A DNA stretch of 64,000 nt from Amphiscolops sp. MND2022 (lineage: Eukaryota), in the NCBI GenBank assembly GCA_964187785.1, contig OZ076409.1, positions 34,226,001 to 34,290,000 on the forward strand, in the 5' to 3' direction. Numbering within the stretch: the first letter of the stretch is position 1; every line of letters starts with the position of its first letter. Of this stretch, positions 1-64,000 are shown in pieces. Below the pieces are notes generated by a model. The model was not told where the DNA came from. It was given only the letters and a program-made list of their open reading frames with translations, and searched no databases. The position numbers and the translations under genes are program-made.

Positions 1-2046
1 AGCTTTCACAGGTCCAAGTGGGATAGTGGGCGATTTGTTCAGAGCCATGACACAAGTGCAATCGCGGAACCCACAGGTTCCACATCGATATCGAGGTACT
101 CGATTCCGGCGTAAGCCATAGTGTGGGTTAACCTGCGTTGCGCCTTGGTCAACATCGGATGTAAGGTGCGCGGTGGGCGCATCAGAGTCAGAATCGGATG
201 TAATTGATGGCTGTGTGTCATTTTCACGAGCTGTTTGCCGTGAAGAAATAGTGTGTCCTCGTGGCCTCCGAGGAGGTCGTCCTCGAGGACGTCCTCTGCG
301 ACTGGGAGTCCTTTGAGCGCGCACGCTCACGTTCTGCGACCGGGAATTTGTTGCTCGTGTCGAACAACGAGATAGAGCAGCTCGCGATCTGCCCCTGCCA
401 CGCGTGCTAGGGACATTGTTCCGAGCAGTTGGCTCCTTGGTGTTGGATAACTCGGTGTCACGGGTTTCAGTGTTTTGGAGGTTGGAGGTACCATTCGGCA
501 ATTGGGGAGTACTAATAGGCACATCCGTCAATGTAGGATTTGTCAACAGAGGAGCAGATGTACCCGCTAGTGATACTTCGGCTTCTCCAGTTGCAACGGG
601 AATATCTTGCGATTGAGGTACTTCCGGAAAAACTTCAGATTCGGATAAAAATGGAAGCTCATCGGCAGGTTCAAATGACCGAGGTTGTTCATCGGGAGGC
701 ATTGAGGCTTCGAATAGCGCCGGAGGTTCTGCCTGGGAATGATCTCGGGCATCTGACAGCAAGTCGTCAGAGCGCGAACGCTCTGGGTCGGAACTGGAAT
801 AATCAAATTGCTGATAGTGGAGACGACTGCCTCCAGCTCGCATTCTAGTACGCAACCTGGTGTCCATCCAGTGGCGTCTCCTTGATGGTAGCGATACATC
901 TGATGCTTCAGAGAGCGGTTCTTCCTCGCGACATGAGGGTTGTGAGCAGTCATCTCGGATCTCCTCAGCAGAGTGCTCAGGCTCAGGATCCATGACAACG
1001 ACCACTTCGCCACTCCCCGAGGGAAGCGCAACAAACTCCGTAGGGCCACCATGATGAGGTTTCAGCCGCTCAAAGTGCACTTTTTGTCCTGAGTCCAGGA
1101 TATAGACGCGGCCATCTTGTAGTACATGGACAACCTTGTGCGGACCACGCCAAGCTCTCATCAACTTCGGTGATCCTTTTTGAGGCACATAGCGGCAGAA
1201 TACCCAAACGGGGTCTCCCACATTGTATGCGTTTGCACGAATAGCTCGATCATATTTTAGTTTTTGACGTTGTTGCGCCTGATGCGTGTTTCTACGCACC
1301 AAGTCATGAATTTCTTGCTGACGAGCAAGAATATGCTCCACATAAGCTCCGTGCGATTCAAATGATCTGGCTGCGAACTCCGGATACAGATAGGTGAGAG
1401 GAATAGCCTTTTCGGTCCCTCGGGTCAGCATGTAGGGTGAAAACCCAGTCGTGGCGTGGCGCGTTGAGTTATACGCTCCCATGACTTCATCCAAATGCTG
1501 GTCCCAATCTCTCATGCGACGCGAGCAGAATACCCGCAACAAAGTCAGCAAAGTCCGATTTTGTCGTTCAACCAGGCCTTGGGTGCGCGGGTGACCCGCC
1601 GTAGAGGTAACTTTTGTGACCTGAGATGCCCTCATGAACTCATTGGATACCTCTGCAGTCAAGTTGGGGGCATTGTCTGATTGCATCCGCGTAGGCGTGC
1701 CGTGTCTGGCAAACCATTTCTGCAAAAGCAACCTAGACGTGGTCACTGCATCGTAATCCTCATGGCTGCAGGGTACAGCCTCCGCAAACTTGGAGAAATG
1801 GTCAATTATTACCAATATGCCGGTGTTATTGTTATCGGAGGGGCATATTTTCAGATGGTCATACTGGACCAACTCATTGAAATACCCACTTTGGATATTT
1901 TTCAAGTGAAACCGAACGTCACCCGGCCTGTCACGTACTTGCTGGCACGTGAGGCACTGACTCACGTACTGACCAACACTGCGGCGAATACCTGGCCAGG
2001 TGTGGCGTTCTTGGATTCGCGAAACCACCTTTGCAAGGCCTTGGTG
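1..2046 (-). CDS. Integrase region of element 1 pol with long C-terminal tail (partial, open to window edge)
   Basis: Hand translation from 2046: HQGLAKVV...CLTC (zinc finger), QYDHLK...IIDHFSKF, QSDNAP, GLVERQNRT (DDE core), WRGPHKV (GPY/F). Frame appears stop-free to base 1, so it is missing from the ORF track; separated from RT-RH by a frameshift near 2047. Confidence 0.88.
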
Positions 2047-4679
2047 GCATCGTGAGCACGAAACAAAATTTCATGCTGGTACAATTGTGGCATTACAATC
2101 ATGCACGGACGTTCGTGCAATGGACGTTGCTGAGGTGGATACTTAACACAAAGAATTCCATTTTTGTTTACAAACAGAAGATCTTTTTTCTGCTTGTAAT
2201 AGTTACGTGCGAACGCACGCACGTCTTCAGGAAAAATGTCATGATCAATAGACTCTTGTGCTACCAACTTCTTTATGGCTAGCACATGCACATCACGATT
2301 CTGTGCCAAAAGCAGATCCTTGATGCCATGCACCGTGTTCGCATGTTCATGAAGTTCCGTGTCTATGTCTTTGATGGCTAGGGCAGCTTGCCTAACCACA
2401 GTTGGAGCGGAAGCCATGGCTTGCTCCACTGTTTCGTCAAGGGCATATGTCATGCGTGAGGGGATATTTGCCACATGTGTAGGCAGCAAGTAATCTTGCC
2501 TAGCCTCTTCAGTGACGTCAATCCAGTCCTCAGGATAATCTGGATAGAAGTCTTCGTGAGTCTGCAATGTAGGCACTGGTGCCTCAGGTAGAGGAGCGCG
2601 TAGCGCCCTCTCCCTTTTCTCAGCGGCCTGGCGGCGCTTACGCCGTCGTGCAACTCGACAAACTGCATTTTTGGGGTCTGGTTTAGTGTTCCGCAAGTGA
2701 GCGGGCAATTGGGGGTGATTGGGTATCACCCGACCATGCAAATCGAACCAAGGTGCAACGGGCAGCTGGTCAAACTCCTCCTGTGAGAGGAAATTCCATT
2801 TGTCCGTTACAGCTGGCAGCTTCTCGAGCTGCTTCTCTCGCCACCGATAATCATTGGTTCGTTTACTGAGACCATCGGCATTCCTATGCTGTGTTCTGGG
2901 ACGATGCTCCACTTTGAAATGGTACTTCTCGAGTGCCATAATCCATCGTCCAATCAAGGCCTGATCAGTGGAATACGTTTTGAGCCAAGAGAGAGCTTGA
3001 TTGTCAACCCGAAGGGTGAACTTTCTGGAGCAGAGATAACTGTGATTCTTTAAGATGAAATAATAAGCTGCGTACATTTCAAGCTTGGGAGCGCCATACT
3101 TCGCTTGAGTGGCATTCAACTTCTTGCTACCATACACAATTGGTCTCAGGCGCTTTTCGCCCGGAGGACCCTGCCACTGATGCAAAATGCCGGAAATTGC
3201 AACAGCACTGGCATCAGTGTCCAGCACAAATTCGCCCTCCGAGTCCGGTTGCGCCAAGGCAGTTGCCTCAATAAAAGCCAATTTGACGGCGTTGAAAGCC
3301 TGTTGCTGCTCATCCCCCCAGGCGAAAGTTGCGCCCAGGCCGGTAATAGCATGCAAGGGGGCCACAAGCTTGGCGTGCCAAGGAATAAACTCTCGATAAT
3401 AGTTGGCGAAGCCCAAAAAGCTCTGCATCTCCGTTTTGTTGCTCGGGACTTCCCAATCGCGTAGTTTTGCCACTGCTTTAGGATCAGGTTTGATACCTTC
3501 GGCAGAGACCACACGTCCCAGGTACTTGATTTCCGACTTCATAAAGTCGCACTTAGCGACTCTCATTTTGAAGCCAGCTTCGCGCAGACATTCAAATACC
3601 TCGCGTAAGCGTACCATGTGGTCCTCGACTGTCTCGGTAGCAATGACGATGTCGTCAATGTACGCCATCACCATGCTTCCTTCCCGGTTCACAATTTTTT
3701 GTAGCGCTCGCGCTATGGCTCGCTGGAAAGTAGCTGAAGCATTACACATCCCAAAGGGCATACGTCTCCATTCAAACAAACCCAGCTCGCAAGCAAAGGC
3801 CGTTTTCTGCCTATCTGCTTTGCGCACTGGTATCTGCCAGAAAGCCCAGGCCAAATCAATACTGGTGTAAATCTTGGCCTTACCCAAGCGTGAAAGGCTT
3901 TCATCGATGCGTGGGAGGGGATACGCATCCTTTATTGTGACAGCGTTGAGGGGGCGAAAGTCGCAGCAGAATCGCAACTCCCCATTTTTCTTTTTTACCA
4001 TCACAATCCCGCTCGCCCAAGGTGATAGCGAAGGTTGGATCATGCCCAAAGCCAGGAGATTGCGTACTTCTTGATTAGCGCGCTCCGCCTTGTCAGGAGA
4101 CATTCTACGAGCACCTTCACGATGCGGTACAGCCCCAGGCTCCAACTCAACAGGATGCTTGGCTATTGTGCAGCGACCAATGTCTGCTTTGTGCTTCATG
4201 AATAGGTCATCAAATTTCGTAAGGATGTTGTTCAGCGAGTCGCGGGCAGTCTTCCCCCACAACTTTTGTACCTCCTCTAACTGAGATTCGGGTCCAGGAA
4301 TAGGGGCCAAGAGATCAGGGTCAGTGCGCTTTCTGATCTCGCGCTCTGACAACCCCTCCTCCGATGGGTCTGTAGAGGAGAGAAACTCGAACTCCGACGA
4401 CGACGAACATCTTGAATGCGAGTTCAGGTCCATTTCAGAATAGACCCTGTTGACGAACTCATTTGGGGAGTCCGATTTTTCGTCACTCTCGCCTTTATGC
4501 GCTAGCACACTTTGGGGAACTGCATGGTAGACTAGGCGTACTGGTGCAGCAGTACCAAGCATGGTGCCGCACTTCACTTTCTGGGCATTGCTTGTCAGAT
4601 TGCCAACAGAGACATAGAACGAACCTGTCTCTCCAACAGTGGCTATAGTGTCTTCCACGAATATAGTGTTCTTCAGCAA
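1962..4679 (-). pseudogene. Element 1 pol: reverse transcriptase and RNase H; frameshifted at ~2047
   Basis: SPWASGIVMVKKKNGELRFCCDFRPLN, MPFGMCNASATFQR, AYIDDIVI, LDTDAS, RNADGLS; a small deletion at RAHDA/HQG shifts the frame before the integrase. Confidence 0.92.
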
Positions 4680-7055
4680 TCAGTTCGGTGTTGCAAAGTT
4701 AATCACAACATTACTGAAAGCGAAAGCTTCCAAGTTCGAAGTGACCAACTTAGCTCGTAAAACAGCACGTTCAAATGGCTGGAGCACTACGTCTTGATCC
4801 AAAACTACTGTGCTGCATAAAGCTTCGTCACTCGTCTGGGCGTGTGCGTGATGCCACACAGGCTTAGCCGGTGCTCGCACCACAATTTTCATGGAGGTCA
4901 GATCTACCAGCACGTTGTATGTTCGCAGAAAATTCCTACCCAGCAAGAAATCTTCCAAGCCATGTGCGTCATCAACGACCACGAAATTTGTTTCGAGTTC
5001 ATATCCACCAAGTTGAAAGCGCACACGCTCCGCTATTCCAAACGTTTTTATCGTCTTCCCATTAGCAGCATACAAGTCGATTCGATAAGGTTGTAGCGCT
5101 ACACCCGTCCGCAAGGCTACACGGTTGAAGGCTGAGAAACTCATGATTGATACGCCTGATCCCGTGTCGACCATTCCTCTCAGTGGAATAGGGTTGGCAT
5201 CTGGCACTGCAAAAGATACTACGAGCGACGCACGCTCATCTATGCGGGACTCACCTGTGGGCTCTTGCTTGCTGATGCTATAGCAGCGGAGTTCATGTGG
5301 CCCTAGACACACTCCTTGAGGGAACACATCTACTACCACGCTAGCATCAAATTTCATGTCCACGCCATCTATGTTGGCATGCACAGGAACTGGGGTGTAT
5401 GCCGTGCACGTACTAGCTTCGCCTTCAGTATACCATTCTTTTGGCAGTGGTAAGGAGATCTTTTTGACAGCCGAATTGCTAGCTAACTCCAGCTTCAATT
5501 TTTCCAAGGTCAAATCTGGGCGTATTTGTTGCTCCGAGGCCAGCACTAGGTGTACAGACAATAAAGTCCGGCCACTAGGGTCAAACGTTGTGGACTCCAA
5601 ACCTGTCTGCACCTGCTTTGTGCCACAGGTGACAGTCAATGGAGCTTTTACGGTGGATTGGTCAGCTGGGCGTAGCATTAATACCCTGCCAGAGGCAGTA
5701 GACAGGGTTTGCGTTGCATCCGTTTTCTTCTTTTCTTCAGCCCTAGGGCTGGAAGTTTCTGACTGGATTGATAATGTTGGGCAACCTGCAGACACCTCAG
5801 TTGTGCACGATTTCACTGGGACAGCAGGCGCTGGAACCGCTGCTGCAGCACCGTGCTGGGGCTCACTATGTGGGTCAAGAATATGCTCCGGGCGATGCAC
5901 CACCAGCTTGCGTCTCGCGCAAGCACTCTGCAAGCAGCGCGCGGATTGCTCTAAGGTTGCGGTCTGTCTGTATTCAGGGGTTGTGTGTACTGACGCAGCC
6001 GGCATCGGCAATCGCGCCGACCGGCGTGCAAGGGGTGGCAGCGATTCATACTGCGGAGCCACTGGTGACCCCGGCACTTGGTCGCTCTGTAGGTACTGAT
6101 AAGGTACAGTCTCGGTGCACCCTGGGTCACGAGGCTGTTGTTGGTGACGACTCCTTTGGAGTTCCTGTACAGTGAACCGAAGTGACTCCACGGTAGGTGG
6201 GTCGACTAGATACGCCTCAGTCGCAAACACTACCGTCAGTTCTCGTTGCAACACGGGATCGCTGACCCCATCCATGAACCGATGCAAGATTTCATAGCGT
6301 CGGGTAGTGATAGGCTCATCAGGAAAACCCTGACTCCTCAGACCCTCTAATGCATCTAGATACTGCATCAGGCCCTCTTTCTCAAGCTGATTCCGCAACC
6401 TGAAAGCCTGCCTCACTGGCCAGCGACTTTTCCCAGTCCCAAATCTGCTGGAGAGCAAGGTAGTCACCTTCTCGTGAGAATCCCGTTCGGACTCCGGTTT
6501 GTTGATTATAAAACTCCGAGCTTCATCACCTAAGTGATCGATTATCGCCCAGGCCTTGTCGACAGGTGAAGCATTGGAATAAACTCGCTCCAAATACCGT
6601 TTCATCACGAGCAACCACTCTTCAACAGTCCCGTCTTTCGAACCTCTGTATAAGGTTGGTCGAACAGCGGTTTGATCACGATTGGCAATCAAGGGAGCCA
6701 ACGCTTTAGTTATAGTTTTGGATATCGCCTCCGTGAATTTCAACTGTTCGGGAGATATTAATTCATCTTTTGGGTCATCAGTACCATGATTGCTCTCGAG
6801 CAACCCGCCTCGATCCCTAGGCGACGTGTGAGCCATGCCCATGGTTGCGTTGTTCAAAGATATCGAGGCCGGTTCATCGATTGGTTGTGCTGCGCTGGTC
6901 CCCTCTCCCCCCTTCAAAAAGAAGCAGAGGCGTTGGAATTGTTCCGAAGGTTTCATTCCAGCGTTAGATGTAGCAGGATGTGGCTCAAAGGAGTCTTTCA
7001 GCAAACTCGGTAGCAACTTCGCCTCCCAACCTCGAGAGATTTGGGTATTTTGCAA
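4680..7055 (-). CDS. Element 1 gag plus aspartic protease; in frame with pol across a single TGA at 4680-4682
   Basis: Gag capsid-like segment (YRGSKDGTVEEWLLVMKRYL...LSSRFG), protease MVDTGSGVSIM and FLLGRNFL; true start codon uncertain. Confidence 0.85.
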   Translation of the reverse strand: MQNTQISRGWEAKLLPSLLKDSFEPHPATSNAGMKPSEQFQRLCFFLKGGEGTSAAQPIDEPASISLNNATMGMAHTSPRDRGGLLESNHGTDDPKDELISPEQLKFTEAISKTITKALAPLIANRDQTAVRPTLYRGSKDGTVEEWLLVMKRYLERVYSNASPVDKAWAIIDHLGDEARSFIINKPESERDSHEKVTTLLSSRFGTGKSRWPVRQAFRLRNQLEKEGLMQYLDALEGLRSQGFPDEPITTRRYEILHRFMDGVSDPVLQRELTVVFATEAYLVDPPTVESLRFTVQELQRSRHQQQPRDPGCTETVPYQYLQSDQVPGSPVAPQYESLPPLARRSARLPMPAASVHTTPEYRQTATLEQSARCLQSACARRKLVVHRPEHILDPHSEPQHGAAAAVPAPAVPVKSCTTEVSAGCPTLSIQSETSSPRAEEKKKTDATQTLSTASGRVLMLRPADQSTVKAPLTVTCGTKQVQTGLESTTFDPSGRTLLSVHLVLASEQQIRPDLTLEKLKLELASNSAVKKISLPLPKEWYTEGEASTCTAYTPVPVHANIDGVDMKFDASVVVDVFPQGVCLGPHELRCYSISKQEPTGESRIDERASLVVSFAVPDANPIPLRGMVDTGSGVSIMSFSAFNRVALRTGVALQPYRIDLYAANGKTIKTFGIAERVRFQLGGYELETNFVVVDDAHGLEDFLLGRNFLRTYNVLVDLTSMKIVVRAPAKPVWHHAHAQTSDEALCSTVVLDQDVVLQPFERAVLRAKLVTSNLEAFAFSNVVINFATPN

Positions 7056-7789
7056 TTGCCCAAAAGAGTTCTCTGCAAATTTGGCGTAATATTCGGCGTT
7101 GGTGCTACTCGATACAGCGAAATAACACCAAAATGAGGCACCAGAGTGTTCAAAAAGGTGTCACACTCGGGCAATCCGCTCAAATTTGTCGTCACTAGGA
7201 AGTTGCTCCTCCCAAAATCTTGTGATTTTGGCTAAGTCGGAACACTCAGGGTCTCTTTTGGATATCGAAAACCCTGCTCCAGGTAACTCCTAGAGATTTT
7301 CGTTTGGAAAATGTAGTCCAGAGTGCGTCGCAGGCACTTTAAAACTGCTGCCTTGAACTGTTCAGGATCAAATTTCAAAGTTCCAGAGGAGTCCAAAATT
7401 TATGACCCCTGCCGGCAATTTTTTTGAACCGTGGGATTTGCCTCGTTTGCACCCAGGAAGGTCTACTGGGTCCGTTCCGTTGGAAAACGAAGGCTTTTTG
7501 GGTCTGCCTCCTGTACAGCGGAAGTATTGAGGATTTACACTGATAGTTTTTCTGGCGTTTTCGGGATTTTCGTTCAAAACGTGTGTCTGAACAAAGTCAA
7601 CTTCAGTTTTACCAATCGTACTGGGTACAAAATAACACAGCACGCTTCGTCAGCCACACAAGTCAGAAAAAAAACCTTCCGTAGCTGATAATTGCCTCCA
7701 GCTTCAAGCTAGAGCCTTTTTCAACTATTTTAGGATTTTTCAACTTTTTTCGAAAATCACTCAGATGGCTTTTACAAGTGCTGGAAACG

Positions 7790-10300
7790 TGGTATCGGGC
7801 TCAAAATTGGTCACGCGATCACACGTACAGCCAGCTACACTACAAAATTAATCAATGAGAATTCAGACCACTGGGCAAGATTTAGATCTGATACTGACGT
7901 TCCGTATCACCGTGTCTCAATATGCAGTGTTCTTCACGTGTCAACTCAGATTCCGGCAACCAGCAAAGAGCTCCCGAGCTCGTTTTTTCGGCAACAATAC
8001 GATAAACTTGCACTGATTACGATAGTGGGCAGCAATTTGGTCCCACTCTTTGAATAAGGTGTTCAGGCAATCCCACCAGACTTCGTAGAATTCGCCTTCT
8101 TGCGCACCTTCTTGTGCAGTTTGCTTTAGTCAATTTCTCAACAGATACAATACCAATTGACACCAAACTTGGTAGACGCTGTCAGTAGGCACCAATCACG
8201 CTGTTAGAGTAGTGAAATAGACGGTGGTAGGCTTGCAGGGGGTCTCCTCTAGGATTTGGCCCTCTGCTCGTCTCGGTGAGGACTTAAGAAAATTGATGTT
8301 TTTTCAACGTCCAAGATTTTTCAAAACACGTTCTAAGGCTCGTAGGTTGTTCAAATTTGCACAGCGCTCTTCCACAAGCACGGTGGGCCAGAAAACCAAC
8401 CTGGTTTGGGGCAAGAAGTCTCCAGTCACCCACAGGAAGAAATTCGAACAATTTTTGAATTTTCCAAAAATCGCACCACAACACTCAAGAGGCTCGTGTG
8501 TGCGCTAGAAGCGCCGTATCAAGCCCAAAATTGACCAGCAGATCTTAGGTACACGTAGGTGTACGAAAATGAACACAGAAATGAGCTGCACCCCTTCTAC
8601 ACAGTTTCACCTAGGTACAGACGTGCGGTACCACTATGTACCGAAATGCACTGTTTTTCACGTCTTTTTCAAGATTGCGGTCCACTGGAAGGAGCTAGCA
8701 AGCTCAAACTCTCTGCAGCAACGTAGGAACTAGCACAAGTTACGATGGTGGGCTGCAATATAGACCCACCCGTCGGCTAAGGTACCCGGGTTACTTGGAA
8801 AAATTAAGAAAAAACTGCCTTTTTGCGCACTTTTTTGGGCACCGCGTTTTTCCTATTTTCTCGACGAGTATCACACAAATCGGCACCAAACTTGGTAGTC
8901 TATGCCAGTGGGCACCTACAATGCCACTGATATGGTCGAATTGAAGCGCGAGCGCTTATTTGAGGTTTCGACCCACTATGTGCGTTATACACGAAAAAAC
9001 ACTGTTTTTGACGACTTTTTTCACAAATTGACCAAGAGGATCACCTCAGAAAGTGATACGGCGGGCAAAATGGGACCAACGTGTCGCCCCACTATCCGTA
9101 GCACTGGGATAAACCCTCAATTGGTTGTGCCCGTTAGGTATAAGGCACTGACAGTCCTGCAGTTTTGGATTTTTTCGGTCCTTTTACGCTTCTCTGAGGT
9201 CGAAACGTCAGAGAGCTTTTCTCGACTTTGGTGAGCGATACGCCCACCAAATTTTCGGCACTAACGTTAATTTTTGTGGTGGTTACGAAAATGCAACCAC
9301 TTTTTGGCTAGGGTTCGGGAATCGATGACCCGACCCTAGCTCAGAGACAGTCCGATTTTGTGGAAAATTGATCAAATTCAGTGCGTTTTTTCGCTTTTCT
9401 CAGCACTGAATGGGAGTTTTTACACGCGGTTTTCACCACCACGCGTTATTTTTGTGATAAAAACAGAAAATTAGAGCGCGGAAGCTCCTAGCTAACAAAA
9501 AGACAGAGTGCCCATGTGGTTTTAATTGTGTACTCAGACACTCCTGAAACTGACTAAATATCAAGGTTTTTCAACTTTTCTCAGCACTGAAAAGGAATTT
9601 TTGCACGCGGTTTTCACCACAATGCGTTATTTTTACTACAAAAACAGAAAATGAGAACGCGCGGGCTCCCAGGTCTCGAAAACACTGAGTGCCCCAGAGG
9701 TTTTAATGATGCACTCTGGCACTCCTGAAACTGGCCAAAAATCAAGGTTTTTCGACCTGTTCTCACCAAGAAAACGTTACAAACTCTCTTAAATCCTATT
9801 TTCGGTACTGTGGAGTGTGCCCCAAACTAATAGCAGCACGGAAGAGGCAATTACATCACAATCCAGCACTCTCCCAGTGGCATTTCATAGTGGTTTTTTG
9901 CCAATTTCGCCAAAAACCGGGTTTTTTCATGCAAAATGTGTCTCAAAAAGGTCTCCAACGGCCTTTCTGGTTGTCGTTACATTATGTAGCATAACCCTCA
10001 AGGTTTTGGGCTGCTTTCTATTCATTTTTGCAACTGCTGTGGCTAATACTTCGAGCGCTCGCGCTCGTACCAAGAAAAGTACTCAAAAATGCCAAAAATC
10101 ACGTTTTTGCGACTTTTGCACTAAAAATCGCACTTTTTTCACTGAAAACGGGTGCAAAAGCACACACTAAGTTGCAACAAGAGGAAACTAGGCTTACCAA
10201 ACAATTCCCCATCGAAAAAGGTTCATTTTCAAAATTTTCGCCCACCATGAGTCATTTGAGCGACACTTCTGGTCACTGGGGGTACATCTTCACCACGTTT
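7790..10300. repeat. Decayed ~180-bp-period tandem array in the leader of element 1
   Basis: Two clearly similar 181-bp units start at 9395 and 9576; CACCAAACTTGGTAG at 8161 and 8884 (723 = 4 x ~181); weaker CAAA(A/C/T)TT-type motifs at 7800, 8524, 8703, 9064 and 9245 fall in register. Confidence 0.6.
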
Positions 10301-10833
10301 TTTCTCCACATCCAGACCAGATAGAGACACGCGGTTTGGACCATTAGCATCGTCTGCTATTGCACTTGCTGTCCACCAAAAACCATGCCTCTAGGACGTC
10401 TCCACGAGAAATGGGAGTAGGAAGTAGGCAACACACGATTTGACCCCTCTGTCGCCTCGCTGGCTCGTGGCTAACCATCCACCAGTCACCTTCTTGCATG
10501 GCATAAAATGGCTGAAAACAGCTCAAAAAACCTGTTAAACACCCGTAGCCACGTGCTACGGTCCTCTACACCTGCAAAAAAGATACCCGCTGATGGGAAC
10601 CTTGCAATTTTAGACGATATCTGTCAACAAGTACCTGTTATCGAAATATACCAAAGGTATTCGGAAAAATCCCCCGAAATACAGGAAAAATACCAAAATA
10701 TAACGTCATATCATCTAAAAAATTTGGAAAAACTCTGGGTAAACGTCTCCTTCCAGAGTCCAATCGTTCTTGGCGTCCAATACCAGGGGGTCGGAAATTT
10801 CAAAACCATATAATAGGGCAGTAATCGGAAGCG

Positions 10834-10851
10834 ATCCCTCTGTGGTCGCCA
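10834..10851 (-). promoter_or_regulatory. Primer-binding site of element 1 (probably tRNA-Arg)
   Basis: Minus strand TGGCGACCACAGAGGGAT, complementary to a tRNA 3' end ...UCCCUCUGUGGUCG-CCA; the Arg assignment is from memory of tRNA-Arg acceptor ends. Confidence 0.75.
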
Positions 10852-10866
10852 AAAAATGAGGTCTCA

Positions 10867-11639
10867 TGTAACGGCAAGCAGTTATCGGTCGCTTAACACG
10901 TTAACAGAGGTGGAGGAACCTGCAGGAATGGGTGAATCGCTCGGGACAGGCGCCCATCGCCACAGATCCATTTTGCCTCCAGGGGTGAAATACGTCCCGG
11001 GGCCGCGGGTGCTTCGACGAATACTGTCCAACCTGTCCTAGTCTTTGATTGCTAATAGTAACGGGCATCTTTCTGACTCTCTAAAGACCACCGCTTAACT
11101 AGCATATAAAAACAATGCCAAGAATAAGGTAAATTTCCAGTTCCAGGGTGACATGTGAATAAGATCTAAAATTGGGGAATAAGATCTAAACTAGCGCTAG
11201 CGCTACTGAATGCAGCCAAAATCACTGAAAACACATGAAAACAGGCACGAATATGGCAAACCACACAGCTAAAAAGCTGGGGCGCAGGGGCTCCAAGCAC
11301 CAAACAAGGATCTTTAGGCGAAAAGACTCATTTTTACGGTTTCCGCTACATAGGGTAGCATAATGCTGAAAATCGATAAAACCGGTGTTAGCACCTCAAA
11401 AAGAGTCTATTTTCGGATGTTCTTGCCGTCTCTGGCTTCTGTCATGGCGGCGCGCCCGTATTTTTGCTCGTTCTTGCTCTTTGTTGTCGAAGTACCTGCC
11501 AATTTCGTGGAAACAGCGAAAAGAGCAATCACATGCTCAGTGCCACGTCACACATCGGATTAGAATTTTTGACAAAATTTCTGAACATGTCAAAGTTGCA
11601 AAATCGGTTGATATTGCTGTACCAGAGCTTGCCGTTACA
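10867..11639 (-). repeat. 5' LTR of element 1 (773 bp)
   Basis: Perfect 13-bp terminal inverted repeats TGTAACGGCAAGC (10867) and GCTTGCCGTTACA (ends 11639), TG...CA ends, next to the PBS; the partner LTR is outside the window. Confidence 0.75.
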
Positions 11640-12329
11640 ATTCCAAAAATGCTCGCTTGAACCGATCAGTTCGGACATAGCGTCATTCGCATTGAAAAAT
11701 TTCGGCAATGAGTTTATCATTGAAAATCCTAGAAAATTTGTATCAGCTGTCATGGTAAATTATATTTTTATCATTTAAGGAAAATCAACTTAAGGTATCA
11801 TAGTTTTATTCAGAGATTAAAATTTTTTCATTCATTTTTAGTTGACGTTTCATGGAATAAAACGCGATTGTTATAAAGGTACTCAGTTTTTTTAAAATCC
11901 CGTGGAAATGACCAACAAAAGTTTCACACAATTCTACAGAAATTTAAAAATCTTCCAAAATGTCCCTTTTATTTTAGTAACCTACATATTGGCATTCCTA
12001 ACCAAATGTGGGTTTTTCTGTCAGTGTTTCAATTTTTCTGGAAAATTTGAAAGTTCACAAAAGTTTTTTAATGTTTTCAGTTAGTAAAAATACTTTTTGG
12101 ACTTGTGTTTTTGGTCAGACTGCATTTTGTCGGAAAGATGTACCATTCACGGAAGTTTTTCTTGACTTTCCAGTGGGCGCAAAGTTTTTTTGCCAGTTTT
12201 CATGAAAATGGCCAATCAGACTCACTCCCGTATTTCAAACGTTTTCACGCCTTTTTAACGTAATTAACTCTTCAGTGGGAACCGAAATTCCCCTTTTTTG
12301 TCCTATAAACTCAGGCTGCGAATTGAATT

Positions 12330-13452
12330 GTTTATATAATAAATTTGATTGGCTGGATTGCTAGGATATTTGATTTTTTGATATTTTTCATGGGAAAAAG
12401 GGCTTTCAGGCCCAAAGGGAACATCTTTTTCGGTTCTCGCTTTAGTTTCATTGTTTCTGGTGGGGGAGAAGCCAAAAACTTTTGGTTTATTGATGTTTTC
12501 GGTGAGAATAGAAGCAAAAAAGCAATTTTAAGTCCAAAGGGGCCCTTTGTTTTTTTTGGTACTGTGGAAAAGAATCCTTGACGCTTTGTAGTACTTTTTG
12601 AATCTTAGGCGGGGCGGCGATTTATGCCGCTCCCGGCTTGTTTTTCACTTTGCTTGTATCTTGGATATATTTTTACTGTGGTTTTTTTCCAATTTATTTG
12701 AATCACTTCTCTCCAATGAAATTGTATTCGGTTAAGTCCAAGGTATTGGAACCGAACCAATTTTATTACTTTTTGAATTGCTTCTACTAGCCAGTTTCAG
12801 GCTTCAAAAGAAACTTGAATTGCAATCATATGCTGTTCTCACTAATCAAACATCACCTGTTTTTTCCTGTAGAGCTTTCCCTCCGATGGGAATTGGTTTG
12901 CTCAAGGAATTGCCACTAAATCTGATGGCATGAATTTGTCTAATTTCAATAGTCCTAAAAATGACTGGTTTTGATACTACTTGTATAGATAAAATCAGGA
13001 GAGTGATTTCCAATTCGATCAATATGACCTGCATTGCTTTGGAATAGAAGATACAAGCACTAGTTTATTTTGTTACGAGGGACTGCGAGATCACCTTTCT
13101 TAGTTTTTCTTTAGTATGCGGGTTTTTCATAGCGAAAGTGTCCCGCTCTTACCTTGAAACTTTCCATTCTGAGAAGTTCATTTTTTGCAATCTTCTAGCC
13201 TACATTTTTTGCATCATCTACGGAACAAAAAAGTTCAAAGGGTCCACGTTTTTGGGGTTTTTATACCCCTGGGTAACTTTTTATGAAATTCTCAATTTTC
13301 CCAAAGGGTGCTTTGATTTTGAAGTGAAGAAATCTCAAAGGGTGTTTTTTGCACCGAGAGATTTAATAAAAAATAGTCTTCCAGATTATTCGAAAGACTT
13401 TGAGCTTCTGAAGCCTTGAGCGGGTGCCGACGTGGGACGTTCTCCTCTTGTT
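12330..13452 (+). mobile_element. Fragments of a non-autonomous repeat family with GC-rich hairpin-like ends followed by CTTGTT (Helitron/Helentron-like, tentative)
   Basis: Related ends GGCGGGGCGGCG...GCCGCTCCCGGCTTGTT (~12608-12641) and GCGGGTGCCGACGTGGGACGTTCTCCTCTTGTT (~13420-13452). Confidence 0.3.
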
Positions 13453-14899
13453 CTTCCGAGAACTCTCAAAAAGCTGAATTTGATCTGATATGTCAGTTGG
13501 AGTTGTAGTAAAAATTACTTTGAGCTGAGGAAAAACGCGTCTAAACATGCGGTAATTAGAATAAATAACTTTGACGACAATCGTTAACGGTCGCTTAGTA
13601 CGCTACAAAGAGGCAGAGAAACCTGTAGCAATAGTGATAGCGCCCAGGGCTCGCTCCACAAAATAAAACTCCCCGACTGGTCTCAGTTTTTTATTGCTGT
13701 CAGTAACGAGCTTTTTGCTTTTACTTTCACCAGACCACAACTTAAACAGCCTTCAAAACGTGCCAAGATGAAACACTGTAAATTTCCAGTTGTTCAAGGT
13801 AACCAATGGCCCAACGTTACCGTCTAAAAGTAGCCATAAAATCACCACATCATTAAAACAATGCACCGTAATTGAAAAAGCCTGAAATTGACAATCGAAA
13901 ATAACCCAAAATTTGATAGTTTCATCGAGCCATATTTCAGCATCGAATGACAGAATGACATCCTTATTAGGGCCAACACTAATTTTTTTGATCCGAACTA
14001 CCGATCTAAGACAAAAAACCAGAAATTGATTCGTTCTTATAATTTTTATTTTTTTTCTGGAGGGTTCTTAGCCCTTTTCGAGCAATATAACATTTGCTGG
14101 CAAATATTGCCCTCCGTTACCTGTTTAGGCCACTTTAGCGCTCATGTTTCTTTGTGCTCGTGTTGTGAGAACATATTTGAGTATTTTAGCCAGTGTTAGC
14201 CTACTTAGATAGGCAGAAAGTGCCCAAGTTAGTGTTTTTACTGATCACACAAGTGTAGTTACTTGTTGTAAATCAGATGATATACAATATAACTTAAAAT
14301 TTACGCATACATATTTGTTTCTTTATTGTTCACTCTATTAGTCGATATACCTGAGATGTTGTACGACCGTAGTAGAATTGAAAATTGACTTCTTTAAAGC
14401 AAGTTGTGAGTGTTTTTAGAAGTTTAAATATTCAGTTTTCATCACAGATTTGTAGAGTTTTCGGGAATTTTACAAATTTTTGCAAGTTACAATTTTTCCA
14501 GGTACAGGCCGACGGTTCGAACGCATTAGCTACTAGAATCAGCCTTTACAAGAATCGTGTCCATACAACAGTTATCCACATTTAGCATATAAGCTGGTGC
14601 TCTACAGACACAAGTTTTAATAGAGGCAAAAAGACTCATTGTAGCTAGGATCTGATCACCACATTCAGAAGCTTCATGCTAAAATCGTATAAGCAGCCAT
14701 GATCAGAAATTCTAGCACATGCTAAAAAGATTCTTTTTCAAAGCCTTCTTGCTCTCTTCGCCTGCTCTTCTGCTCTGACATGACTTTGTTTCATGTTCAA
14801 ACTGGCGGAAACAGTGACATGAACAGTTTGGATTCAAAATTTTCACATTTATCTTAGTTTCTTCATCACCATCAACATGTTTCGGGGGTAGAGCCATGC

Positions 14900-15070
14900 A
14901 TCAGAGGGCGCCTTTACAAACCAGAGCTTCCAACGGAGCTATGAAGCATTAGCGCCTGGGAACGCGAAACTACAAATATTTTCCGCAAAAAATGTACCGC
15001 ATCAACACGGGTTCGAACCCACGACCTCGTGCCTGCCAGGCAGATTCATTACCAACTGCGCCATGGTGAC
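14900..15070 (-). mobile_element. tRNA-derived SINE, family A
   Basis: Minus strand GTCACCATGGCGCAGTTGGT (A box) ... GGTTCGAACCC (B box); no valid acceptor stem; related copy at 60640-60764; 3' boundary approximate. Confidence 0.7.
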
Positions 15071-15779
15071 TAGAATTTACCAAACGGAGTAATAAAGTGG
15101 AGATTTGGCAGAAATTGTAAAAAAAACGCAACAGAGATCATGATTTTCCTCCCCCATTATTTGTGACCGGAAGTAACAAAAATTTGCGATTGCACTGATG
15201 CTCTACAACGCTCTGAAATCGCCTCCTGGGAGAAAGAATCTGCGTTGTCTTTACTGGACCAGAAAAACAACACCTAAATGCGATAAAGAATTTCATATTG
15301 AGCTGACCTTACGTTAGACACTGTACAAGCCTCGTCTACTGGGAAAGTCCGATATCGGCTGAAGCCGGCGCCGTCTCAAAGCTTAAAATACACTTAGTCA
15401 TTGGAACTGGTTCAATAACTTTTTTTTGCAAAATTTCGAAACCATCGTATAGTGTCGAAAACAACCAACTCGTGGATTTTTTGGGCTCTCTTTGCTTCCA
15501 AGTGGATCCAAGTTTGGATAAATTTAATTCGAAAATTTTGGAAATACAATTCGAAAAAATCTCACAATGCCAAAGGAATCCAAAGGGGACACTCTCCCCT
15601 GTTCTGTTTTTTTTTTCAAAAAGGCAAAATACTCAGGTGACCAAAAAGAAGACCCTTTGATTGTGTTTTGGATTTCGTGTAAATATCTTCGGATGCTTTT
15701 TTATTTCTTGCATCATCTCATGCAGATTTTCCAAACTTTTGTTTTCTCTTGAAAAAACGATAAATCTTCTTAGTATTCT

Positions 15780-16330
15780 AACACGAAGTCTTTTTCACGC
15801 TGTTTCTGTCATTTTGCGTTTATGTTTTAGGAGTACTTTTCCCCTGGTCTGGAGGATTGGGTGAGACTCTTAATTCTTGGGTGAACAATAGTAATACATT
15901 TTTCTATTACAGCACATTTTACAAAAATGCCCTACTTGAGAATTTCCAACAATATTCCCAAACTGTATTGGACATTGCGATCAAAGTAAGTGTTTTTATT
16001 CAAGTTTTTTTTCGGAACCCTATATGCATAAATGGATGAAGGTTTTCTAATCAGTAAAGACTTTCTCAGTTTTAAATGTTGAGATACTTTTTTGTCAAAC
16101 ATTCGAGGCTGGAAAGTGTCTCGATGTTTTCCTGAAGGCGTGTGAACCGAATGTACAAAACTATTGTAGTGTCACGGCGCTTCATCGTTGAGGAAAAAAA
16201 TTCAGTAGACATAGAAGATTTTTGTATGGTTCCTAATTCTGATATGAAGTTTTCTCTAATAAATTGTTGTTGACATTGACATACAAAGTTTTGCTTCTGG
16301 TAAAGATAATATTTTTCAAGCATTTTGATG
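15780..16330 (-). pseudogene. Possible very old LINE endonuclease remnant
   Basis: Minus-strand fragments TLYVNVNN and NPPDQG resemble APE motifs; many stops. Confidence 0.25.
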
Positions 16331-16733
16331 AAAACTTATAGTTTTGCTCAGTTTGGCAAACCATATAATTCAAAGTGCGAGATTAATAAAAGTTACCATA
16401 ATAAAAGAAATTTTATGCTGCTGGAAATTTTAAAGTGGTACCAAATAATGTTGGACTTGAGAATTTATCTTTTGCCCAAAGTACGTATTAATAGTAACAG
16501 TTCTTTGCTTCTCGCATAATTGTAACCCTTCGTTGTTTTACCCAATTTTGTTTTGACAGTGTAAATAATCTGTTGGCTGGCTACACCATTCTAGAGAGTT
16601 TAGGCGAGTTCTAATTCATTCTCTGATATCTTACCTAAATTTGATGACGAATTTCAAATATCCGAGATTCATTTGTACCGTAATTATTTAAGAGCCTGGT
16701 GACTTCAGTCGATATTGTTCAAATGCTGCAGTG

Positions 16734-19700
16734 ATGTCATCAACTAGCTTCTTGTTTTGTCTTTTGGGCCTGATTTGTCTTCAATCAATTTTTGAAGCCA
16801 GAATTGATAGCTCACTAGAAGATGAAATTGTTCCCCTGAAAGAAGCTAGCAAGCACACAAAAGATGCAAGCGACCCACCAAAAGACACGAGGAAACCATC
16901 AGAAAGAGCAAACATACCTCCAGAAAAGATAGTCGAAAATCCGAAAAGTTCAATCACAACGGAAAAAGAAAAAATTGACAAGCCAAGCAACAATGTAGAA
17001 GCTCCAGCAGAGCAACCAGTCAAACCAGATAGACAACCAGTGAAAGAAACAGGTATCCCTCCGAAAAAACCAGTCCAAACAGCAAAAGAAACAGTCAAAC
17101 CAGTCAAAGAAAAAGGCATTCCTCCGCAAAAATCAGTCCAACCAGCAAAAGAACCAGTTAACCCACAGAAAGAACCAGACAAAGATGATAAAAAACCTCT
17201 TCAACCAGAAAAAGAAACAGTCAAACCGGATAAACAATCGGTCAAGCGTAATGATGAGCCAATTAATCCACCGAAAGAGGCAATTCAACCGCCAAAAGAA
17301 GCTGCTAATCAGCCTAAAGTACCGGTCACATCTTCGAAAGGAGAAAACGTTAAAGTTGCGAAAGAAAATGTTAAACTAGAAGATACGAAAGAAATAAAAA
17401 AGCCGCGAGAAGAGAAGAAAGAAACCCGCGAACACGGAAAAAGAGAAAAAGAGTTTGATGAAGTATTCGATTCATTGAAAGAAACAATCCAATTGCATAA
17501 AGAAGATACCGAAACTAATGAATTGCCAACGCAAAGCACTAAGCAATCAGAAAACACTTTTAACGCTTCGAAAAAACAATCTTCAGAACCTATTCATGTC
17601 GCAATATTAACAGGATGTGATTCCCATTTTTCCGTGACTGCCCAAATTGCTTCCTCGTTAATTAAATGGCCTTCGATTGCAGGAAAATATAGAGTCACCT
17701 ACGTCACAAGTTCCAATTGTAGAGATCGAGTTGAGAAACTGGGCGCGCAACTACATGACAATGGAGTGTGGTATTTCCCTATCACAGACCCTGATGTCGG
17801 GGTGTTCGAGTTTTACAAGAATCTTACCATGGGTTAGTGATGTGATTATTAGAACATTGACTCAGGAAACCAATAACAACAAGAGCACAATTTTTGATTG
17901 AAGAATTAACTGGTTGATTTGACATTTTGGGTAATGAGCAAGGGTCACGCACTTCCGCCTTTATTAACAGTGTTGTATACTTTGAATATAAAGTAAGACA
18001 ATAAGGATGTTGTGTTAATAATCTATTCTGATCAGTATCACGAATGCAAATGTTAGTGAATAGATTCGTATGTTCTAACATAGTATACATAGCAGGCAGA
18101 TGACGAAGTCAACATAAAGGTGGTGGTAGGAATGATTGACATGCATGTCTGTCAAGGTATTTATATCACAAACAGCTTCTTGGTAACAAGTGAAATAGAT
18201 GACGATTTGAAGCACAATTGGCAATGAAATAAAGAATGACAAATTTCTTTGTCAGTCAGCCTTTGAAAAACATTACTCTCTGAAATATTTCCCCCGGACA
18301 AAAAATTGACAAGATCTTTGTACGAAATCTGTGCCGGGTCTGGATCCAGAATAGGATATCACTGGCCACAGTCATGACAACAGAGTTCAAATAGTCTAAG
18401 AACGGCGTCTTTCAGAGAGAACTGGAAATCCTGCTTAGCTCAAAATATCTAGATTCAACAAAAAAATTACAATTTTTTCAGCTGTGTTTTTCAACCTCCT
18501 GTGAAAGTTCAACTCAGTTCAACAAGAAACCATTGCAAAACCATCAATACAAACTTTGTATCAGCATCGGAGATTGTAATTATAGCACCAAGAAAACAAT
18601 TCGGGCCAAGAATATAAATTTATGGAGTCGAAACTTTATTAGTGATTGCCTATGCGAAAACAAGATGTTGAGAAGTTCAAATACCACAAAGAGACACTTT
18701 TATTTTCTGTATACAACCGATAGTTTGTCTTATTTCGAATGTGCAAAAATATGTTTTCATTTTCTGTCACATCGTTTTTTACATACAGTTCTCAGAATAT
18801 CAATGACATCGCAGTTTACAGTCACCTGGAAATACTCAAAAAAATATGTCGAAACCGTATTGGCAAATCTTCATGGATCCAAAAGTCACCTAAATGTTTT
18901 CCAAGCTTAAAACTTTGTGTTTCAAAATCTCACAGGTCTTGGAATTTTGAAACAAGATTTCACGAATTTCTAAGAACGTTCTGAATTTCGGGAGCATGGT
19001 ATAGTGGTTAGAGTAATCGACATGTACTGAGGCGGTATGAGGTTTGAACCTCTCTACACACCATTACTGAGCCTTAATCAATTCTTATCCTTACCATCAT
19101 CTTTACCCGGGTTGACCCTCTTACTAGCATCTTGACTGTCTTGGCAAGATTTTAGCAAATTCTTACTACATCTTGGCAACCATGGAACCCATGGAAAGAT
19201 TCTTATTAAGATCTTACTAAGATAACACATTACTTCAAGATCGTATCTTATGATGAAGGAGAAAATTCTACGACTATAAAAAACACTATACCTTCGGTAC
19301 AAGCAGCCGAGGCTCAATCTAAAGTCTCTTTTCACCCAACAACGACTATTTTTACTCGTTTTCACTGTCGAAGTGCTTCAACCTGCTGAAACAAATTTGC
19401 ATGCAAAAATGCGTGAAAAATTACGATAACGTATCTTGGCTTCCGAACTTCTGACGAGATTCCTGATAACTGCTCACCTCTTTAAGTTTAGAGAAATGCG
19501 AATGTACCAAATGAAAGCTCATTTCAAGGGCTTTTGAAAACTTGCAACTTATAACTTGCCATTTTCAGAGACGGAGAAAAATGCCCTCAAACGTCCAAAG
19601 CCACTATCGGAAAGTTACTCAGGGAACACTAAGAAATACGGATGTACTATTGTCAATTCATATCACCAGCTTTCTTTGAGCCTGTTTCAGCAGCCATATT

Positions 19701-22491
19701 ACTGCTGAAAACAGCTGTCATTGGCCCGGTTTGGGTAATGATTCATCTCCTGGCTTGGGTTTTTTGACGCCAATCAGTGCTTCCCTAAATAAACAGCATA
19801 AGGACTCTTAAATCAAATTTTATACATTGGTAACAGAACGTTTTAATGTCTCACAATGTAAATCTGCATAGATGTTGATTTTGTTGACAGATTCTTTCTG
19901 GCCAAATAGGATTTTACAATAAAATTTTTTTGGGAACATGGCTCTCTTTTGAGATCTTACCATGGCATTAATTACTAATTTAATACCGTGGCAAGATCTT
20001 GTCAAGATCCTAGCCAAGATTGTTCCAAGATCTTGCCAAATTAATACCGTGGCAAGATCTTGTCAAGATCTTAGCCAAGATTGTTCCAAGATCTTGCCAA
20101 TATCTTACTAAGATATCCACAGAGGGTCAACCCGGGTAGTTTGGTGGTATGGTCAATGACAAAAATAACGCAATTGGTGGAGAAAAGCAGAAATAAAAAA
20201 AACAACAATGAGAAGTCAGACCTTTGTGACCTTGAACAAGACACTTACAATCCACAGCTTCAAACCAGCCATTGCTTGACCACTTGGCTGCGAATATGGT
20301 AAAATAGGGTCCGAAAGGGTGCCGACTGAGAAAAGCAGAACTGCTTTCTCAGGATCGACCTGGCGGAAGAGGGAAAAACATTCTTTCGTTGACGTATTTA
20401 TAGAACTTTACTGGACTTTCAAAAGTGTGTCACGACAGAACATCGACTATTTCGGCCTTCCTGATTGACAGTCTTTCCACCAATAATCCAGATTTTTATT
20501 TCAAAAAAGTTGCTTTTCTTAACGTTTCTATGTGATATTATGGATTTCACATTCACATCTATATTGAAGTAGGCTGGTGCATGGGCGAAAAAGGAGCTTT
20601 TCTAGTATGCGGTCAATCCTAGTAACCCCTTTTTTTCTAGTGACCTCTGTCAATTTTTCTCCCAAGTTTTTGAAAGGATTTTTTGTTTCAACTGTTCAGG
20701 CATAGCAAAACTAAAACCTTATGTCAGAAGTGGTATGGTTTTGTCATAAAAAGCACCAGCACGTCACAATTTGTTGCGAAGTCTTTTGCACCTCATTTAT
20801 CAAGAATAACTTGTGCGGGAAAACAAATGTTAATCAAAAGATGAGTCATTAAAAACGATTGTGAATATTAAAAACGATTGTGAATTCCAACGTCATCGCT
20901 TTACAAATTTATCAACGGTTCATTTTTTTAGGTATCCTTATTCACACCGTCAGTAGTTTGGAGAGCTTGATGATGACGGACCGACCAGACATTGTCATCA
21001 GTGACCCATTTGGCGCTGCTGCAGGAACCGTAGCTGAGAAATATGACGTGCCTTTCTTAGTGGGCTTGATCATGTCATTTCCTTCTACCCGACAATGCAA
21101 GGATGGAGCAAAAGTACCAACTCCTTTGACGCCATCCTTCATTTTAGACGAAAGCAATCCTATGTGGTTGTTGAAAGCTGCCTGTACTGTGCATAATCAT
21201 ATTGGTACTATAATGACGGAAGTTATCGCCCACGAAGCCCGTTGGAAGATGAATGAAATTCGCCAGAGTAACAACCAGGAACAGTTCGACAATATCAACC
21301 ACATGTTTTCCTACTATCCAATCCTTTCGTTACTCGGTTAGTTGTTACGTGGAAGACTCATTATCGAAAGATTGGTAATTTTTCCAAAACCTAAATGATT
21401 GCAACCATAAATGACGTAGTTTCGATTTTTTTTGTCCGAATTCTATCCAAACTTGAAACTATCTGAAGATGACACTTATAACTCAATAAAGATTGGTTTT
21501 ATTTCTAGGAAAACCATTGACTCACACAGACAACTATGAGGACAAAATATTGCACGTCGGTGTTCTTCCTGATGTTTCCCCAGCTGTTGAGACGAAAATG
21601 GAGCCTGAATTGATTGATTTCATCCAAAAAAGCGACAAGCCTTTGATCTACATTTCTCTTGGAACTTATTTTGCGTTCTCAGAAAAGCACTTGCAGGTCA
21701 TTGTTGATGCCTTAGCATGGCAGCCTCACTATAATGTTATCTGGTCTAATAAACGGTGGACTCCTGAAATGGATGAAAAACTTGACAAAGGAAGATTTTT
21801 CATGCGAGCTAGTCTTCCTCAACGAAATATTTTGGAGTGCGGAAAAGTGTAAGTTCTCTCACATTTGGAAAGTTTCGGAAAACGTCAATTGCGTTATCCA
21901 TGAATGTCGTTATCCACAATTGTCAGTGTTTTTCAAGTATTCGGATGTTTCCTGGAGATTGTGTTTGTTTATTGAAACATTTGTTTCAGGAAGATCTTTG
22001 TTTCACATTGTGGTGCCAGTTCTCTGGTAGAAAGCATTCGAGCTGGTGTACCAGTCATCGGGGTGCCTCAAGGAAGAGACCAATACTTTCTGGCTCGAAG
22101 TGCCGAAGTTGCCAAAATGGGAGTTCAACTCTCCAGTGAACCTGCCCCGCAAGATCTGCTTCAGGCCTTGGACACAATCAGATCCAATTGGCTCTTCTAC
22201 CACAACAACATGAAAGATGTTTTGCATCAGTTAACACACAACTCTCAGCAAAATTTGGAGCGCGTTATTGACATGTTCGTTGCTAAAGGTCACGCTGTGG
22301 TCTTTAAAAACAGCTCCCTTTTCCCTAGCACTCACGCATTCGCATTGTTCGGAACAGTAGTTATTCTACTTCTTGTTATACCGATCTCGATTTTGTACTG
22401 CATGCTTCGATTGTGCTGCTCAAGAAAGTCAACATCAGTAACTGATGACAAGAAGACGAAAAAGAAAAAGAAGAAGAGCAAGAAAGATTGA
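16734..22491 (+). CDS. UDP-glycosyltransferase (GT1/UGT family) paralogue 1, 781 aa; exons 16734-17832, 20932-21336, 21509-21848, 21990-22491
   Basis: Signal peptide; catalytic-His region GCDSHF; PDIVISD; LIYISLGT; signature LPQ...FVSHCGASSLVESIRAGVPVIGVPQGRDQ; C-terminal TM helix and KSKKD (KxKxx). GT-AG introns phase-compatible; exon sum 2346 nt. Confidence 0.93.
18990..20350 (+). mobile_element. tRNA-headed SINE, family B (CORE-like), split by a MITE; in UGT1 intron 1
   Basis: A box TGGTATAGTGG, B box GGTTTGAACC; body resumes after 20138 and matches 40160-40470. Confidence 0.75.
19106..20136. mobile_element. Non-autonomous TIR DNA transposon (MITE), 1031 bp, TA target duplication
   Basis: 16-bp perfect TIRs CCCGGGTTGACCCTCT / AGAGGGTCAACCCGGG flanked by TA on both sides; subterminal CAAGATCTT-type repeats; a 61-bp tandem duplication at ~19980-20100. 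Confidence 0.88.
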
Positions 22492-23342
22492 GGTAATGAA
22501 GATAAAAGAATGGGTGAATAACTATAATATCAACACCAATGGTGCATAGGAGTCATATACTTGTGAAAAACATGTCATGTTTATTTCTCTTCAAATTGTA
22601 TTCCTTGCAAAGTCATTGTTCATCAACATATTCTGAGTTTGTCTGTCAGTCTTTATCAGATCGCCAATTACGGGGCTATGGCAATTTTCAAGTGCCAATC
22701 GAATGCTGAAGAGCATCCAACAAGAGATAATAATATTCATTAATTTACAAAACATTGCCCAGGTTGACCCTCACAGAACTATAACGTCTATCGTAGTAAG
22801 ATCGCTAAATGTTCGTACCAACGGGGCACTCATGCTAAAAATGCATGTTCGCAGAGCTTTTTCCATCAGTAAATAAAAAAGCATGGCAATTATGATGCAT
22901 AATATATTCATTTCACCACATTTTTTATGCGCCCATTTCAGCGTTTTTATTGATTTCTGGCATGCAGTAGTTGGTGGTCATACACCCCGTTTTTTGAGAA
23001 CTATTTTAATAAGAACTGAGGCTCAGTTTTGTAAATTTTTAAGAGCAGTGAGCTCAACTGAAAAAAGGTTTTCATAGAAAAACTGAGTGTAAATCACATT
23101 AGTAACTTAAAATTGCCCAAAAATGGTGAATTGATGTGAAATTTCGAATCAACATTGGGAACTTAAGCGTAGAGCACTGTCATTTTTTCTAATTGATTTT
23201 TCACAAAACATACTGCTACTTTGCAAGGTAGTGGTCTAAACCAGGTTGAAATTCCATTGATTATTTACAGTCACTGGAATGCGTTGCGATCTCTGTATAC
23301 GAACTCTATCATAAGTTTCATAGTGCAATCTTACTACAGCAT

Positions 23343-25529
23343 TGTCACGACCCGCTCCCGGTCGGGATTTTTCCTGTTGCGGGGGAATACCGAAATTTGC
23401 AAGAGGACGAGGACATGGCAGAACCACACACAACTAGGTAAAAACTTTGACTGATCACTTACCTTTGTTTAACTGTAGTACGAGTTAATAATCAGAACAA
23501 AAGGATTTTAGCCTAACGAAAGCGATAAGTAAAATATCCAAAAGTGATTTTAGTCGGAACGAGACTTCCGGTATAAAGTTTTCATGCGTGACCGTTCCGT
23601 TACTTCCGGTTTCGTCAGCTGAAAATTCCATACAAATCTAAATAACAAATTAAAAACATTCTTAACTTTGGGACCTTTCTCTATTCCACACTAAAATGAA
23701 AACATCAAAATGAAATTCAATTCCGAGGTCCCAACGGAATTCATACAATCTAAAATGAAAGAACATACAAAGAGAATGGCGGAATTGTTTTCCAATGATA
23801 GAATAGTTGTGAATATCCACTTAAGAACGCAGTTAAGCAACTTGAGAGAATATCTACAACGTAATGACGGCGTCACTCAGCTTGATTGAAGAGTAGATGT
23901 TTCTATTTTTACGGACCAATAGCGTCGCCTTTCACCATTCCTAGTTACCATAGCAACGCCAATTAAGCGAGAGAATAAGAATGAATTTGTTAATGCTGTC
24001 CGCTCTGTCTCCGCAAGCAAGCGTTGCTCAGTTATACCTAATCTTAATACGTACGGAGTGCTTACGGAGCAAATTGTAATGCGAAGAAGCTATACCTAAT
24101 CTTAATACGTACGGAGCGCTTACGGAGCAAATTGTAATGCGAAGAAGCTATACATAATCTTAATACGTACAGAGCGCTTACGGAGCAAATTGTGAAATGA
24201 CAAAGTTATGCCTAATGTTAATACATACAGAACGACTAAAGAGAAATGCTGCAAGATCAAAATTGTTCTAATATATCAAGATATTCCTTATGCTATACGG
24301 AACCGTAAAGGAACTTCCAAAATATCATAACATTAAAATAATACCTTTCCGAATTGTTCCCGTTTAACACCGAATAAAATCGATCGTACTACAGGTTAAA
24401 ACAAAGGAAATCATTGAAAAAAAGGTGCTTTCCTTCATTTTGAAAAAGTTGTTTTGTACATTTGATATGTTATGTTCTTTGGGCTAAATGAGCCATTGTT
24501 CTGTATTAATCAAACCATTATGTTCCAATACATGTAAAATTAGTTCAGAAGCTTAAAATGATTCTGTGTTATATTGTTTGCCATCTCAGCTCATGATCAG
24601 TATTTTCTAGCATCATTTGTTCTCTTCAAAATATTCCCAGCACGTTTACCTAAAATCACTCCGAGATATTTCCGTAGTCAAGTTTGCTTGTCATTCTTTT
24701 ACCGCGAACAAGATGATTTTCACTAGTCTCGTGATGAATCGTTGATCACGCCTGCGTGCCTTTCGCGATGAAAATTCAACTAGGCTTCCATTTTGCCGCC
24801 TTTTCCGCGATCAAACCGGAAATGATGATAATGAACAAAAATGATTTCAACAAGCACTCCGTAAGGGAGCCGTGACTAGGAATTTTAAATCGTGAACAAT
24901 TAATTAAAGGGTTGAAATAACAAGGATGATTAAGCAATTTTGATGAACAAAACCGATTTTAAGGATTCCTAGGAATTTTTAGGTGAGGAACAAATGATGC
25001 TATGAAGGTATATATACCTGAGAAGATGTAAAATCTGTTAATCTGTTTTTTAATCTGCTACGTTAATACTTCGTTTCAAAACCATATTTTCTTTGAAGAA
25101 TTCGAGTTTTCCAAAGAATAACCTCTCTTTCTTTCTCTCTCTCAAAAATGACTACCAGAAGCCAGAAGAGAAAAGCTGCTGAGGAATTAGTTTCTACTGA
25201 AATTGAGACTCCATTACCTGAAACTAGCCAAAATTCAAATCCCGTAGCGGGAACGAGTAAATCTCCTAGAGTACTCACTGAAAACCTAGAGGGAATCAAA
25301 TCATCATTGAGGAAAGAGATCATGTAGGATCTTACTAAAATCTTAGCTGAAAACCAGAAGGAGATGCTAAAACTAATAGCTCCTACTGTTAAAAAGCAAA
25401 CTATCATAAGAGCCGCTGAGGAAACAGATTCTGAATCCGAAAACATTCCGGAAAATGCAACTTCAACACCAATCAAAAACAAAATCACTGCGACTACCCG
25501 TAAAATTACACCGGTAAATAGTCGTAACA
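23343..25529 (+). repeat. 5' LTR of element 2 (2187 bp)
   Basis: TGTCACGAC...GTCGTAACA ends; direct repeat of 36997-39182 with about 25 differences counted by eye; followed directly by PBS-like TGGTGACAAGAG. Confidence 0.96.
24033..24235 (+). repeat. 58-bp tandem repeat inside the LTR (3 copies plus a decayed partial); same array at ~37686-37890
   Basis: Unit TATACCTAATCTTAATACGTACGGAG(T/C)GCTTACGGAGCAAATTGTAATGCGAAGAAGC starts at 24033, 24091 and 24149. Confidence 0.92.
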
Positions 25530-26560
25530 TGGTGACAAGAGTCCTCAATGACTCCACAAATATGGGGAAAAAGAAAACACGACCACACCGCCCACAAAGC
25601 CTGCCACCCAACGAACGAACCACGACATCAAGACTACTATTCGCCCCCCAGCCGGAAATCCATCCACCACCTCAACCTCCTTCAATGCCAAAAGCCCTCA
25701 CCGCATCTCTGCCTGTGTTTGATGGTAAGTCCGAAAAATTCGAACTTTTCGAGGACTTATTTCGAAACAACATAAAAATGTATCCACATCTAACAGAAAT
25801 CCAAACAATCAACTACTTCCACTCGCTACTACGAGGCAATGCACTACAAGCATATTGCAACTTAGACGATGCCAAAAAAGATAACTTAGAGGAGGTAATT
25901 ACGGCGTTCAAACGGCGCTTCGGAGATTTTCAATCTTCGGCCAAAGCGAGATGCGAATGGGACTCGCTACATTTTGACCCAACCAAGCAAAAGTTACATG
26001 AATTTTTGGACACACTGCAAAAAACAGCTAAAGAAGCGTTTGGCTCAGAAGCACAAAAATTCATAGACAAGGCCATATACGCCAAAATGCCGGACCACGT
26101 CAAAAAGATTCTCGACCGAGCCTACCTCGAGGACAAACCTTATAACGACATTGTCCTACATCTTGAACGAGAGATGCGCCTTAATGGTCTGGGAACCCCA
26201 GACGAAACCACGCTAGTACCACTCAATACAGTCGACGTCGTCCCACCGGAATCAAAAAAGGAACTCACCAATCGAGGAAGCTGCTTCCACTGCGGCAAAC
26301 AGGGACATTATAAAGCACAATGCCGCAAACTACGAAAAGATCGCTACTACGAAACTAAAGCACAGAACGGCATTCCCAATACCAATGAACCACCCAAACC
26401 AAAGTGTGACGCTTGTGGAAAACTCCACAAAACTGAGAACTGCTGGTACGGAGCTAACGCGGCGAATGACCCTAGGAAGAAACGACACGAGTTCGCCATA
26501 CCCACAAACCAAATCAGCGAACAACAAATCCCTTCTATTGAAATCCAGCCAAAAAACTAA
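25148..26560 (+). CDS. Element 2 gag, starting inside the 5' LTR; TAG at 25325-25327 in this LTR copy (TCT in the 3' LTR)
   Basis: MTTRSQKRK... at 25148 is in frame with the 25364-26560 ORF; capsid-like LPVFDGKSEKFELFEDLF; knuckles CFHCGKQGHYKAQC and CDACGKLHKTENC. Confidence 0.88.
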
Positions 26561-29500
26561 GAACGCCGCGCCTCCGCTTCGGGGAAACGGTAGACGCAAG
26601 GGCGTACACAATAGAAGACCCCCCAATAGGTATGAAGAAGACTTCCTCACAGAATGCAATGAGGAACCCACCCAAGACTGGCAACGTCGTTGGAACGTAG
26701 GCATGATACTCAGACACAATGCCCGACACCCAGAGGACCCAACACCACTACCGCAATGGATAACAGAATCACCCGATAACTACGCGACACTAAAAAGACC
26801 TCTACCAGAATCAAGGACCGAACGCATTTACATATATGATAGAGACTATAGATGTGACCCCTGGGACGAACCAGCCATCTATGACACAAACAAACTCTCT
26901 TTCAAAATACAAGTTTCAAATCCTCAAGCCCAATGCACTGAGAGTACAACCTTACCATCACCACCGTCACCAATCTTAAAAAAGACAACACAGTCCTCGA
27001 CAATACCCGTCACCACCACGCCCACACCAATAGATGCAGAGAACATCATCTGCATCGAGGATAAAACAATATGGACACAACAAGCAAAAGAACAACGTGG
27101 GGCAGCCAATCAAACAGTATCACCCCCAACAACAACACCCGAATTGCCAACTCAGGACAACAATCATGCAGACGACGAAGTAACGGAAAGCCCACAACAA
27201 CTGCCATATGATCTCAATATCATAAAAGAATTCATACAACATGATAAAGACGACGACTACATTCCGTTAATGTCAGCAATTACCCTCAAAAAGAAGAAAA
27301 GAATGCTCTTTATTCCTCTTGACTTTGAAAATACTAGAATTGATGCATTAGTTGACTCGGGAGCCTACATCAACGTCCTCAGCGAAAGAGACACAGACAA
27401 GATACAAAATGAAGCCAAAGCAACCAAAATCGCGATAGCACCTCCGCCCCCTTTCAAGATACAATATGCCAACACCGAACTTGAAAATGCCCGCGCGACA
27501 CATACAATGCAGTTCAAAATCGGTGACTACGCGTTCGAAGAGACTTTCATCATCATGACCAAAACATCTTACCAAATCATCGGCCTGGCATTCCTCCGGA
27601 AGCACTCCGCAATACTAGATACTGCACAAGGGACAATAGACTTTCCTAAAATACAAATCACTCTAGCCCTAAAAGATGAAAGACAAAAGTGCAACCCCAA
27701 ACCCATCACTATCAAAACGGAAGAAAAACACACCATACCAGCCCAAGCCACGCGGATCATCCACGCTTCCATCACTACAAGTAATGACCACCCAATAACT
27801 GGGACAGTCCAACCTCTACCACAGTTCGACGAAAATGCAAAACTCAAAGTAGCCCCAGCAATAACAAACGAGTCGCGATAAAAATAGCGAACACCACAGA
27901 CTTCCCCTATACAGTAACGCCACATACGAAACTAGCAGAATTACAAATACTGAAACCTGAAGAAACGAAATTGATACGAGCAGTAGATATAGCAGCCCTC
28001 AATCTACTCACCGAACACGACGACGTTGTTGCGTATGCTAATGCATTGATGCAAGTTGATTCGTCAGAACAAACAGAAGAGAAATTCTGGTTCCCAACTC
28101 CCGAAAATCCCGGAGATGAATCGGAACACACACCCATCCAACAACGCATTCTACGAGAACTACGCGAACTACAAAGATTAGAAGAACTGGATCCTAAACA
28201 AGACGAAAAATCCAGAACACAATTCCTTTCGCTATTCAAATGGAATGACTCGCTAATAACGGGGGAAGACCGTGAAAACCTAGAGTCCACCCTAGTCGAA
28301 TTCAATGACATCTTTGCACGTCACCGACTAGACATCGGAATGCACAACCAGTTCAAAGTATGCCTAACCCCTAAAAACGACAAACCGGTATATACACAGA
28401 GTCTCCCCGTACCCATCAACCTCAAAGACGACCTCACAGTAGAATTAGCGCTGATGCACAAATATGGGATCATCACAACTCTCCCATTCTCAAAGTATGC
28501 CAGCCCCATCTTCGCGCAACGCAAACCTAACGGCAAATTGCGGCTCCTAGTGGACTTACGGAAGATCAACGCCCTCATCTCAGATGACTACATAAACAAT
28601 AACCACCCCATCAGCACCCTCTCAGACGCCGCACAACACCTAGCGGGGAAACAGCTGTTCTGCAAACTAGACTGCTCACAAGCCTATCACTGCCTCCAAA
28701 TGGCAGATCAAAGGTCAGTAGAACTCCTTGCATTTAATTTTGCTAGTAGAACGTTTGCCTATCGCAGGCTAGCCCAAGGACTTAGTAGAGCCTTGTCGGC
28801 CTTTTCGAGCTTCATGCGGGAATACCTCGACACCGTCATCAAAGCCGACCAGTGTGCCCAATATGTGGACGACATCGGGATTGCCGCCAACACAACGGAA
28901 CAACTCATCAAGAACATCAGAGCAGTCTTCAAATGCATCCGCAAAGCCGGACTAAAACTCACAATTGAAAAATGCCACTTTGGCGTCACCCAAATCGAAT
29001 TCCTGGGAAGAACCATCACACCCCACGGAGTAGCACCGCAAGATCACAAAATCACCAATTTTTTGTCAAAAATCAGATTTCCCCGATCAAAGAAACAAGT
29101 CCAGAAATACATTGGATTTATCAACTACTACAGAAACTACATACCGAGACTGTCTGAAAAGATGATTGGAATGTATGAACTCCTAAAAGCAGATGCAAAA
29201 ATCACCATATCAGAAGAACTAGTCGACAACTTCAAAGCCATCAACGCAAGCCTAGCGGAAGCATGTGGACTAGCCCTCAGACAACCAGTTGCGGGAAAAC
29301 AATACGTACTTATGACGGACGCAAGTTTCCGAGCATCAGGACATGCCCTAATGATAGAAGAAAACGATAACAAAAAGCTACTCTCCTAACGGAAAACTTT
29401 CGCACCGGTCGCTTTTGGCTCCCGCGTATTTTCTCCGTCACAGCTGAAAATGTCAATATACTGTAAAGAGTTCCTCGCCATTTACCATGCATTCTTAGAA

Positions 29501-31752
29501 TACAGTCATATCTTATGGGAAACGACACTACCAACTCTAGTCTTAAAGGACAATAGATCAGTAACAAAGTTTTTCCAAACAAAGACAAAGCCTATTGCGC
29601 TCTGGAATGCTTGTGACTATGTACTACAATTCAAATTCCGCATTATGCACGTAGCCGGGTCACAAAACACAGCTGCCGATTTCCTGTCTCGCCTAGAACT
29701 AACGCCAAAAGGAAAAGTTCAGCTCAAGCTACGAGACGACATTATAACGGCGCCCATCGAAGTCAACCTACAGTCCACAGATGTTGCTGACGAAGAACAA
29801 CTTTTTTCCTACCAGACGAGGAAGAAGAATCAGAACAAGAAACTTTTGCAAGAAAAGCTCTCAACAAACAACGAGCAGAGGACGAAAAAGAACAACAAAA
29901 CTTATCCACTGAAATAACAGAAGCAGTCCATATACCGCTCAATACGGCAGTCTACGCTTTTGGAGCAATCAAAGAAAACGCCCGAATACGCAACGAACAA
30001 GATGCAGATCCAATTCTGAAAGCACTAAAGCTACGTCTACTACACGAGGAATATGACAAACATGTCCTCAAAACTGAACCAAGAGGGAGAAACTTGCTAC
30101 GCCACGAAGAAAGAATAATAGTCAAAGATGGAGTTCTCATGCGCAAATATTACGGAGAAGATGGCACAATCACGCACCATCAAATCCTCTTCCCGAAACA
30201 CATAGACCCTGAACTCCTATCAACTCTGCACGGAAAAACCAACAAACATCCAGGAATAACAAAAATGATCCAAGAAAGCCGAACAAAATACTACTATCCG
30301 GGACTTGCTCGGAAAACTAGAGCCTGGGTAATCAACTGCCCTGACTGCATAGCCAACAAACGGATCGACACAAGACAAATACGCCCAAAAATGCTGAGCA
30401 ACACAGAATTTACCTTTGGCCCAGAGGATTGCTTAGAAGTTGACATTCTGCCAAATTTGCCTTCATCCAATGGATACAGGCACATCATAACAATGATGGA
30501 TGTTTTCTCTCAATACCTCTTCGCATACCCTACGCAAGACATGACAGCCAGAACAGTAGGCCGATGCATAATCGACGTAATGACACGCCATTGTTACCTG
30601 CCTACAATAATCCTCACTGACAAAGGATCACAATTCCGATCAGATGTTGTAAATCAGATAGCACAAACTCTTGACATACGAATTAGCCACGCATCAACGA
30701 AACATGCACAAACGATTGGAATACTTGAGAGAACCCACGCATCACTAAAAACGTCCTTAAAAATATCAACGGGAGAACGACGTTCAATGTGGCATAAATA
30801 TGTACAAATTGCAGTTATGAACTATAACACAAGCTACCACGAAAGCCTAGGCTGCGAACCGACAACAGTATTCCACGGACGCATCCCGTACAACATTCTG
30901 GACATCAAACTGGGACTCAAGCCAGAATGGAAGAAAGACGCCAACGAAGGTCTAACGGATGAATTACAAAAACATATCACCGAAATCCACCAGTCAGCCA
31001 AGGACAACCTCATGCAATCATATTTGAAGTATAAGCGATATTACGATAAAAAAGTGACAGCAACGCCATTGAAAATCAATGACTAATGCTACGTCCTAAA
31101 TCCGAAGGCTGATAACCAGTCAATGAAATGCGCTTTCAAAGATTGCATTTGGGCAGGGCCATATATAGTGGTCAAAGTCCTTTCCAATAACAATTACGTT
31201 GTAAGACGGACGGGAACAAGATACACGCAAACCCTCCATAGAATTCGCCTAAGGCTATACGCACCCAATCAACGAGTACCTGACGTAACAGTCAAAGTGG
31301 AAGATCAGCTTCCAGATCCTGAGGTTAAAACAACCCATGATGATTGGTACGCGCAAGCTTGGGAAACCGAAATCGGAGAAGTTCTGTTCGGAACCCCAAC
31401 GGAAAACAACACTGAAGAAGCTACTATCACGGAAGTACAAGCTGAAGACGGAAATACAACGGACCATGAAACAGTTATAACAACTGCAGATGAGAGTACA
31501 ACGATAGATAAAACATCCTCCGGAGATAATACGTCATTTAACTTAGACGTCAGCGAAAACCCTTTCATAATGAGCCCGCCGCCTACAGAAAGCCCCCCAA
31601 TACCACCTACACTGCCGCCTATAGTTGTTGGATACAATCCCAGAAAAACAGGAAGATATAACTTACGTCCTAATCCTAAACCTAACGCACACCCCGACTT
31701 TAGGATGCTGGACGCAATCATCACGGAAGAGAATTCTCAAACTCAAAATTAG
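26551..31752 (+). pseudogene. Element 2 pol (PR, RT, RNase H, integrase), disrupted
   Basis: ALVDSGA, YVDDIG, MTDAS, H...H...CPDC, EVDIL/TDKGSQF/ERTH, WAGPY. Lesions: probable 1-nt loss at 26619-26624, frameshifts at ~27870 and ~29806, TAA at 29387 and 31084. Confidence 0.95.
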
Positions 31753-31930
31753 ATAAAAACGATCAGAGAACCAAACCGAACCGGGATGGCTATGTTAATT
31801 TGGTTCCTCCTTATTACACTAAAACTACAAAAATACACAAAAAAAGAATACGATTCTCAAGCAGTCTCTATACATCAACAACAAAACTGCAAAAGCCAAC
31901 AATCAGAATAAATCATACAAACACAGAGTG

Positions 31931-34900
31931 CTACAATTTCTTCAGCTTATGAAAGATTTCCGGATCCTCATCGGTACTGTCTTTTACCTTCTTAGGCTTC
32001 TTCTTATTTTTCTTCTGGGGACTAGTACACGTAGTAGCCTCTTTACTAGAACTTGACTTCCCAGTGGACACAGCACGTTGACTAGGGCCCTTCCCTTTTG
32101 CCGACACAGAAACATTGCCACCACTCGTTGCTGCCACAGACGTACCCTGCAATGCGCGGGCAAGACGATTACTCTTATTGAGATCAGAATAATAAGACTC
32201 GAAAGACTGACGGCGACCGTGTAAAAAGGTATCGTATAGGCCCTGATATCGGGACGCAAACGCCTCGGCAATTCCACTACAAAATTCCGTCCACAGATCA
32301 AAGTTCGGAGCCACGTAAAACACCCCAGCATCAGCAATTGCCTCTTCCACAGCGTCCAAAGTGGGATCAGTAAAAAAGCTTTTATGTGAATACCGAGGGC
32401 TCAACACATAACTCTGTACCAAGAGCAAACACTCGCGGAACTTCTGTTCAGATAATTTACTCGCGCTCAGGTCGAAAGTCACGACAGGATAATTCTCACG
32501 ATGCCTGCCTGTAATCAGCACACACAGTTTCAAAACTCGACAAGCATGCACACGAGCTTGAAAACCAAAATCGCGCAGCAGCCAACACACGATGTCAGGA
32601 ATCTCACTAGCCACCCCCATAGATGCCTCGTGATGAGAACGCCTCTCCACAACGTAACTACTGAACTCCTCTACCGCAGCTTTTGATTCATCGGACAATA
32701 GGGCCCCACAAGTTTCAAAGATCCGACAAAGATCCGAAAATAGGCGGAATACTAACTGTCCGTCACCTTCTAACAGTAGCTCTGGACAAAAGCTGTATAA
32801 CCCGCGAGACACTCGGGTTGATGCGCTGGGACTCTTCAAAATCACTACAATCAGTCGGTCAAGAAACTCCCGACAACGCACGCGGAACGTAGAGAACTCG
32901 CTTGTCTTTCCAGCCAGTAACTCACGCCCATAATCAGAACCAGCAAGAAAAGACTCCATGGCGATCGGAGGGAACTCGGCAACCTTCTCTACATCCATAA
33001 ATTTCTCCCACTCATTCAAAGTAGGGAAGCTCTCAGTGCGCCGCGTCTTCAGTAGTAAACAATATACGAAGTCACACAATTCGCCATATCCGTGGAACCC
33101 GTAGTCACTCCGTCGCTGCAACAACTTTGCACAATTGATGTGAACTAAAACAGATCGAAATAGTCAGGTAGGCCATTACGCAAACCACTCGGAAACAACA
33201 GAAAATAAAACACAAAAACAGTACTCAAACAGTTGGAGACAAACAGTCACAACACGAAACAATCCAGCATGATATACTCACAAGTATCGAGAACCAGCCG
33301 CAACAAACCGAAACGATACGGCGTCATATTGTCCGCAATAATATGCCAGTCTGTCCCCTTCATCTAAAAACAATCACCTACTATATCAGAGGAAAGTAAC
33401 AAGCATAGAAAAGCGACAAAAAAAGGGAGGAAAAAGGGGGAGAAGGGGAAAGAAAGACACACGTGACAAATAAGAAGAAACAACTAACGGTATCAGCTAT
33501 CTCCTTAGCTTCGGGATGGCCTGTACATCGAACGAAAGGTTGTATTATTGGCCACAGATCAATAACGTCAGATAAAAATTGACGGTAATCAGCAAAGTCC
33601 ACGGAGCCCTGACGTACACATTTACGAAGAACAAATTTATCCTCCGTCCACTCCTCGTACAAGGCACTCTTGAGAAGATGAATTAAATACTCCACTAAAG
33701 TTACAATGCTGACCATTCCGAAAATATCTTTGTCAGCCTGCAACACACACTGGAGTAACGTCTCTTCATCAAAGGTTTGATGCACCACAAACCGACGTCC
33801 ATCAGCGCGATTGTCGTCCAGCACCCGGATCAAAGACGGACTAGCCCCGAGAATAGATATAGGCAACTAGCTTGCGCTCAAACTGCGAACAACTTTGGAC
33901 AAAGGCAACAATTCCGGTAGGGGTACAGCCTGATTCAAAGCTTCACAGCCAACACAAATCTTCTTGACATCCTTGTCGTCCCAATACACAACGTAGCAGC
34001 GCTCATCCCCACACTCCTTCTCAAATTGGACGCCATAGCTCCGGAAACTCATGAAGCTGCTACGCATAGAACGCAACACCCGCGGAGCAAGACCTCGGCA
34101 CAGAAACGACTAAAAAACGCACAGTCAAACTTACCTCTGAAAAAACGGGACTTGCACTTCTGAGGAAAACACCTTACAAATAGGATGAGGGGACACGTTA
34201 GAGAAAATTAGAAAAGAAAAAGAACCCTACATAAAATACTAACCACGGTCTCGGAACGACTCCAATTTAAAGCAAACTGTGGCTCTTGCTCCTCGCTCAA
34301 CGACGCAAGAAAGTGGCTCCACAATCGACGAAGCAACAGGAAATCGCCTCCACTACGTAACAGCTCGCACAGACAGCCCACCAAAGTCATGAAAGGCACT
34401 TTCGAACCAACCCGAGAGTGTTTCGGCAAGAGTTCTTCAGGGAATGGGTATCCCTCACTAAGGTCTTCAAAAGGCCGCGATTGATACTCCGCTAATTGAC
34501 TGGCAGACAGCTCCATTGGCTCCATAAAACTGTTCAACACTGGTAACTTCATGTGTACACGATAAGTCACATCCTTGAACCAGTGACTGTCGGACTGGAA
34601 GTGGCGAGCAAATTCATCAGAGCCGTGAGCCTTTATACCGACATCTCGGCGACAAACGCGACAGAAGAAAAACTTGCCGTTACCACTCCGAGGCCCCGAC
34701 ACAAAATCGGGGAACGCTGGATGGAGATTTAGCATCCGTCGATGAAGGTAATTGCGGCTGCTGTATTTCTTCTCCTTAGGCCGTTTAGACAGCCGGTCCC
34801 CCATCTTCTCAACAAAATCGTCAAGACCTAGAAGAAACACCAACAACCATTGAGTAAACCATCACATGCAACAAAGTATTACCACCAAGACAAAAAAAAG

Positions 34901-35863
34901 AAGAAAGAACCAACCGATCTGAAGCCGAGTCTCCACCTGGCCCGCAAGCTGACGCCCAAATTCCAAAATATCCTGCGGACTGAGAGCAGTACCACCAGTA
35001 AGAAGCAGAAGCTCTGGCTCATCTTGACCTGAACAAAATAACACCAAATACCCCCTAATATCAAACACAGAAGATAATGATTATCGTCAAAGAAAAACAC
35101 TGACTAATCCATCCAGGAGCACGGGTCAAAAGTGGAGGCGGAGGAACAATCTTTTTAGCACGCTTAGGCGGGGTCGCAAAATTGACTGACGTCCTACGGG
35201 CAGCACTCGGTTCACCTGCCCAACAAAACACAAACAAGATTTATAAATAACACCACAGAGTCGCTTATTCTAGTCATTCAAAATTACAGACCCTTCTTCG
35301 CAATTTGGATGAGGGGGGCATCAGTCTCACCTCCTTGAGACTCACTATCTGAACCATCAGGAGGGGAAGGAACAGGATCGGGGACATGGGGTTGCCTCTC
35401 ATCAGGATCAACGCCGGCACTCGCTGGATCTTCAGCGGAACATGAAAGGAAAAGTCCAGATGAAGGCCCAGATCCAGACGCACTAAGCGCGGAAGTCAAC
35501 ATATCATTGACAGAAGCACGAACAGTCAGAATGGTTGAAACCGGAGGCAACACGGAAGAACTGGAAACAACTACTGCCGCGGAAGTGACACAAGTATTAG
35601 CGGCTGAAGTTGAGACAGGTTGAGGTACTGAAAATCAAGATCTGGTTTGACGCGTCAGAGTTACGGGTAAGACTACAAAAAGGCTGATCACCAAAAACAA
35701 GATCCAATTACCCATGGAAGTCAGAAAGATTTTACCAACCTGCTCTAGCACGAACAAATTCTGTCTCCGATTGCACATCGTCATCGGTGTAATTAAATGT
35801 TGTTTCATTCCCACTAAGGAAACCAACAGAAGGCACATGAGGGGAATTACCTTCATTCTCCAT
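31931..35863 (-). CDS. Spliced antisense accessory gene in element 2, ~1061 codons, BED-like zinc finger; coding exons 35863-35740, 35627-35292, 35215-35105, 35028-34915, 34827-34244, 34109-33489, 33363-33282, 33144-31931; one in-frame TAG at 33869-33867
   Basis: Seven introns of 76-137 bp, all GTnnGT...YAG with mostly T-rich tracts and all phase-compatible (exon sum 3186 nt); joins six minus-strand ORFs of the track into one frame; CRVC-x16-H-x5-H motif and NLS-like PPKRAKK. Confidence 0.85.
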
Positions 35864-35899
35864 CGCGGGCAAGCAGCGGAAGAAATCTTCAAAACGATC

Positions 35900-36356
35900 T
35901 AAAACAAGAAAAGAACAATTAGGAAGATACAGTCAAAAGAAAAAAAAACAATCTGAATTTTTCAGAAACGTCTAAGCTTAAGGAAAACGTTAACGGAAGA
36001 TTAACGAAATACAAATTGGTCAAATCAAGGAAGAAATACTAAGAAAGAAGAAACAATTTGCATGCCATGACGTCACACAAACGATATCCCTTCGGGAAGA
36101 AATTGATGACGCCATAACGAAATCCAAATTTAGAAACTTCATCTCAACGGTTCAGCCAATCACAGAGCAGATGGAAGTGAAACGCTTTCCGAAGATGAAA
36201 CGAAACGGAATAAGAAGAAAAATATCAGCCAATAGGAATACAGGAAAAACACGAATAGAAGAAAATTGACCTCTTCATTTACCGTACAATAAGCGTAAAG
36301 AAAAGTTTGTCCAGAATTAATTCTTCAAGTCTCAGACAGGAATTGCTAAAAGAAAA
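35900..36356. promoter_or_regulatory. Candidate internal bidirectional promoter between two divergent accessory ORFs
   Basis: TGACGTCA at 36068-36075, CCAAT at 36156 and 36229; lies between the start codons at 35863 (-) and 36357 (+). Confidence 0.4.
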
Positions 36357-37091
36357 ATGGACAACTATGCCCTTGTCATCGACATCTCATCGGACGAAGA
36401 AGAACAAAGGACTATGGCGAGGCAAAGCACCCCAATTAAAATAGCTCCCGTCAACGTAATAACTACGTTAGACCTGTCCGGATCTTCACTAGAAGCTACC
36501 AAAGGGAGCGCTGAAGAAGTGATGTCCTCCATCAATGAACATAACTTATCAAATATATCTGCCTCAACGTTTGAGACAATAGGCTCCCCCAGAAAAATAA
36601 CATTCGGAACGTCAAGCCCCGGAGAAGTTTTTACAGTGGAGGGACAAGCCGCTGAAAATTCGGAAGAGAGCTATTATGAAGAACCTGATACCCCGCGGCA
36701 GTTACCCCCACCGCAAAGTGCACCGGTCCTACAAGACGTGACTAATCGCCAACACTCGTCAAACGAACCACCTACGAAAATTGATCGTCTAGATGATCTA
36801 ATGGAGCCTCATATAAATGAGATAGAAGAGTCCTACGGAATCAGTTTGCAGGACAGCCCGAAGTACAGCCCGCTGTGTGGTCGCGGAACCCGCTACACGT
36901 CTGCCAAGTTAACAAGAATGCAAAAACAGCCCGTGCTTATCACTAGAGAAATCCCACATTGCCCCAGACCTTGGTCAACAGGCTATAGAGGCGCCCTGTC
37001 ACGACCCGCTCCCGGTCGGGATTTTTCCTGTTGCGGGGGAATACCGAAATTTGCAAGAGGACGAGGACATGGCAGAACCACACACAACTAG
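36357..37091 (+). CDS. Accessory sense ORF of element 2 (244 aa, acidic, Ser/Pro-rich, unknown function); ends 95 nt inside the 3' LTR
   Basis: Uninterrupted ORF with AAAAATGG start context; N-terminal VIDISSDEEE; no recognised domain. Confidence 0.6.
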   Translation: MDNYALVIDISSDEEEQRTMARQSTPIKIAPVNVITTLDLSGSSLEATKGSAEEVMSSINEHNLSNISASTFETIGSPRKITFGTSSPGEVFTVEGQAAENSEESYYEEPDTPRQLPPPQSAPVLQDVTNRQHSSNEPPTKIDRLDDLMEPHINEIEESYGISLQDSPKYSPLCGRGTRYTSAKLTRMQKQPVLITREIPHCPRPWSTGYRGALSRPAPGRDFSCCGGIPKFARGRGHGRTTHN

Positions 37092-39182
37092 GTAAAATCT
37101 TTGACTGATCACTTACTTTGTTTAACTGTAGTACGAGTTAATATTCAGAACAAAAGGATTTTAGCCTAACGAAAGCGATAAGTAAAAAATCCAAAAGTGA
37201 TTTTAGTCGGAACGAGACTTCCGGTATAAAGTTTTCATGCGTGACCGTTCCGTTGCTTCCGGTTTCGTCAGCTGAAAATTCCATACAAATCTAAATAACA
37301 AATAAAAAACATTCTTAACTTTGGGACCTTTCTCTTTTCCACACTAAAATGAAAACATCAAAATGAAATTCAATTCCGAGGTCCCAACGGAATTCATACA
37401 ATCTAAAATGAAAGAACATACAAAGAGAATGGCGGAATTGTTTTCCAATGATAGAATAGTTGTGAATATCCACTTAAGAACGCAGTTAAGCAACTTGAGA
37501 GAATATCTACAACGTAATGACGGCGTCACTCAGCTTGATTGAAGAGTAGATGTTTCTATTTTTACGGACCAATAGCGTCGCCTTTCACCATTCCTAGTTA
37601 CCATAGCAACGCCAATTAAGCGAGAGAATAAGAATGAATTTGTTAATGCTGTCCGCTCTGTCTCCGCAAGCAAGCGTTGCTCAGTTATACCTAATCTTAA
37701 TACGTACGGAGTGCTTACGGAGCAAATTGTAATGCGAAGAAGCTATACCTAATCTTAATACGTACGGAGCGCTTACGGAGCAAATTGTAATGCGAAGAAG
37801 CTATACCTAATCTTAATACGTACGGAGCGCTTACGGAGCAAATTGTGAAATGACAAAGTTATGCCTAATGTTAATACATACAGAACGACTAAAGAGAAAT
37901 GCTGCAAGATCAAAATTGTTCTAATATATCAAGATATTCCTTATGCTATACGGAACCGTAAAGGAACTTCCAAAATATCATAACATTAAAATAATACCTT
38001 TCCGAATTGTTCCCGTTTAACACCTAATAAAATCGATCGTACTACAGGTTAAAACAAAGGAAATCATTGAAAGAAAGGTGCTTTCTTTCAGTTTGAAAAA
38101 GTTGTTTTGTACATTTGATATGTTATGTTCTTTGGGCTAAATGAGCCATTGTTCTGTATTAATCAAACCATTATGTTCCAATACATGTAAAATTAGTTCA
38201 GAAGCTTAAAATGATTCTGTGTTATCTTGTTTGCCATCTCAGCTCATGATCAGTATTTTCTAGCATCATTTGTTCTCTTCAAAATATTCCCAGCGCATTT
38301 ACCTAAAATCACTCCGAGATATTTCCGTAGTCAAGTTTGCTTGTCATTCTTTTACCGCGAACAAGATGATTTTCACTAGTCTCGTGATGAATCGTTGATC
38401 ACGCCTGCGTGCCTTTCGCGATGAAAATTCAACTAGGCTTCCATTTTGCCGCCTTTTCCGCGATCAAACCGGAAATGATGATAATGAACAAAAATGATTT
38501 CAACAAGCACTCCGTAAGGGAGCCGTGACTAGGAATTTCAAATCGTGAACAATTAATTAAAGGGTTGAAATAATAAGGATGATTAAGCAATTTTGATGAA
38601 CAAAACCGATTTTAAGGATTCCTAGGAATTTTTAGGTGAGGAACAAATGATGCTATGAAGGTATATATACCTGAGAAGATGTAAAATCTGTTAATCTGTT
38701 TTTTAATCTGCTACGTTAATACTTCGTTTCAAAACCATATTTTCTTTGAAGAATTCGAGTTTTCCAAAGAATAACCTCTCTTTCTCTCTCTCTCTCAAAA
38801 ATGACTACCAGAAGCCAGAAGAGAAAAGCTGCTGAGGAATTAGTTTCTACTGAAATTGAGACTCCATTACCTGAAACTAGCCAAAATTCAAATCCCGTAG
38901 CGGGAACGAGTAAATCTCCTAGAGTACTCACTGAAAACCTAGAGGAAATCAAATCATCATTGAGGAAAGAGATCATGTCTGATCTTACTAAAATCTTAGC
39001 CGAAAACCAGAAGGAGATGCTAAAACTAATAGCTCCTACTGTTAAAAAGCAAACCATCATAACAGCCGCTGAGGAAACAGATTCTGAATCCGAAAACATT
39101 CCGGAAAATGCAACTTCAACACCAATCAAAAACAAAATCACTGCGACTACCCGTAAAATTACACCGGTAAATAGTCGTAACA
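36997..39182 (+). repeat. 3' LTR of element 2 (2186 bp)
   Basis: Direct repeat of 23343-25529, followed by TSD AGCAT; carries an intact copy of the gag N-terminus from 38801. Confidence 0.96.
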
Positions 39183-40159
39183 AGCATCACGCCAATTTTA
39201 TAAGGAATCGTAATCCTAAGATTTTGGCATGGATCGTGTCGCGATCGTACTACGACTTACATTGAGGTACTCAACCCTCAGAAGTAGGATAAAATCCTAA
39301 ACACCACTAGCACAGAGTATAACATTTCCTCAAGTAAAAGGTTTTCATTCCAAAGGTAACTCTGTAAATCGTATAAAACAAAAGTTTTTTCTTCTGATGT
39401 TTCATCCACGTTTTTGAATCGAATATATATTGAAACAGCTTCGAAAAAATCTTTCAAATGCTAGTTTTTATGATTAAGAAGCAATGACAGAACGGTGTAA
39501 AGTTGAGAAGCTGAAGAATGACAACAGACGGAACTGATTAATCAAAATGACATGACATCTCAAGCAACACTTTGGCCATTTTCGTCTTCGAAATGAGCAA
39601 CTTGGACAATCGACTATCGTACATGCTGGAACCGATGTTTGAGATAGAGAAACACAATGCAAATCGCTGGAGGAACTATCGTTGCCTGGCAGCTCAAGCA
39701 CCATCAGAAAACACCTTCTGTGCTTCAAAAATGCGTACTAATTACTGAGCCAGAGATGATCTACTGCAGCTAAACCTTTACATGAAACACAATGTTTCCA
39801 GACAAATCGAGTTTTTTGCCAATAAACCCAAGATATTTTCTCCTCCTTTTCGACAAATATTTCCTATTAGACTGAAGGCTGCTTGAAATTTACCAGTGAA
39901 TTTCGAGTAATGCTGATCGATACTAGAGCTTTCAATCACTGAGCACGAAAAACCCAAAGGGATACGCATAAGACTGGAAAATTGCTTTTTCGTATTTGGA
40001 AACAAAAGAAAACAGTTTTTCGAAAACATTATTTTCCAAAAATTATTTTCTTTGGAAAAAAGCTTCATAGTGCCAAAAAATGAACTTTATCTGAGTAAAT
40101 GGTTTTTTCAAGCCGAAAACACTTATGGAATCGAAGAGGCTACACTTTCAATAAACAGT

Positions 40160-40470
40160 ATTCATTCGGCCTGTACAGGGGCGGTATCAGGTTCGAATCT
40201 CTCTCAACTCACCATTGTTGGTCCTTAAGTAAGTCCTTCATCCCTAGCTTAGCGGTATGGTCAGTGACACAAAATAACGCATGCGGCGGAGAAAAGCAAA
40301 ACAAAAAAGAGCAACGGTGAGCGGTCAGACCTTTGTGACCTTGAGCAAGTCACTTTGAAACCACAGCTTCAAGCCCACCACTGCTTGATCACTTGGCTAA
40401 TACCATAGCTTGCTATGGGGAGATAGTATCCGAAAGGGTGCCGACTTAGAAAAGCAGAACTGCTTATTCG
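40160..40470 (+). mobile_element. SINE family B copy (5'-eroded)
   Basis: B box GGTTCGAATC; shares GTCAGACCTTTGTGACCTTGA and CCGAAAGGGTGCCGACT...AAAAGCAGAACTGC with 18990-20350. Confidence 0.75.
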
Positions 40471-41804
40471 GCGTCCACCCCGCTGTAATGGGGAAATTAA
40501 CTTCTCTTCTCTTTCTCTTTCTCTCAGTTTTTTGAAAGTCGCACTATGCCAAAAAACACCGTAAGTGTTTTCCACAATTATTGAGAAAACTCTCATAAGT
40601 TCCACAGGAACAAAACTAATGTGGTCACCCTTACGACTCGGAACAGGGTTTTCTCAACAAGAAAGCTCGAAAAACAAATGCTTGCAAACTCTTTTCCACA
40701 AAAATTTTAAATGAATCTTTTATAAGTCGCGTTGTGCCAAAAAAAATTCCGGGGAGACACGTTAGTCTTCCCTCAACTTTTCCAAACAGAAAAGTGTGGT
40801 TTAGTTTAAGACTCGAATCCACGGACACCTGCTTATCAGGCTTCGTCTCACACCTTCTCAGAAATCCGATCTAGCCTCTATGGCAAGTTGCGGTTACTAG
40901 GCTTCTATGGCAATCAAAGACATAATGCGCATTTTTTCGAACATCCAGCTCCTCTTTGGTAAAACGCAAAAAAAGCAGGCGGAAGCAGGGACCGCTGGTT
41001 TCTCATTAAACCGAAAAACCTCTACAAAAAATGGCACATACAGAGTGAATTCAGTGGTCTGACAAAAAACTAGCTTTCAATGACGGGCACTTTTTGTCAA
41101 TTGTGACGACTAAACACAACCTTTACAAACAATCAAACCGTTGTTTTTACACAGTGTGGCCTTCAAACTCCAGTTTCTCGGCCCCATTTGAACAGTAGAA
41201 CACTGAAAACAGGCTTCATGTTGACATTACGTAGAGGAGCATGTTATTAATGAAACGAGCAGCTCTCGGTTGTTTGATACTCTCAAATGGCCAAAAACCA
41301 CAAAGGACCGTTTTTACAACTAGTTTACAATGTTCAAACAGAAAACGGGGACATCCAGAACCCGGGAAAGTTTTTTTCGACCAACCGTAACCTGAATGTT
41401 CTACCCAAGAATCAAACTGCTACCCAAAATAGGTTTCAAAAACTTGTTCTTCGAAGAGAAAATTTCAACTACTTATATCGAATGCTGCGAAGAAAACGAA
41501 AAGTAGTTTTCAAGCAACATTCATAAGATGCACCAAAAAGCAAAAATGCATATAAAATCTGTCACTTCGTCAGTCTTAAAAAAGCCAGTTCTGTAGTCTG
41601 CGTTTTCTACGAAAAGCGCCAAATACAATTTGTTGTCATGCAAGAAATGTTGAAAATAATGAAAGGTTGTTATTAGTGTTCGAGATTAATTTTAAAGTTT
41701 TGCAGTTATGTTCCATCTTTACCTACCAGGTTGAACATTCAATGACAAGCTTGGACTCATAAGTGCTCTGAGTTGCCCTCAATTTCTTGGCAGTTGGGAT
41801 TAGA

Positions 41805-44800
41805 AGTGGTTCACACATAGCGAACAGGAAGTGAATTTTTATGTACCTATGAGATTCGACATACGTTGCCTATAATAACAGCGTTGCCTAATACTATATA
41901 GTGTACACTTATACATCAAATCATTTTGATCTATGTGCACATTTTACATTTAAAACTTAACATACAACCTTCACTCACATCCAAGCAGTGTGCGATTGAA
42001 AAGCCTCATGTTCTGTTAAAACATAATTACAGCTGTGTTGCAGTAATAAACAATGTTTGTTTTTACTTTTGTTCAGTCATAAACAACTAACTTATGCAGC
42101 ACCCTTCTTCCTTATTTCAGCTGCTTCTTCATTGAAATCTTTTTATTAGGCGGTCCAAAGTTGATATTTTATCAGCCTTTTGAAGCTGCTCCCCTATTAA
42201 AATCTCAGGGCTGATTTCAATTCTTTAGCAGCCGAATCGAGGTCGTCCTGCGACTACAGAACGATTATTGACAAAAACTTTAGCAGAACCATAACGTCAA
42301 CAACCGATCTAAATGTAAGTTGAGTTTGTTAACCATAACGTGTTTTTCACAATTTTGTTCAATAAAGAAAAGATATCACTTTCTTATAAAATTGTTCTTT
42401 TTACACGTATCCACTACCTCATTAGTCACATTGAAGACATAGAAAACTCAATAACTTCAACAGTCGCTCCGCGCCTCAACAGTTGAAACAAATCGAAACC
42501 TATCAGAAAGCGGTTCTTCAAATGCTGACACAAGTGGAATATTTTTAAGGAGAAGTTTTTAGGTTTTATATAACTAAAGTAATTTAGAATCACCATCAAA
42601 ACAGTGTCAGCCTTAGATCCTATCCAAAATCTTTTTTTCTGAAATGTGCCATTTTTTGTTCGACAGTGTTGCTCAAAAAACTTCCAATCCGGACATGGTC
42701 CGTGCCTAGTTTTCCTTTCCAATGCTGTGTCTTGCCGCTTCGGCGTGATTCAGACTTTAACGTGGCTCATATAACCCAAGCCCCTTAACTTTTAGGAGCT
42801 TACGCGGCAAGTGCTTGTCATAAAACATACAAGAGCTTTTTGTAATCTTTTCGTAAAATGAAGTTTTGCTTTTTTGATAATTTGTAATGTAAAAACCGAA
42901 AGACTTCTTCGTCCAAATCTCCTGTGCTCATAATACACATTCTCGTGATTTCCAGCGAAACACGTGGAAGACTGCTGCTCCCAGCCTGTTTTTCAAGTTT
43001 TTTGCTTTTGATTCTTTGTTTCGCGCTTCTTTCATTCGCTTTAGTTGTTCGTTTGAAGTTATAAAAATCAGCAAAGTATATACAACATGTAAAGCTCTCA
43101 AAACTCAAAGATCGGTCTTTACGTCTCTGTAAAAGCGGCTTGATGTACTCCTTCACCACACATTGAAACATTTGCTCAAAAAATCTGTATGGTTGTGTTG
43201 ATAGTAACGCGAATGTGAAAGCTTCCGGTGCGTACTTCTTCCCTCAAGTAGCCATTAGTTGGGTTCCTTATGTTTTTAGCAGTACACGTAACGAACCATT
43301 AGAAATTGATTTACCCCGACTGCTAAGCACCTAATCTCCAAATCCGTCCGCAACGAGTGGATCGCATGTGAAACATTCAAGGTTTAACGGCGATTTTAAA
43401 GATTCAAAAAACGAGCACCAAACAACGCAACCTTACAACGGCACCTCTGTGACCAGAGCTACTACAACCTCAGGTAATTGTGGTGATGCAAGTAGTTCTC
43501 AAACCCTAACAAGAAGCCCTACTGCGGCTTCTACAACTGCCCGCACTTGTACGACCCCAACAGCTTCCCCCTATTTACTGTCTCTGGCAGTAGGCAAATC
43601 GCAACTAGTGTTCCCTACATAGCCCCTCTTCCGTCATGCCTGATGCCAAAACCTCTTTCACAGGGAAATGTGATTTCGAAGATAACCCGCAACAATTTAA
43701 TACAGCACCACTTCTCTCAGGATTGTATTCAAACGCACACGATAACAGACCACAATATTTCGCCTTGAGATTGAGAGAAAATGTTTATCATTTCTACACT
43801 ACGTTGTCGCTATCACAACAAACCATATTCGATGGTCTCGATGGTTTCAACTAATGGTGATATTCTGAAAACAATGTTGGAAGCATCAACCGAACCAATA
43901 AATTTCGTCTTTCCTTTGTGACGTTCGGACGCAGGCGGATCGACCATATCGGTATCATCCAGCTATGATCGATCCGGTAGTTCTCAAATTCTTCATCGAA
44001 GGATTGAGCAACAAAACTCGTCAATGGAAGCTCGAAAAAGCCACGTTAGTTGCAGCGGATGATGGTTTGTGCTTGGCCATTGAATGAAACGAATACTTTC
44101 ATGGGGTATGAAAACGGAAACCTCCAAGCTCTCAACAGTCAATTGGGTTAATATGTCCAAATCGGAGCCAATAGTTTTGAAAACAATAACTAATTTTGTT
44201 CGATCTTTGACCAAGCAACGACTCTCATCGACGAGGAGACAAAAACTCATGAAACCGAAATGATCACTCGCGATTGCAGATCAAAGATTCAAATTGGAGT
44301 AGTCAGCCAGTACGGTTTCATTCGCTACAGGGACGCGAAAGGCAAAAATATTGCAGGCAGTTTGGAAAAAACGTGAAAAGAACAATATCGCCCAGATTCA
44401 CAGTTTCCCAAGGAACGTGGTAACAAAAACAACACGCAGGACAATGGGGGAAGACATAGGAACGCTGCAGTCCAAAACAGACATGGCATGCAGACAAGAC
44501 CAAAAATCGAGGCCCACAAATTGAGACTTTTGACTTACTTGTGTCTTGACTGAGTTCTGAGGCATTTGCCAAAATGACGAATCTGAGGAAAGTAGAGCTG
44601 AAACCGTCTAACACGAAACTAGTTGCAGCCAAAAAACAACCCATACTAAAAGCTGCCCTCGTGCAAATATCCTTGAGAATCAGACCGAGACAGTACATAC
44701 ACTCGTTTCATGTTTTGGAGCAAGCAGAAGCCGGATATCTACTCAGATTAGATTTCAGTAATGCCTCAGAATTGTTATACGTTGTTTTCCTAGAATATAC

Positions 44801-47800
44801 TGCGTCTAGATAAAAAACCAACAGTCCCATAGTTTCATCGTAAGCTCACAGATGCTACGACAACTGTGTTCACAGCGGTGTTGTCGAAAACAATTAGTTT
44901 TGGCACCTCAAAGATATACAATGATATTGCCTGCCTGCGCACATCAATGACTGGAAATGCCCCTTGAATGATGGTATAGCATTCTTCGAGCCGCAAGAAC
45001 GGTTCAATGGCTCCAAACATGCAATTGCCCCAAATATTTTGTTCGACTTTGCTGCGGAAAACATCCCTGTAACTATCAAATAATCTGAAGGAGCCACTGA
45101 TATTGTGTGAGAAAATGATTTTAGATAGATCAAAGGTAGTCGTTAGTTTGTCCATACGAAATGTAATTATCGGAACGCAAAGTTTGAAACATGACCTCAA
45201 AAGAAGAGACATCTGGCTTGAAAAACTTATTGCATGGAGTTAGTCCGGAAATTCCATTCAAAGTGAAACAAAGATTCGCAGACATTGTTCATGAATGGGA
45301 GGATATGTTGTCGCAAAACCAATGAGACATTGGCCGTTGTAAAGTTACGACGCACAAATGAAACCTGTACCAAGAATCGATGCCAGTTGAATGAAATTCC
45401 GAATTGACGAATGCCTCTCCACTATAAAGAGGACTTCCAAGAGAATTTGAACGCGTTTCAAGACAACAAATCGAAATCTTTTTTTTCATATCTCCTTCAG
45501 TAAAAATTGCCTTTTTACCATAGATAGGAGTTGGGAATTCTATACTTTGCCCTTATACGAAATTAGTCTGGAGTATACTGCTTTCAGCACACCCGTTGGC
45601 TCTACTAAAAAGCTAGTAATGCCAATCAGCCTCCCGAGTTGGCCAACGACGTTCCAAAATCTGCTCGAAATTGTTTGGCGAAACCTTTCTGACAAACAAA
45701 TGTACCATACCTTGATGATTGTGTCATCTTCGCTGCTTCGCCTGAGGAACATTTAGAATGAGTGATAAAAGATTTGAGCAGAAACTTGAAACTAAACTTT
45801 CTCCCCTCAAGTGCGAACTCTTCTATACCAAATTCTATTTTGTCAAACGTGTCATCAGCGAGGAAGGACTTCAAGTTGACCCCCGCAAAAGTTGCAGCTG
45901 TTGAAAAGTTTCAAGCACGATTTATCACAACCCGAATCTAAGCTTTTCTCACAGTGGAAGATCCTTTCATCATGTTCACGGATAGCAGCCAGCTCGCCAT
46001 GGGAGCCGTATTACCCTAGGCTAAAAATGGTCAGAAACTGCAATTTGCTACGCATCAAAAGAGTTCTCTAAATCACAAGCAAAGATCTTAGCAACGAAAG
46101 GCGAACTTGTGGCGAAAGCCCATTTCACTCGGTACTTCCGATTTTACCAACTCAGTAGAATCTTCAAAACTGTTACAGACTACAGTGCCTTTTGCTAGTT
46201 ACATAATTTCAAGAACCGCGACAGGTCATTGCACGTTGGAATAAAAAGCTGGCGACCTTCGACTACGAAGTGCAACAGAGACCAGGCAAATCTACTGGAC
46301 ACGCCGATAGTCTGTCTGATCATGATACCTTATGAGCATGTCCAAATGACACGAGAACGCCCGATGGAACTCTCAGGCGCAACACAGACGACGGATTGCC
46401 ACAAGGACGAGTAATGCCCCAATGCACAACCTAAACAATTTTACCATTTTGGCTATAGATACAGCAACAAAACCACTCCAAGCTATCAATATTACTCAGC
46501 GGAAAAACAAAGCCGGCGAGCTTCTCGAAAAAAAAGCAGCCACGAAAACGTATCTGAAAGGAGTATTAGCCATCACAGAAAACATATTATCAAGTATCGC
46601 GAAGTTCCCATCGCGGCATCCTGGGGACATCAAACCAAACTGTGCCCCCTAGTGTACAACCACTTTCTGGTGACCGCTGTTACCTATATCACGATCTGAC
46701 TAGAGGACGTTCATACCAAAGGCCAACATAATCTTCACTTCGAGTGTTTCTGGAGCACATGCGTAGTCACGCTCAACTGAACCATGTCTTGAAAATTAGT
46801 ATGCCTCAAAAAGACTGTGGAGTTGACAAACTTGACGGGAATTTGAATCGCAAGCTCCTCAGAGATGTCTTTGAAGGATCGAGAGTCTGCGTAAATGTTT
46901 GATTGCCACCACTAATGCCCGTCCTCGAAACCCACTTCTGGTATCCTGGAGACCCACAGGGACCAGTGGATACGGATCTTGATGTCCGCAAGGCTCAAGA
47001 TGAAGAAAGGGTCTTAGCGAACGTGGAAGACTGGGTCTGTGGTTGCAGCGTGCAGAGCAAAAACTAGTTCAGAATTGTGGAAACTGTACAGTCAGTTGCA
47101 GATTTTTCATTTGGCGGACAAAGTCCTTTTGAGACGGTATGAACAACTTAGAGGCGGGCTTCCCTTCTTACAGCAAAATGTCTTTTTCGCCTTGGTAGAT
47201 CACATCTTAAAAAACGGGCATTTTGCAGCTACTGGTGGACAATTAGGCGTCGCCAGGGTGATGGAGATAAAACATCAGCTTTTTGGATGGCCCTATTTTT
47301 ACGGGATTCAAGTAGGATATCAAGCTTTTCATTCAACTGTGTTCCGACTGTGAGCAACAGTCGGACCTCCAAAACCCATCTTCATTCTGTTGTAGAGTAG
47401 AAGTCTAGTTATCTCGTTCACCACATTGGAATCTCTTTCGTGCGCCCATTTCATGTCTCCATTGGAAACAAGGATAATGATGCTGATTGAAATCGTTTTA
47501 AAAAGCGTTGTGAGGAATTACTTTTGCCTGATCAGCAACCAACAAGCACGACTACTGTTCTTACCGAACATTGGATCTGCCAATTTGTTTGTCCTTACAG
47601 TATACACAGAGTAATCACGAACATTATTTCCTGTCTAAGTTGTAAAAGACCCTAATGACAATACTTCACATTGGAAAAACAAGAACAACTGCACTGTAGG
47701 ACCACTGTTTAATGCAATGATCGAACGATTGAATCGAAAAAAATAGCTGGTCCCAACAGTAAGCATACGTGATGATGACCTTTCGATCGTCGATAAATGA

Positions 47801-50800
47801 ATCAACTGGCTATTCCCCTCAGTATCTGGATCATGGACGGCAGATTTCCTTGCCTATCGTTTGGATCCATCCTCTACTTTGTAACGAAGAACGAATGTCT
47901 CACATGATTTTCAGCAGAGTCAAAAATTGGCCTTCCAGCGCGCTTTTGAACAGGTTCGTGTAAACATTAACAAAAACCACAAGCGTCTCAACGCAAAGAA
48001 GAACAATGCAAAACTTGATAGTCCTGAATTTGAACATGGAGAGAAAGTCTTGTTGTTTTAATACCCCAATGATCTCTGTTTGCCAAACAATTTTCGGGAT
48101 GGTCCATATTTGATACTGGTCTGATTCATTGTCGCATACAAAATAAAAGGTGTGTCTACGTCCAAAAATTTTATTGTTCATTACAATAGATCCAAGCCTT
48201 TTCACGAACGTTTTACAAAAAGTCGAACGTTCCTTCAAGAAATACCATCCGTTGTCGATCTAAGACACCAGTCCGTTCCAACGTTCCCGCACGGAATGAT
48301 GATCTGAGTTCAACAAAACTTGGAACCTCGCGAAAATGCTGTATTCATTTCCAGCAACAACTGGTGTAGCCTCTCAACATCCACAGTTCTCCTAATCAAA
48401 ACCATCAGACCCCTCTAACGCCGCCATCAACAAGCCACAGTGCTCAGTCGCCGACCTGACCTCCATATCCCGCTTTAACCTCCGGTAACCAGCATTCTCA
48501 AAATTCCCATTCTCCTGTATTCCAGATTAGGGTATCTTCCGCTAATACGATGGCTTACAGCCCTCGCCATGGACATGATCCAAAGCTTCGCTAACTCCAG
48601 TCAAATGAACATTGGAACCTCTACAAGGCTGCTGCGCAGTTGCGGATTACAAGAGTTCCGTACAATCTCCGCGAAGGCACACGATTACAACTTTGGGGCA
48701 ACCTCTGTGTAATGCCTCAGTTCCTTCTGAAGTGACTAATTTCAACTTACCGCAGCAGGCCAAGAAACCACTTTCCAACAAACGCGTCGAACCTATTTAA
48801 AAAAACGAGAAGCGTTTATCAGGTGGGGTAATCTTCTAATTCTGGCTTCGACCCTTATATATTTTCTTAAGAAGGATCTTGTGTTTTTCAGGATTTTCAC
48901 TTTCCGAAATTCCAACGACTCTGGCTGCTGTCTTTTTTGTCATCAGTCTGTATAGATTGATGCCGATGCGAGGATTAGAACGCAACTCAACAGAAACCAG
49001 GAAAAGCCTGTTCTAATGAAGGGTGTTGCGTTTTATTCAAAGATCAAGATGTCACGTCAGAGAGCGAATGCAAAGTTCGTGAGCCCTTTCCCCCACTTTT
49101 CCCAGGATGCCTCAAATTAACAACAGTAAGCGCAGTACTTTTACCCGAAGTTCCTCGGGCTTTCTAATTGGTGTATGGGATGTACTGCGTCAAATTGTAA
49201 AGTATTGTATTCAACCGTCAAAATCGGAAACTTTAGCCTAATTGACGACGTTTCCATCTCTACAATCACATGCCAGGGTATGTAACACGCCCTAGCTGTT
49301 GGAGTACTCTTTCTTTGAACGAGAGTGAACTTCACCCTGACAATATGTTTGTGAGACTCGTCCGGAGCGCTTTTTGGCATTGGTTGAGTTGACACCGTCC
49401 GAAATAAGTCTTCGGGCATGTACTACCCATTGGTAGCGCCGAATTTCAGGCTATTCTACTAATGAAGCGCGTCAATCGGGCCGGGCTGTCTTTAAAACCA
49501 ACTAGCCGAACTTACGCCGGAGTATGATATTCAAGTGATTCTCTATTCTGTATTTGCCGGACGGGGAATTCAGCGCATTGATTTTGCTGGCTCGCGAAAC
49601 AATTCGTAACGGTGAACCGAAACCTTCAAAATACTTAGCATCAAACGCTCCCACTGTTCCACTACATGTTTATCCTCATAATAGTGCGCCTACTCATGAG
49701 TCTATAAAAACATGAACGGATTGATTTCACACATTTGTCTCACTGTCTTTTTTAATTTATTTATCAACCACTTAAGTTGTCACCCTTTCAAATGGTTGTG
49801 TTACAGGAGATCGTTTCCTTCAACTGTTGCCTCGTCCGATCTGTTGCAGAGGTCTGGCGTCCAGGCCTACCAAGAGGTACTCTGAGAGTAGAACTGGACT
49901 GCCCTCACCCAGCGGCAATTTGTGACTGCTCCGCAGTTGCCCCAAAACCTATCGTCGACACCTTTGATGTAGCATGGATGCCTCCGGCGATGCCGACGAA
50001 AGTATAGAACTCCTCATCTTGGAGGTTTCCCAGTCGGCAAGCTCCACAGGGGCTTTGAAGAAGCACGTGGCGCATCAATAAAGCCGCAGACAAACTGATA
50101 CATCAGCTGTCAAACTATACGTTGGCCCTCGACTGCATTGATGATAATATATGTTTCGATGTGGGTTCAGCACTAACCTCTGTTACTATCAGACTCATGG
50201 TCGCCACCATCTGCGACTCACTCGTTCACCTTAATACGAATATTTCAAGTCCCGCCACAGTGGCCAGTTAATACCGTTTTTTAAAAACCAATAGATATAT
50301 ACTTACAGATCTGAAGACTAACAAGGTATATAAGTGTTGCGCGACGCCAAAATCTGTCGCACCCGCCGTATTTTGCGAACGTGCATCGATTGGGACTCCT
50401 ACATCTCTGATTGATTAGAGTGTTTTGGCTTGCGAGGTCGCAACCTCACACAGGGGAGGGTAGTGTAGCACACATAGCAAACGGGAAGTGACATTTTTAT
50501 ACATGTGAGATTCATTTTTCGTTATATTAACTAACATCCAGGCAGTGTGCAATTGAAGAGCCTCGTGTTCATTCAAGTCAAAAATACAAGTGGTGGTAGT
50601 AAAGTAAACTTTTTGTTATCATCTTTGTTCTCCGAGTTTCAACTTCAGCCGCCCCACTTTGCTGGTTCCAGCTGCTCCTTCATTAAAATCTCCTTGTTAC
50701 CAGTGCAGATTTTATAATTTTTTCGGCCGAATCAATGTTCTTCACCTGCAGAATTGTTAATAAAAACTAAATTTTAGCAATGCTTGAACTTGAACACCCA

Positions 50801-50900
50801 ATCTATATGTCTATATGTAAGTTGCAGGAAAATCATCATCTGTATTGCGTTTTTTTACTAATTCTGCCTAAATTCCACTTTTATTACTCCACTTGCTCAG
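41805..50900 (+). mobile_element. Old, heavily decayed Ty3/Gypsy element 3 with diverged LTRs (~41805-42420 and 50464-~50900)
   Basis: Shared LTR blocks CACACATAGC.AAC.GGAAGTGA and CATCCA.GCAGTGTGC.ATTGAA.AGCCTC; PPT AGGGGAGGG before TG at 50464; remnants of gag (DNRPQYFALRLR), RT (TAFSTP, YLDD), RH (FTDSSQLAMGAVL) and IN (STGYSP). Confidence 0.8.
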
Positions 50901-50954
50901 TCTCCCTACTCAGCCTTCATACTGAGAGTATCCCTACTCAGCCTTCATACTGGC

Positions 50955-51088
50955 AATAATATCTAAAATAAAAAAGGAATAAGATCTAAAGGGAATAAGA
51001 TCTAAAATTTCAGGACGGGAATAAGATCTAAAGTGAATAAGATCTAAAATCACTAAATTTTAGATCTTATTATTTAGATCATATTCCC
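50955..51088. repeat. Cluster of GAATAAGATCTAAA motifs (4 exact plus 1 variant forward, 2 imperfect inverted); MITE-like remnant
   Basis: Forward copies at 50977, 50993, 51019, 51035; inverted copies at ~51059 and ~51073. Confidence 0.7.
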
Positions 51089-52019
51089 CTCCCAAAATGG
51101 CTATGGCTCAGTGGGTGAAGGCGAAAAGGGAGGAAAATATCCCGGTGCTTAGCGGGTGTCATGTTGTTAAAAAAGATTGTCTTTGGCAGCGATCACTAGA
51201 TGTTAACGGGAAAATAACAAGTGACGAAGACGTTACCAGATTATGCAGCGATTTTTGGAGATTGGCTGAATGTGATTTTGTCCGAATGTGCAATGAAAGT
51301 AAGTTTTTTAAATTAGAAAATGGAACTATACTGCATTCGGAACTTTTGCAAGTTTTGTATCTTGGTAAAAAATTCTTAGTATTCCTTTTGAAAAGTTTTT
51401 ACAAACCAAGTGCTGATGCAAAAATGCGAGTATTGATTGCATAACAAAGTCCCCCTTTCTGTTTTTTGGCACTGTGAGACATTGTTTTCAAAATTGTTTT
51501 TTCCGAAGGGTCTCCCCTTCAGTTTTTTGATAATTCGTAGGAAATTGGAAGTTCAAAAACCCTAGAGGATCCAGTTTTAAGACCCCAACTTGGAACATTT
51601 TTAGGGTTTTTCGGGTACTGTAAAAGATTATCTTACACTCACGAGATTAACATATCGATACCACTCGGAGAACACTTACTTCTACATGAATGGATAAAGA
51701 GAAAAAATATTTGAGCTCATTGATTAACGCAGTTCTGGAATGTCATTCTCCAAGTAACATTTGAATTGTTTTGTTTGTTCTTCACTTTGAGTTTTCTCAT
51801 AGTTTCTGCTCCATTCAGTAGTCGTGCCTTGATCTCGATTCACTTCACATTTTCGCTCTATGTGTTGGAACATAGGCTATTTAGAAAAAACTTTCTTGTT
51901 TTTTATATGCCACATAACGAGCCAGATAATTCCAAAAACCTCATGTAATCAAACTATGAGGAAACAAACCCCGGACTTCCAAATATATATACAAAGTTCT
52001 AGTATCAATTTTCAACGAA

Positions 52020-54820
52020 GTTGAAATTGTTCCACGTGAACTGTCAATGTCTCTTAAAAAAAGAAAACTACTATGTACAAAATTCTAAACCTTTTAGGAA
52101 CGAATACTATCTATGGTCTTTCAGAAACCCTGTGATCATGAAGCATTTTGGAATCTTAACAGTGACCGTTTCAAATCGTATCGATGTGATAGATACTTAT
52201 CACAGAAGGATCGGGGAGGCGGAGTTATGTTATTTGTGCCAAATTTTCTCAACCCAAAACATGAAAAAGATCTGAATTACATGGATGCAAGTAAGTTTGA
52301 AAGTTTATGGATCGAATGGAATTTGACGAATGATACCAAAAAAGTAGAAGCAAATATTTAACATCAGGTACAACCCTAAAACAAGCTTGACCGCTTGTTT
52401 TTGTAAGACCTGTTCACTAGTATCGACCTTGCTATAACCGGAAACAAGCCAATTACTCTTCTGTGAGATTATAATATTGACTATTTGAATAATGAAGAGA
52501 GAATGTTTGGATAGTATATTGGTACCCTGTGGGTTGGAAAATTTGAATACCGCAATTCCAACAAGAATGAGCGGTGATTCTCAGAGACTAATTGACTACT
52601 GTATTTCAACAGATCACTCGAAGACTGAAGATTTTGTGACCTTTTTTTCGAATAGTCTTCTCAAAGCTACAAAAAATAAAGAAATAGATCGTCGGGCAAT
52701 ATCAATAGTCACTGGAATTGAAGTAAAGGAGCCTCCAAAGGTTTTCCTAAAGCAAATTATAGTAAAGACGAATTACGTCTTTTAAAAAAACAGTTGGAGT
52801 TGTTTTTATGAACAATCTTATGCAGAAGACATGTACACTGTTTTTGTTGGCGTTGTACAAAATTTAATTCGAAAATGTGTTCCTAGGAAAAGGGGTTTTT
52901 ATCAGCAATGGTAAGAGCAAATTACCATTTCATTAAAAGTGTGTCAATCAGGAAACAAAGCGTCTTCACGACCAAATAAAAGAAATTCAGACATTGATAG
53001 TTCCTCATTAAGGTCGTTTTACAGCAAATTCTTAGAAAAGCTTTGTTGTAATCAGGAAAACTATCAAAAATCAAATGTCAGGAATCTGCAAACGGAGAAG
53101 TTGGAAGATCGATTAAAACTAAAATCTACATAGAACATTAGAAAATAGTTTCGGAGATATCATTACCGATCAAAAGCGGATTGCTAATTTATTGAATTAA
53201 ATTTTTCCAAATTGGGTGACTTTTTCGGAGAGAAACGAAAAGGACTACCTACTCCAAGCTTTTCTCTTGCATCGACATCATTCAAGTTTCAACCCATAAG
53301 CCTTTTTTGTGTAAAAAAAAGCATTGTTCTAAAAGAGCAATTGAACTCAAACAAACTTATGGGTCCGTCTAACCTTCCGCTTGGGCCTTGAAAGGTTGTA
53401 TGAACATCTTTGCGGAGCCGCTCCAGTTTCTCAATAATGCTTTCATTTTTGAAGGATCTTTCCCACAACAATTGAAACAAGCTCATCTAGCACCAATATT
53501 CAAGAATGGCGATGCAGAAGATCCAAAAAATTACCGACTTTTATCAATTACGTCAGCAATAGCGAAACTTTTCGAGAAAAATTTGAAAAAGCAAATTAGT
53601 GAATATCTAAACAGAAATAACTTGATTTGTCTTAGTCAGTTCGGTTTTAGAAAAAAAAATGTCTACATCTGATGCTCTAATTTTTGCCACTAAAATTATT
53701 AGCAGGGAAATAGACGAGAATTAATTTGTCGCAGCTGCTTGCCCTGACCTACCAATTCAATTTCCTATGAAATTTTGCACCAGGAGCTGGAGTAACGGAA
53801 TTTTGACAACAATTCAATCCCAATGATCCGAAGTTTTTTAAAATGCTGGTCCCAGAAAGTTTGTCTTGAGACAGTTTGCTCAGATTGGATAAGAATGTAT
53901 CAAGGTGTCCCACAGGGACAATTTTAGGTCCCCTGTTGTGCAATATCTATGTTAACTCAAGGCACCTGCATGTAACAGAACCAGTACAAATCGTTCAATA
54001 TTCAGACGATACCGTTTTATTCGCTGCCAATGAAGACATAGGAATTATTCAATTAGAAAGAGTCATTGAAAACCTATTGATTTTTTCCAAAGTAATCAAT
54101 GGAATTTGAATGCTATTAGAACTGAATTCATCTATTTCTGCAAAAAATCAGAGAATCAAAAAAATTATAAAATAACTGTTTCGAAAGTGAGTCACACCAA
54201 AATATTTAAATAACTTGGAATCTTCTTAGATGAAAATATCACCTATCAATTTGAGGTTGAATAGTTTTCTCAAGAAAATGGCTTGCGGCAAAAAACCTCT
54301 ATTCAATCAGAGCTTTTTTTCCTGAGAATACTAGAATTTTACTTCTCAATCCTCTTGTAATAATTCCCAAAATTTGAAGACCACGCTAGAAAAACAACTG
54401 AACTGGGGAATAAAACCAGTTTGCCACAAAAACAAGATTGAGTCTTCATGTGATATAAAACTAGAACACAAACTTTTATCGGTACAATCTTTGGTAGACT
54501 TGAAAATGAACTTCTACTTTTGAAAATGGGAAAATCATTTTCTTCCAGCTTATTCTGGAAATGAAACGTTTTTATCTATTAAAATAACCTAAAATGAAAG
54601 ATCAAAAAAAACTCGCCCTCAGCCCAAGGGCCAAAACTGACTTCGTGAAACAATCGTTTTTTCAATAGAACACCTTACCTAGTGGGATAAGAAAACAAGT
54701 TAACTACGGGGAACGGAAGAACGATCTAAAAAGTTATTATCTCCACAAATATGCAGTAGAAGTTGAATATTTAGCAGAAGTAATTAAAAAATGTTTGCGT
54801 GAGTTCAGATTCTACTAATC
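52020..54820 (+). pseudogene. Decayed non-LTR retrotransposon ORF2 (APE endonuclease plus RT; CR1/L2-like)
   Basis: FHVNCQ, RCDR...RGGGV, RLIDY, PIFKNGD...NYR, QFGFR, GTILGPLL, QYSDDT; many stops and frameshifts. Confidence 0.85.
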
Positions 54821-56346
54821 ATGCACCTGATACTAGATTAAATAATGTGTGTTGTTCTTTTTTTAACCTTTCCAATTTTCCTAATTCATGTCTACACTAC
54901 TTATCTTGAATGGAAAGTTTAGTTTTCATTTTATGATGGGAAGTTAGTGTTTTTTCTTTTCCTTGTTCAAACCTTTATGAAACTATAGCCACTTTTCAAA
55001 CACTGCAGAAGCAACGAAGCGTTACACAAATTGAATTAATTAATTCCTAAGTACAATCAGGAAAATAATCTCAAAACACTATCATTGACTTCGATGAGCG
55101 CTAGGATCTGAACGTTATCTGCCGAAATGGGAAACTCAAAAGGCTCGAACCACGTTTCTAAACGAGGAAAGAACGGTCAGGCCCTACAAAACAAAAGGCT
55201 AGAAGAAATTTGTGAGAGCGAGAAAAACAGCTTCAAAAATCCTCGATCAAAACTTCCACCAGAACTCTTGCGACACGGCAAGCACTCCAGAAGCAACCAA
55301 GCGTTGAAGAGGCAAGGAAATCAATACGGCTACAGAGTCTGAAACGAATTCTCTTGGACTCTATTTTGTTTTAAAAATTGGAAATTCGATTAATTGCAGG
55401 AAATTTAAACGAAAATGCTCACAAAAACCTCGAACAATTCCTTTCAGGTTTTGTTACGAGCTACGATGACAAACACTTAAAACTCTAACCAAAACAATGA
55501 TTTTATTTATCCGCTCTAAAATTAGGCCCCGAAAGAAATGCTATGTAACTTTGTTTGTTCATTTTCTTTATTTCATTCTGGCAAAAGGAAAAAATATTGC
55601 GTTTATCAACAGTTTTTCAGGAAAAAAAGTTTTTTTAAAAAATTCCTGTTTGACACCTTTGCATAGGCGGAAGATCCGGCTTTAACTTAAGTTGCTTTAA
55701 AAACACGCAAACTCTAGAAAAATCTGAATACCTGAAACGTTAGTAACACAGCATGAAAATTTTTGGCAAGAAAACATCTCTAAGCAGCTCCCAAAAACCT
55801 AATAAATTTGCCTCGCAACCTATAAAAACATATAAAAGTTTCGTGCACTTTGGACTAGCGCCTGTATAAAACAGTTATTATGACGGCCTGCTTCTGTATT
55901 GTACGGAAGTAAAACCCAGGAAATGATATAAATTCACAATCATGGAACAACAACGATCTTTTTTGAAGTTGTTGTCATGTGCATCGATTTTTGAATAACT
56001 CAATTTGACACACTCATCGCTCACAAATGCATTTTACTCGACAACTCAAAAATGATCAAAATGCAGAATAAACTCTTCCCAAAGTTGACGAAAGTTTATT
56101 CTACAGATTAGGCACATGAGCAAGGGCAAATGGCCGAACAAATTGAGAAAGTACTGATCAGTAATATCTTGTTTGCATGACTGCTCAAATATTTGAAATA
56201 CTCATGTCAATTATGCCCCTAGTATTTCCAATGTGGGGGTAAATTTTGATATTTGCTAGTAGTAGTTGACTTCAGCTTTCTGTTTTGAACAATATTTAGA
56301 GCATTATTACGTCTCAATACCTAAACTAATTTCGGTCGTGTCAAAA

Positions 56347-59300
56347 ATGAGTCGTGAGCTTCGATTGTTCACTTTTCTTGCCGCTTTTCTGATCACCGCT
56401 TTGGCAGAAAAACAAGCAAAGTTGTCATCACCTGAAGTTACCACCCCGCGAAAAAGTACCCAAAAAACTATCCATGTCGCAATTGTCGCAGGTTGCAACT
56501 CCCATTTTTCTCTGACAGTTCCCATTTCACATGCTCTGACAAAAACAGCCACAGTCAAGGACAAGTACAGAGTGACATATGTAACAAGTGCCAACTGCAA
56601 GAAAAGAGTAGAAAATGTAGGGGGTGTCTTGCACGATACAGGCAACTGGTACTATCCCATCACAGACCCCGATGTGGGCATCATGGAATTCGCCACCAAC
56701 TTCACAATGGGTGAGTGTGACAAAACTATTGTTTCAAGTACGACACTGGTTTCGTAAGTGTAAGTAGTTGCTTTGTTTATAGTCAAAATTGTATTTTTAT
56801 TGAGAAGTTGATTGCAAATTTTCACTGTAAAAACGATAATTGTGAAAGAAAAAATCCTTCCATAAAGAACCAAATCTGTCACATTCGAACAGCCGATAAA
56901 TTATAATTTAGTTCTACTAGAATGTAGTACGATCTTTTGTTTAATTTTTTTTCAATAACTTTTTCAAGGTGCCCTGACCAACATTCTGCCTTCTCTGGAG
57001 AGTCTGATTAAAAAAGACCGTCCTGATGTGATCATTTCTGAGATGGCGAGTTTTTACTCTGGAACTATGGCTGAAAAGTACGACATTCCTTATGCACTAA
57101 CCATTGCGGCCAGCACAGTCCCAGCACAGACCTGTAAGAAGGGGGAGGCAACCATGGCTATGGTGGCCCCCACAATCATCATCAGGGATGTAACAACAAA
57201 AACTTGTGAAACATTGCGACAAAAATGCTAAACATTTCTATGTACTCGACTTTTCGTTTACTCGCATTCAAAAGGTGGGAATATATTAAGAGTAAATGAG
57301 CTTTTTTAAAACTAACTTGATGGATTGAAGTAACTTACGATAAAATACTGTTACTTCATATCAGTATCTTAGCATTATTCTTTTAGATCTTCGTCGGCAA
57401 AACGTTTTACCGATAAGAAATGTTGTTTTATAACAATGTGGAAACCATATCGACATTTTAATCGCACTTGGTGAAAACTTTAAAATTTTTGGGGGAAAAT
57501 GTTCATTAAAAAAAACTTCGTCGAATTGTTAACTTACTCACCTTACACCTCTGATGACAACTAGTGAAGAAGACGCTCCCAAATGGGTTCTCAATTTCTT
57601 CTGTGGCCTCTGCTACTATGCTCTGCCAGTGGTTCTACATTACCCTTGCCGGCAATCGTTCAATAGAATGAACGAGATTCGCCACGAACTGAAATTGCCA
57701 ATGTTCGACAGCGTTTTTCACGCTTGGACAACGTATCCTACTGTTACCACTATTGGTATGTTTTCCACATTGAATGCTCTAACTGCTACACTGTGCTCCG
57801 AGTTGAATGAAAAAATTCAATCTTTTGACAGTTTTGCATTGTTGGTATTCAAAGACTTTTTTCAGTGAAGCTGAAGAAATTAAACGCTCTATGTTGCTAT
57901 CACCGTCGTATTGTTTATTTTATCGTAAAAATCGCTGTGTTAATTCTGATCGAACTTTGAGAAACGTTAGCTTATATAAGAGATTTTCAGATGCGTTTCC
58001 GAAATAAGTAATCGGACCATGTGTCGTATCCCCCCACCAAGCGGCCGCTGGGGGGGGAAATAAGACAGAAGATTCAATTACCATATGTCGCCATCGTTTG
58101 CGTCGAAATTTTGGTCAATAAAATAATTCATGTCGACATAATCCTATCCATTACATTTATTATCAGTCTAGCTCATTCTATTTTATCATGGAGAAAACTT
58201 GCGTTGAAATATTGGGCTTTTCATACGATTTGAGCTTGTTCCAAGCGTGAGTATTTGCTATTTTAGACAATAATATAAAAAAGTTATGGTATTTTTTTTG
58301 CCTGAAGTGTCAAAACAGTTGTAGAGACAATCCTCTAGGTATTTACATTCACATAAAGTTCTCTATTTAGTGAAATATTTTTTACTCAAGAACAAAATGT
58401 GCTTTCGTGTTGGGGGATTTGCAACAAGGTGAACCTGGGGGGATAGAACACATGGTCCAACTAATGTGTTCTTCTGCGATATAAACTGTCCTCAGCCTGT
58501 CGATATAGTGTAGCTCGAAATGATAAGACCAAACCGCAAAGTAATATTTCTGTTTTTCAATACATATTTTCAATTACACTGATTAATTTAAACTGCTTCT
58601 CAGTCGAAACTTTACCAAGAACAGAAAACGCTGTTCACTGTGGTAATAAAAAACATAGGTGATCACCATTGGACGAAAAATCCAAGAATGGTCTTCTATT
58701 CATTCATGGAACTAGACTTCTAGTTCATGGTTCTATTCATGGAACTAGACTTTCCATTCTTGTTTGAAACATCTTGACATCCACTTATTTTAGGCGAGCC
58801 CCTCGCCCCAGCTCATGATATCGAGGGCAAATTGACAGTGGTGGGACTTCTTCCTGTAGAGAAAAGCACTCTGGATTCTGTCGACCCTGCACTGCGCTCC
58901 TTCATAGAGAATAGCGACAAACCCTTGTTGTATGTTGCTTTAGGAACATACTTTGCCTTCTCAGAAGAATACTTCGAGCAAATTGAGAAGACGTTTGAGA
59001 GACAGACTCAATACAACATATTATGGTCACATTCTAGATGGACCCCGGAACTAGATGCAAAACTGGACACCACAAAATTCTTTGTGCGCCAAAAGTTACC
59101 CCAAAAAGAAATCCTTGATTCGCAAAAAGTGTACGTGAGCTTTTGATTATTCTCTCCAACTGAATAAAATTACTTTTTTATTACTCTCCGTGAAAAATAC
59201 CTAAAATGCAACTGGAATCTTAATATCTAAAAAATTGGATCCAAGTTATGATTTTCGATTTATTGTGCCTCACTTTTTCAGTATTTTCAGCATTTCACTT

Positions 59301-62300
59301 ATATAAAAATCAAGACTTTCCTGATGAAGTTTCTGAAATGAAAGCGATTGGAAATTTTCTACTTGATACCTGGAGCATGTAAAAATCAATGAACTTGAAA
59401 CCATTTTTTTGATAAATAAAAAAACGATCATTTTTGAGATATTCGATAAGATATCGAATTACCTCCAACCAAAACTTCAAAACTTATAAATGATCAGCAA
59501 AAACCAATAACCAGAAATTTTTCTACGTCTTTTCAAAATATCAATCAGTGTCATATGACACTGATTGATATTTTGAAAAGACTTAGAAAAATTTATCTTT
59601 CAATTTCCTCAAAATTAATCTGTCAATTTCAGAAAAGTTTGATAGTTCAATGTCGCTTTAGGTTTCCAATCGTTTAGTTTTCAAACAAATGAACAATTGT
59701 AAACCCATTGTAAAATTTTCAACATATCTTGAAAATTTTACCATGGGTTAACAATTGTTCATTCGTTTAAAAACTAAACGATTGGAAACCTAAAGCGACA
59801 TTAAACTATCAAACTTTTCTGAACTTGAAAGATTAATTTTGAGGTCGAAATGATAAATAAATTGCAGTTTATGCAACAGTTAATACGCGTGACAAAACTG
59901 TCAGTGATTAGTCAACTTTAAATTTCTGAAGATAAACGATGAACATCTTGTGATTAGAGCCAATATCAAACCAACAAGGGATTCGAACGACATTTTCAAA
60001 TTCCTTGAGGAGCACTCATACCCGATCAATCGTGCATTTCTGATGCATGGCTTTGTCATTTGATAACTTCTAAATAAAATCGAGAGAATAGTTGGACGTT
60101 TTCTGACGCTACGTCGTCACCAATGTGAATGCCAAATGCTTTACTTTCTTTCGATGAATTTGAGATCAACTTTGGATGATCCACAGCACATGAACTAGGG
60201 TAAATTCAATAAACTTATCATTTGTGAAAAAGTCAAAGCGAACATCAAAACGATTATCATGAATGAAACATTTTAAAAATTCATAAAATTTTGCTTCTCT
60301 AAGCAAATCGGAAAATAAACAATTCTTCTTCAGTTTAATTAAGATCAATTAGTTCAATTTGGAGAAATCGTTAATCTAGAATATCCTAGATTAAAATTTT
60401 TTCTCTAAATTGAACAAATTGATTTAATTTAAACTAAGAATGAAAAGTTTAGATTCCGATTTGAACATAAGATGCCATTTGAACGACAGGCCCCCAAGTA
60501 TGCTTGGGACTGGTTCTTCGCGAGTGGCAACTTGGGGCACCTATGCTTCATGATGTGACGAATGCAACCAGAGGTGTCAATTGAGAGTAGTAATTTAAAC
60601 AAGACACCCACTGAAACCGTCACACTCGTATTGCAAAAAAAAACTAGGGCGAAGGCGACGTAGTGCCTGGGAAAGCAGACAAATTTCAGGGACCAGCCCG
60701 CGTTTGAATCCAAGACCTACTACTGACTTGCAGGCAGACTTTCTACCAAATGGGCCACCGTGACAAAATTATATGGATTATATCACTGAGACGATTTTCG
60801 GCAGAAGTTGGAAATAGAAAGGAAACACAGATGGTGATTGTCCTCTCACTACACAAATATTTAATTTTCAATTCAGATAACTGGAGAAAACAAAATAAAA
60901 AAGAAAATATGTTCAATATATCAACCAAAACTTGTTCATGGACTATTAGAGAAATAATTTTTAAAAAACTCTTTACGCTGTGAAACATTGCTCTGTGGTG
61001 ACTTTGATATCGATACTTCGAAGGATGATTCGTACGTAAAGAATGTGTCCCTTGGACGCGTATGGTTTTGTGATACAAATTAAATTACCGACAAGGGTCA
61101 CGTCTACTTCTAAGAGTTGCATTGACCACATGGTAACCCAAAATGTAGAGAGCACTGAAACCCATCCCACTACCAAAAGTGATCATTTTACTGTTTGCCT
61201 TCTTTTACCAAGGAAAATGCAATTGATGAAACAATGGTCTCAAACCAAACCTTACAATGACCAGGAAGACGAAGAACAGGGATAGTTTTCTTTTTTGATA
61301 AAAAATTTCGTTTTTTATTTGATCAATAATTGAAGCGAGTTTACAAAAAGACATTGGTTAGATATTATGTGGAATCAACTGTTAATTCAGTCAGTAAAGC
61401 TAAAGATACAATTGAACAGCTGAGACGGTGAAAAACCATCTTGTTAGTTGTTAACTAACAAACTCAAAAACGCTATCACAAAACCTAAAATACTTTTCCA
61501 GACTTGTATTGAAAAGCCTTAACAATTGGGTCATCAATCTCATCCATGCTATCACAAACGAAACGTTTGATTCGGGGTCTTCCCATTGTGACAAAACTCT
61601 CTTTATACACCCACTGGAGAGTTCATATTGTCGAAGCATTGAAAAACAAGAAAAGGTGTGGTTTGGAAGGAATCAGTAAAAAAGTTTTGAAATTCTGCTC
61701 TCCCATTATTAGACGTCATCTCACTAAGTGTATAGATGAAAGTATTTTTCTGGAATTATTAGGAACTGCTCTCGATTTACCAAAGTTTAGAAAAAGGGAT
61801 AAAAACGATCCTGTATATTATCGCCCAGTTAGCCTATTAAACGTTTTGAGTAAAGTGGTTACGAAAATTCCACACAGTGGAATGTTACGCTTCACTGAGA
61901 AAAACAACTTGATTTTTCCCACGCATTATGGATTCAGATTTGATATCGCTACAAAAACAGATGTAATTCGCACTAATTCGGTAAGAAAGCACAAGATGAA
62001 GCTTGTTTTTTGACTTGCGAAAAGCTTTTGATACGATGAATAATGGTGTTCTATTGAAACAATTGGTAACTTATGGCTTCAGGGACAATCTTCAAAAGTT
62101 GCTATTCCGATTGTTGGCAGTACATCAGCTAAAATGGTATTTGCACTGAAGAACCTAATACTGTGTCGAGTGTCTCCCAGGGTTCCGCATTGGGTCCATT
62201 TCTGTTTCTTCTACATAATAATGACTTTCACTCTTGTGTAGGATGTTGTAAGATGGCCATGTTTACATATGATCCAACAATATTAGGTTCGAAACGCAAG

Positions 62301-64000
62301 GCTTTTGGTTCATTTCAATCAGATGTGAGCAGTTATTTGCTTTAGTTTTGTCAAAATAGACGTAATATAAACAGAGATAAATGCGAAGTAGTTGCATTTG
62401 GACGCGGTCAATTTTTCATTTGAGACAAAAGATTGCCTTTTCGAACGCGTGCAAGTATAAGGGTGTTTGCGTGAAGAAAAGTTACACTTCAAAGAATAAA
62501 TAAATTACAATCTAAAGAACTTAACAAGTACTGTGGCCTAATATATCGTGTACGTCATATGTTTACCCAAAAATAACCTCTGATGTTTTATAAATCCTTT
62601 GCAGAGTCCAAAATTGGATATGGATTACAAGCATAGAGTTTCGCTCCAAAAAAAATATTGCCGAAAATTAAGAAACGCAACGAAGAATTTTGGGAAAGTA
62701 TATTTTGAAGAAGAAGTTTGATTCTCTACACAATATTCTCAGCACGAACAAAATTTTGACACTTTTGAAGTTTTCATCGTTGAGAATATCAGAGAGTTTT
62801 CCAGGCTGCTTTGATAAGAAGCACGTTGATCTTTCATGATGATTATATCAATGGCATAGGAACATATAAAACTCGATGAAAAATGAAAAAAAAATTGATG
62901 TCAACGCAATACAGTCGGACTTTTCTGAAGAGAAGATCTTCAGCAAATTTCCTTCGCTTTACTTTTATTTCGTTAATGGTAACAACATTGATACAAATAC
63001 ATTTGGGGAATCTGCCATTCTATCAAGTTGAAAAGCCCGTCCCAAGTTTATCTTCGAATTCTGTAGTCGATGACAAACTTCTCTTTGCATATTACTCTGG
63101 AAAGCATTTGTGCTGATACTGATGGTTTTTCTGTAGTAGTGTTTAAACTATGCAAAATCGTTGAAATAGATTTAAAACATCATTTTAAAAAATCTACCTG
63201 AAATTGGTTCTTCAGGGCAGGATCGTTGATGAGCCAATAGACTCTTTTTTGTCCAGATAGATTGATTTCTTTGTTTTATTTCGTATGTTTTTTGGTATTT
63301 AAAAACTTTTCTTTTTCTCTTCAAATCAACTTGTGAGAGCGAAAAATAACAAAAAAGCACGTTTCAAGCATGACGGGATTGAGAAGGATACAAAAATACT
63401 CAATAATACTCAAAATACACCTCAATTTGGACTGAAATACCGTAACATGTACAATAAGGACATGGACATTTGAACGAGCATTTAATTTTCTTGGGGGCCT
63501 GTTCTGCAGGAGATGCAACATGGGTGTGCAACATCAGTTTCCATTGACATCAATTTGTAGTTCAATTGAATTTTTTGAGTAGAGTGATTTTCAGGAAGCT
63601 CTTCATTTCCCACTGTGGTGCCAGTTCGATGGCTGAGAGCCTTCAGGCCGGAGTTCCTATCATTGGAGTGCCTCAAGGACGAGATCAGTTTGCAAACGCA
63701 TTGAGTATTCACAAAAATAAATTGGGACTCAAACTCAGAAGCGAACCGACTCAACAAGAGCTGCTGGATGCAATTGAACACCTTCACACCAACTGGGACA
63801 CATACCATGCCAACATGGAGAAGATAGTTCACACGATGAGTCATAACTCACAGGAAAGACTTGAAAAATTTGTGGACGACTTAGTTGCGACAGGACACAA
63901 TGTTAACTTTCTGCACGAAGATCTTTTGTACCCTCTGGCACATGGGATTGTGGTAGTTATTCTGGGAATTTTGACTGTCCTTTCACCTTTTATGTTGATT
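56347..64000 (+). CDS. UDP-glycosyltransferase paralogue 2 (3' partial); exons 56347-56710, 56969-~57185, ~57565-57755, 58794-59130, 63595 to beyond 64000
   Basis: Signal peptide, GCNSHF, YYPITDPDVG, LLYVALGT, LPQ...FISHCGASSMAESLQAGVPIIGVPQGRDQ, start of TM helix; three intron positions and phases shared with paralogue 1; the exon 2/3 junction is unresolved. Confidence 0.88.
57180..57556. mobile_element. 377-bp TIR element inserted in a UGT2 coding exon (hAT-like MITE, tentative)
   Basis: TIRs CATCAGGGATGTAA / TTACACCTCTGATG (12 of 14 match); flanks ACAATCAT and ACAACTAG (5 of 8 match) as a decayed 8-bp TSD. Confidence 0.55.
59515..59594. repeat. 80-bp palindrome with a perfect 56-bp core (59527-59582)
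   Basis: GTCTTTTCAAAATATCAATCAGTGTCAT/ATGACACTGATTGATATTTTGAAAAGAC; one mismatch, then 11 more paired bases. Confidence 0.93.
59607..59844. repeat. 238-bp near-perfect foldback inverted repeat (MITE-like)
   Basis: CCTCAAAATTAATC...TTTTCAA / TTGAAAA...GATTAATTTTGAGG arms with scattered mismatches, centre ~59725. Confidence 0.9.
60640..60764 (-). mobile_element. SINE family A copy
   Basis: Minus strand GTCACGGTGGCCCATTTGGTAG...TCTGCCTG...GGATTCAAAC, then TTCCCAGGC(A/G)CTA shared with 14900-15070; 3' boundary approximate. Confidence 0.6.
60770..63060 (+). pseudogene. Decayed non-LTR retrotransposon ORF2 in the last UGT2 intron
   Basis: CGDFDID, PTRVT...CIDH, SDHF, YRPVSLL, HYGFR, DLRKAFDT, VSQGSALGPFLF. 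Confidence 0.85.

Follow-up and report, generated by a model that had tools for sequence, protein, structure and literature searches.

A conserved eight-exon antisense gene in an abundant Ty3/Gypsy-type retrotransposon family of an animal genome, candidate for a nuclear accessory factor

LTR retrotransposons are usually seen as gag-pol machines, with or without env, and accessory genes are regarded as a hallmark of complex retroviruses. To our knowledge, few antisense extra ORFs have been found, in plants and in one fungus, and they are described mainly as unspliced. The plant antisense additional ORFs were reportedly treated by Gomez-Orte in 2013, and Zhao et al. are said to have described, in 2011, the antisense gene brtn of Boty-like Gypsy elements of Botrytis. 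Among retroviral cases, the HBZ gene undergoes splicing and takes its promoter from the 3' LTR. According to two reviews, in which the word "intron" does not occur, Grande gene23, RIRE2 and Retand TRP28 represent antisense extra ORFs of plant Ty3/Gypsy elements, with a promoter of their own, a nuclear or DNA-binding product and a proposed function as regulators of retrotransposition (PMC7264820, PMC11963269). The latter review also mentions HBZ of HTLV and its relatives as antisense accessory genes in retroviruses (PMC11963269). For LTR retrotransposons of animals, our literature search returned no account of an antisense gene with introns.

We analyzed a stretch of 64,000 nucleotides, referred to as the window, from Amphiscolops sp. 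MND2022 (assembly GCA_964187785.1, contig OZ076409.1, positions 34,226,001 to 34,290,000). Our main reading, to which we assign a probability of roughly 80%, is that an abundant animal Gypsy family carries a conserved eight-exon antisense gene for a trans-acting nuclear accessory factor. As in the plant elements, the Gypsy carrier is unusually long and harbours an additional gene that faces the other way and sits after pol, before the 3' LTR. In contrast to the plant cases, the host is an animal, the gene consists of eight exons with seven conserved introns instead of a single uninterrupted ORF, and its predicted product comprises about 1060 amino acids. Pfam and database searches detected no sequence relationship to the plant gene23 and TRP28 proteins; the relatives found were unnamed ENA fragments. 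With brtn the locus shares an antisense additional gene in a Gypsy element, the host of brtn being a fungus; a six-frame search of the genome for the fungal Zn_clus domain gave no match, and its control likewise matched nowhere. With HBZ, a regulatory nuclear protein, it shares the layout of an accessory gene that runs antisense in a retroelement's 3' part, whereas Pfam found neither bZIP nor another known domain here, and seven introns stand against one in HBZ.

The carrier element is full-length, measures 15.8 kb and spans positions 23343-39182 of the window. Its parts are as follows.

23338..23342 and 39183-39187, no strand: left and right copies of the target-site duplication AGCAT
23343..25529, plus strand: 5' LTR of 2187 bp with TG..CA ends
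23972-24304: four tandem units of 58 bp inside the 5' LTR
After the 5' LTR (23343..25529): PBS-like sequence TGGTGACAAGAG
25328..31752, plus strand: gag (DUF1759) and pol, broken in the window copy
36997..39182, plus strand: 3' LTR

The two LTRs are 98.86% identical over 2187 bp. The Gypsy-type domains of pol follow the order Asp_protease, RVT_1, RT_RNaseH, Integrase_H2C2 and rve, and the nearest ESM Atlas clusters of the integrase, whose neighbours are of mixed taxa (Chordata, Basidiomycota, Arthropoda), include "Gypsy retrotransposon integrase-like". That the host is an animal is shown by 146 matches to rhodopsin-type GPCRs. A DUF1759 gag domain is more usual in Bel/Pao elements. By its LTR and target-site features, pol domain order and integrase cluster, we classify the carrier as a Ty3/Gypsy-type LTR retrotransposon; the proposal of a full-length Gypsy carrier, made by a previous sequence-only reading of the window, is borne out by the 2187-bp LTRs with TG..CA ends, the duplication AGCAT and the Gypsy-type pol order. 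Compared with the open frames of 1741-1742 amino acids in many sister copies, pol of the window copy is disrupted in at least four places, with in-frame stops ending at 29389 and 31086 and frame changes near 27788-27881 and 29791-29917. This copy of the retrotransposon is dead.

On the opposite strand, the antisense gene was modelled as follows.

35863-35740, minus strand: exon 1, with the ATG at 35863-35861
35739-35628, minus strand: intron 1, 112 bp, donor GTTGGT
35627-35292, minus strand: exon 2, low-complexity Ser/Pro/acidic, its last ~30 nt conserved across subfamilies
35291-35216, minus strand: intron 2, 76 bp, donor GTCTGT
35215-35105, minus strand: exon 3, with a conserved PPKR(A/S)(K/R) NLS-like motif
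35104-35029, minus strand: intron 3, 76 bp, donor GTCAGT
35028-34915, minus strand: exon 4
34914-34828, minus strand: intron 4, 87 bp, donor GTTGGT
34827-34244, minus strand: exon 5, 584 nt, with a CCHH zinc-finger-like motif at about 34583-34663
34243-34110, minus strand: intron 5, 134 bp, donor GTTAGT
34109-33489, minus strand: exon 6, 621 nt, containing the TAG at 33867-33869
33488-33364, minus strand: intron 6, 125 bp, donor GTTAGT
33363-33282, minus strand: exon 7, 82 nt
33281-33145, minus strand: intron 7, 137 bp, donor GTGAGT
33144-31931, minus strand: exon 8, 403 codons plus stop, encoding a helical domain, a long helix and a Lys-rich tail

The sequence-only reading had named seven GT-AG introns by donor and length. 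When each donor hexamer was sought together with an AG at the end of the corresponding length, every intron was found at its claimed place: six of the donor/length pairs occur once, and GTTGGT/87 occurs twice, the second place being unusable. A pyrimidine-rich tract precedes the acceptor in all seven. The claims of in-phase junctions and about 1061 codons hold as well, as the eight joined exons give 3186 nt, corresponding to 1061 codons plus stop, and the single internal TAG is codon 504 and the sole lesion of the antisense gene in the window. The ATG column of exon 1 is kept in 8/8 subfamily representatives. Within 430 nt downstream of the antisense stop there is neither AATAAA nor ATTAAA, only an AATAAG at 31815.

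A protein search with exon 8 yielded, at first look, 7138 candidates across a genome of 1.07 Gb. Of the 103 matches that were scored, every one had an E value of 6e-125 or lower, and 82 contained no internal stop. In 20/20 loci fetched through the antisense gene, exons 5-8 lie in order, with integrase on the opposite strand immediately past exon 8 and ORF3 on the far side of exon 1. Ten further loci, picked by integrase similarity only, all carry exon 8 antisense at the expected distance. The module was thus found at the same place in the 20 gene-found and the 10 integrase-picked copies, none of which lacks it, and this constancy in 30/30 sampled copies agrees with the earlier view of the module as part of the element and not a nested insertion. 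Exons 5-8 are open to the full-length stop in 10/20 sister loci and open in 8/11 loci of more distant subfamilies. In one subfamily, intron 6 is kept between exact flanks in 59 copies and missing in none; a gapped pattern for the exon 6/7 junction found 0 places of a processed intronless copy versus these 59 intron-bearing ones. From these sequence comparisons, we regard the antisense gene as an integral part of the retrotransposon family.

The copies also share their splice sites. GT..AG termini are present in 20/21 copies for intron 5 and in 21/21 for both intron 6 and intron 7; introns 3 and 4 retain their GT and AG columns in 6/6 aligned subfamily representatives, and the donor of intron 2 lies within a few nucleotides in 6/6, the exon 2-4 boundaries being ambiguous in distant subfamilies. 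Among the sister loci, exon 5 measures 581-587 nt in 17/20, exon 6 measures 621 nt in 16/20 and exon 7 measures 82 nt in 18/20, whereas introns 5-7 vary from 78 to 217 nt. Identity amounts to 59-85% in exons compared to 30-64% in introns 5-7. For exons 5-8, dN/dS is 0.22-0.25 inside the subfamily of the window, and between subfamilies pN is 0.16-0.32 against a saturated pS of 0.74-0.85; for exons 1-4, dN/dS is 0.17-0.66. Several expectations formulated on the window sequence came true in these comparisons, namely splice sites conserved across copies and subfamilies (GT/AG of introns 3-7), a dN/dS below 1 in both exon groups, conservation of exons but not of introns 5-7, and a sense codon at 33867-33869, which is present in five subfamily representatives from the exon 6 alignment. 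On these substitution patterns, the antisense gene is under purifying selection, with a dN/dS of about 0.2.

The same pairs of loci show a pN of 0.03-0.08 and a dN/dS of 0.03-0.16 for integrase, so that the antisense protein changes its amino acids 4-10 times faster. Compared to one sister copy (L022), pol is mostly 91-95% identical at the nucleotide level, with an integrase dS of 0.30, while the antisense gene is 49-79% identical; among loci whose integrases are 94-97% identical in protein, exon 8 is only 40-54% identical. These mismatched distances indicate that the antisense gene is reshuffled between lineages by recombination.

In the predicted protein, a zinc-finger-like motif C-x2-C-x16-H-x5-H has invariant C55 and C58, and 17-18 of 19 sequences retain each of H75, H81 and H91. 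None of the zinc-finger models of Pfam matched the antisense protein, and the finger reading rests on four residues. A PPKR NLS-like motif is conserved in the alignment across subfamilies; from the NLS-like motifs alone, the product is predicted to be nuclear. AlphaFold2 predicts a helical domain in exon 8 with a pLDDT of about 90 for residues 10-210. This model gave no Foldseek match at E ≤ 0.001, and VIA-align matched only its single long helix 290-337; the low-confidence model of exon 6 (pLDDT 58.8) gave no significant fold match. Pfam searches with every exon found no family at E ≤ 1 except for weak unrelated matches. An exhaustive profile search collected 696 relatives, all of 443 amino acids or shorter, and the ten that were looked up are unnamed ENA entries. 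A search for longer proteins related to exon 8 found none, searches with exons 5 and 6 found only ENA fragments without Pfam domains, and neither PDB sequence profiles nor metagenome scans contained a relative of the antisense protein. In the ESM Atlas, the best clusters were RabGAP-TBC at 0.77, which is under the useful range. By these searches, the antisense protein is an orphan with no detectable relative of known function and no fold match, and any biochemical role is therefore conjecture.

Upstream of the antisense gene lies a spacer shared with ORF3.

35864..36356, no strand: promoter-like spacer of ~500 bp from the antisense ATG to the ORF3 ATG
36015-36019 and 36156-36160: CCAAT motifs inside the spacer
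36068-36075: CRE TGACGTCA inside the spacer
36107-36114: CRE-like motif inside the spacer
36357..37091, plus strand: sense ORF3, 244 codons, extending 95 nt into the 3' LTR

The antisense start codon is 1.1 kb away from the 3' LTR boundary, on its inner side, and promoter-like motifs fill part of this interval, so that an internal promoter is more likely than one in the LTR. These motifs are short, the CRE pair is kept in only 5/8 subfamily representatives, and no TATA box was found upstream of the antisense gene. ORF3 has a conserved start motif, M-x-x-Y-x-LVIDISSDEE, and lies in a mosaic cassette. Within the module as a whole, conservation peaks in the palindrome-rich intron 1 (35628..35739), with 88-90% nucleotide identity between the most distant subfamilies; it is conserved above the exons, and a simple picture of drifting introns does not cover it. 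It matched no Rfam family, its RNA fold z-scores are 0.05 and -0.26, and it showed no informative covariation.

These data bear on several other explanations. That the gene is a mere passenger, captured antisense from the host by an ancestral element and of no use to it, is improbable in our view, even though capture is the only obvious origin of an intron-bearing gene in a retroelement and the protein is unlike anything typical of retroelements. A passenger should decay, yet lineages with saturated synonymous sites still show a dN/dS of about 0.2, the gene is kept in 10/10 integrase-sampled copies, and exons 5-8 are open in 8/11 distant-subfamily loci; moreover, there is no host paralogue with a name or in another context, the database relatives being short unnamed ORF fragments. 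Purifying selection alone is silent on who benefits, and some copies could be selected for the good of the host as a domesticated gene family. We consider this even less probable, as the gene always sits inside complete elements with LTRs, pol is open over 1741-1742 amino acids in many copies, and each subfamily contains dozens of near-identical copies (in one of them, 59 with exact flanks), which is a signature of transposition and not of a host gene family.

The spacing C-x2-C-x16-H-x5-H recalls BED fingers, and this resemblance would fit a module that began as a separate transposon, perhaps of hAT type, jumped into a single copy and was co-amplified with it; Hermes hAT transposase also appears at ranks 8, 11 and 17 of the non-significant Foldseek list for the low-confidence exon 6 model (E 0.7-1.1). 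However, hhalign of exons 5, 6 and 8 against five hAT transposases that are intact in this genome returned probabilities of 0.1-0.3%, and Pfam found no match to zf-BED, DUF4371 or the hAT dimerisation domain. Module boundaries are identical in all subfamilies, including those with an integrase dS above 1, and the sampled loci contain no module-free copy. A hAT-derived origin is hence not supported by hhalign or Pfam, and a nested insertion, being largely refuted, is very unlikely. The notion that the ORFs and GT-AG pairs arose by chance in a long 3' region that codes for nothing has next to no weight, contradicted as it is by constant position, exon lengths, splice sites, dN/dS and a confidently predicted fold; the recurrence of one exon layout in all examined copies, even in subfamilies whose proteins share about 50% identity, is far beyond chance.

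We thus return to a conserved antisense gene that serves its element. It lies between integrase and the 3' LTR of a very abundant family that was recently active in an animal genome, with eight exons, seven short introns (76-137 bp in the window) and a predicted product of about 1060 residues. Because these introns are antisense in the genomic RNA, this RNA cannot lose them, and they are copied at every retrotransposition. Transcription would probably start inside the element, at a promoter within the ~500-bp spacer, head-to-head with sense ORF3, and the transcript would then be spliced as modelled and translated. The predicted product begins with a low-complexity part that bears NLS-like motifs, carries a zinc-finger-like CCHH motif and ends in an all-helical domain of no known family with a confidently predicted fold. 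Since inserted copies decay neutrally, a dN/dS of about 0.2 between lineages suggests that propagating lineages need the protein, which may act in trans on nucleic acid inside the nucleus. Its fast amino-acid change and the recombination between lineages favour a regulator or host-interface factor over an enzyme of the replication cycle; possible roles might be to regulate how the element itself is expressed or to oppose silencing by the host.

More tentatively, and with considerably less confidence, the element might run its own three-part regulatory module, a counterpart of the accessory genes of complex retroviruses. It would consist of a fast-evolving nuclear zinc-finger protein, of which deeply diverged types are swapped by recombination between near-identical elements, of the ultra-conserved, palindrome-rich intron 1 as its control element, and of sense ORF3, which is placed head-to-head with the antisense gene and begins with a motif resembling a SUMO-interaction motif. 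Such a module could reflect an arms race with host silencing and would be evolvable only where the element keeps antisense introns.

Overall, a family of thousands of copies in an animal genome keeps a large gene with seven introns under selection. This suggests that ordinary nuclear, spliced genes can ride in retroelements when they face backwards, that such a backward gene can be needed for the success of the element, and that its evolution can resemble that of a host-interface factor, being rapid and involving recombination. For genome annotation the finding is a warning, as the exons will turn up in gene sets as orphan host genes, or pieces of such genes, by the thousand. Handles for experiments on the self-regulation of such elements are offered by the helical orphan domain and by intron 1 with its extreme conservation.

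The antisense gene is carried by a Ty3/Gypsy-type copy of 15,840 bp (23343-39182), which is full-length, as had been claimed from the sequence alone, but dead. Its LTRs (23343-25529 and 36997-39182) form a 2187-bp direct repeat that is 98.86% identical and has TG..CA ends, a duplicated 5-bp sequence, AGCAT, flanks the element, and the left LTR is followed by a TGG... primer-binding-like site. Between the LTRs, the plus strand encodes, in order, DUF1759 (gag), an aspartic protease, RVT_1, RT_RNaseH, Integrase_H2C2 and rve. In the window, the pol frame carries two in-frame stops as well as at least two frame changes. We found dozens of sister copies in the host genome assembly with a single uninterrupted pol frame of 1741-1742 codons, and the family therefore looks recently active. 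The antisense-gene subfamily of the window is a minor, more decayed one. DUF1759, matched by the gag region 25328-26560, is typical of Bel/Pao elements; the models matched by protease, RNase H and integrase are of Gypsy type. Each LTR contains four 58-bp tandem units (23972-24304 and 37625-37957). Judged by its sequence, the host is an animal: its 1.07-Gb assembly, searched in six frames, contains 146 matches to rhodopsin-type GPCRs. The fungal Zn_clus domain had no match there, but as the control for that domain gave no match anywhere either, the assignment uses the GPCR result only.

A UDP-glycosyltransferase-like exon (21976-22488, plus strand) lies 0.85 kb upstream of the element, and direct repeats of ~210 bp that are 80% identical (20137-20346 and 40245-40465) lie beyond the two LTRs, at distances of about 3 kb and 1 kb. 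The element may be located in an older repeat or in a host gene region that has been duplicated. Another Gypsy-type element, unrelated to this one (1962-7160, minus strand), occupies a GC-richer stretch; its open frames, 905 and 826 codons long, include protease, RVT_1 and RT_RNaseH.

The features around the antisense gene are as follows.

31931-35863, minus strand: eight-exon antisense gene, between integrase and 3' LTR
31931-33144, minus strand: exon 8
33867-33869, minus strand: single internal TAG, codon 504
35628-35739, minus strand: intron 1, counted from the ATG
36357-37091, plus strand: ORF3, a small sense ORF of 244 codons, its final 95 nt inside the 3' LTR

The seven-intron model of the sequence-only reading was reproduced exactly, with every donor hexamer, intron length and terminal AG where it had been placed. 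The eight exons join in phase into 3186 nt, that is 1061 codons plus stop, and the TAG at codon 504 is the only internal stop, as claimed. In the window copy, a T-rich tract precedes every acceptor, and the plus strand of 31931-35863 has no reading frame longer than 94 codons.

A search of the genome with the exon-8 protein gave 7138 first-look candidates. All 103 scored matches had E ≤ 6e-125, fell into identity bands of ~82-100%, 63-73% and 51-54%, and were free of stops in 82 cases by our own count. We fetched 10 kb around 20 of these loci, with all identity bands represented. Exons 5, 6, 7 and 8 were unchanged in order and spacing in all 20, integrase lay on the opposite strand just past exon 8, and a homologue of the small sense ORF (36321-37091 in the window) was located beyond exon 1. 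As this sample had been picked via the antisense gene itself, ten further loci were taken from the best integrase matches only, and 1.4 kb was fetched where exon 8 was expected; all ten had exon 8 antisense at the expected distance. The module thus sits at the same place in other copies, and no module-less copy occurred among the 20 gene-chosen and 10 integrase-chosen loci.

Conservation of the splice sites and an exon dN/dS below 1, both named beforehand as checks, were likewise observed. At the homologous position, 20 of 21 copies have GT..AG for intron 5, and 21 of 21 have it for each of introns 6 and 7. All six aligned subfamily representatives keep the GT and AG of introns 3 and 4, intron 2 has a GT donor within a few bases in 6/6 (one reads GTTACT), and the ATG and intron 1 are kept in 8/8. 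Among the sister loci, exon 5 measures 581-587 nt in 17 of 20, exon 6 is 621 nt in 16 of 20 and exon 7 is 82 nt in 18 of 20; introns 5-7 span 78-217 nt. Similarity to database ORF fragments ends exactly at the intron-5 donor and at acceptors. DNA identity between subfamilies is 59-85% in exons 5-8 compared to 30-64% in introns 5-7. Copies of the window's subfamily give a dN/dS of 0.22-0.25 in exons 5-8 and of 0.17-0.66 in exons 1-4; between subfamilies, exons 5-8 show pS of 0.74-0.85 (saturated) and pN of 0.16-0.32. Of 20 sister loci, 10 have exons 5-8 open as far as the full-length stop (2/9 in the window's subfamily, 8/11 in others), and the five subfamily representatives from exon-6-aligned loci have the anticipated sense codon in place of the TAG. 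In one young subfamily, intron 6 is retained between exact flanking motifs in 59 copies and missing from none; no processed (intronless) copy of the gene was found. Such retention is expected for introns that face backwards, since they cannot be removed from the RNA of the element itself. Integral to an active element family, the antisense gene is conserved, contains introns and is maintained by selection.

For the same copy pairs, integrase has a pN of 0.03-0.08 (dN/dS 0.03-0.16); the antisense protein thus evolves faster by a factor of 4-10. Relative to the sister copy L022, pol is mostly 91-95% identical in DNA with an integrase dS of 0.30, but identity in the antisense gene is 49-79%, and its synonymous sites are saturated. 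A second sister copy, L015, is about 96% identical to the window element throughout except at 36250-37250, the ORF3 cassette, where identity is 64-72%. The ten integrase-sampled loci are 94-97% identical in integrase protein, but only 40-54% in exon 8. The parts of the element thus differ in their histories. The simplest reading is recombination between co-existing lineages, by which strongly divergent forms of the accessory gene and of the ORF3/LTR-start cassette are shuffled.

The most conserved stretch of the module, above any exon, is intron 1, with 88-90% nucleotide identity between the most distant subfamilies compared to 60-70% in exons. It contains many short palindromes (CCATGG, TGATCA, TGACGCGTCA, AGATCT), and its 5' splice site shows complementarity to the very start of exon 2; neither an Rfam match nor unusual fold stability was detected. 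Intron 1 may control the proposed internal promoter, or it may serve the genomic RNA as a cis element. ORF3 and the antisense gene are arranged head-to-head, with about 490 bp between them, and the start motif of ORF3, M-x-x-Y-x-LVIDISSDEE, which resembles a SUMO-interaction motif, is maintained across subfamilies.

The antisense protein appears to resemble nothing of known function: Pfam gave no match, PDB sequence profiles gave nothing, and a profile search returned 696 relatives, all of at most 443 aa, among 1.84 billion representative proteins. Ten of these were looked up, and all are unnamed ENA entries on long contigs; exons 5 and 6 matched only such fragments. AlphaFold2 predicts a confident all-helical domain for exon-8 residues 10-210 (pLDDT about 90); beyond it come a long helix and a Lys-rich tail that is disordered. 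Neither Foldseek nor VIA-align found a fold matching the model. Exon 5 encodes C-x2-C-x16-H-x5-H, which resembles a BED-like finger, with both Cys invariant and each His in 17-18 of 19 sequences. A PPKR(A/S)(K/R) motif in exon 3, which resembles a nuclear localisation signal, is retained in all six subfamilies. An origin from a hAT transposase is unsupported, as profile-profile alignments of exons 5, 6 and 8 to five intact hAT transposases from the host genome gave probabilities below 1%; Hermes (hAT) appeared only among non-significant matches of a low-confidence exon-6 model.

Additional ORFs in antisense orientation, located between pol and the 3' LTR, have been described in the plant Gypsy elements Grande (gene23), RIRE2 and Retand (TRP28) and, as brtn, in Boty of Botrytis, and antisense ORFs of Gypsy elements have been likened to retroviral antisense genes (available text of PMC7264820, PMC11963269, PMC8220671, PMC8365987). 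The word "intron" is absent from the available text of both plant-element reviews (PMC7264820, PMC11963269), and full-text literature searches found no paper on an intron-bearing antisense gene in an animal LTR retrotransposon. The architecture is shared with these systems, and the logic probably is as well. However, the gene described here differs in its animal host, its seven conserved introns, its length of about 1060 residues and its orphan protein, which appears unrelated in the database searches.

We propose that the antisense gene would be spliced as modelled and transcribed from the spacer 35864-36356, which contains a perfect CRE (36068-36075), a CRE-like site and CCAAT motifs; the CRE pair is kept in 5 of 8 subfamily representatives. 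The protein would act on nucleic acid in the nucleus. That it evolves fast and with recombination tentatively hints, at somewhat less than even odds, at a regulator or host-interface factor rather than a replication enzyme. Because inserted copies decay neutrally and yet selection is seen between lineages, propagating lineages would need the antisense protein.

Follow-up and report, generated by a model that had tools for sequence, protein, structure and literature searches.

The window analyzed here, a stretch of 64,000 nucleotides from a genome assembled at 1.07 Gb, contains a 15.8-kb LTR retrotransposon at positions 23344 to 39182. The 5′ LTR (23344 to 25529, plus strand; 2,186 bp, TG...CA) is preceded by the sequence AGCAT, and the 3′ LTR (36998 to 39182, plus strand) is followed by it, forming a 5-bp target site duplication (TSD). 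The two LTRs differ at 24 of 2,186 columns, and a primer-binding-site-like sequence starting with TGG adjoins the 3′ end of the 5′ LTR. Pfam matches on the plus strand (gag and pol, 25149 to 31752) identified gag, protease, reverse transcriptase (RT), RNase H, and integrase (IN) in the Gypsy order, with stops and frameshifts interrupting gag-pol in the window copy. With its TG...CA LTRs, short TSD, and gag followed by PR-RT-RH-IN, the element is of the Ty3/Gypsy type. The gag ATG, at 25149, lies inside the 5′ LTR, and the gag frame reads out through the LTR end and the primer-binding site (25149 to 25529; 38801 to 39182); hence, about 125 gag codons are present in each LTR. Each LTR also contains four tandem 58-bp units (23972 to 24304 and 37625 to 37957).

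Comparison of DNA among families identified a conserved noncoding block immediately after the pol stop codon (31753 to 31801, plus strand); on the pol side, DNA similarity with seven other families stops at 31800 to 31805. Toward the other end of the internal region, a candidate internal two-way promoter with CCAAT and TGACG motifs (35864 to 36356) would separate the start of an antisense gene from a conserved, acidic sense open reading frame (ORF) of 244 amino acids (36357 to 37091, plus strand) that ends within the 3′ LTR. This ORF is arranged head to head with the antisense gene, is probably disordered in its product, and had no Pfam match. Relatives or pieces of it were present in all nine intron-rich copies of the element examined, and an analogous sense ORF of 100 to 194 amino acids was present in all three intron-poor copies.

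Other features of the window lie outside this element. A second, different Gypsy-type element with protease, RT, and RNase H occupies the left end (1962 to 7160, minus strand). A 381-codon open frame at 16692 to 17837 (plus strand) encodes a Lys/Pro/Gln-rich repeat with a 21-bp period and had no Pfam match. Two coding-looking stretches that are 78% identical (21984 to 22082 and 63589 to 63687) are probably exons of paralogous host genes, and two adjacent long palindromes at 59515 to 59844 (40-nt arms with 98% and 119-nt arms with 93% complementarity) are MITE-like.

A spliceable antisense gene between pol and the 3′ LTR

The antisense gene (35863 to 31931, minus strand) has eight exons, all read on the minus strand, and 1,048 codons. 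Its seven introns are all GT-AG and 76 to 137 nt long, and splice sites were fixed by comparison of genomic copies. Exon 1 (35740 to 35863) carries the predicted start codon, exon 2 (35331 to 35627; 297 nt) is Ser/Pro rich, exon 3 (35105 to 35215; 111 nt) contains the motif PPKRAKK (residue 156, at about 35171 to 35151), and exon 4 (34915 to 35028) is 114 nt long; Ser, Pro, and Thr together make up 33% of the N-terminal 215 residues. Exon 5 (34244 to 34827) encodes a CxxC-x16-H-x5-H finger at residues 268 to 298 (Cys codons at 34663 to 34661 and 34654 to 34652; His codons at 34603 to 34601 and 34585 to 34583) and helices that match the end of the dimerization/DNA-binding domain of the Hermes transposase. 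Exon 6 (33489 to 34109) encodes a predicted RNase H-like core and the start of an insertion domain. The 82-nt exon 7 (33282 to 33363) is followed by exon 8 (31931 to 33144), which encodes the predicted helical insertion domain, the C-terminal hAT region, and a low-complexity basic tail with KKNKKKPKK, beginning at residue 1022. The peptides SYGVQFEKEC... and RVHACRVLKLCVLI begin at residues 434 and 842, respectively. Basic stretches resembling nuclear localization signals (NLS) occur in the protein, and most relatives also have basic tails.

An earlier sequence-only reading of this DNA placed the antisense protein at 31931 to 34827, and every peptide that it quoted is found in the minus-strand translation, within the single spliced frame. 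The range itself covers exons 5 to 8; PPKRAKK and the Ser/Pro-rich N terminus, which were quoted with it, lie in exons 1 to 4, extending to 35863. The window copy has one in-frame TAG, at 33869 to 33867 in exon 6. The core exon (exon 6) is free of stops in 15 of the 18 copies in which it is unbroken, and the donor of the finger exon (exon 5) and the acceptor of the core exon were canonical at 36 of 36 junctions scored (copies L031 to L050). Comparison of copies led us to drop an initially considered micro-exon between exons 5 and 6.

Relatives of the gene that are poor in introns hold the regions of exons 5, 6, and 8 in a single ORF, in the same order. Residues 230 to 1026 of the spliced model aligned without a break to positions 20 to 803 of a profile of these relatives, with a score of 362 bits; as a control, none of 20 shuffled sequences scored >5 bits. 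The shared order and the unbroken alignment confirm the exon chain independently of RNA data. The first three zinc ligands of the finger (C, C, and H) did not vary among all 14 divergent rows, and the final H was kept in at least 90%. These comparisons indicate that the antisense gene is not a chance ORF.

A profile of the finger exon, searched against 1.84 billion proteins, gave 420 matches at an E value of ≤0.001, including an 890-amino-acid protein. This protein, used as a lead, identified 39 unnamed proteins; one of them, the intron-poor relative P0186, has 100% identity with an ORF of the same genome. A search with divergent finger exons returned five unnamed ENA proteins. For two proteins, P0089 and P0116, the best in-genome matches are ~39% and ~33% identical, respectively; since neither has a close match in this genome, the gene family is probably present in other species as well. 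No longer homologue of the last exon was recovered by searching.

The gene was convergent (tail to tail) with pol in all 20 window-related copies, all 8 intron-poor copies, and 19 of a further 20. In total, pol was faced by the gene or a relative in 47 of the 48 genomic copies checked, which were top matches rather than a random sample of the ~7,000 to 12,000 candidates counted at first look. In the one exception, the closest pol lies on the same strand and is that of a different family. The gene is thus antisense, fixed in position between pol and the 3′ LTR, and conserved across copies, as are the antisense ORFs of other LTR elements. The retrotransposon has been multiplying recently, with LTR pairs up to 99.9% identical. 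At one locus (G000:C10:2574480-2603965), three copies of the intron-poor gene lie exactly 13,639 bp apart, forming a tandem array of near-identical elements. In a sister lineage (G000:C13:52474841-52477078 and copies L096 to L111), whose RT is 66 to 78% identical to that of the window, the finger, core, and C-terminal part form one ORF of ~800 to 880 codons. The three introns of this region are absent there, indicating gain or loss of introns within the element.

Predicted fold and probable loss of catalytic residues

Sequence searches did not connect the antisense protein to hAT transposases. In Pfam scans there was no hAT link, and both zf-BED and Dimer_Tnp_hAT (PF05699), which the sequence-only reading had singled out, were unmatched; scans at E values up to 10 gave no match to PF04195 (Transposase_28). 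Profile searches of PDB sequences likewise gave no hAT link, exon profiles showed no similarity to the host hAT ORFs fetched, and hhalign against an alignment of host hATs returned a probability of 0.2. A pattern derived from a hAT-subfamily motif matched 3 times, compared with 12 for the control, and a donor hAT family in which the DDE triad is intact was not found. For the finger, with its conserved CxxC-H-H, a profile match had a probability of 0.34 and ESM Atlas leads scored 0.89 to 0.91; ESM Atlas rows of the hAT family (0.81 to 0.91) gave weak leads to FAM200, ZBED5, GTF2IRD2, and DUF4371 clusters.

We then turn to predicted structure, the other check that the sequence-only reading had proposed. 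P0186, a relative ~25% identical to the window's exons rather than the window's own protein, was modeled at full length with AlphaFold2 without templates, from an alignment of 79 family rows that included no hAT sequence (pLDDT, 86.7). Between residues 189 and 268, the order of elements in the model is three strands, one helix, a fourth strand, and a second helix; a long helical region comes next. In a Foldseek search, ranks 1 to 11 were all Hermes (E values of 3.3e-4 to 6.5e-3), and the next listed match had an E value of 0.16. VIA-align superposed the model on Hermes with Z scores of 12.3 to 13.5 and a root mean square deviation (rmsd) of 5.1 to 5.6 Å over 380 to 404 residues, pairing model residues 123/152 to 648 with Hermes residues 116/135 to 609; TM-scores were modest (0.29 to 0.36 by query length), and the zinc finger lies outside the superposition. 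Among 48,161 chains, Hermes was the only one with a Z score of ≥8. The next scored 6.0, and Tn5, ISCth4, and RAG1 scored 5.5 to 5.9. In a library of viral models, the only match at an E value of ≤0.001 was a hAT-family protein (E = 7.6e-5). This sole significant viral structural match, BFVD A0A811BLV7, is a Pandoravirus japonicus protein annotated as hAT family.

A core exon closer to that of the window (copy L032; ~96% identical) was modeled with a pLDDT of 80 and again had Hermes as its first Foldseek match (E = 7e-4; TMq, 0.51). In a wide search with this exon, Hermes was tied by Z score (6.1) with unrelated RNase H-like folds, and the alignment covered 177 residues for Hermes versus about 75 for those folds. 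The RNase H of MMLV aligned to residues 182 to 614 of the full-length model, i.e., split by an insertion. The predicted models thus contain the arrangement that characterizes hAT transposases, an RNase H-like core that is split by an alpha-helical insertion domain. The N-terminal helices aligned in part (model residues 123 to 165 with Hermes residues 116 to 150), and the C-terminal alignment reached Hermes residue 609, in a region with neither a PF05699 match nor an ERxFS motif. The proposal of a captured hAT-type transposase is therefore borne out well beyond the zinc finger in the predicted structures. We consider it very probable that the antisense gene is a hAT-derived pseudo-transposase kept as an accessory gene of the retrotransposon.

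Hermes requires D180, D248, and E572 for activity (PMC2533014). We placed the equivalent columns in the antisense protein by strand order, alignment end points, and the Hermes sequence, rather than by residue-level superposition. In this inferred register, exon 6 of the window copy has E at the D180 equivalent (34022 to 34020) and G at the D248 equivalent (33848 to 33846). In the 23 intron-rich rows, the D180 column reads E18/V4/T1 and the D248 column is G throughout; in intron-poor rows, the counts are Q15/R11/L4/H3/K2 (36 rows) for D180 and G22/N5/D4/S3 for D248. Past the helix that matches Hermes residues 553 to 564, the model has a proline-rich loop ~7 residues shorter, without the Glu helix and without ERxFS, and there is no helix at model residues 607 to 627; in exon 8 of the window copy, the catalytic-Glu helix is missing at 32515 to 32480. 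In the equivalent columns, [FY]xx[DE] stands in place of CxxH and xF in place of RW (TRW is kept in 13 of 14 host hAT rows), and the structural Trp (Hermes residue 333) is invariant in the family. The sequence-only reading had anticipated a catalytically dead protein, and the equivalents of the DDE positions are indeed not conserved. Its replacement of D by E in the first core strand holds for YGVQFE, where E occupies the D180-equivalent position; it is particular to the window lineage, and elsewhere in the family the position is occupied by V, T, Q, R, L, H, or K. The RVHAC... helix precedes the missing ERxFS motif, in agreement with the reading of the C-terminal region.

Transposon ends were sought as well. 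There was no 9-mer inverted repeat between the two flanks of the gene, the 25 longest pairs included no inverted terminal repeats (TIRs), and no 8-bp TSD of the hAT type surrounds the gene; the TSD present is the 5-bp duplication of the LTR element. The DDE triad, CxxH, and RW are predicted to be lost. With catalytic residues and TIRs missing, the gene would be neither an active hAT transposase nor a nested hAT element, its fold having been kept.

Selection, exchange, and possible function

Between subfamilies, the median dN/dS values for the three large exons were 0.134, 0.107, and 0.114, calculated from pairs with unsaturated dS (n = 5, 13, and 2, respectively). RT and IN had a dN/dS of 0.03, and dN of the antisense gene was ~10-fold that of RT/IN. 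These ratios indicate that the antisense gene is under purifying selection (dN/dS of about 0.11 to 0.13). Against the closest copy, L033, dN/dS was near 1 in the antisense gene, RT, and IN alike, as expected of decay after insertion.

The gene might instead be a passenger, either a nested hAT insertion that is decaying or a protein whose match to Hermes is a chance RNase H-like resemblance. The in-frame stop in the window copy, the ratio near 1 against L033, and the blank sequence searches would fit such an origin, but RT and IN are near 1 in the same comparison and the gene is under selection between subfamilies. Moreover, the gene lacks TIRs, and the match to Hermes covers ~400 residues and several domains and stands alone. 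We regard this explanation as already largely refuted and scarcely tenable.

Trees of RT and of the finger exon agree in their deep splits and disagree in their shallow splits. The agreement of the deep splits indicates that capture predates families whose RTs are 73% identical. For the core exon, the grouping of six copies that form a clade in the RT tree (support, 99/97) was rejected (p-AU = 0.0013). We conclude from the trees that the antisense gene is exchanged between element families.

Exchange and divergence bear on a role at integration, in which a protein of the same hAT origin would bind cDNA ends or target DNA and carry or steer the integrase complex. Transposase scaffolds bind DNA ends, and the basic NLS-like stretches could serve such a role. 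Insertion of Copia elements seems to be guided by a captured MBD (PMC6673714), and Vicient and Casacuberta suggest nuclear import for antisense ORFs (PMC7264820). A gene that is swapped independently of RT and has a dN ~10-fold that of RT/IN is, however, a poor fit for a fixed partner of integrase, and the TSDs are ordinary 5-bp duplications. We consider a role at integration unlikely.

One noncoding part of the gene is conserved more strongly than its surroundings. A 127-bp block over intron 1 (35616 to 35742) is bounded by CAGGTTG/CAACCTG, a 7-bp inverted repeat, and is 83 to 96% conserved across families, compared with about 60% for the flanking exons. The borders were invariant in 15 of 15 aligned copies, with GGTTG/CAACC in one family; the block was not detected in more distant lineages. 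Compensatory changes in the block were found in 2 of 28 and 1 of 27 pairs, and an Rfam scan of the element gave nothing credible. We rejected a free MITE as the identity of the block: at each of 12 loci it lay inside an element, and the flanks examined there showed no target duplication. The block is a candidate binding site or RNA element.

Its inverted ends raise the question of residual enzymatic activity, i.e., a noncanonical nuclease or recombinase that acts, for example, on the 127-bp block and aids exchange of the module. The retained fold and the sharp conserved borders around the variable module (31801; 35616 to 35742) are consistent with such an activity, as are acidic residues 1 or 2 columns away from the canonical ones in some lineages (D/E at model position 618 in 32 of 33 intron-poor rows; D at position 620 in 8 of 8 intron-rich rows). 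On the other hand, no acidic column is common to all lineages, the Glu helix is missing in the model, and the block stays within the element, without target duplication, at the loci examined. Template switching in conserved blocks would account for exchange without an enzyme. Retained catalysis is, in our view, highly improbable.

The protein could also act against other transposons, as a dominant-negative or end-blocking inhibitor of true hATs or of competing elements, or against its own element, as a self-limiting repressor. Dead transposases that retain DNA binding can serve as repressors, and the host genome has many potential targets (150 scored PF05699 matches over the cutoff, from true hAT transposases). 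Yet the antisense protein is not similar in sequence to the host hATs fetched, and what the retrotransposon would gain is not evident. We think that inhibition is quite unlikely.

We favor, with a probability of roughly 0.6, a reading in which a selected antisense gene with a predicted hAT fold but without its catalytic residues encodes a likely nuclear, DNA-binding regulator that aids expression of its own element. The reasons are that the DNA-binding parts are kept while catalysis is lost and that the gene changes and is swapped much faster than integrase. That the protein is a nuclear DNA-binding regulator that either promotes expression of the element or shields it from silencing we would put at even odds. 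DNA binding, target choice, and anti-silencing are functions that the sequence-only reading had suggested as possible. An ancestral element would have taken up a hAT transposase in reverse orientation. The captured transposase would then have lost its ends and catalysis, with the zinc finger, dimer helices, and scaffold remaining. A spliced antisense mRNA would be made from the internal promoter, as suggested by the CCAAT and TGACG motifs in the interval that separates the antisense start from the small sense ORF. Introns may persist because the genomic RNA that is reverse transcribed is the sense strand, on which antisense introns are not spliced. The protein would bind sites in the element, candidates being the 127-bp block in intron 1 and the LTR, and would act in trans to activate the element or to protect it from silencing. 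That the gene diverges faster than pol and is swapped as a module would then follow from shifts in target sequences or from conflict with the host. A bolder form of this proposal, doubtful at present, is that a class II transposase was domesticated by a class I lineage to serve it as a sequence-specific factor for anti-silencing or transactivation, with the 127-bp block as an operator derived from a hAT end and the gene swapped between families as a specificity cassette.

Relation to known systems

The closest structural counterparts are Hermes and other hAT transposases (PDB 8edg, 4d1q, and 2bw3), with which the antisense protein shares the predicted order of a C2H2-type finger, a helical domain, a split RNase H-like core, and C-terminal helices. 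Identity is only 8 to 12%, and the equivalents of D180, D248, E572, CxxH, and RW are not conserved. In contrast to Hermes, the antisense protein has an additional disordered N terminus and a basic tail, and its gene lacks TIRs and an 8-bp TSD and sits in an LTR element.

In genomic context, the gene resembles the antisense ORFs of Grande (gene23), RIRE2, Retand (TRP28/PF04195), and Boty. PMC7264820 and PMC11963269 describe a similar position and orientation, presence in most copies, conservation, a probable promoter of their own, and a nuclear role. These ORFs are from plants and fungi, and their origin is given as unknown in PMC7264820. TRP28 of Retand corresponds to PF04195, whereas the present gene had no PF04195 match and has seven introns and a recognizable class II origin. 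The same 2020 review holds that antisense ORFs are unlike other transposable elements, so that an origin from nested elements is not supported. In the present case, an origin can be named for one of these orphan antisense accessory genes, against that view of nested-transposon origin (PMC7264820), and other orphan accessory ORFs merit structure-based examination. The gene also provides a concrete protein, candidate sites, and natural variants for the study of self-regulation or anti-silencing in retrotransposons. In our literature search, which covered sources other than most subscription papers and Repbase reports, no transposase-derived accessory gene in an LTR element was reported; the accessible part of a paper on Troyka (PMC12440569) mentions nothing similar.

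Loss of catalysis with retention of a hAT scaffold is known from host genes. DAYSLEEPER has kept the scaffold and lost DDE and TIRs, as here, and it retains DNA binding (PMC8616336). The ZBED, FAM200, and GTF2IRD2 families are host-domesticated dead hATs whose likeness to the antisense protein rests on ESM Atlas leads. DAYSLEEPER and these families are fixed host genes, whereas the present gene travels in a retrotransposon that has been multiplying recently. Mobile elements that keep a foreign module for their own benefit, as here, include CopiaMBD (PMC6673714) and Teratorn, a piggyBac-herpesvirus fusion (PMC6431247). The MBD of CopiaMBD is a host domain, and Teratorn integrates by an active transposase. 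The present element, unlike Teratorn, brings its own integrase, and its transposase is predicted to be dead. It appears that an enzyme of the cut-and-paste type was disabled here and retained by an element that moves by copy and paste, not by the host, and this extends across families with RT differences of up to 27%.
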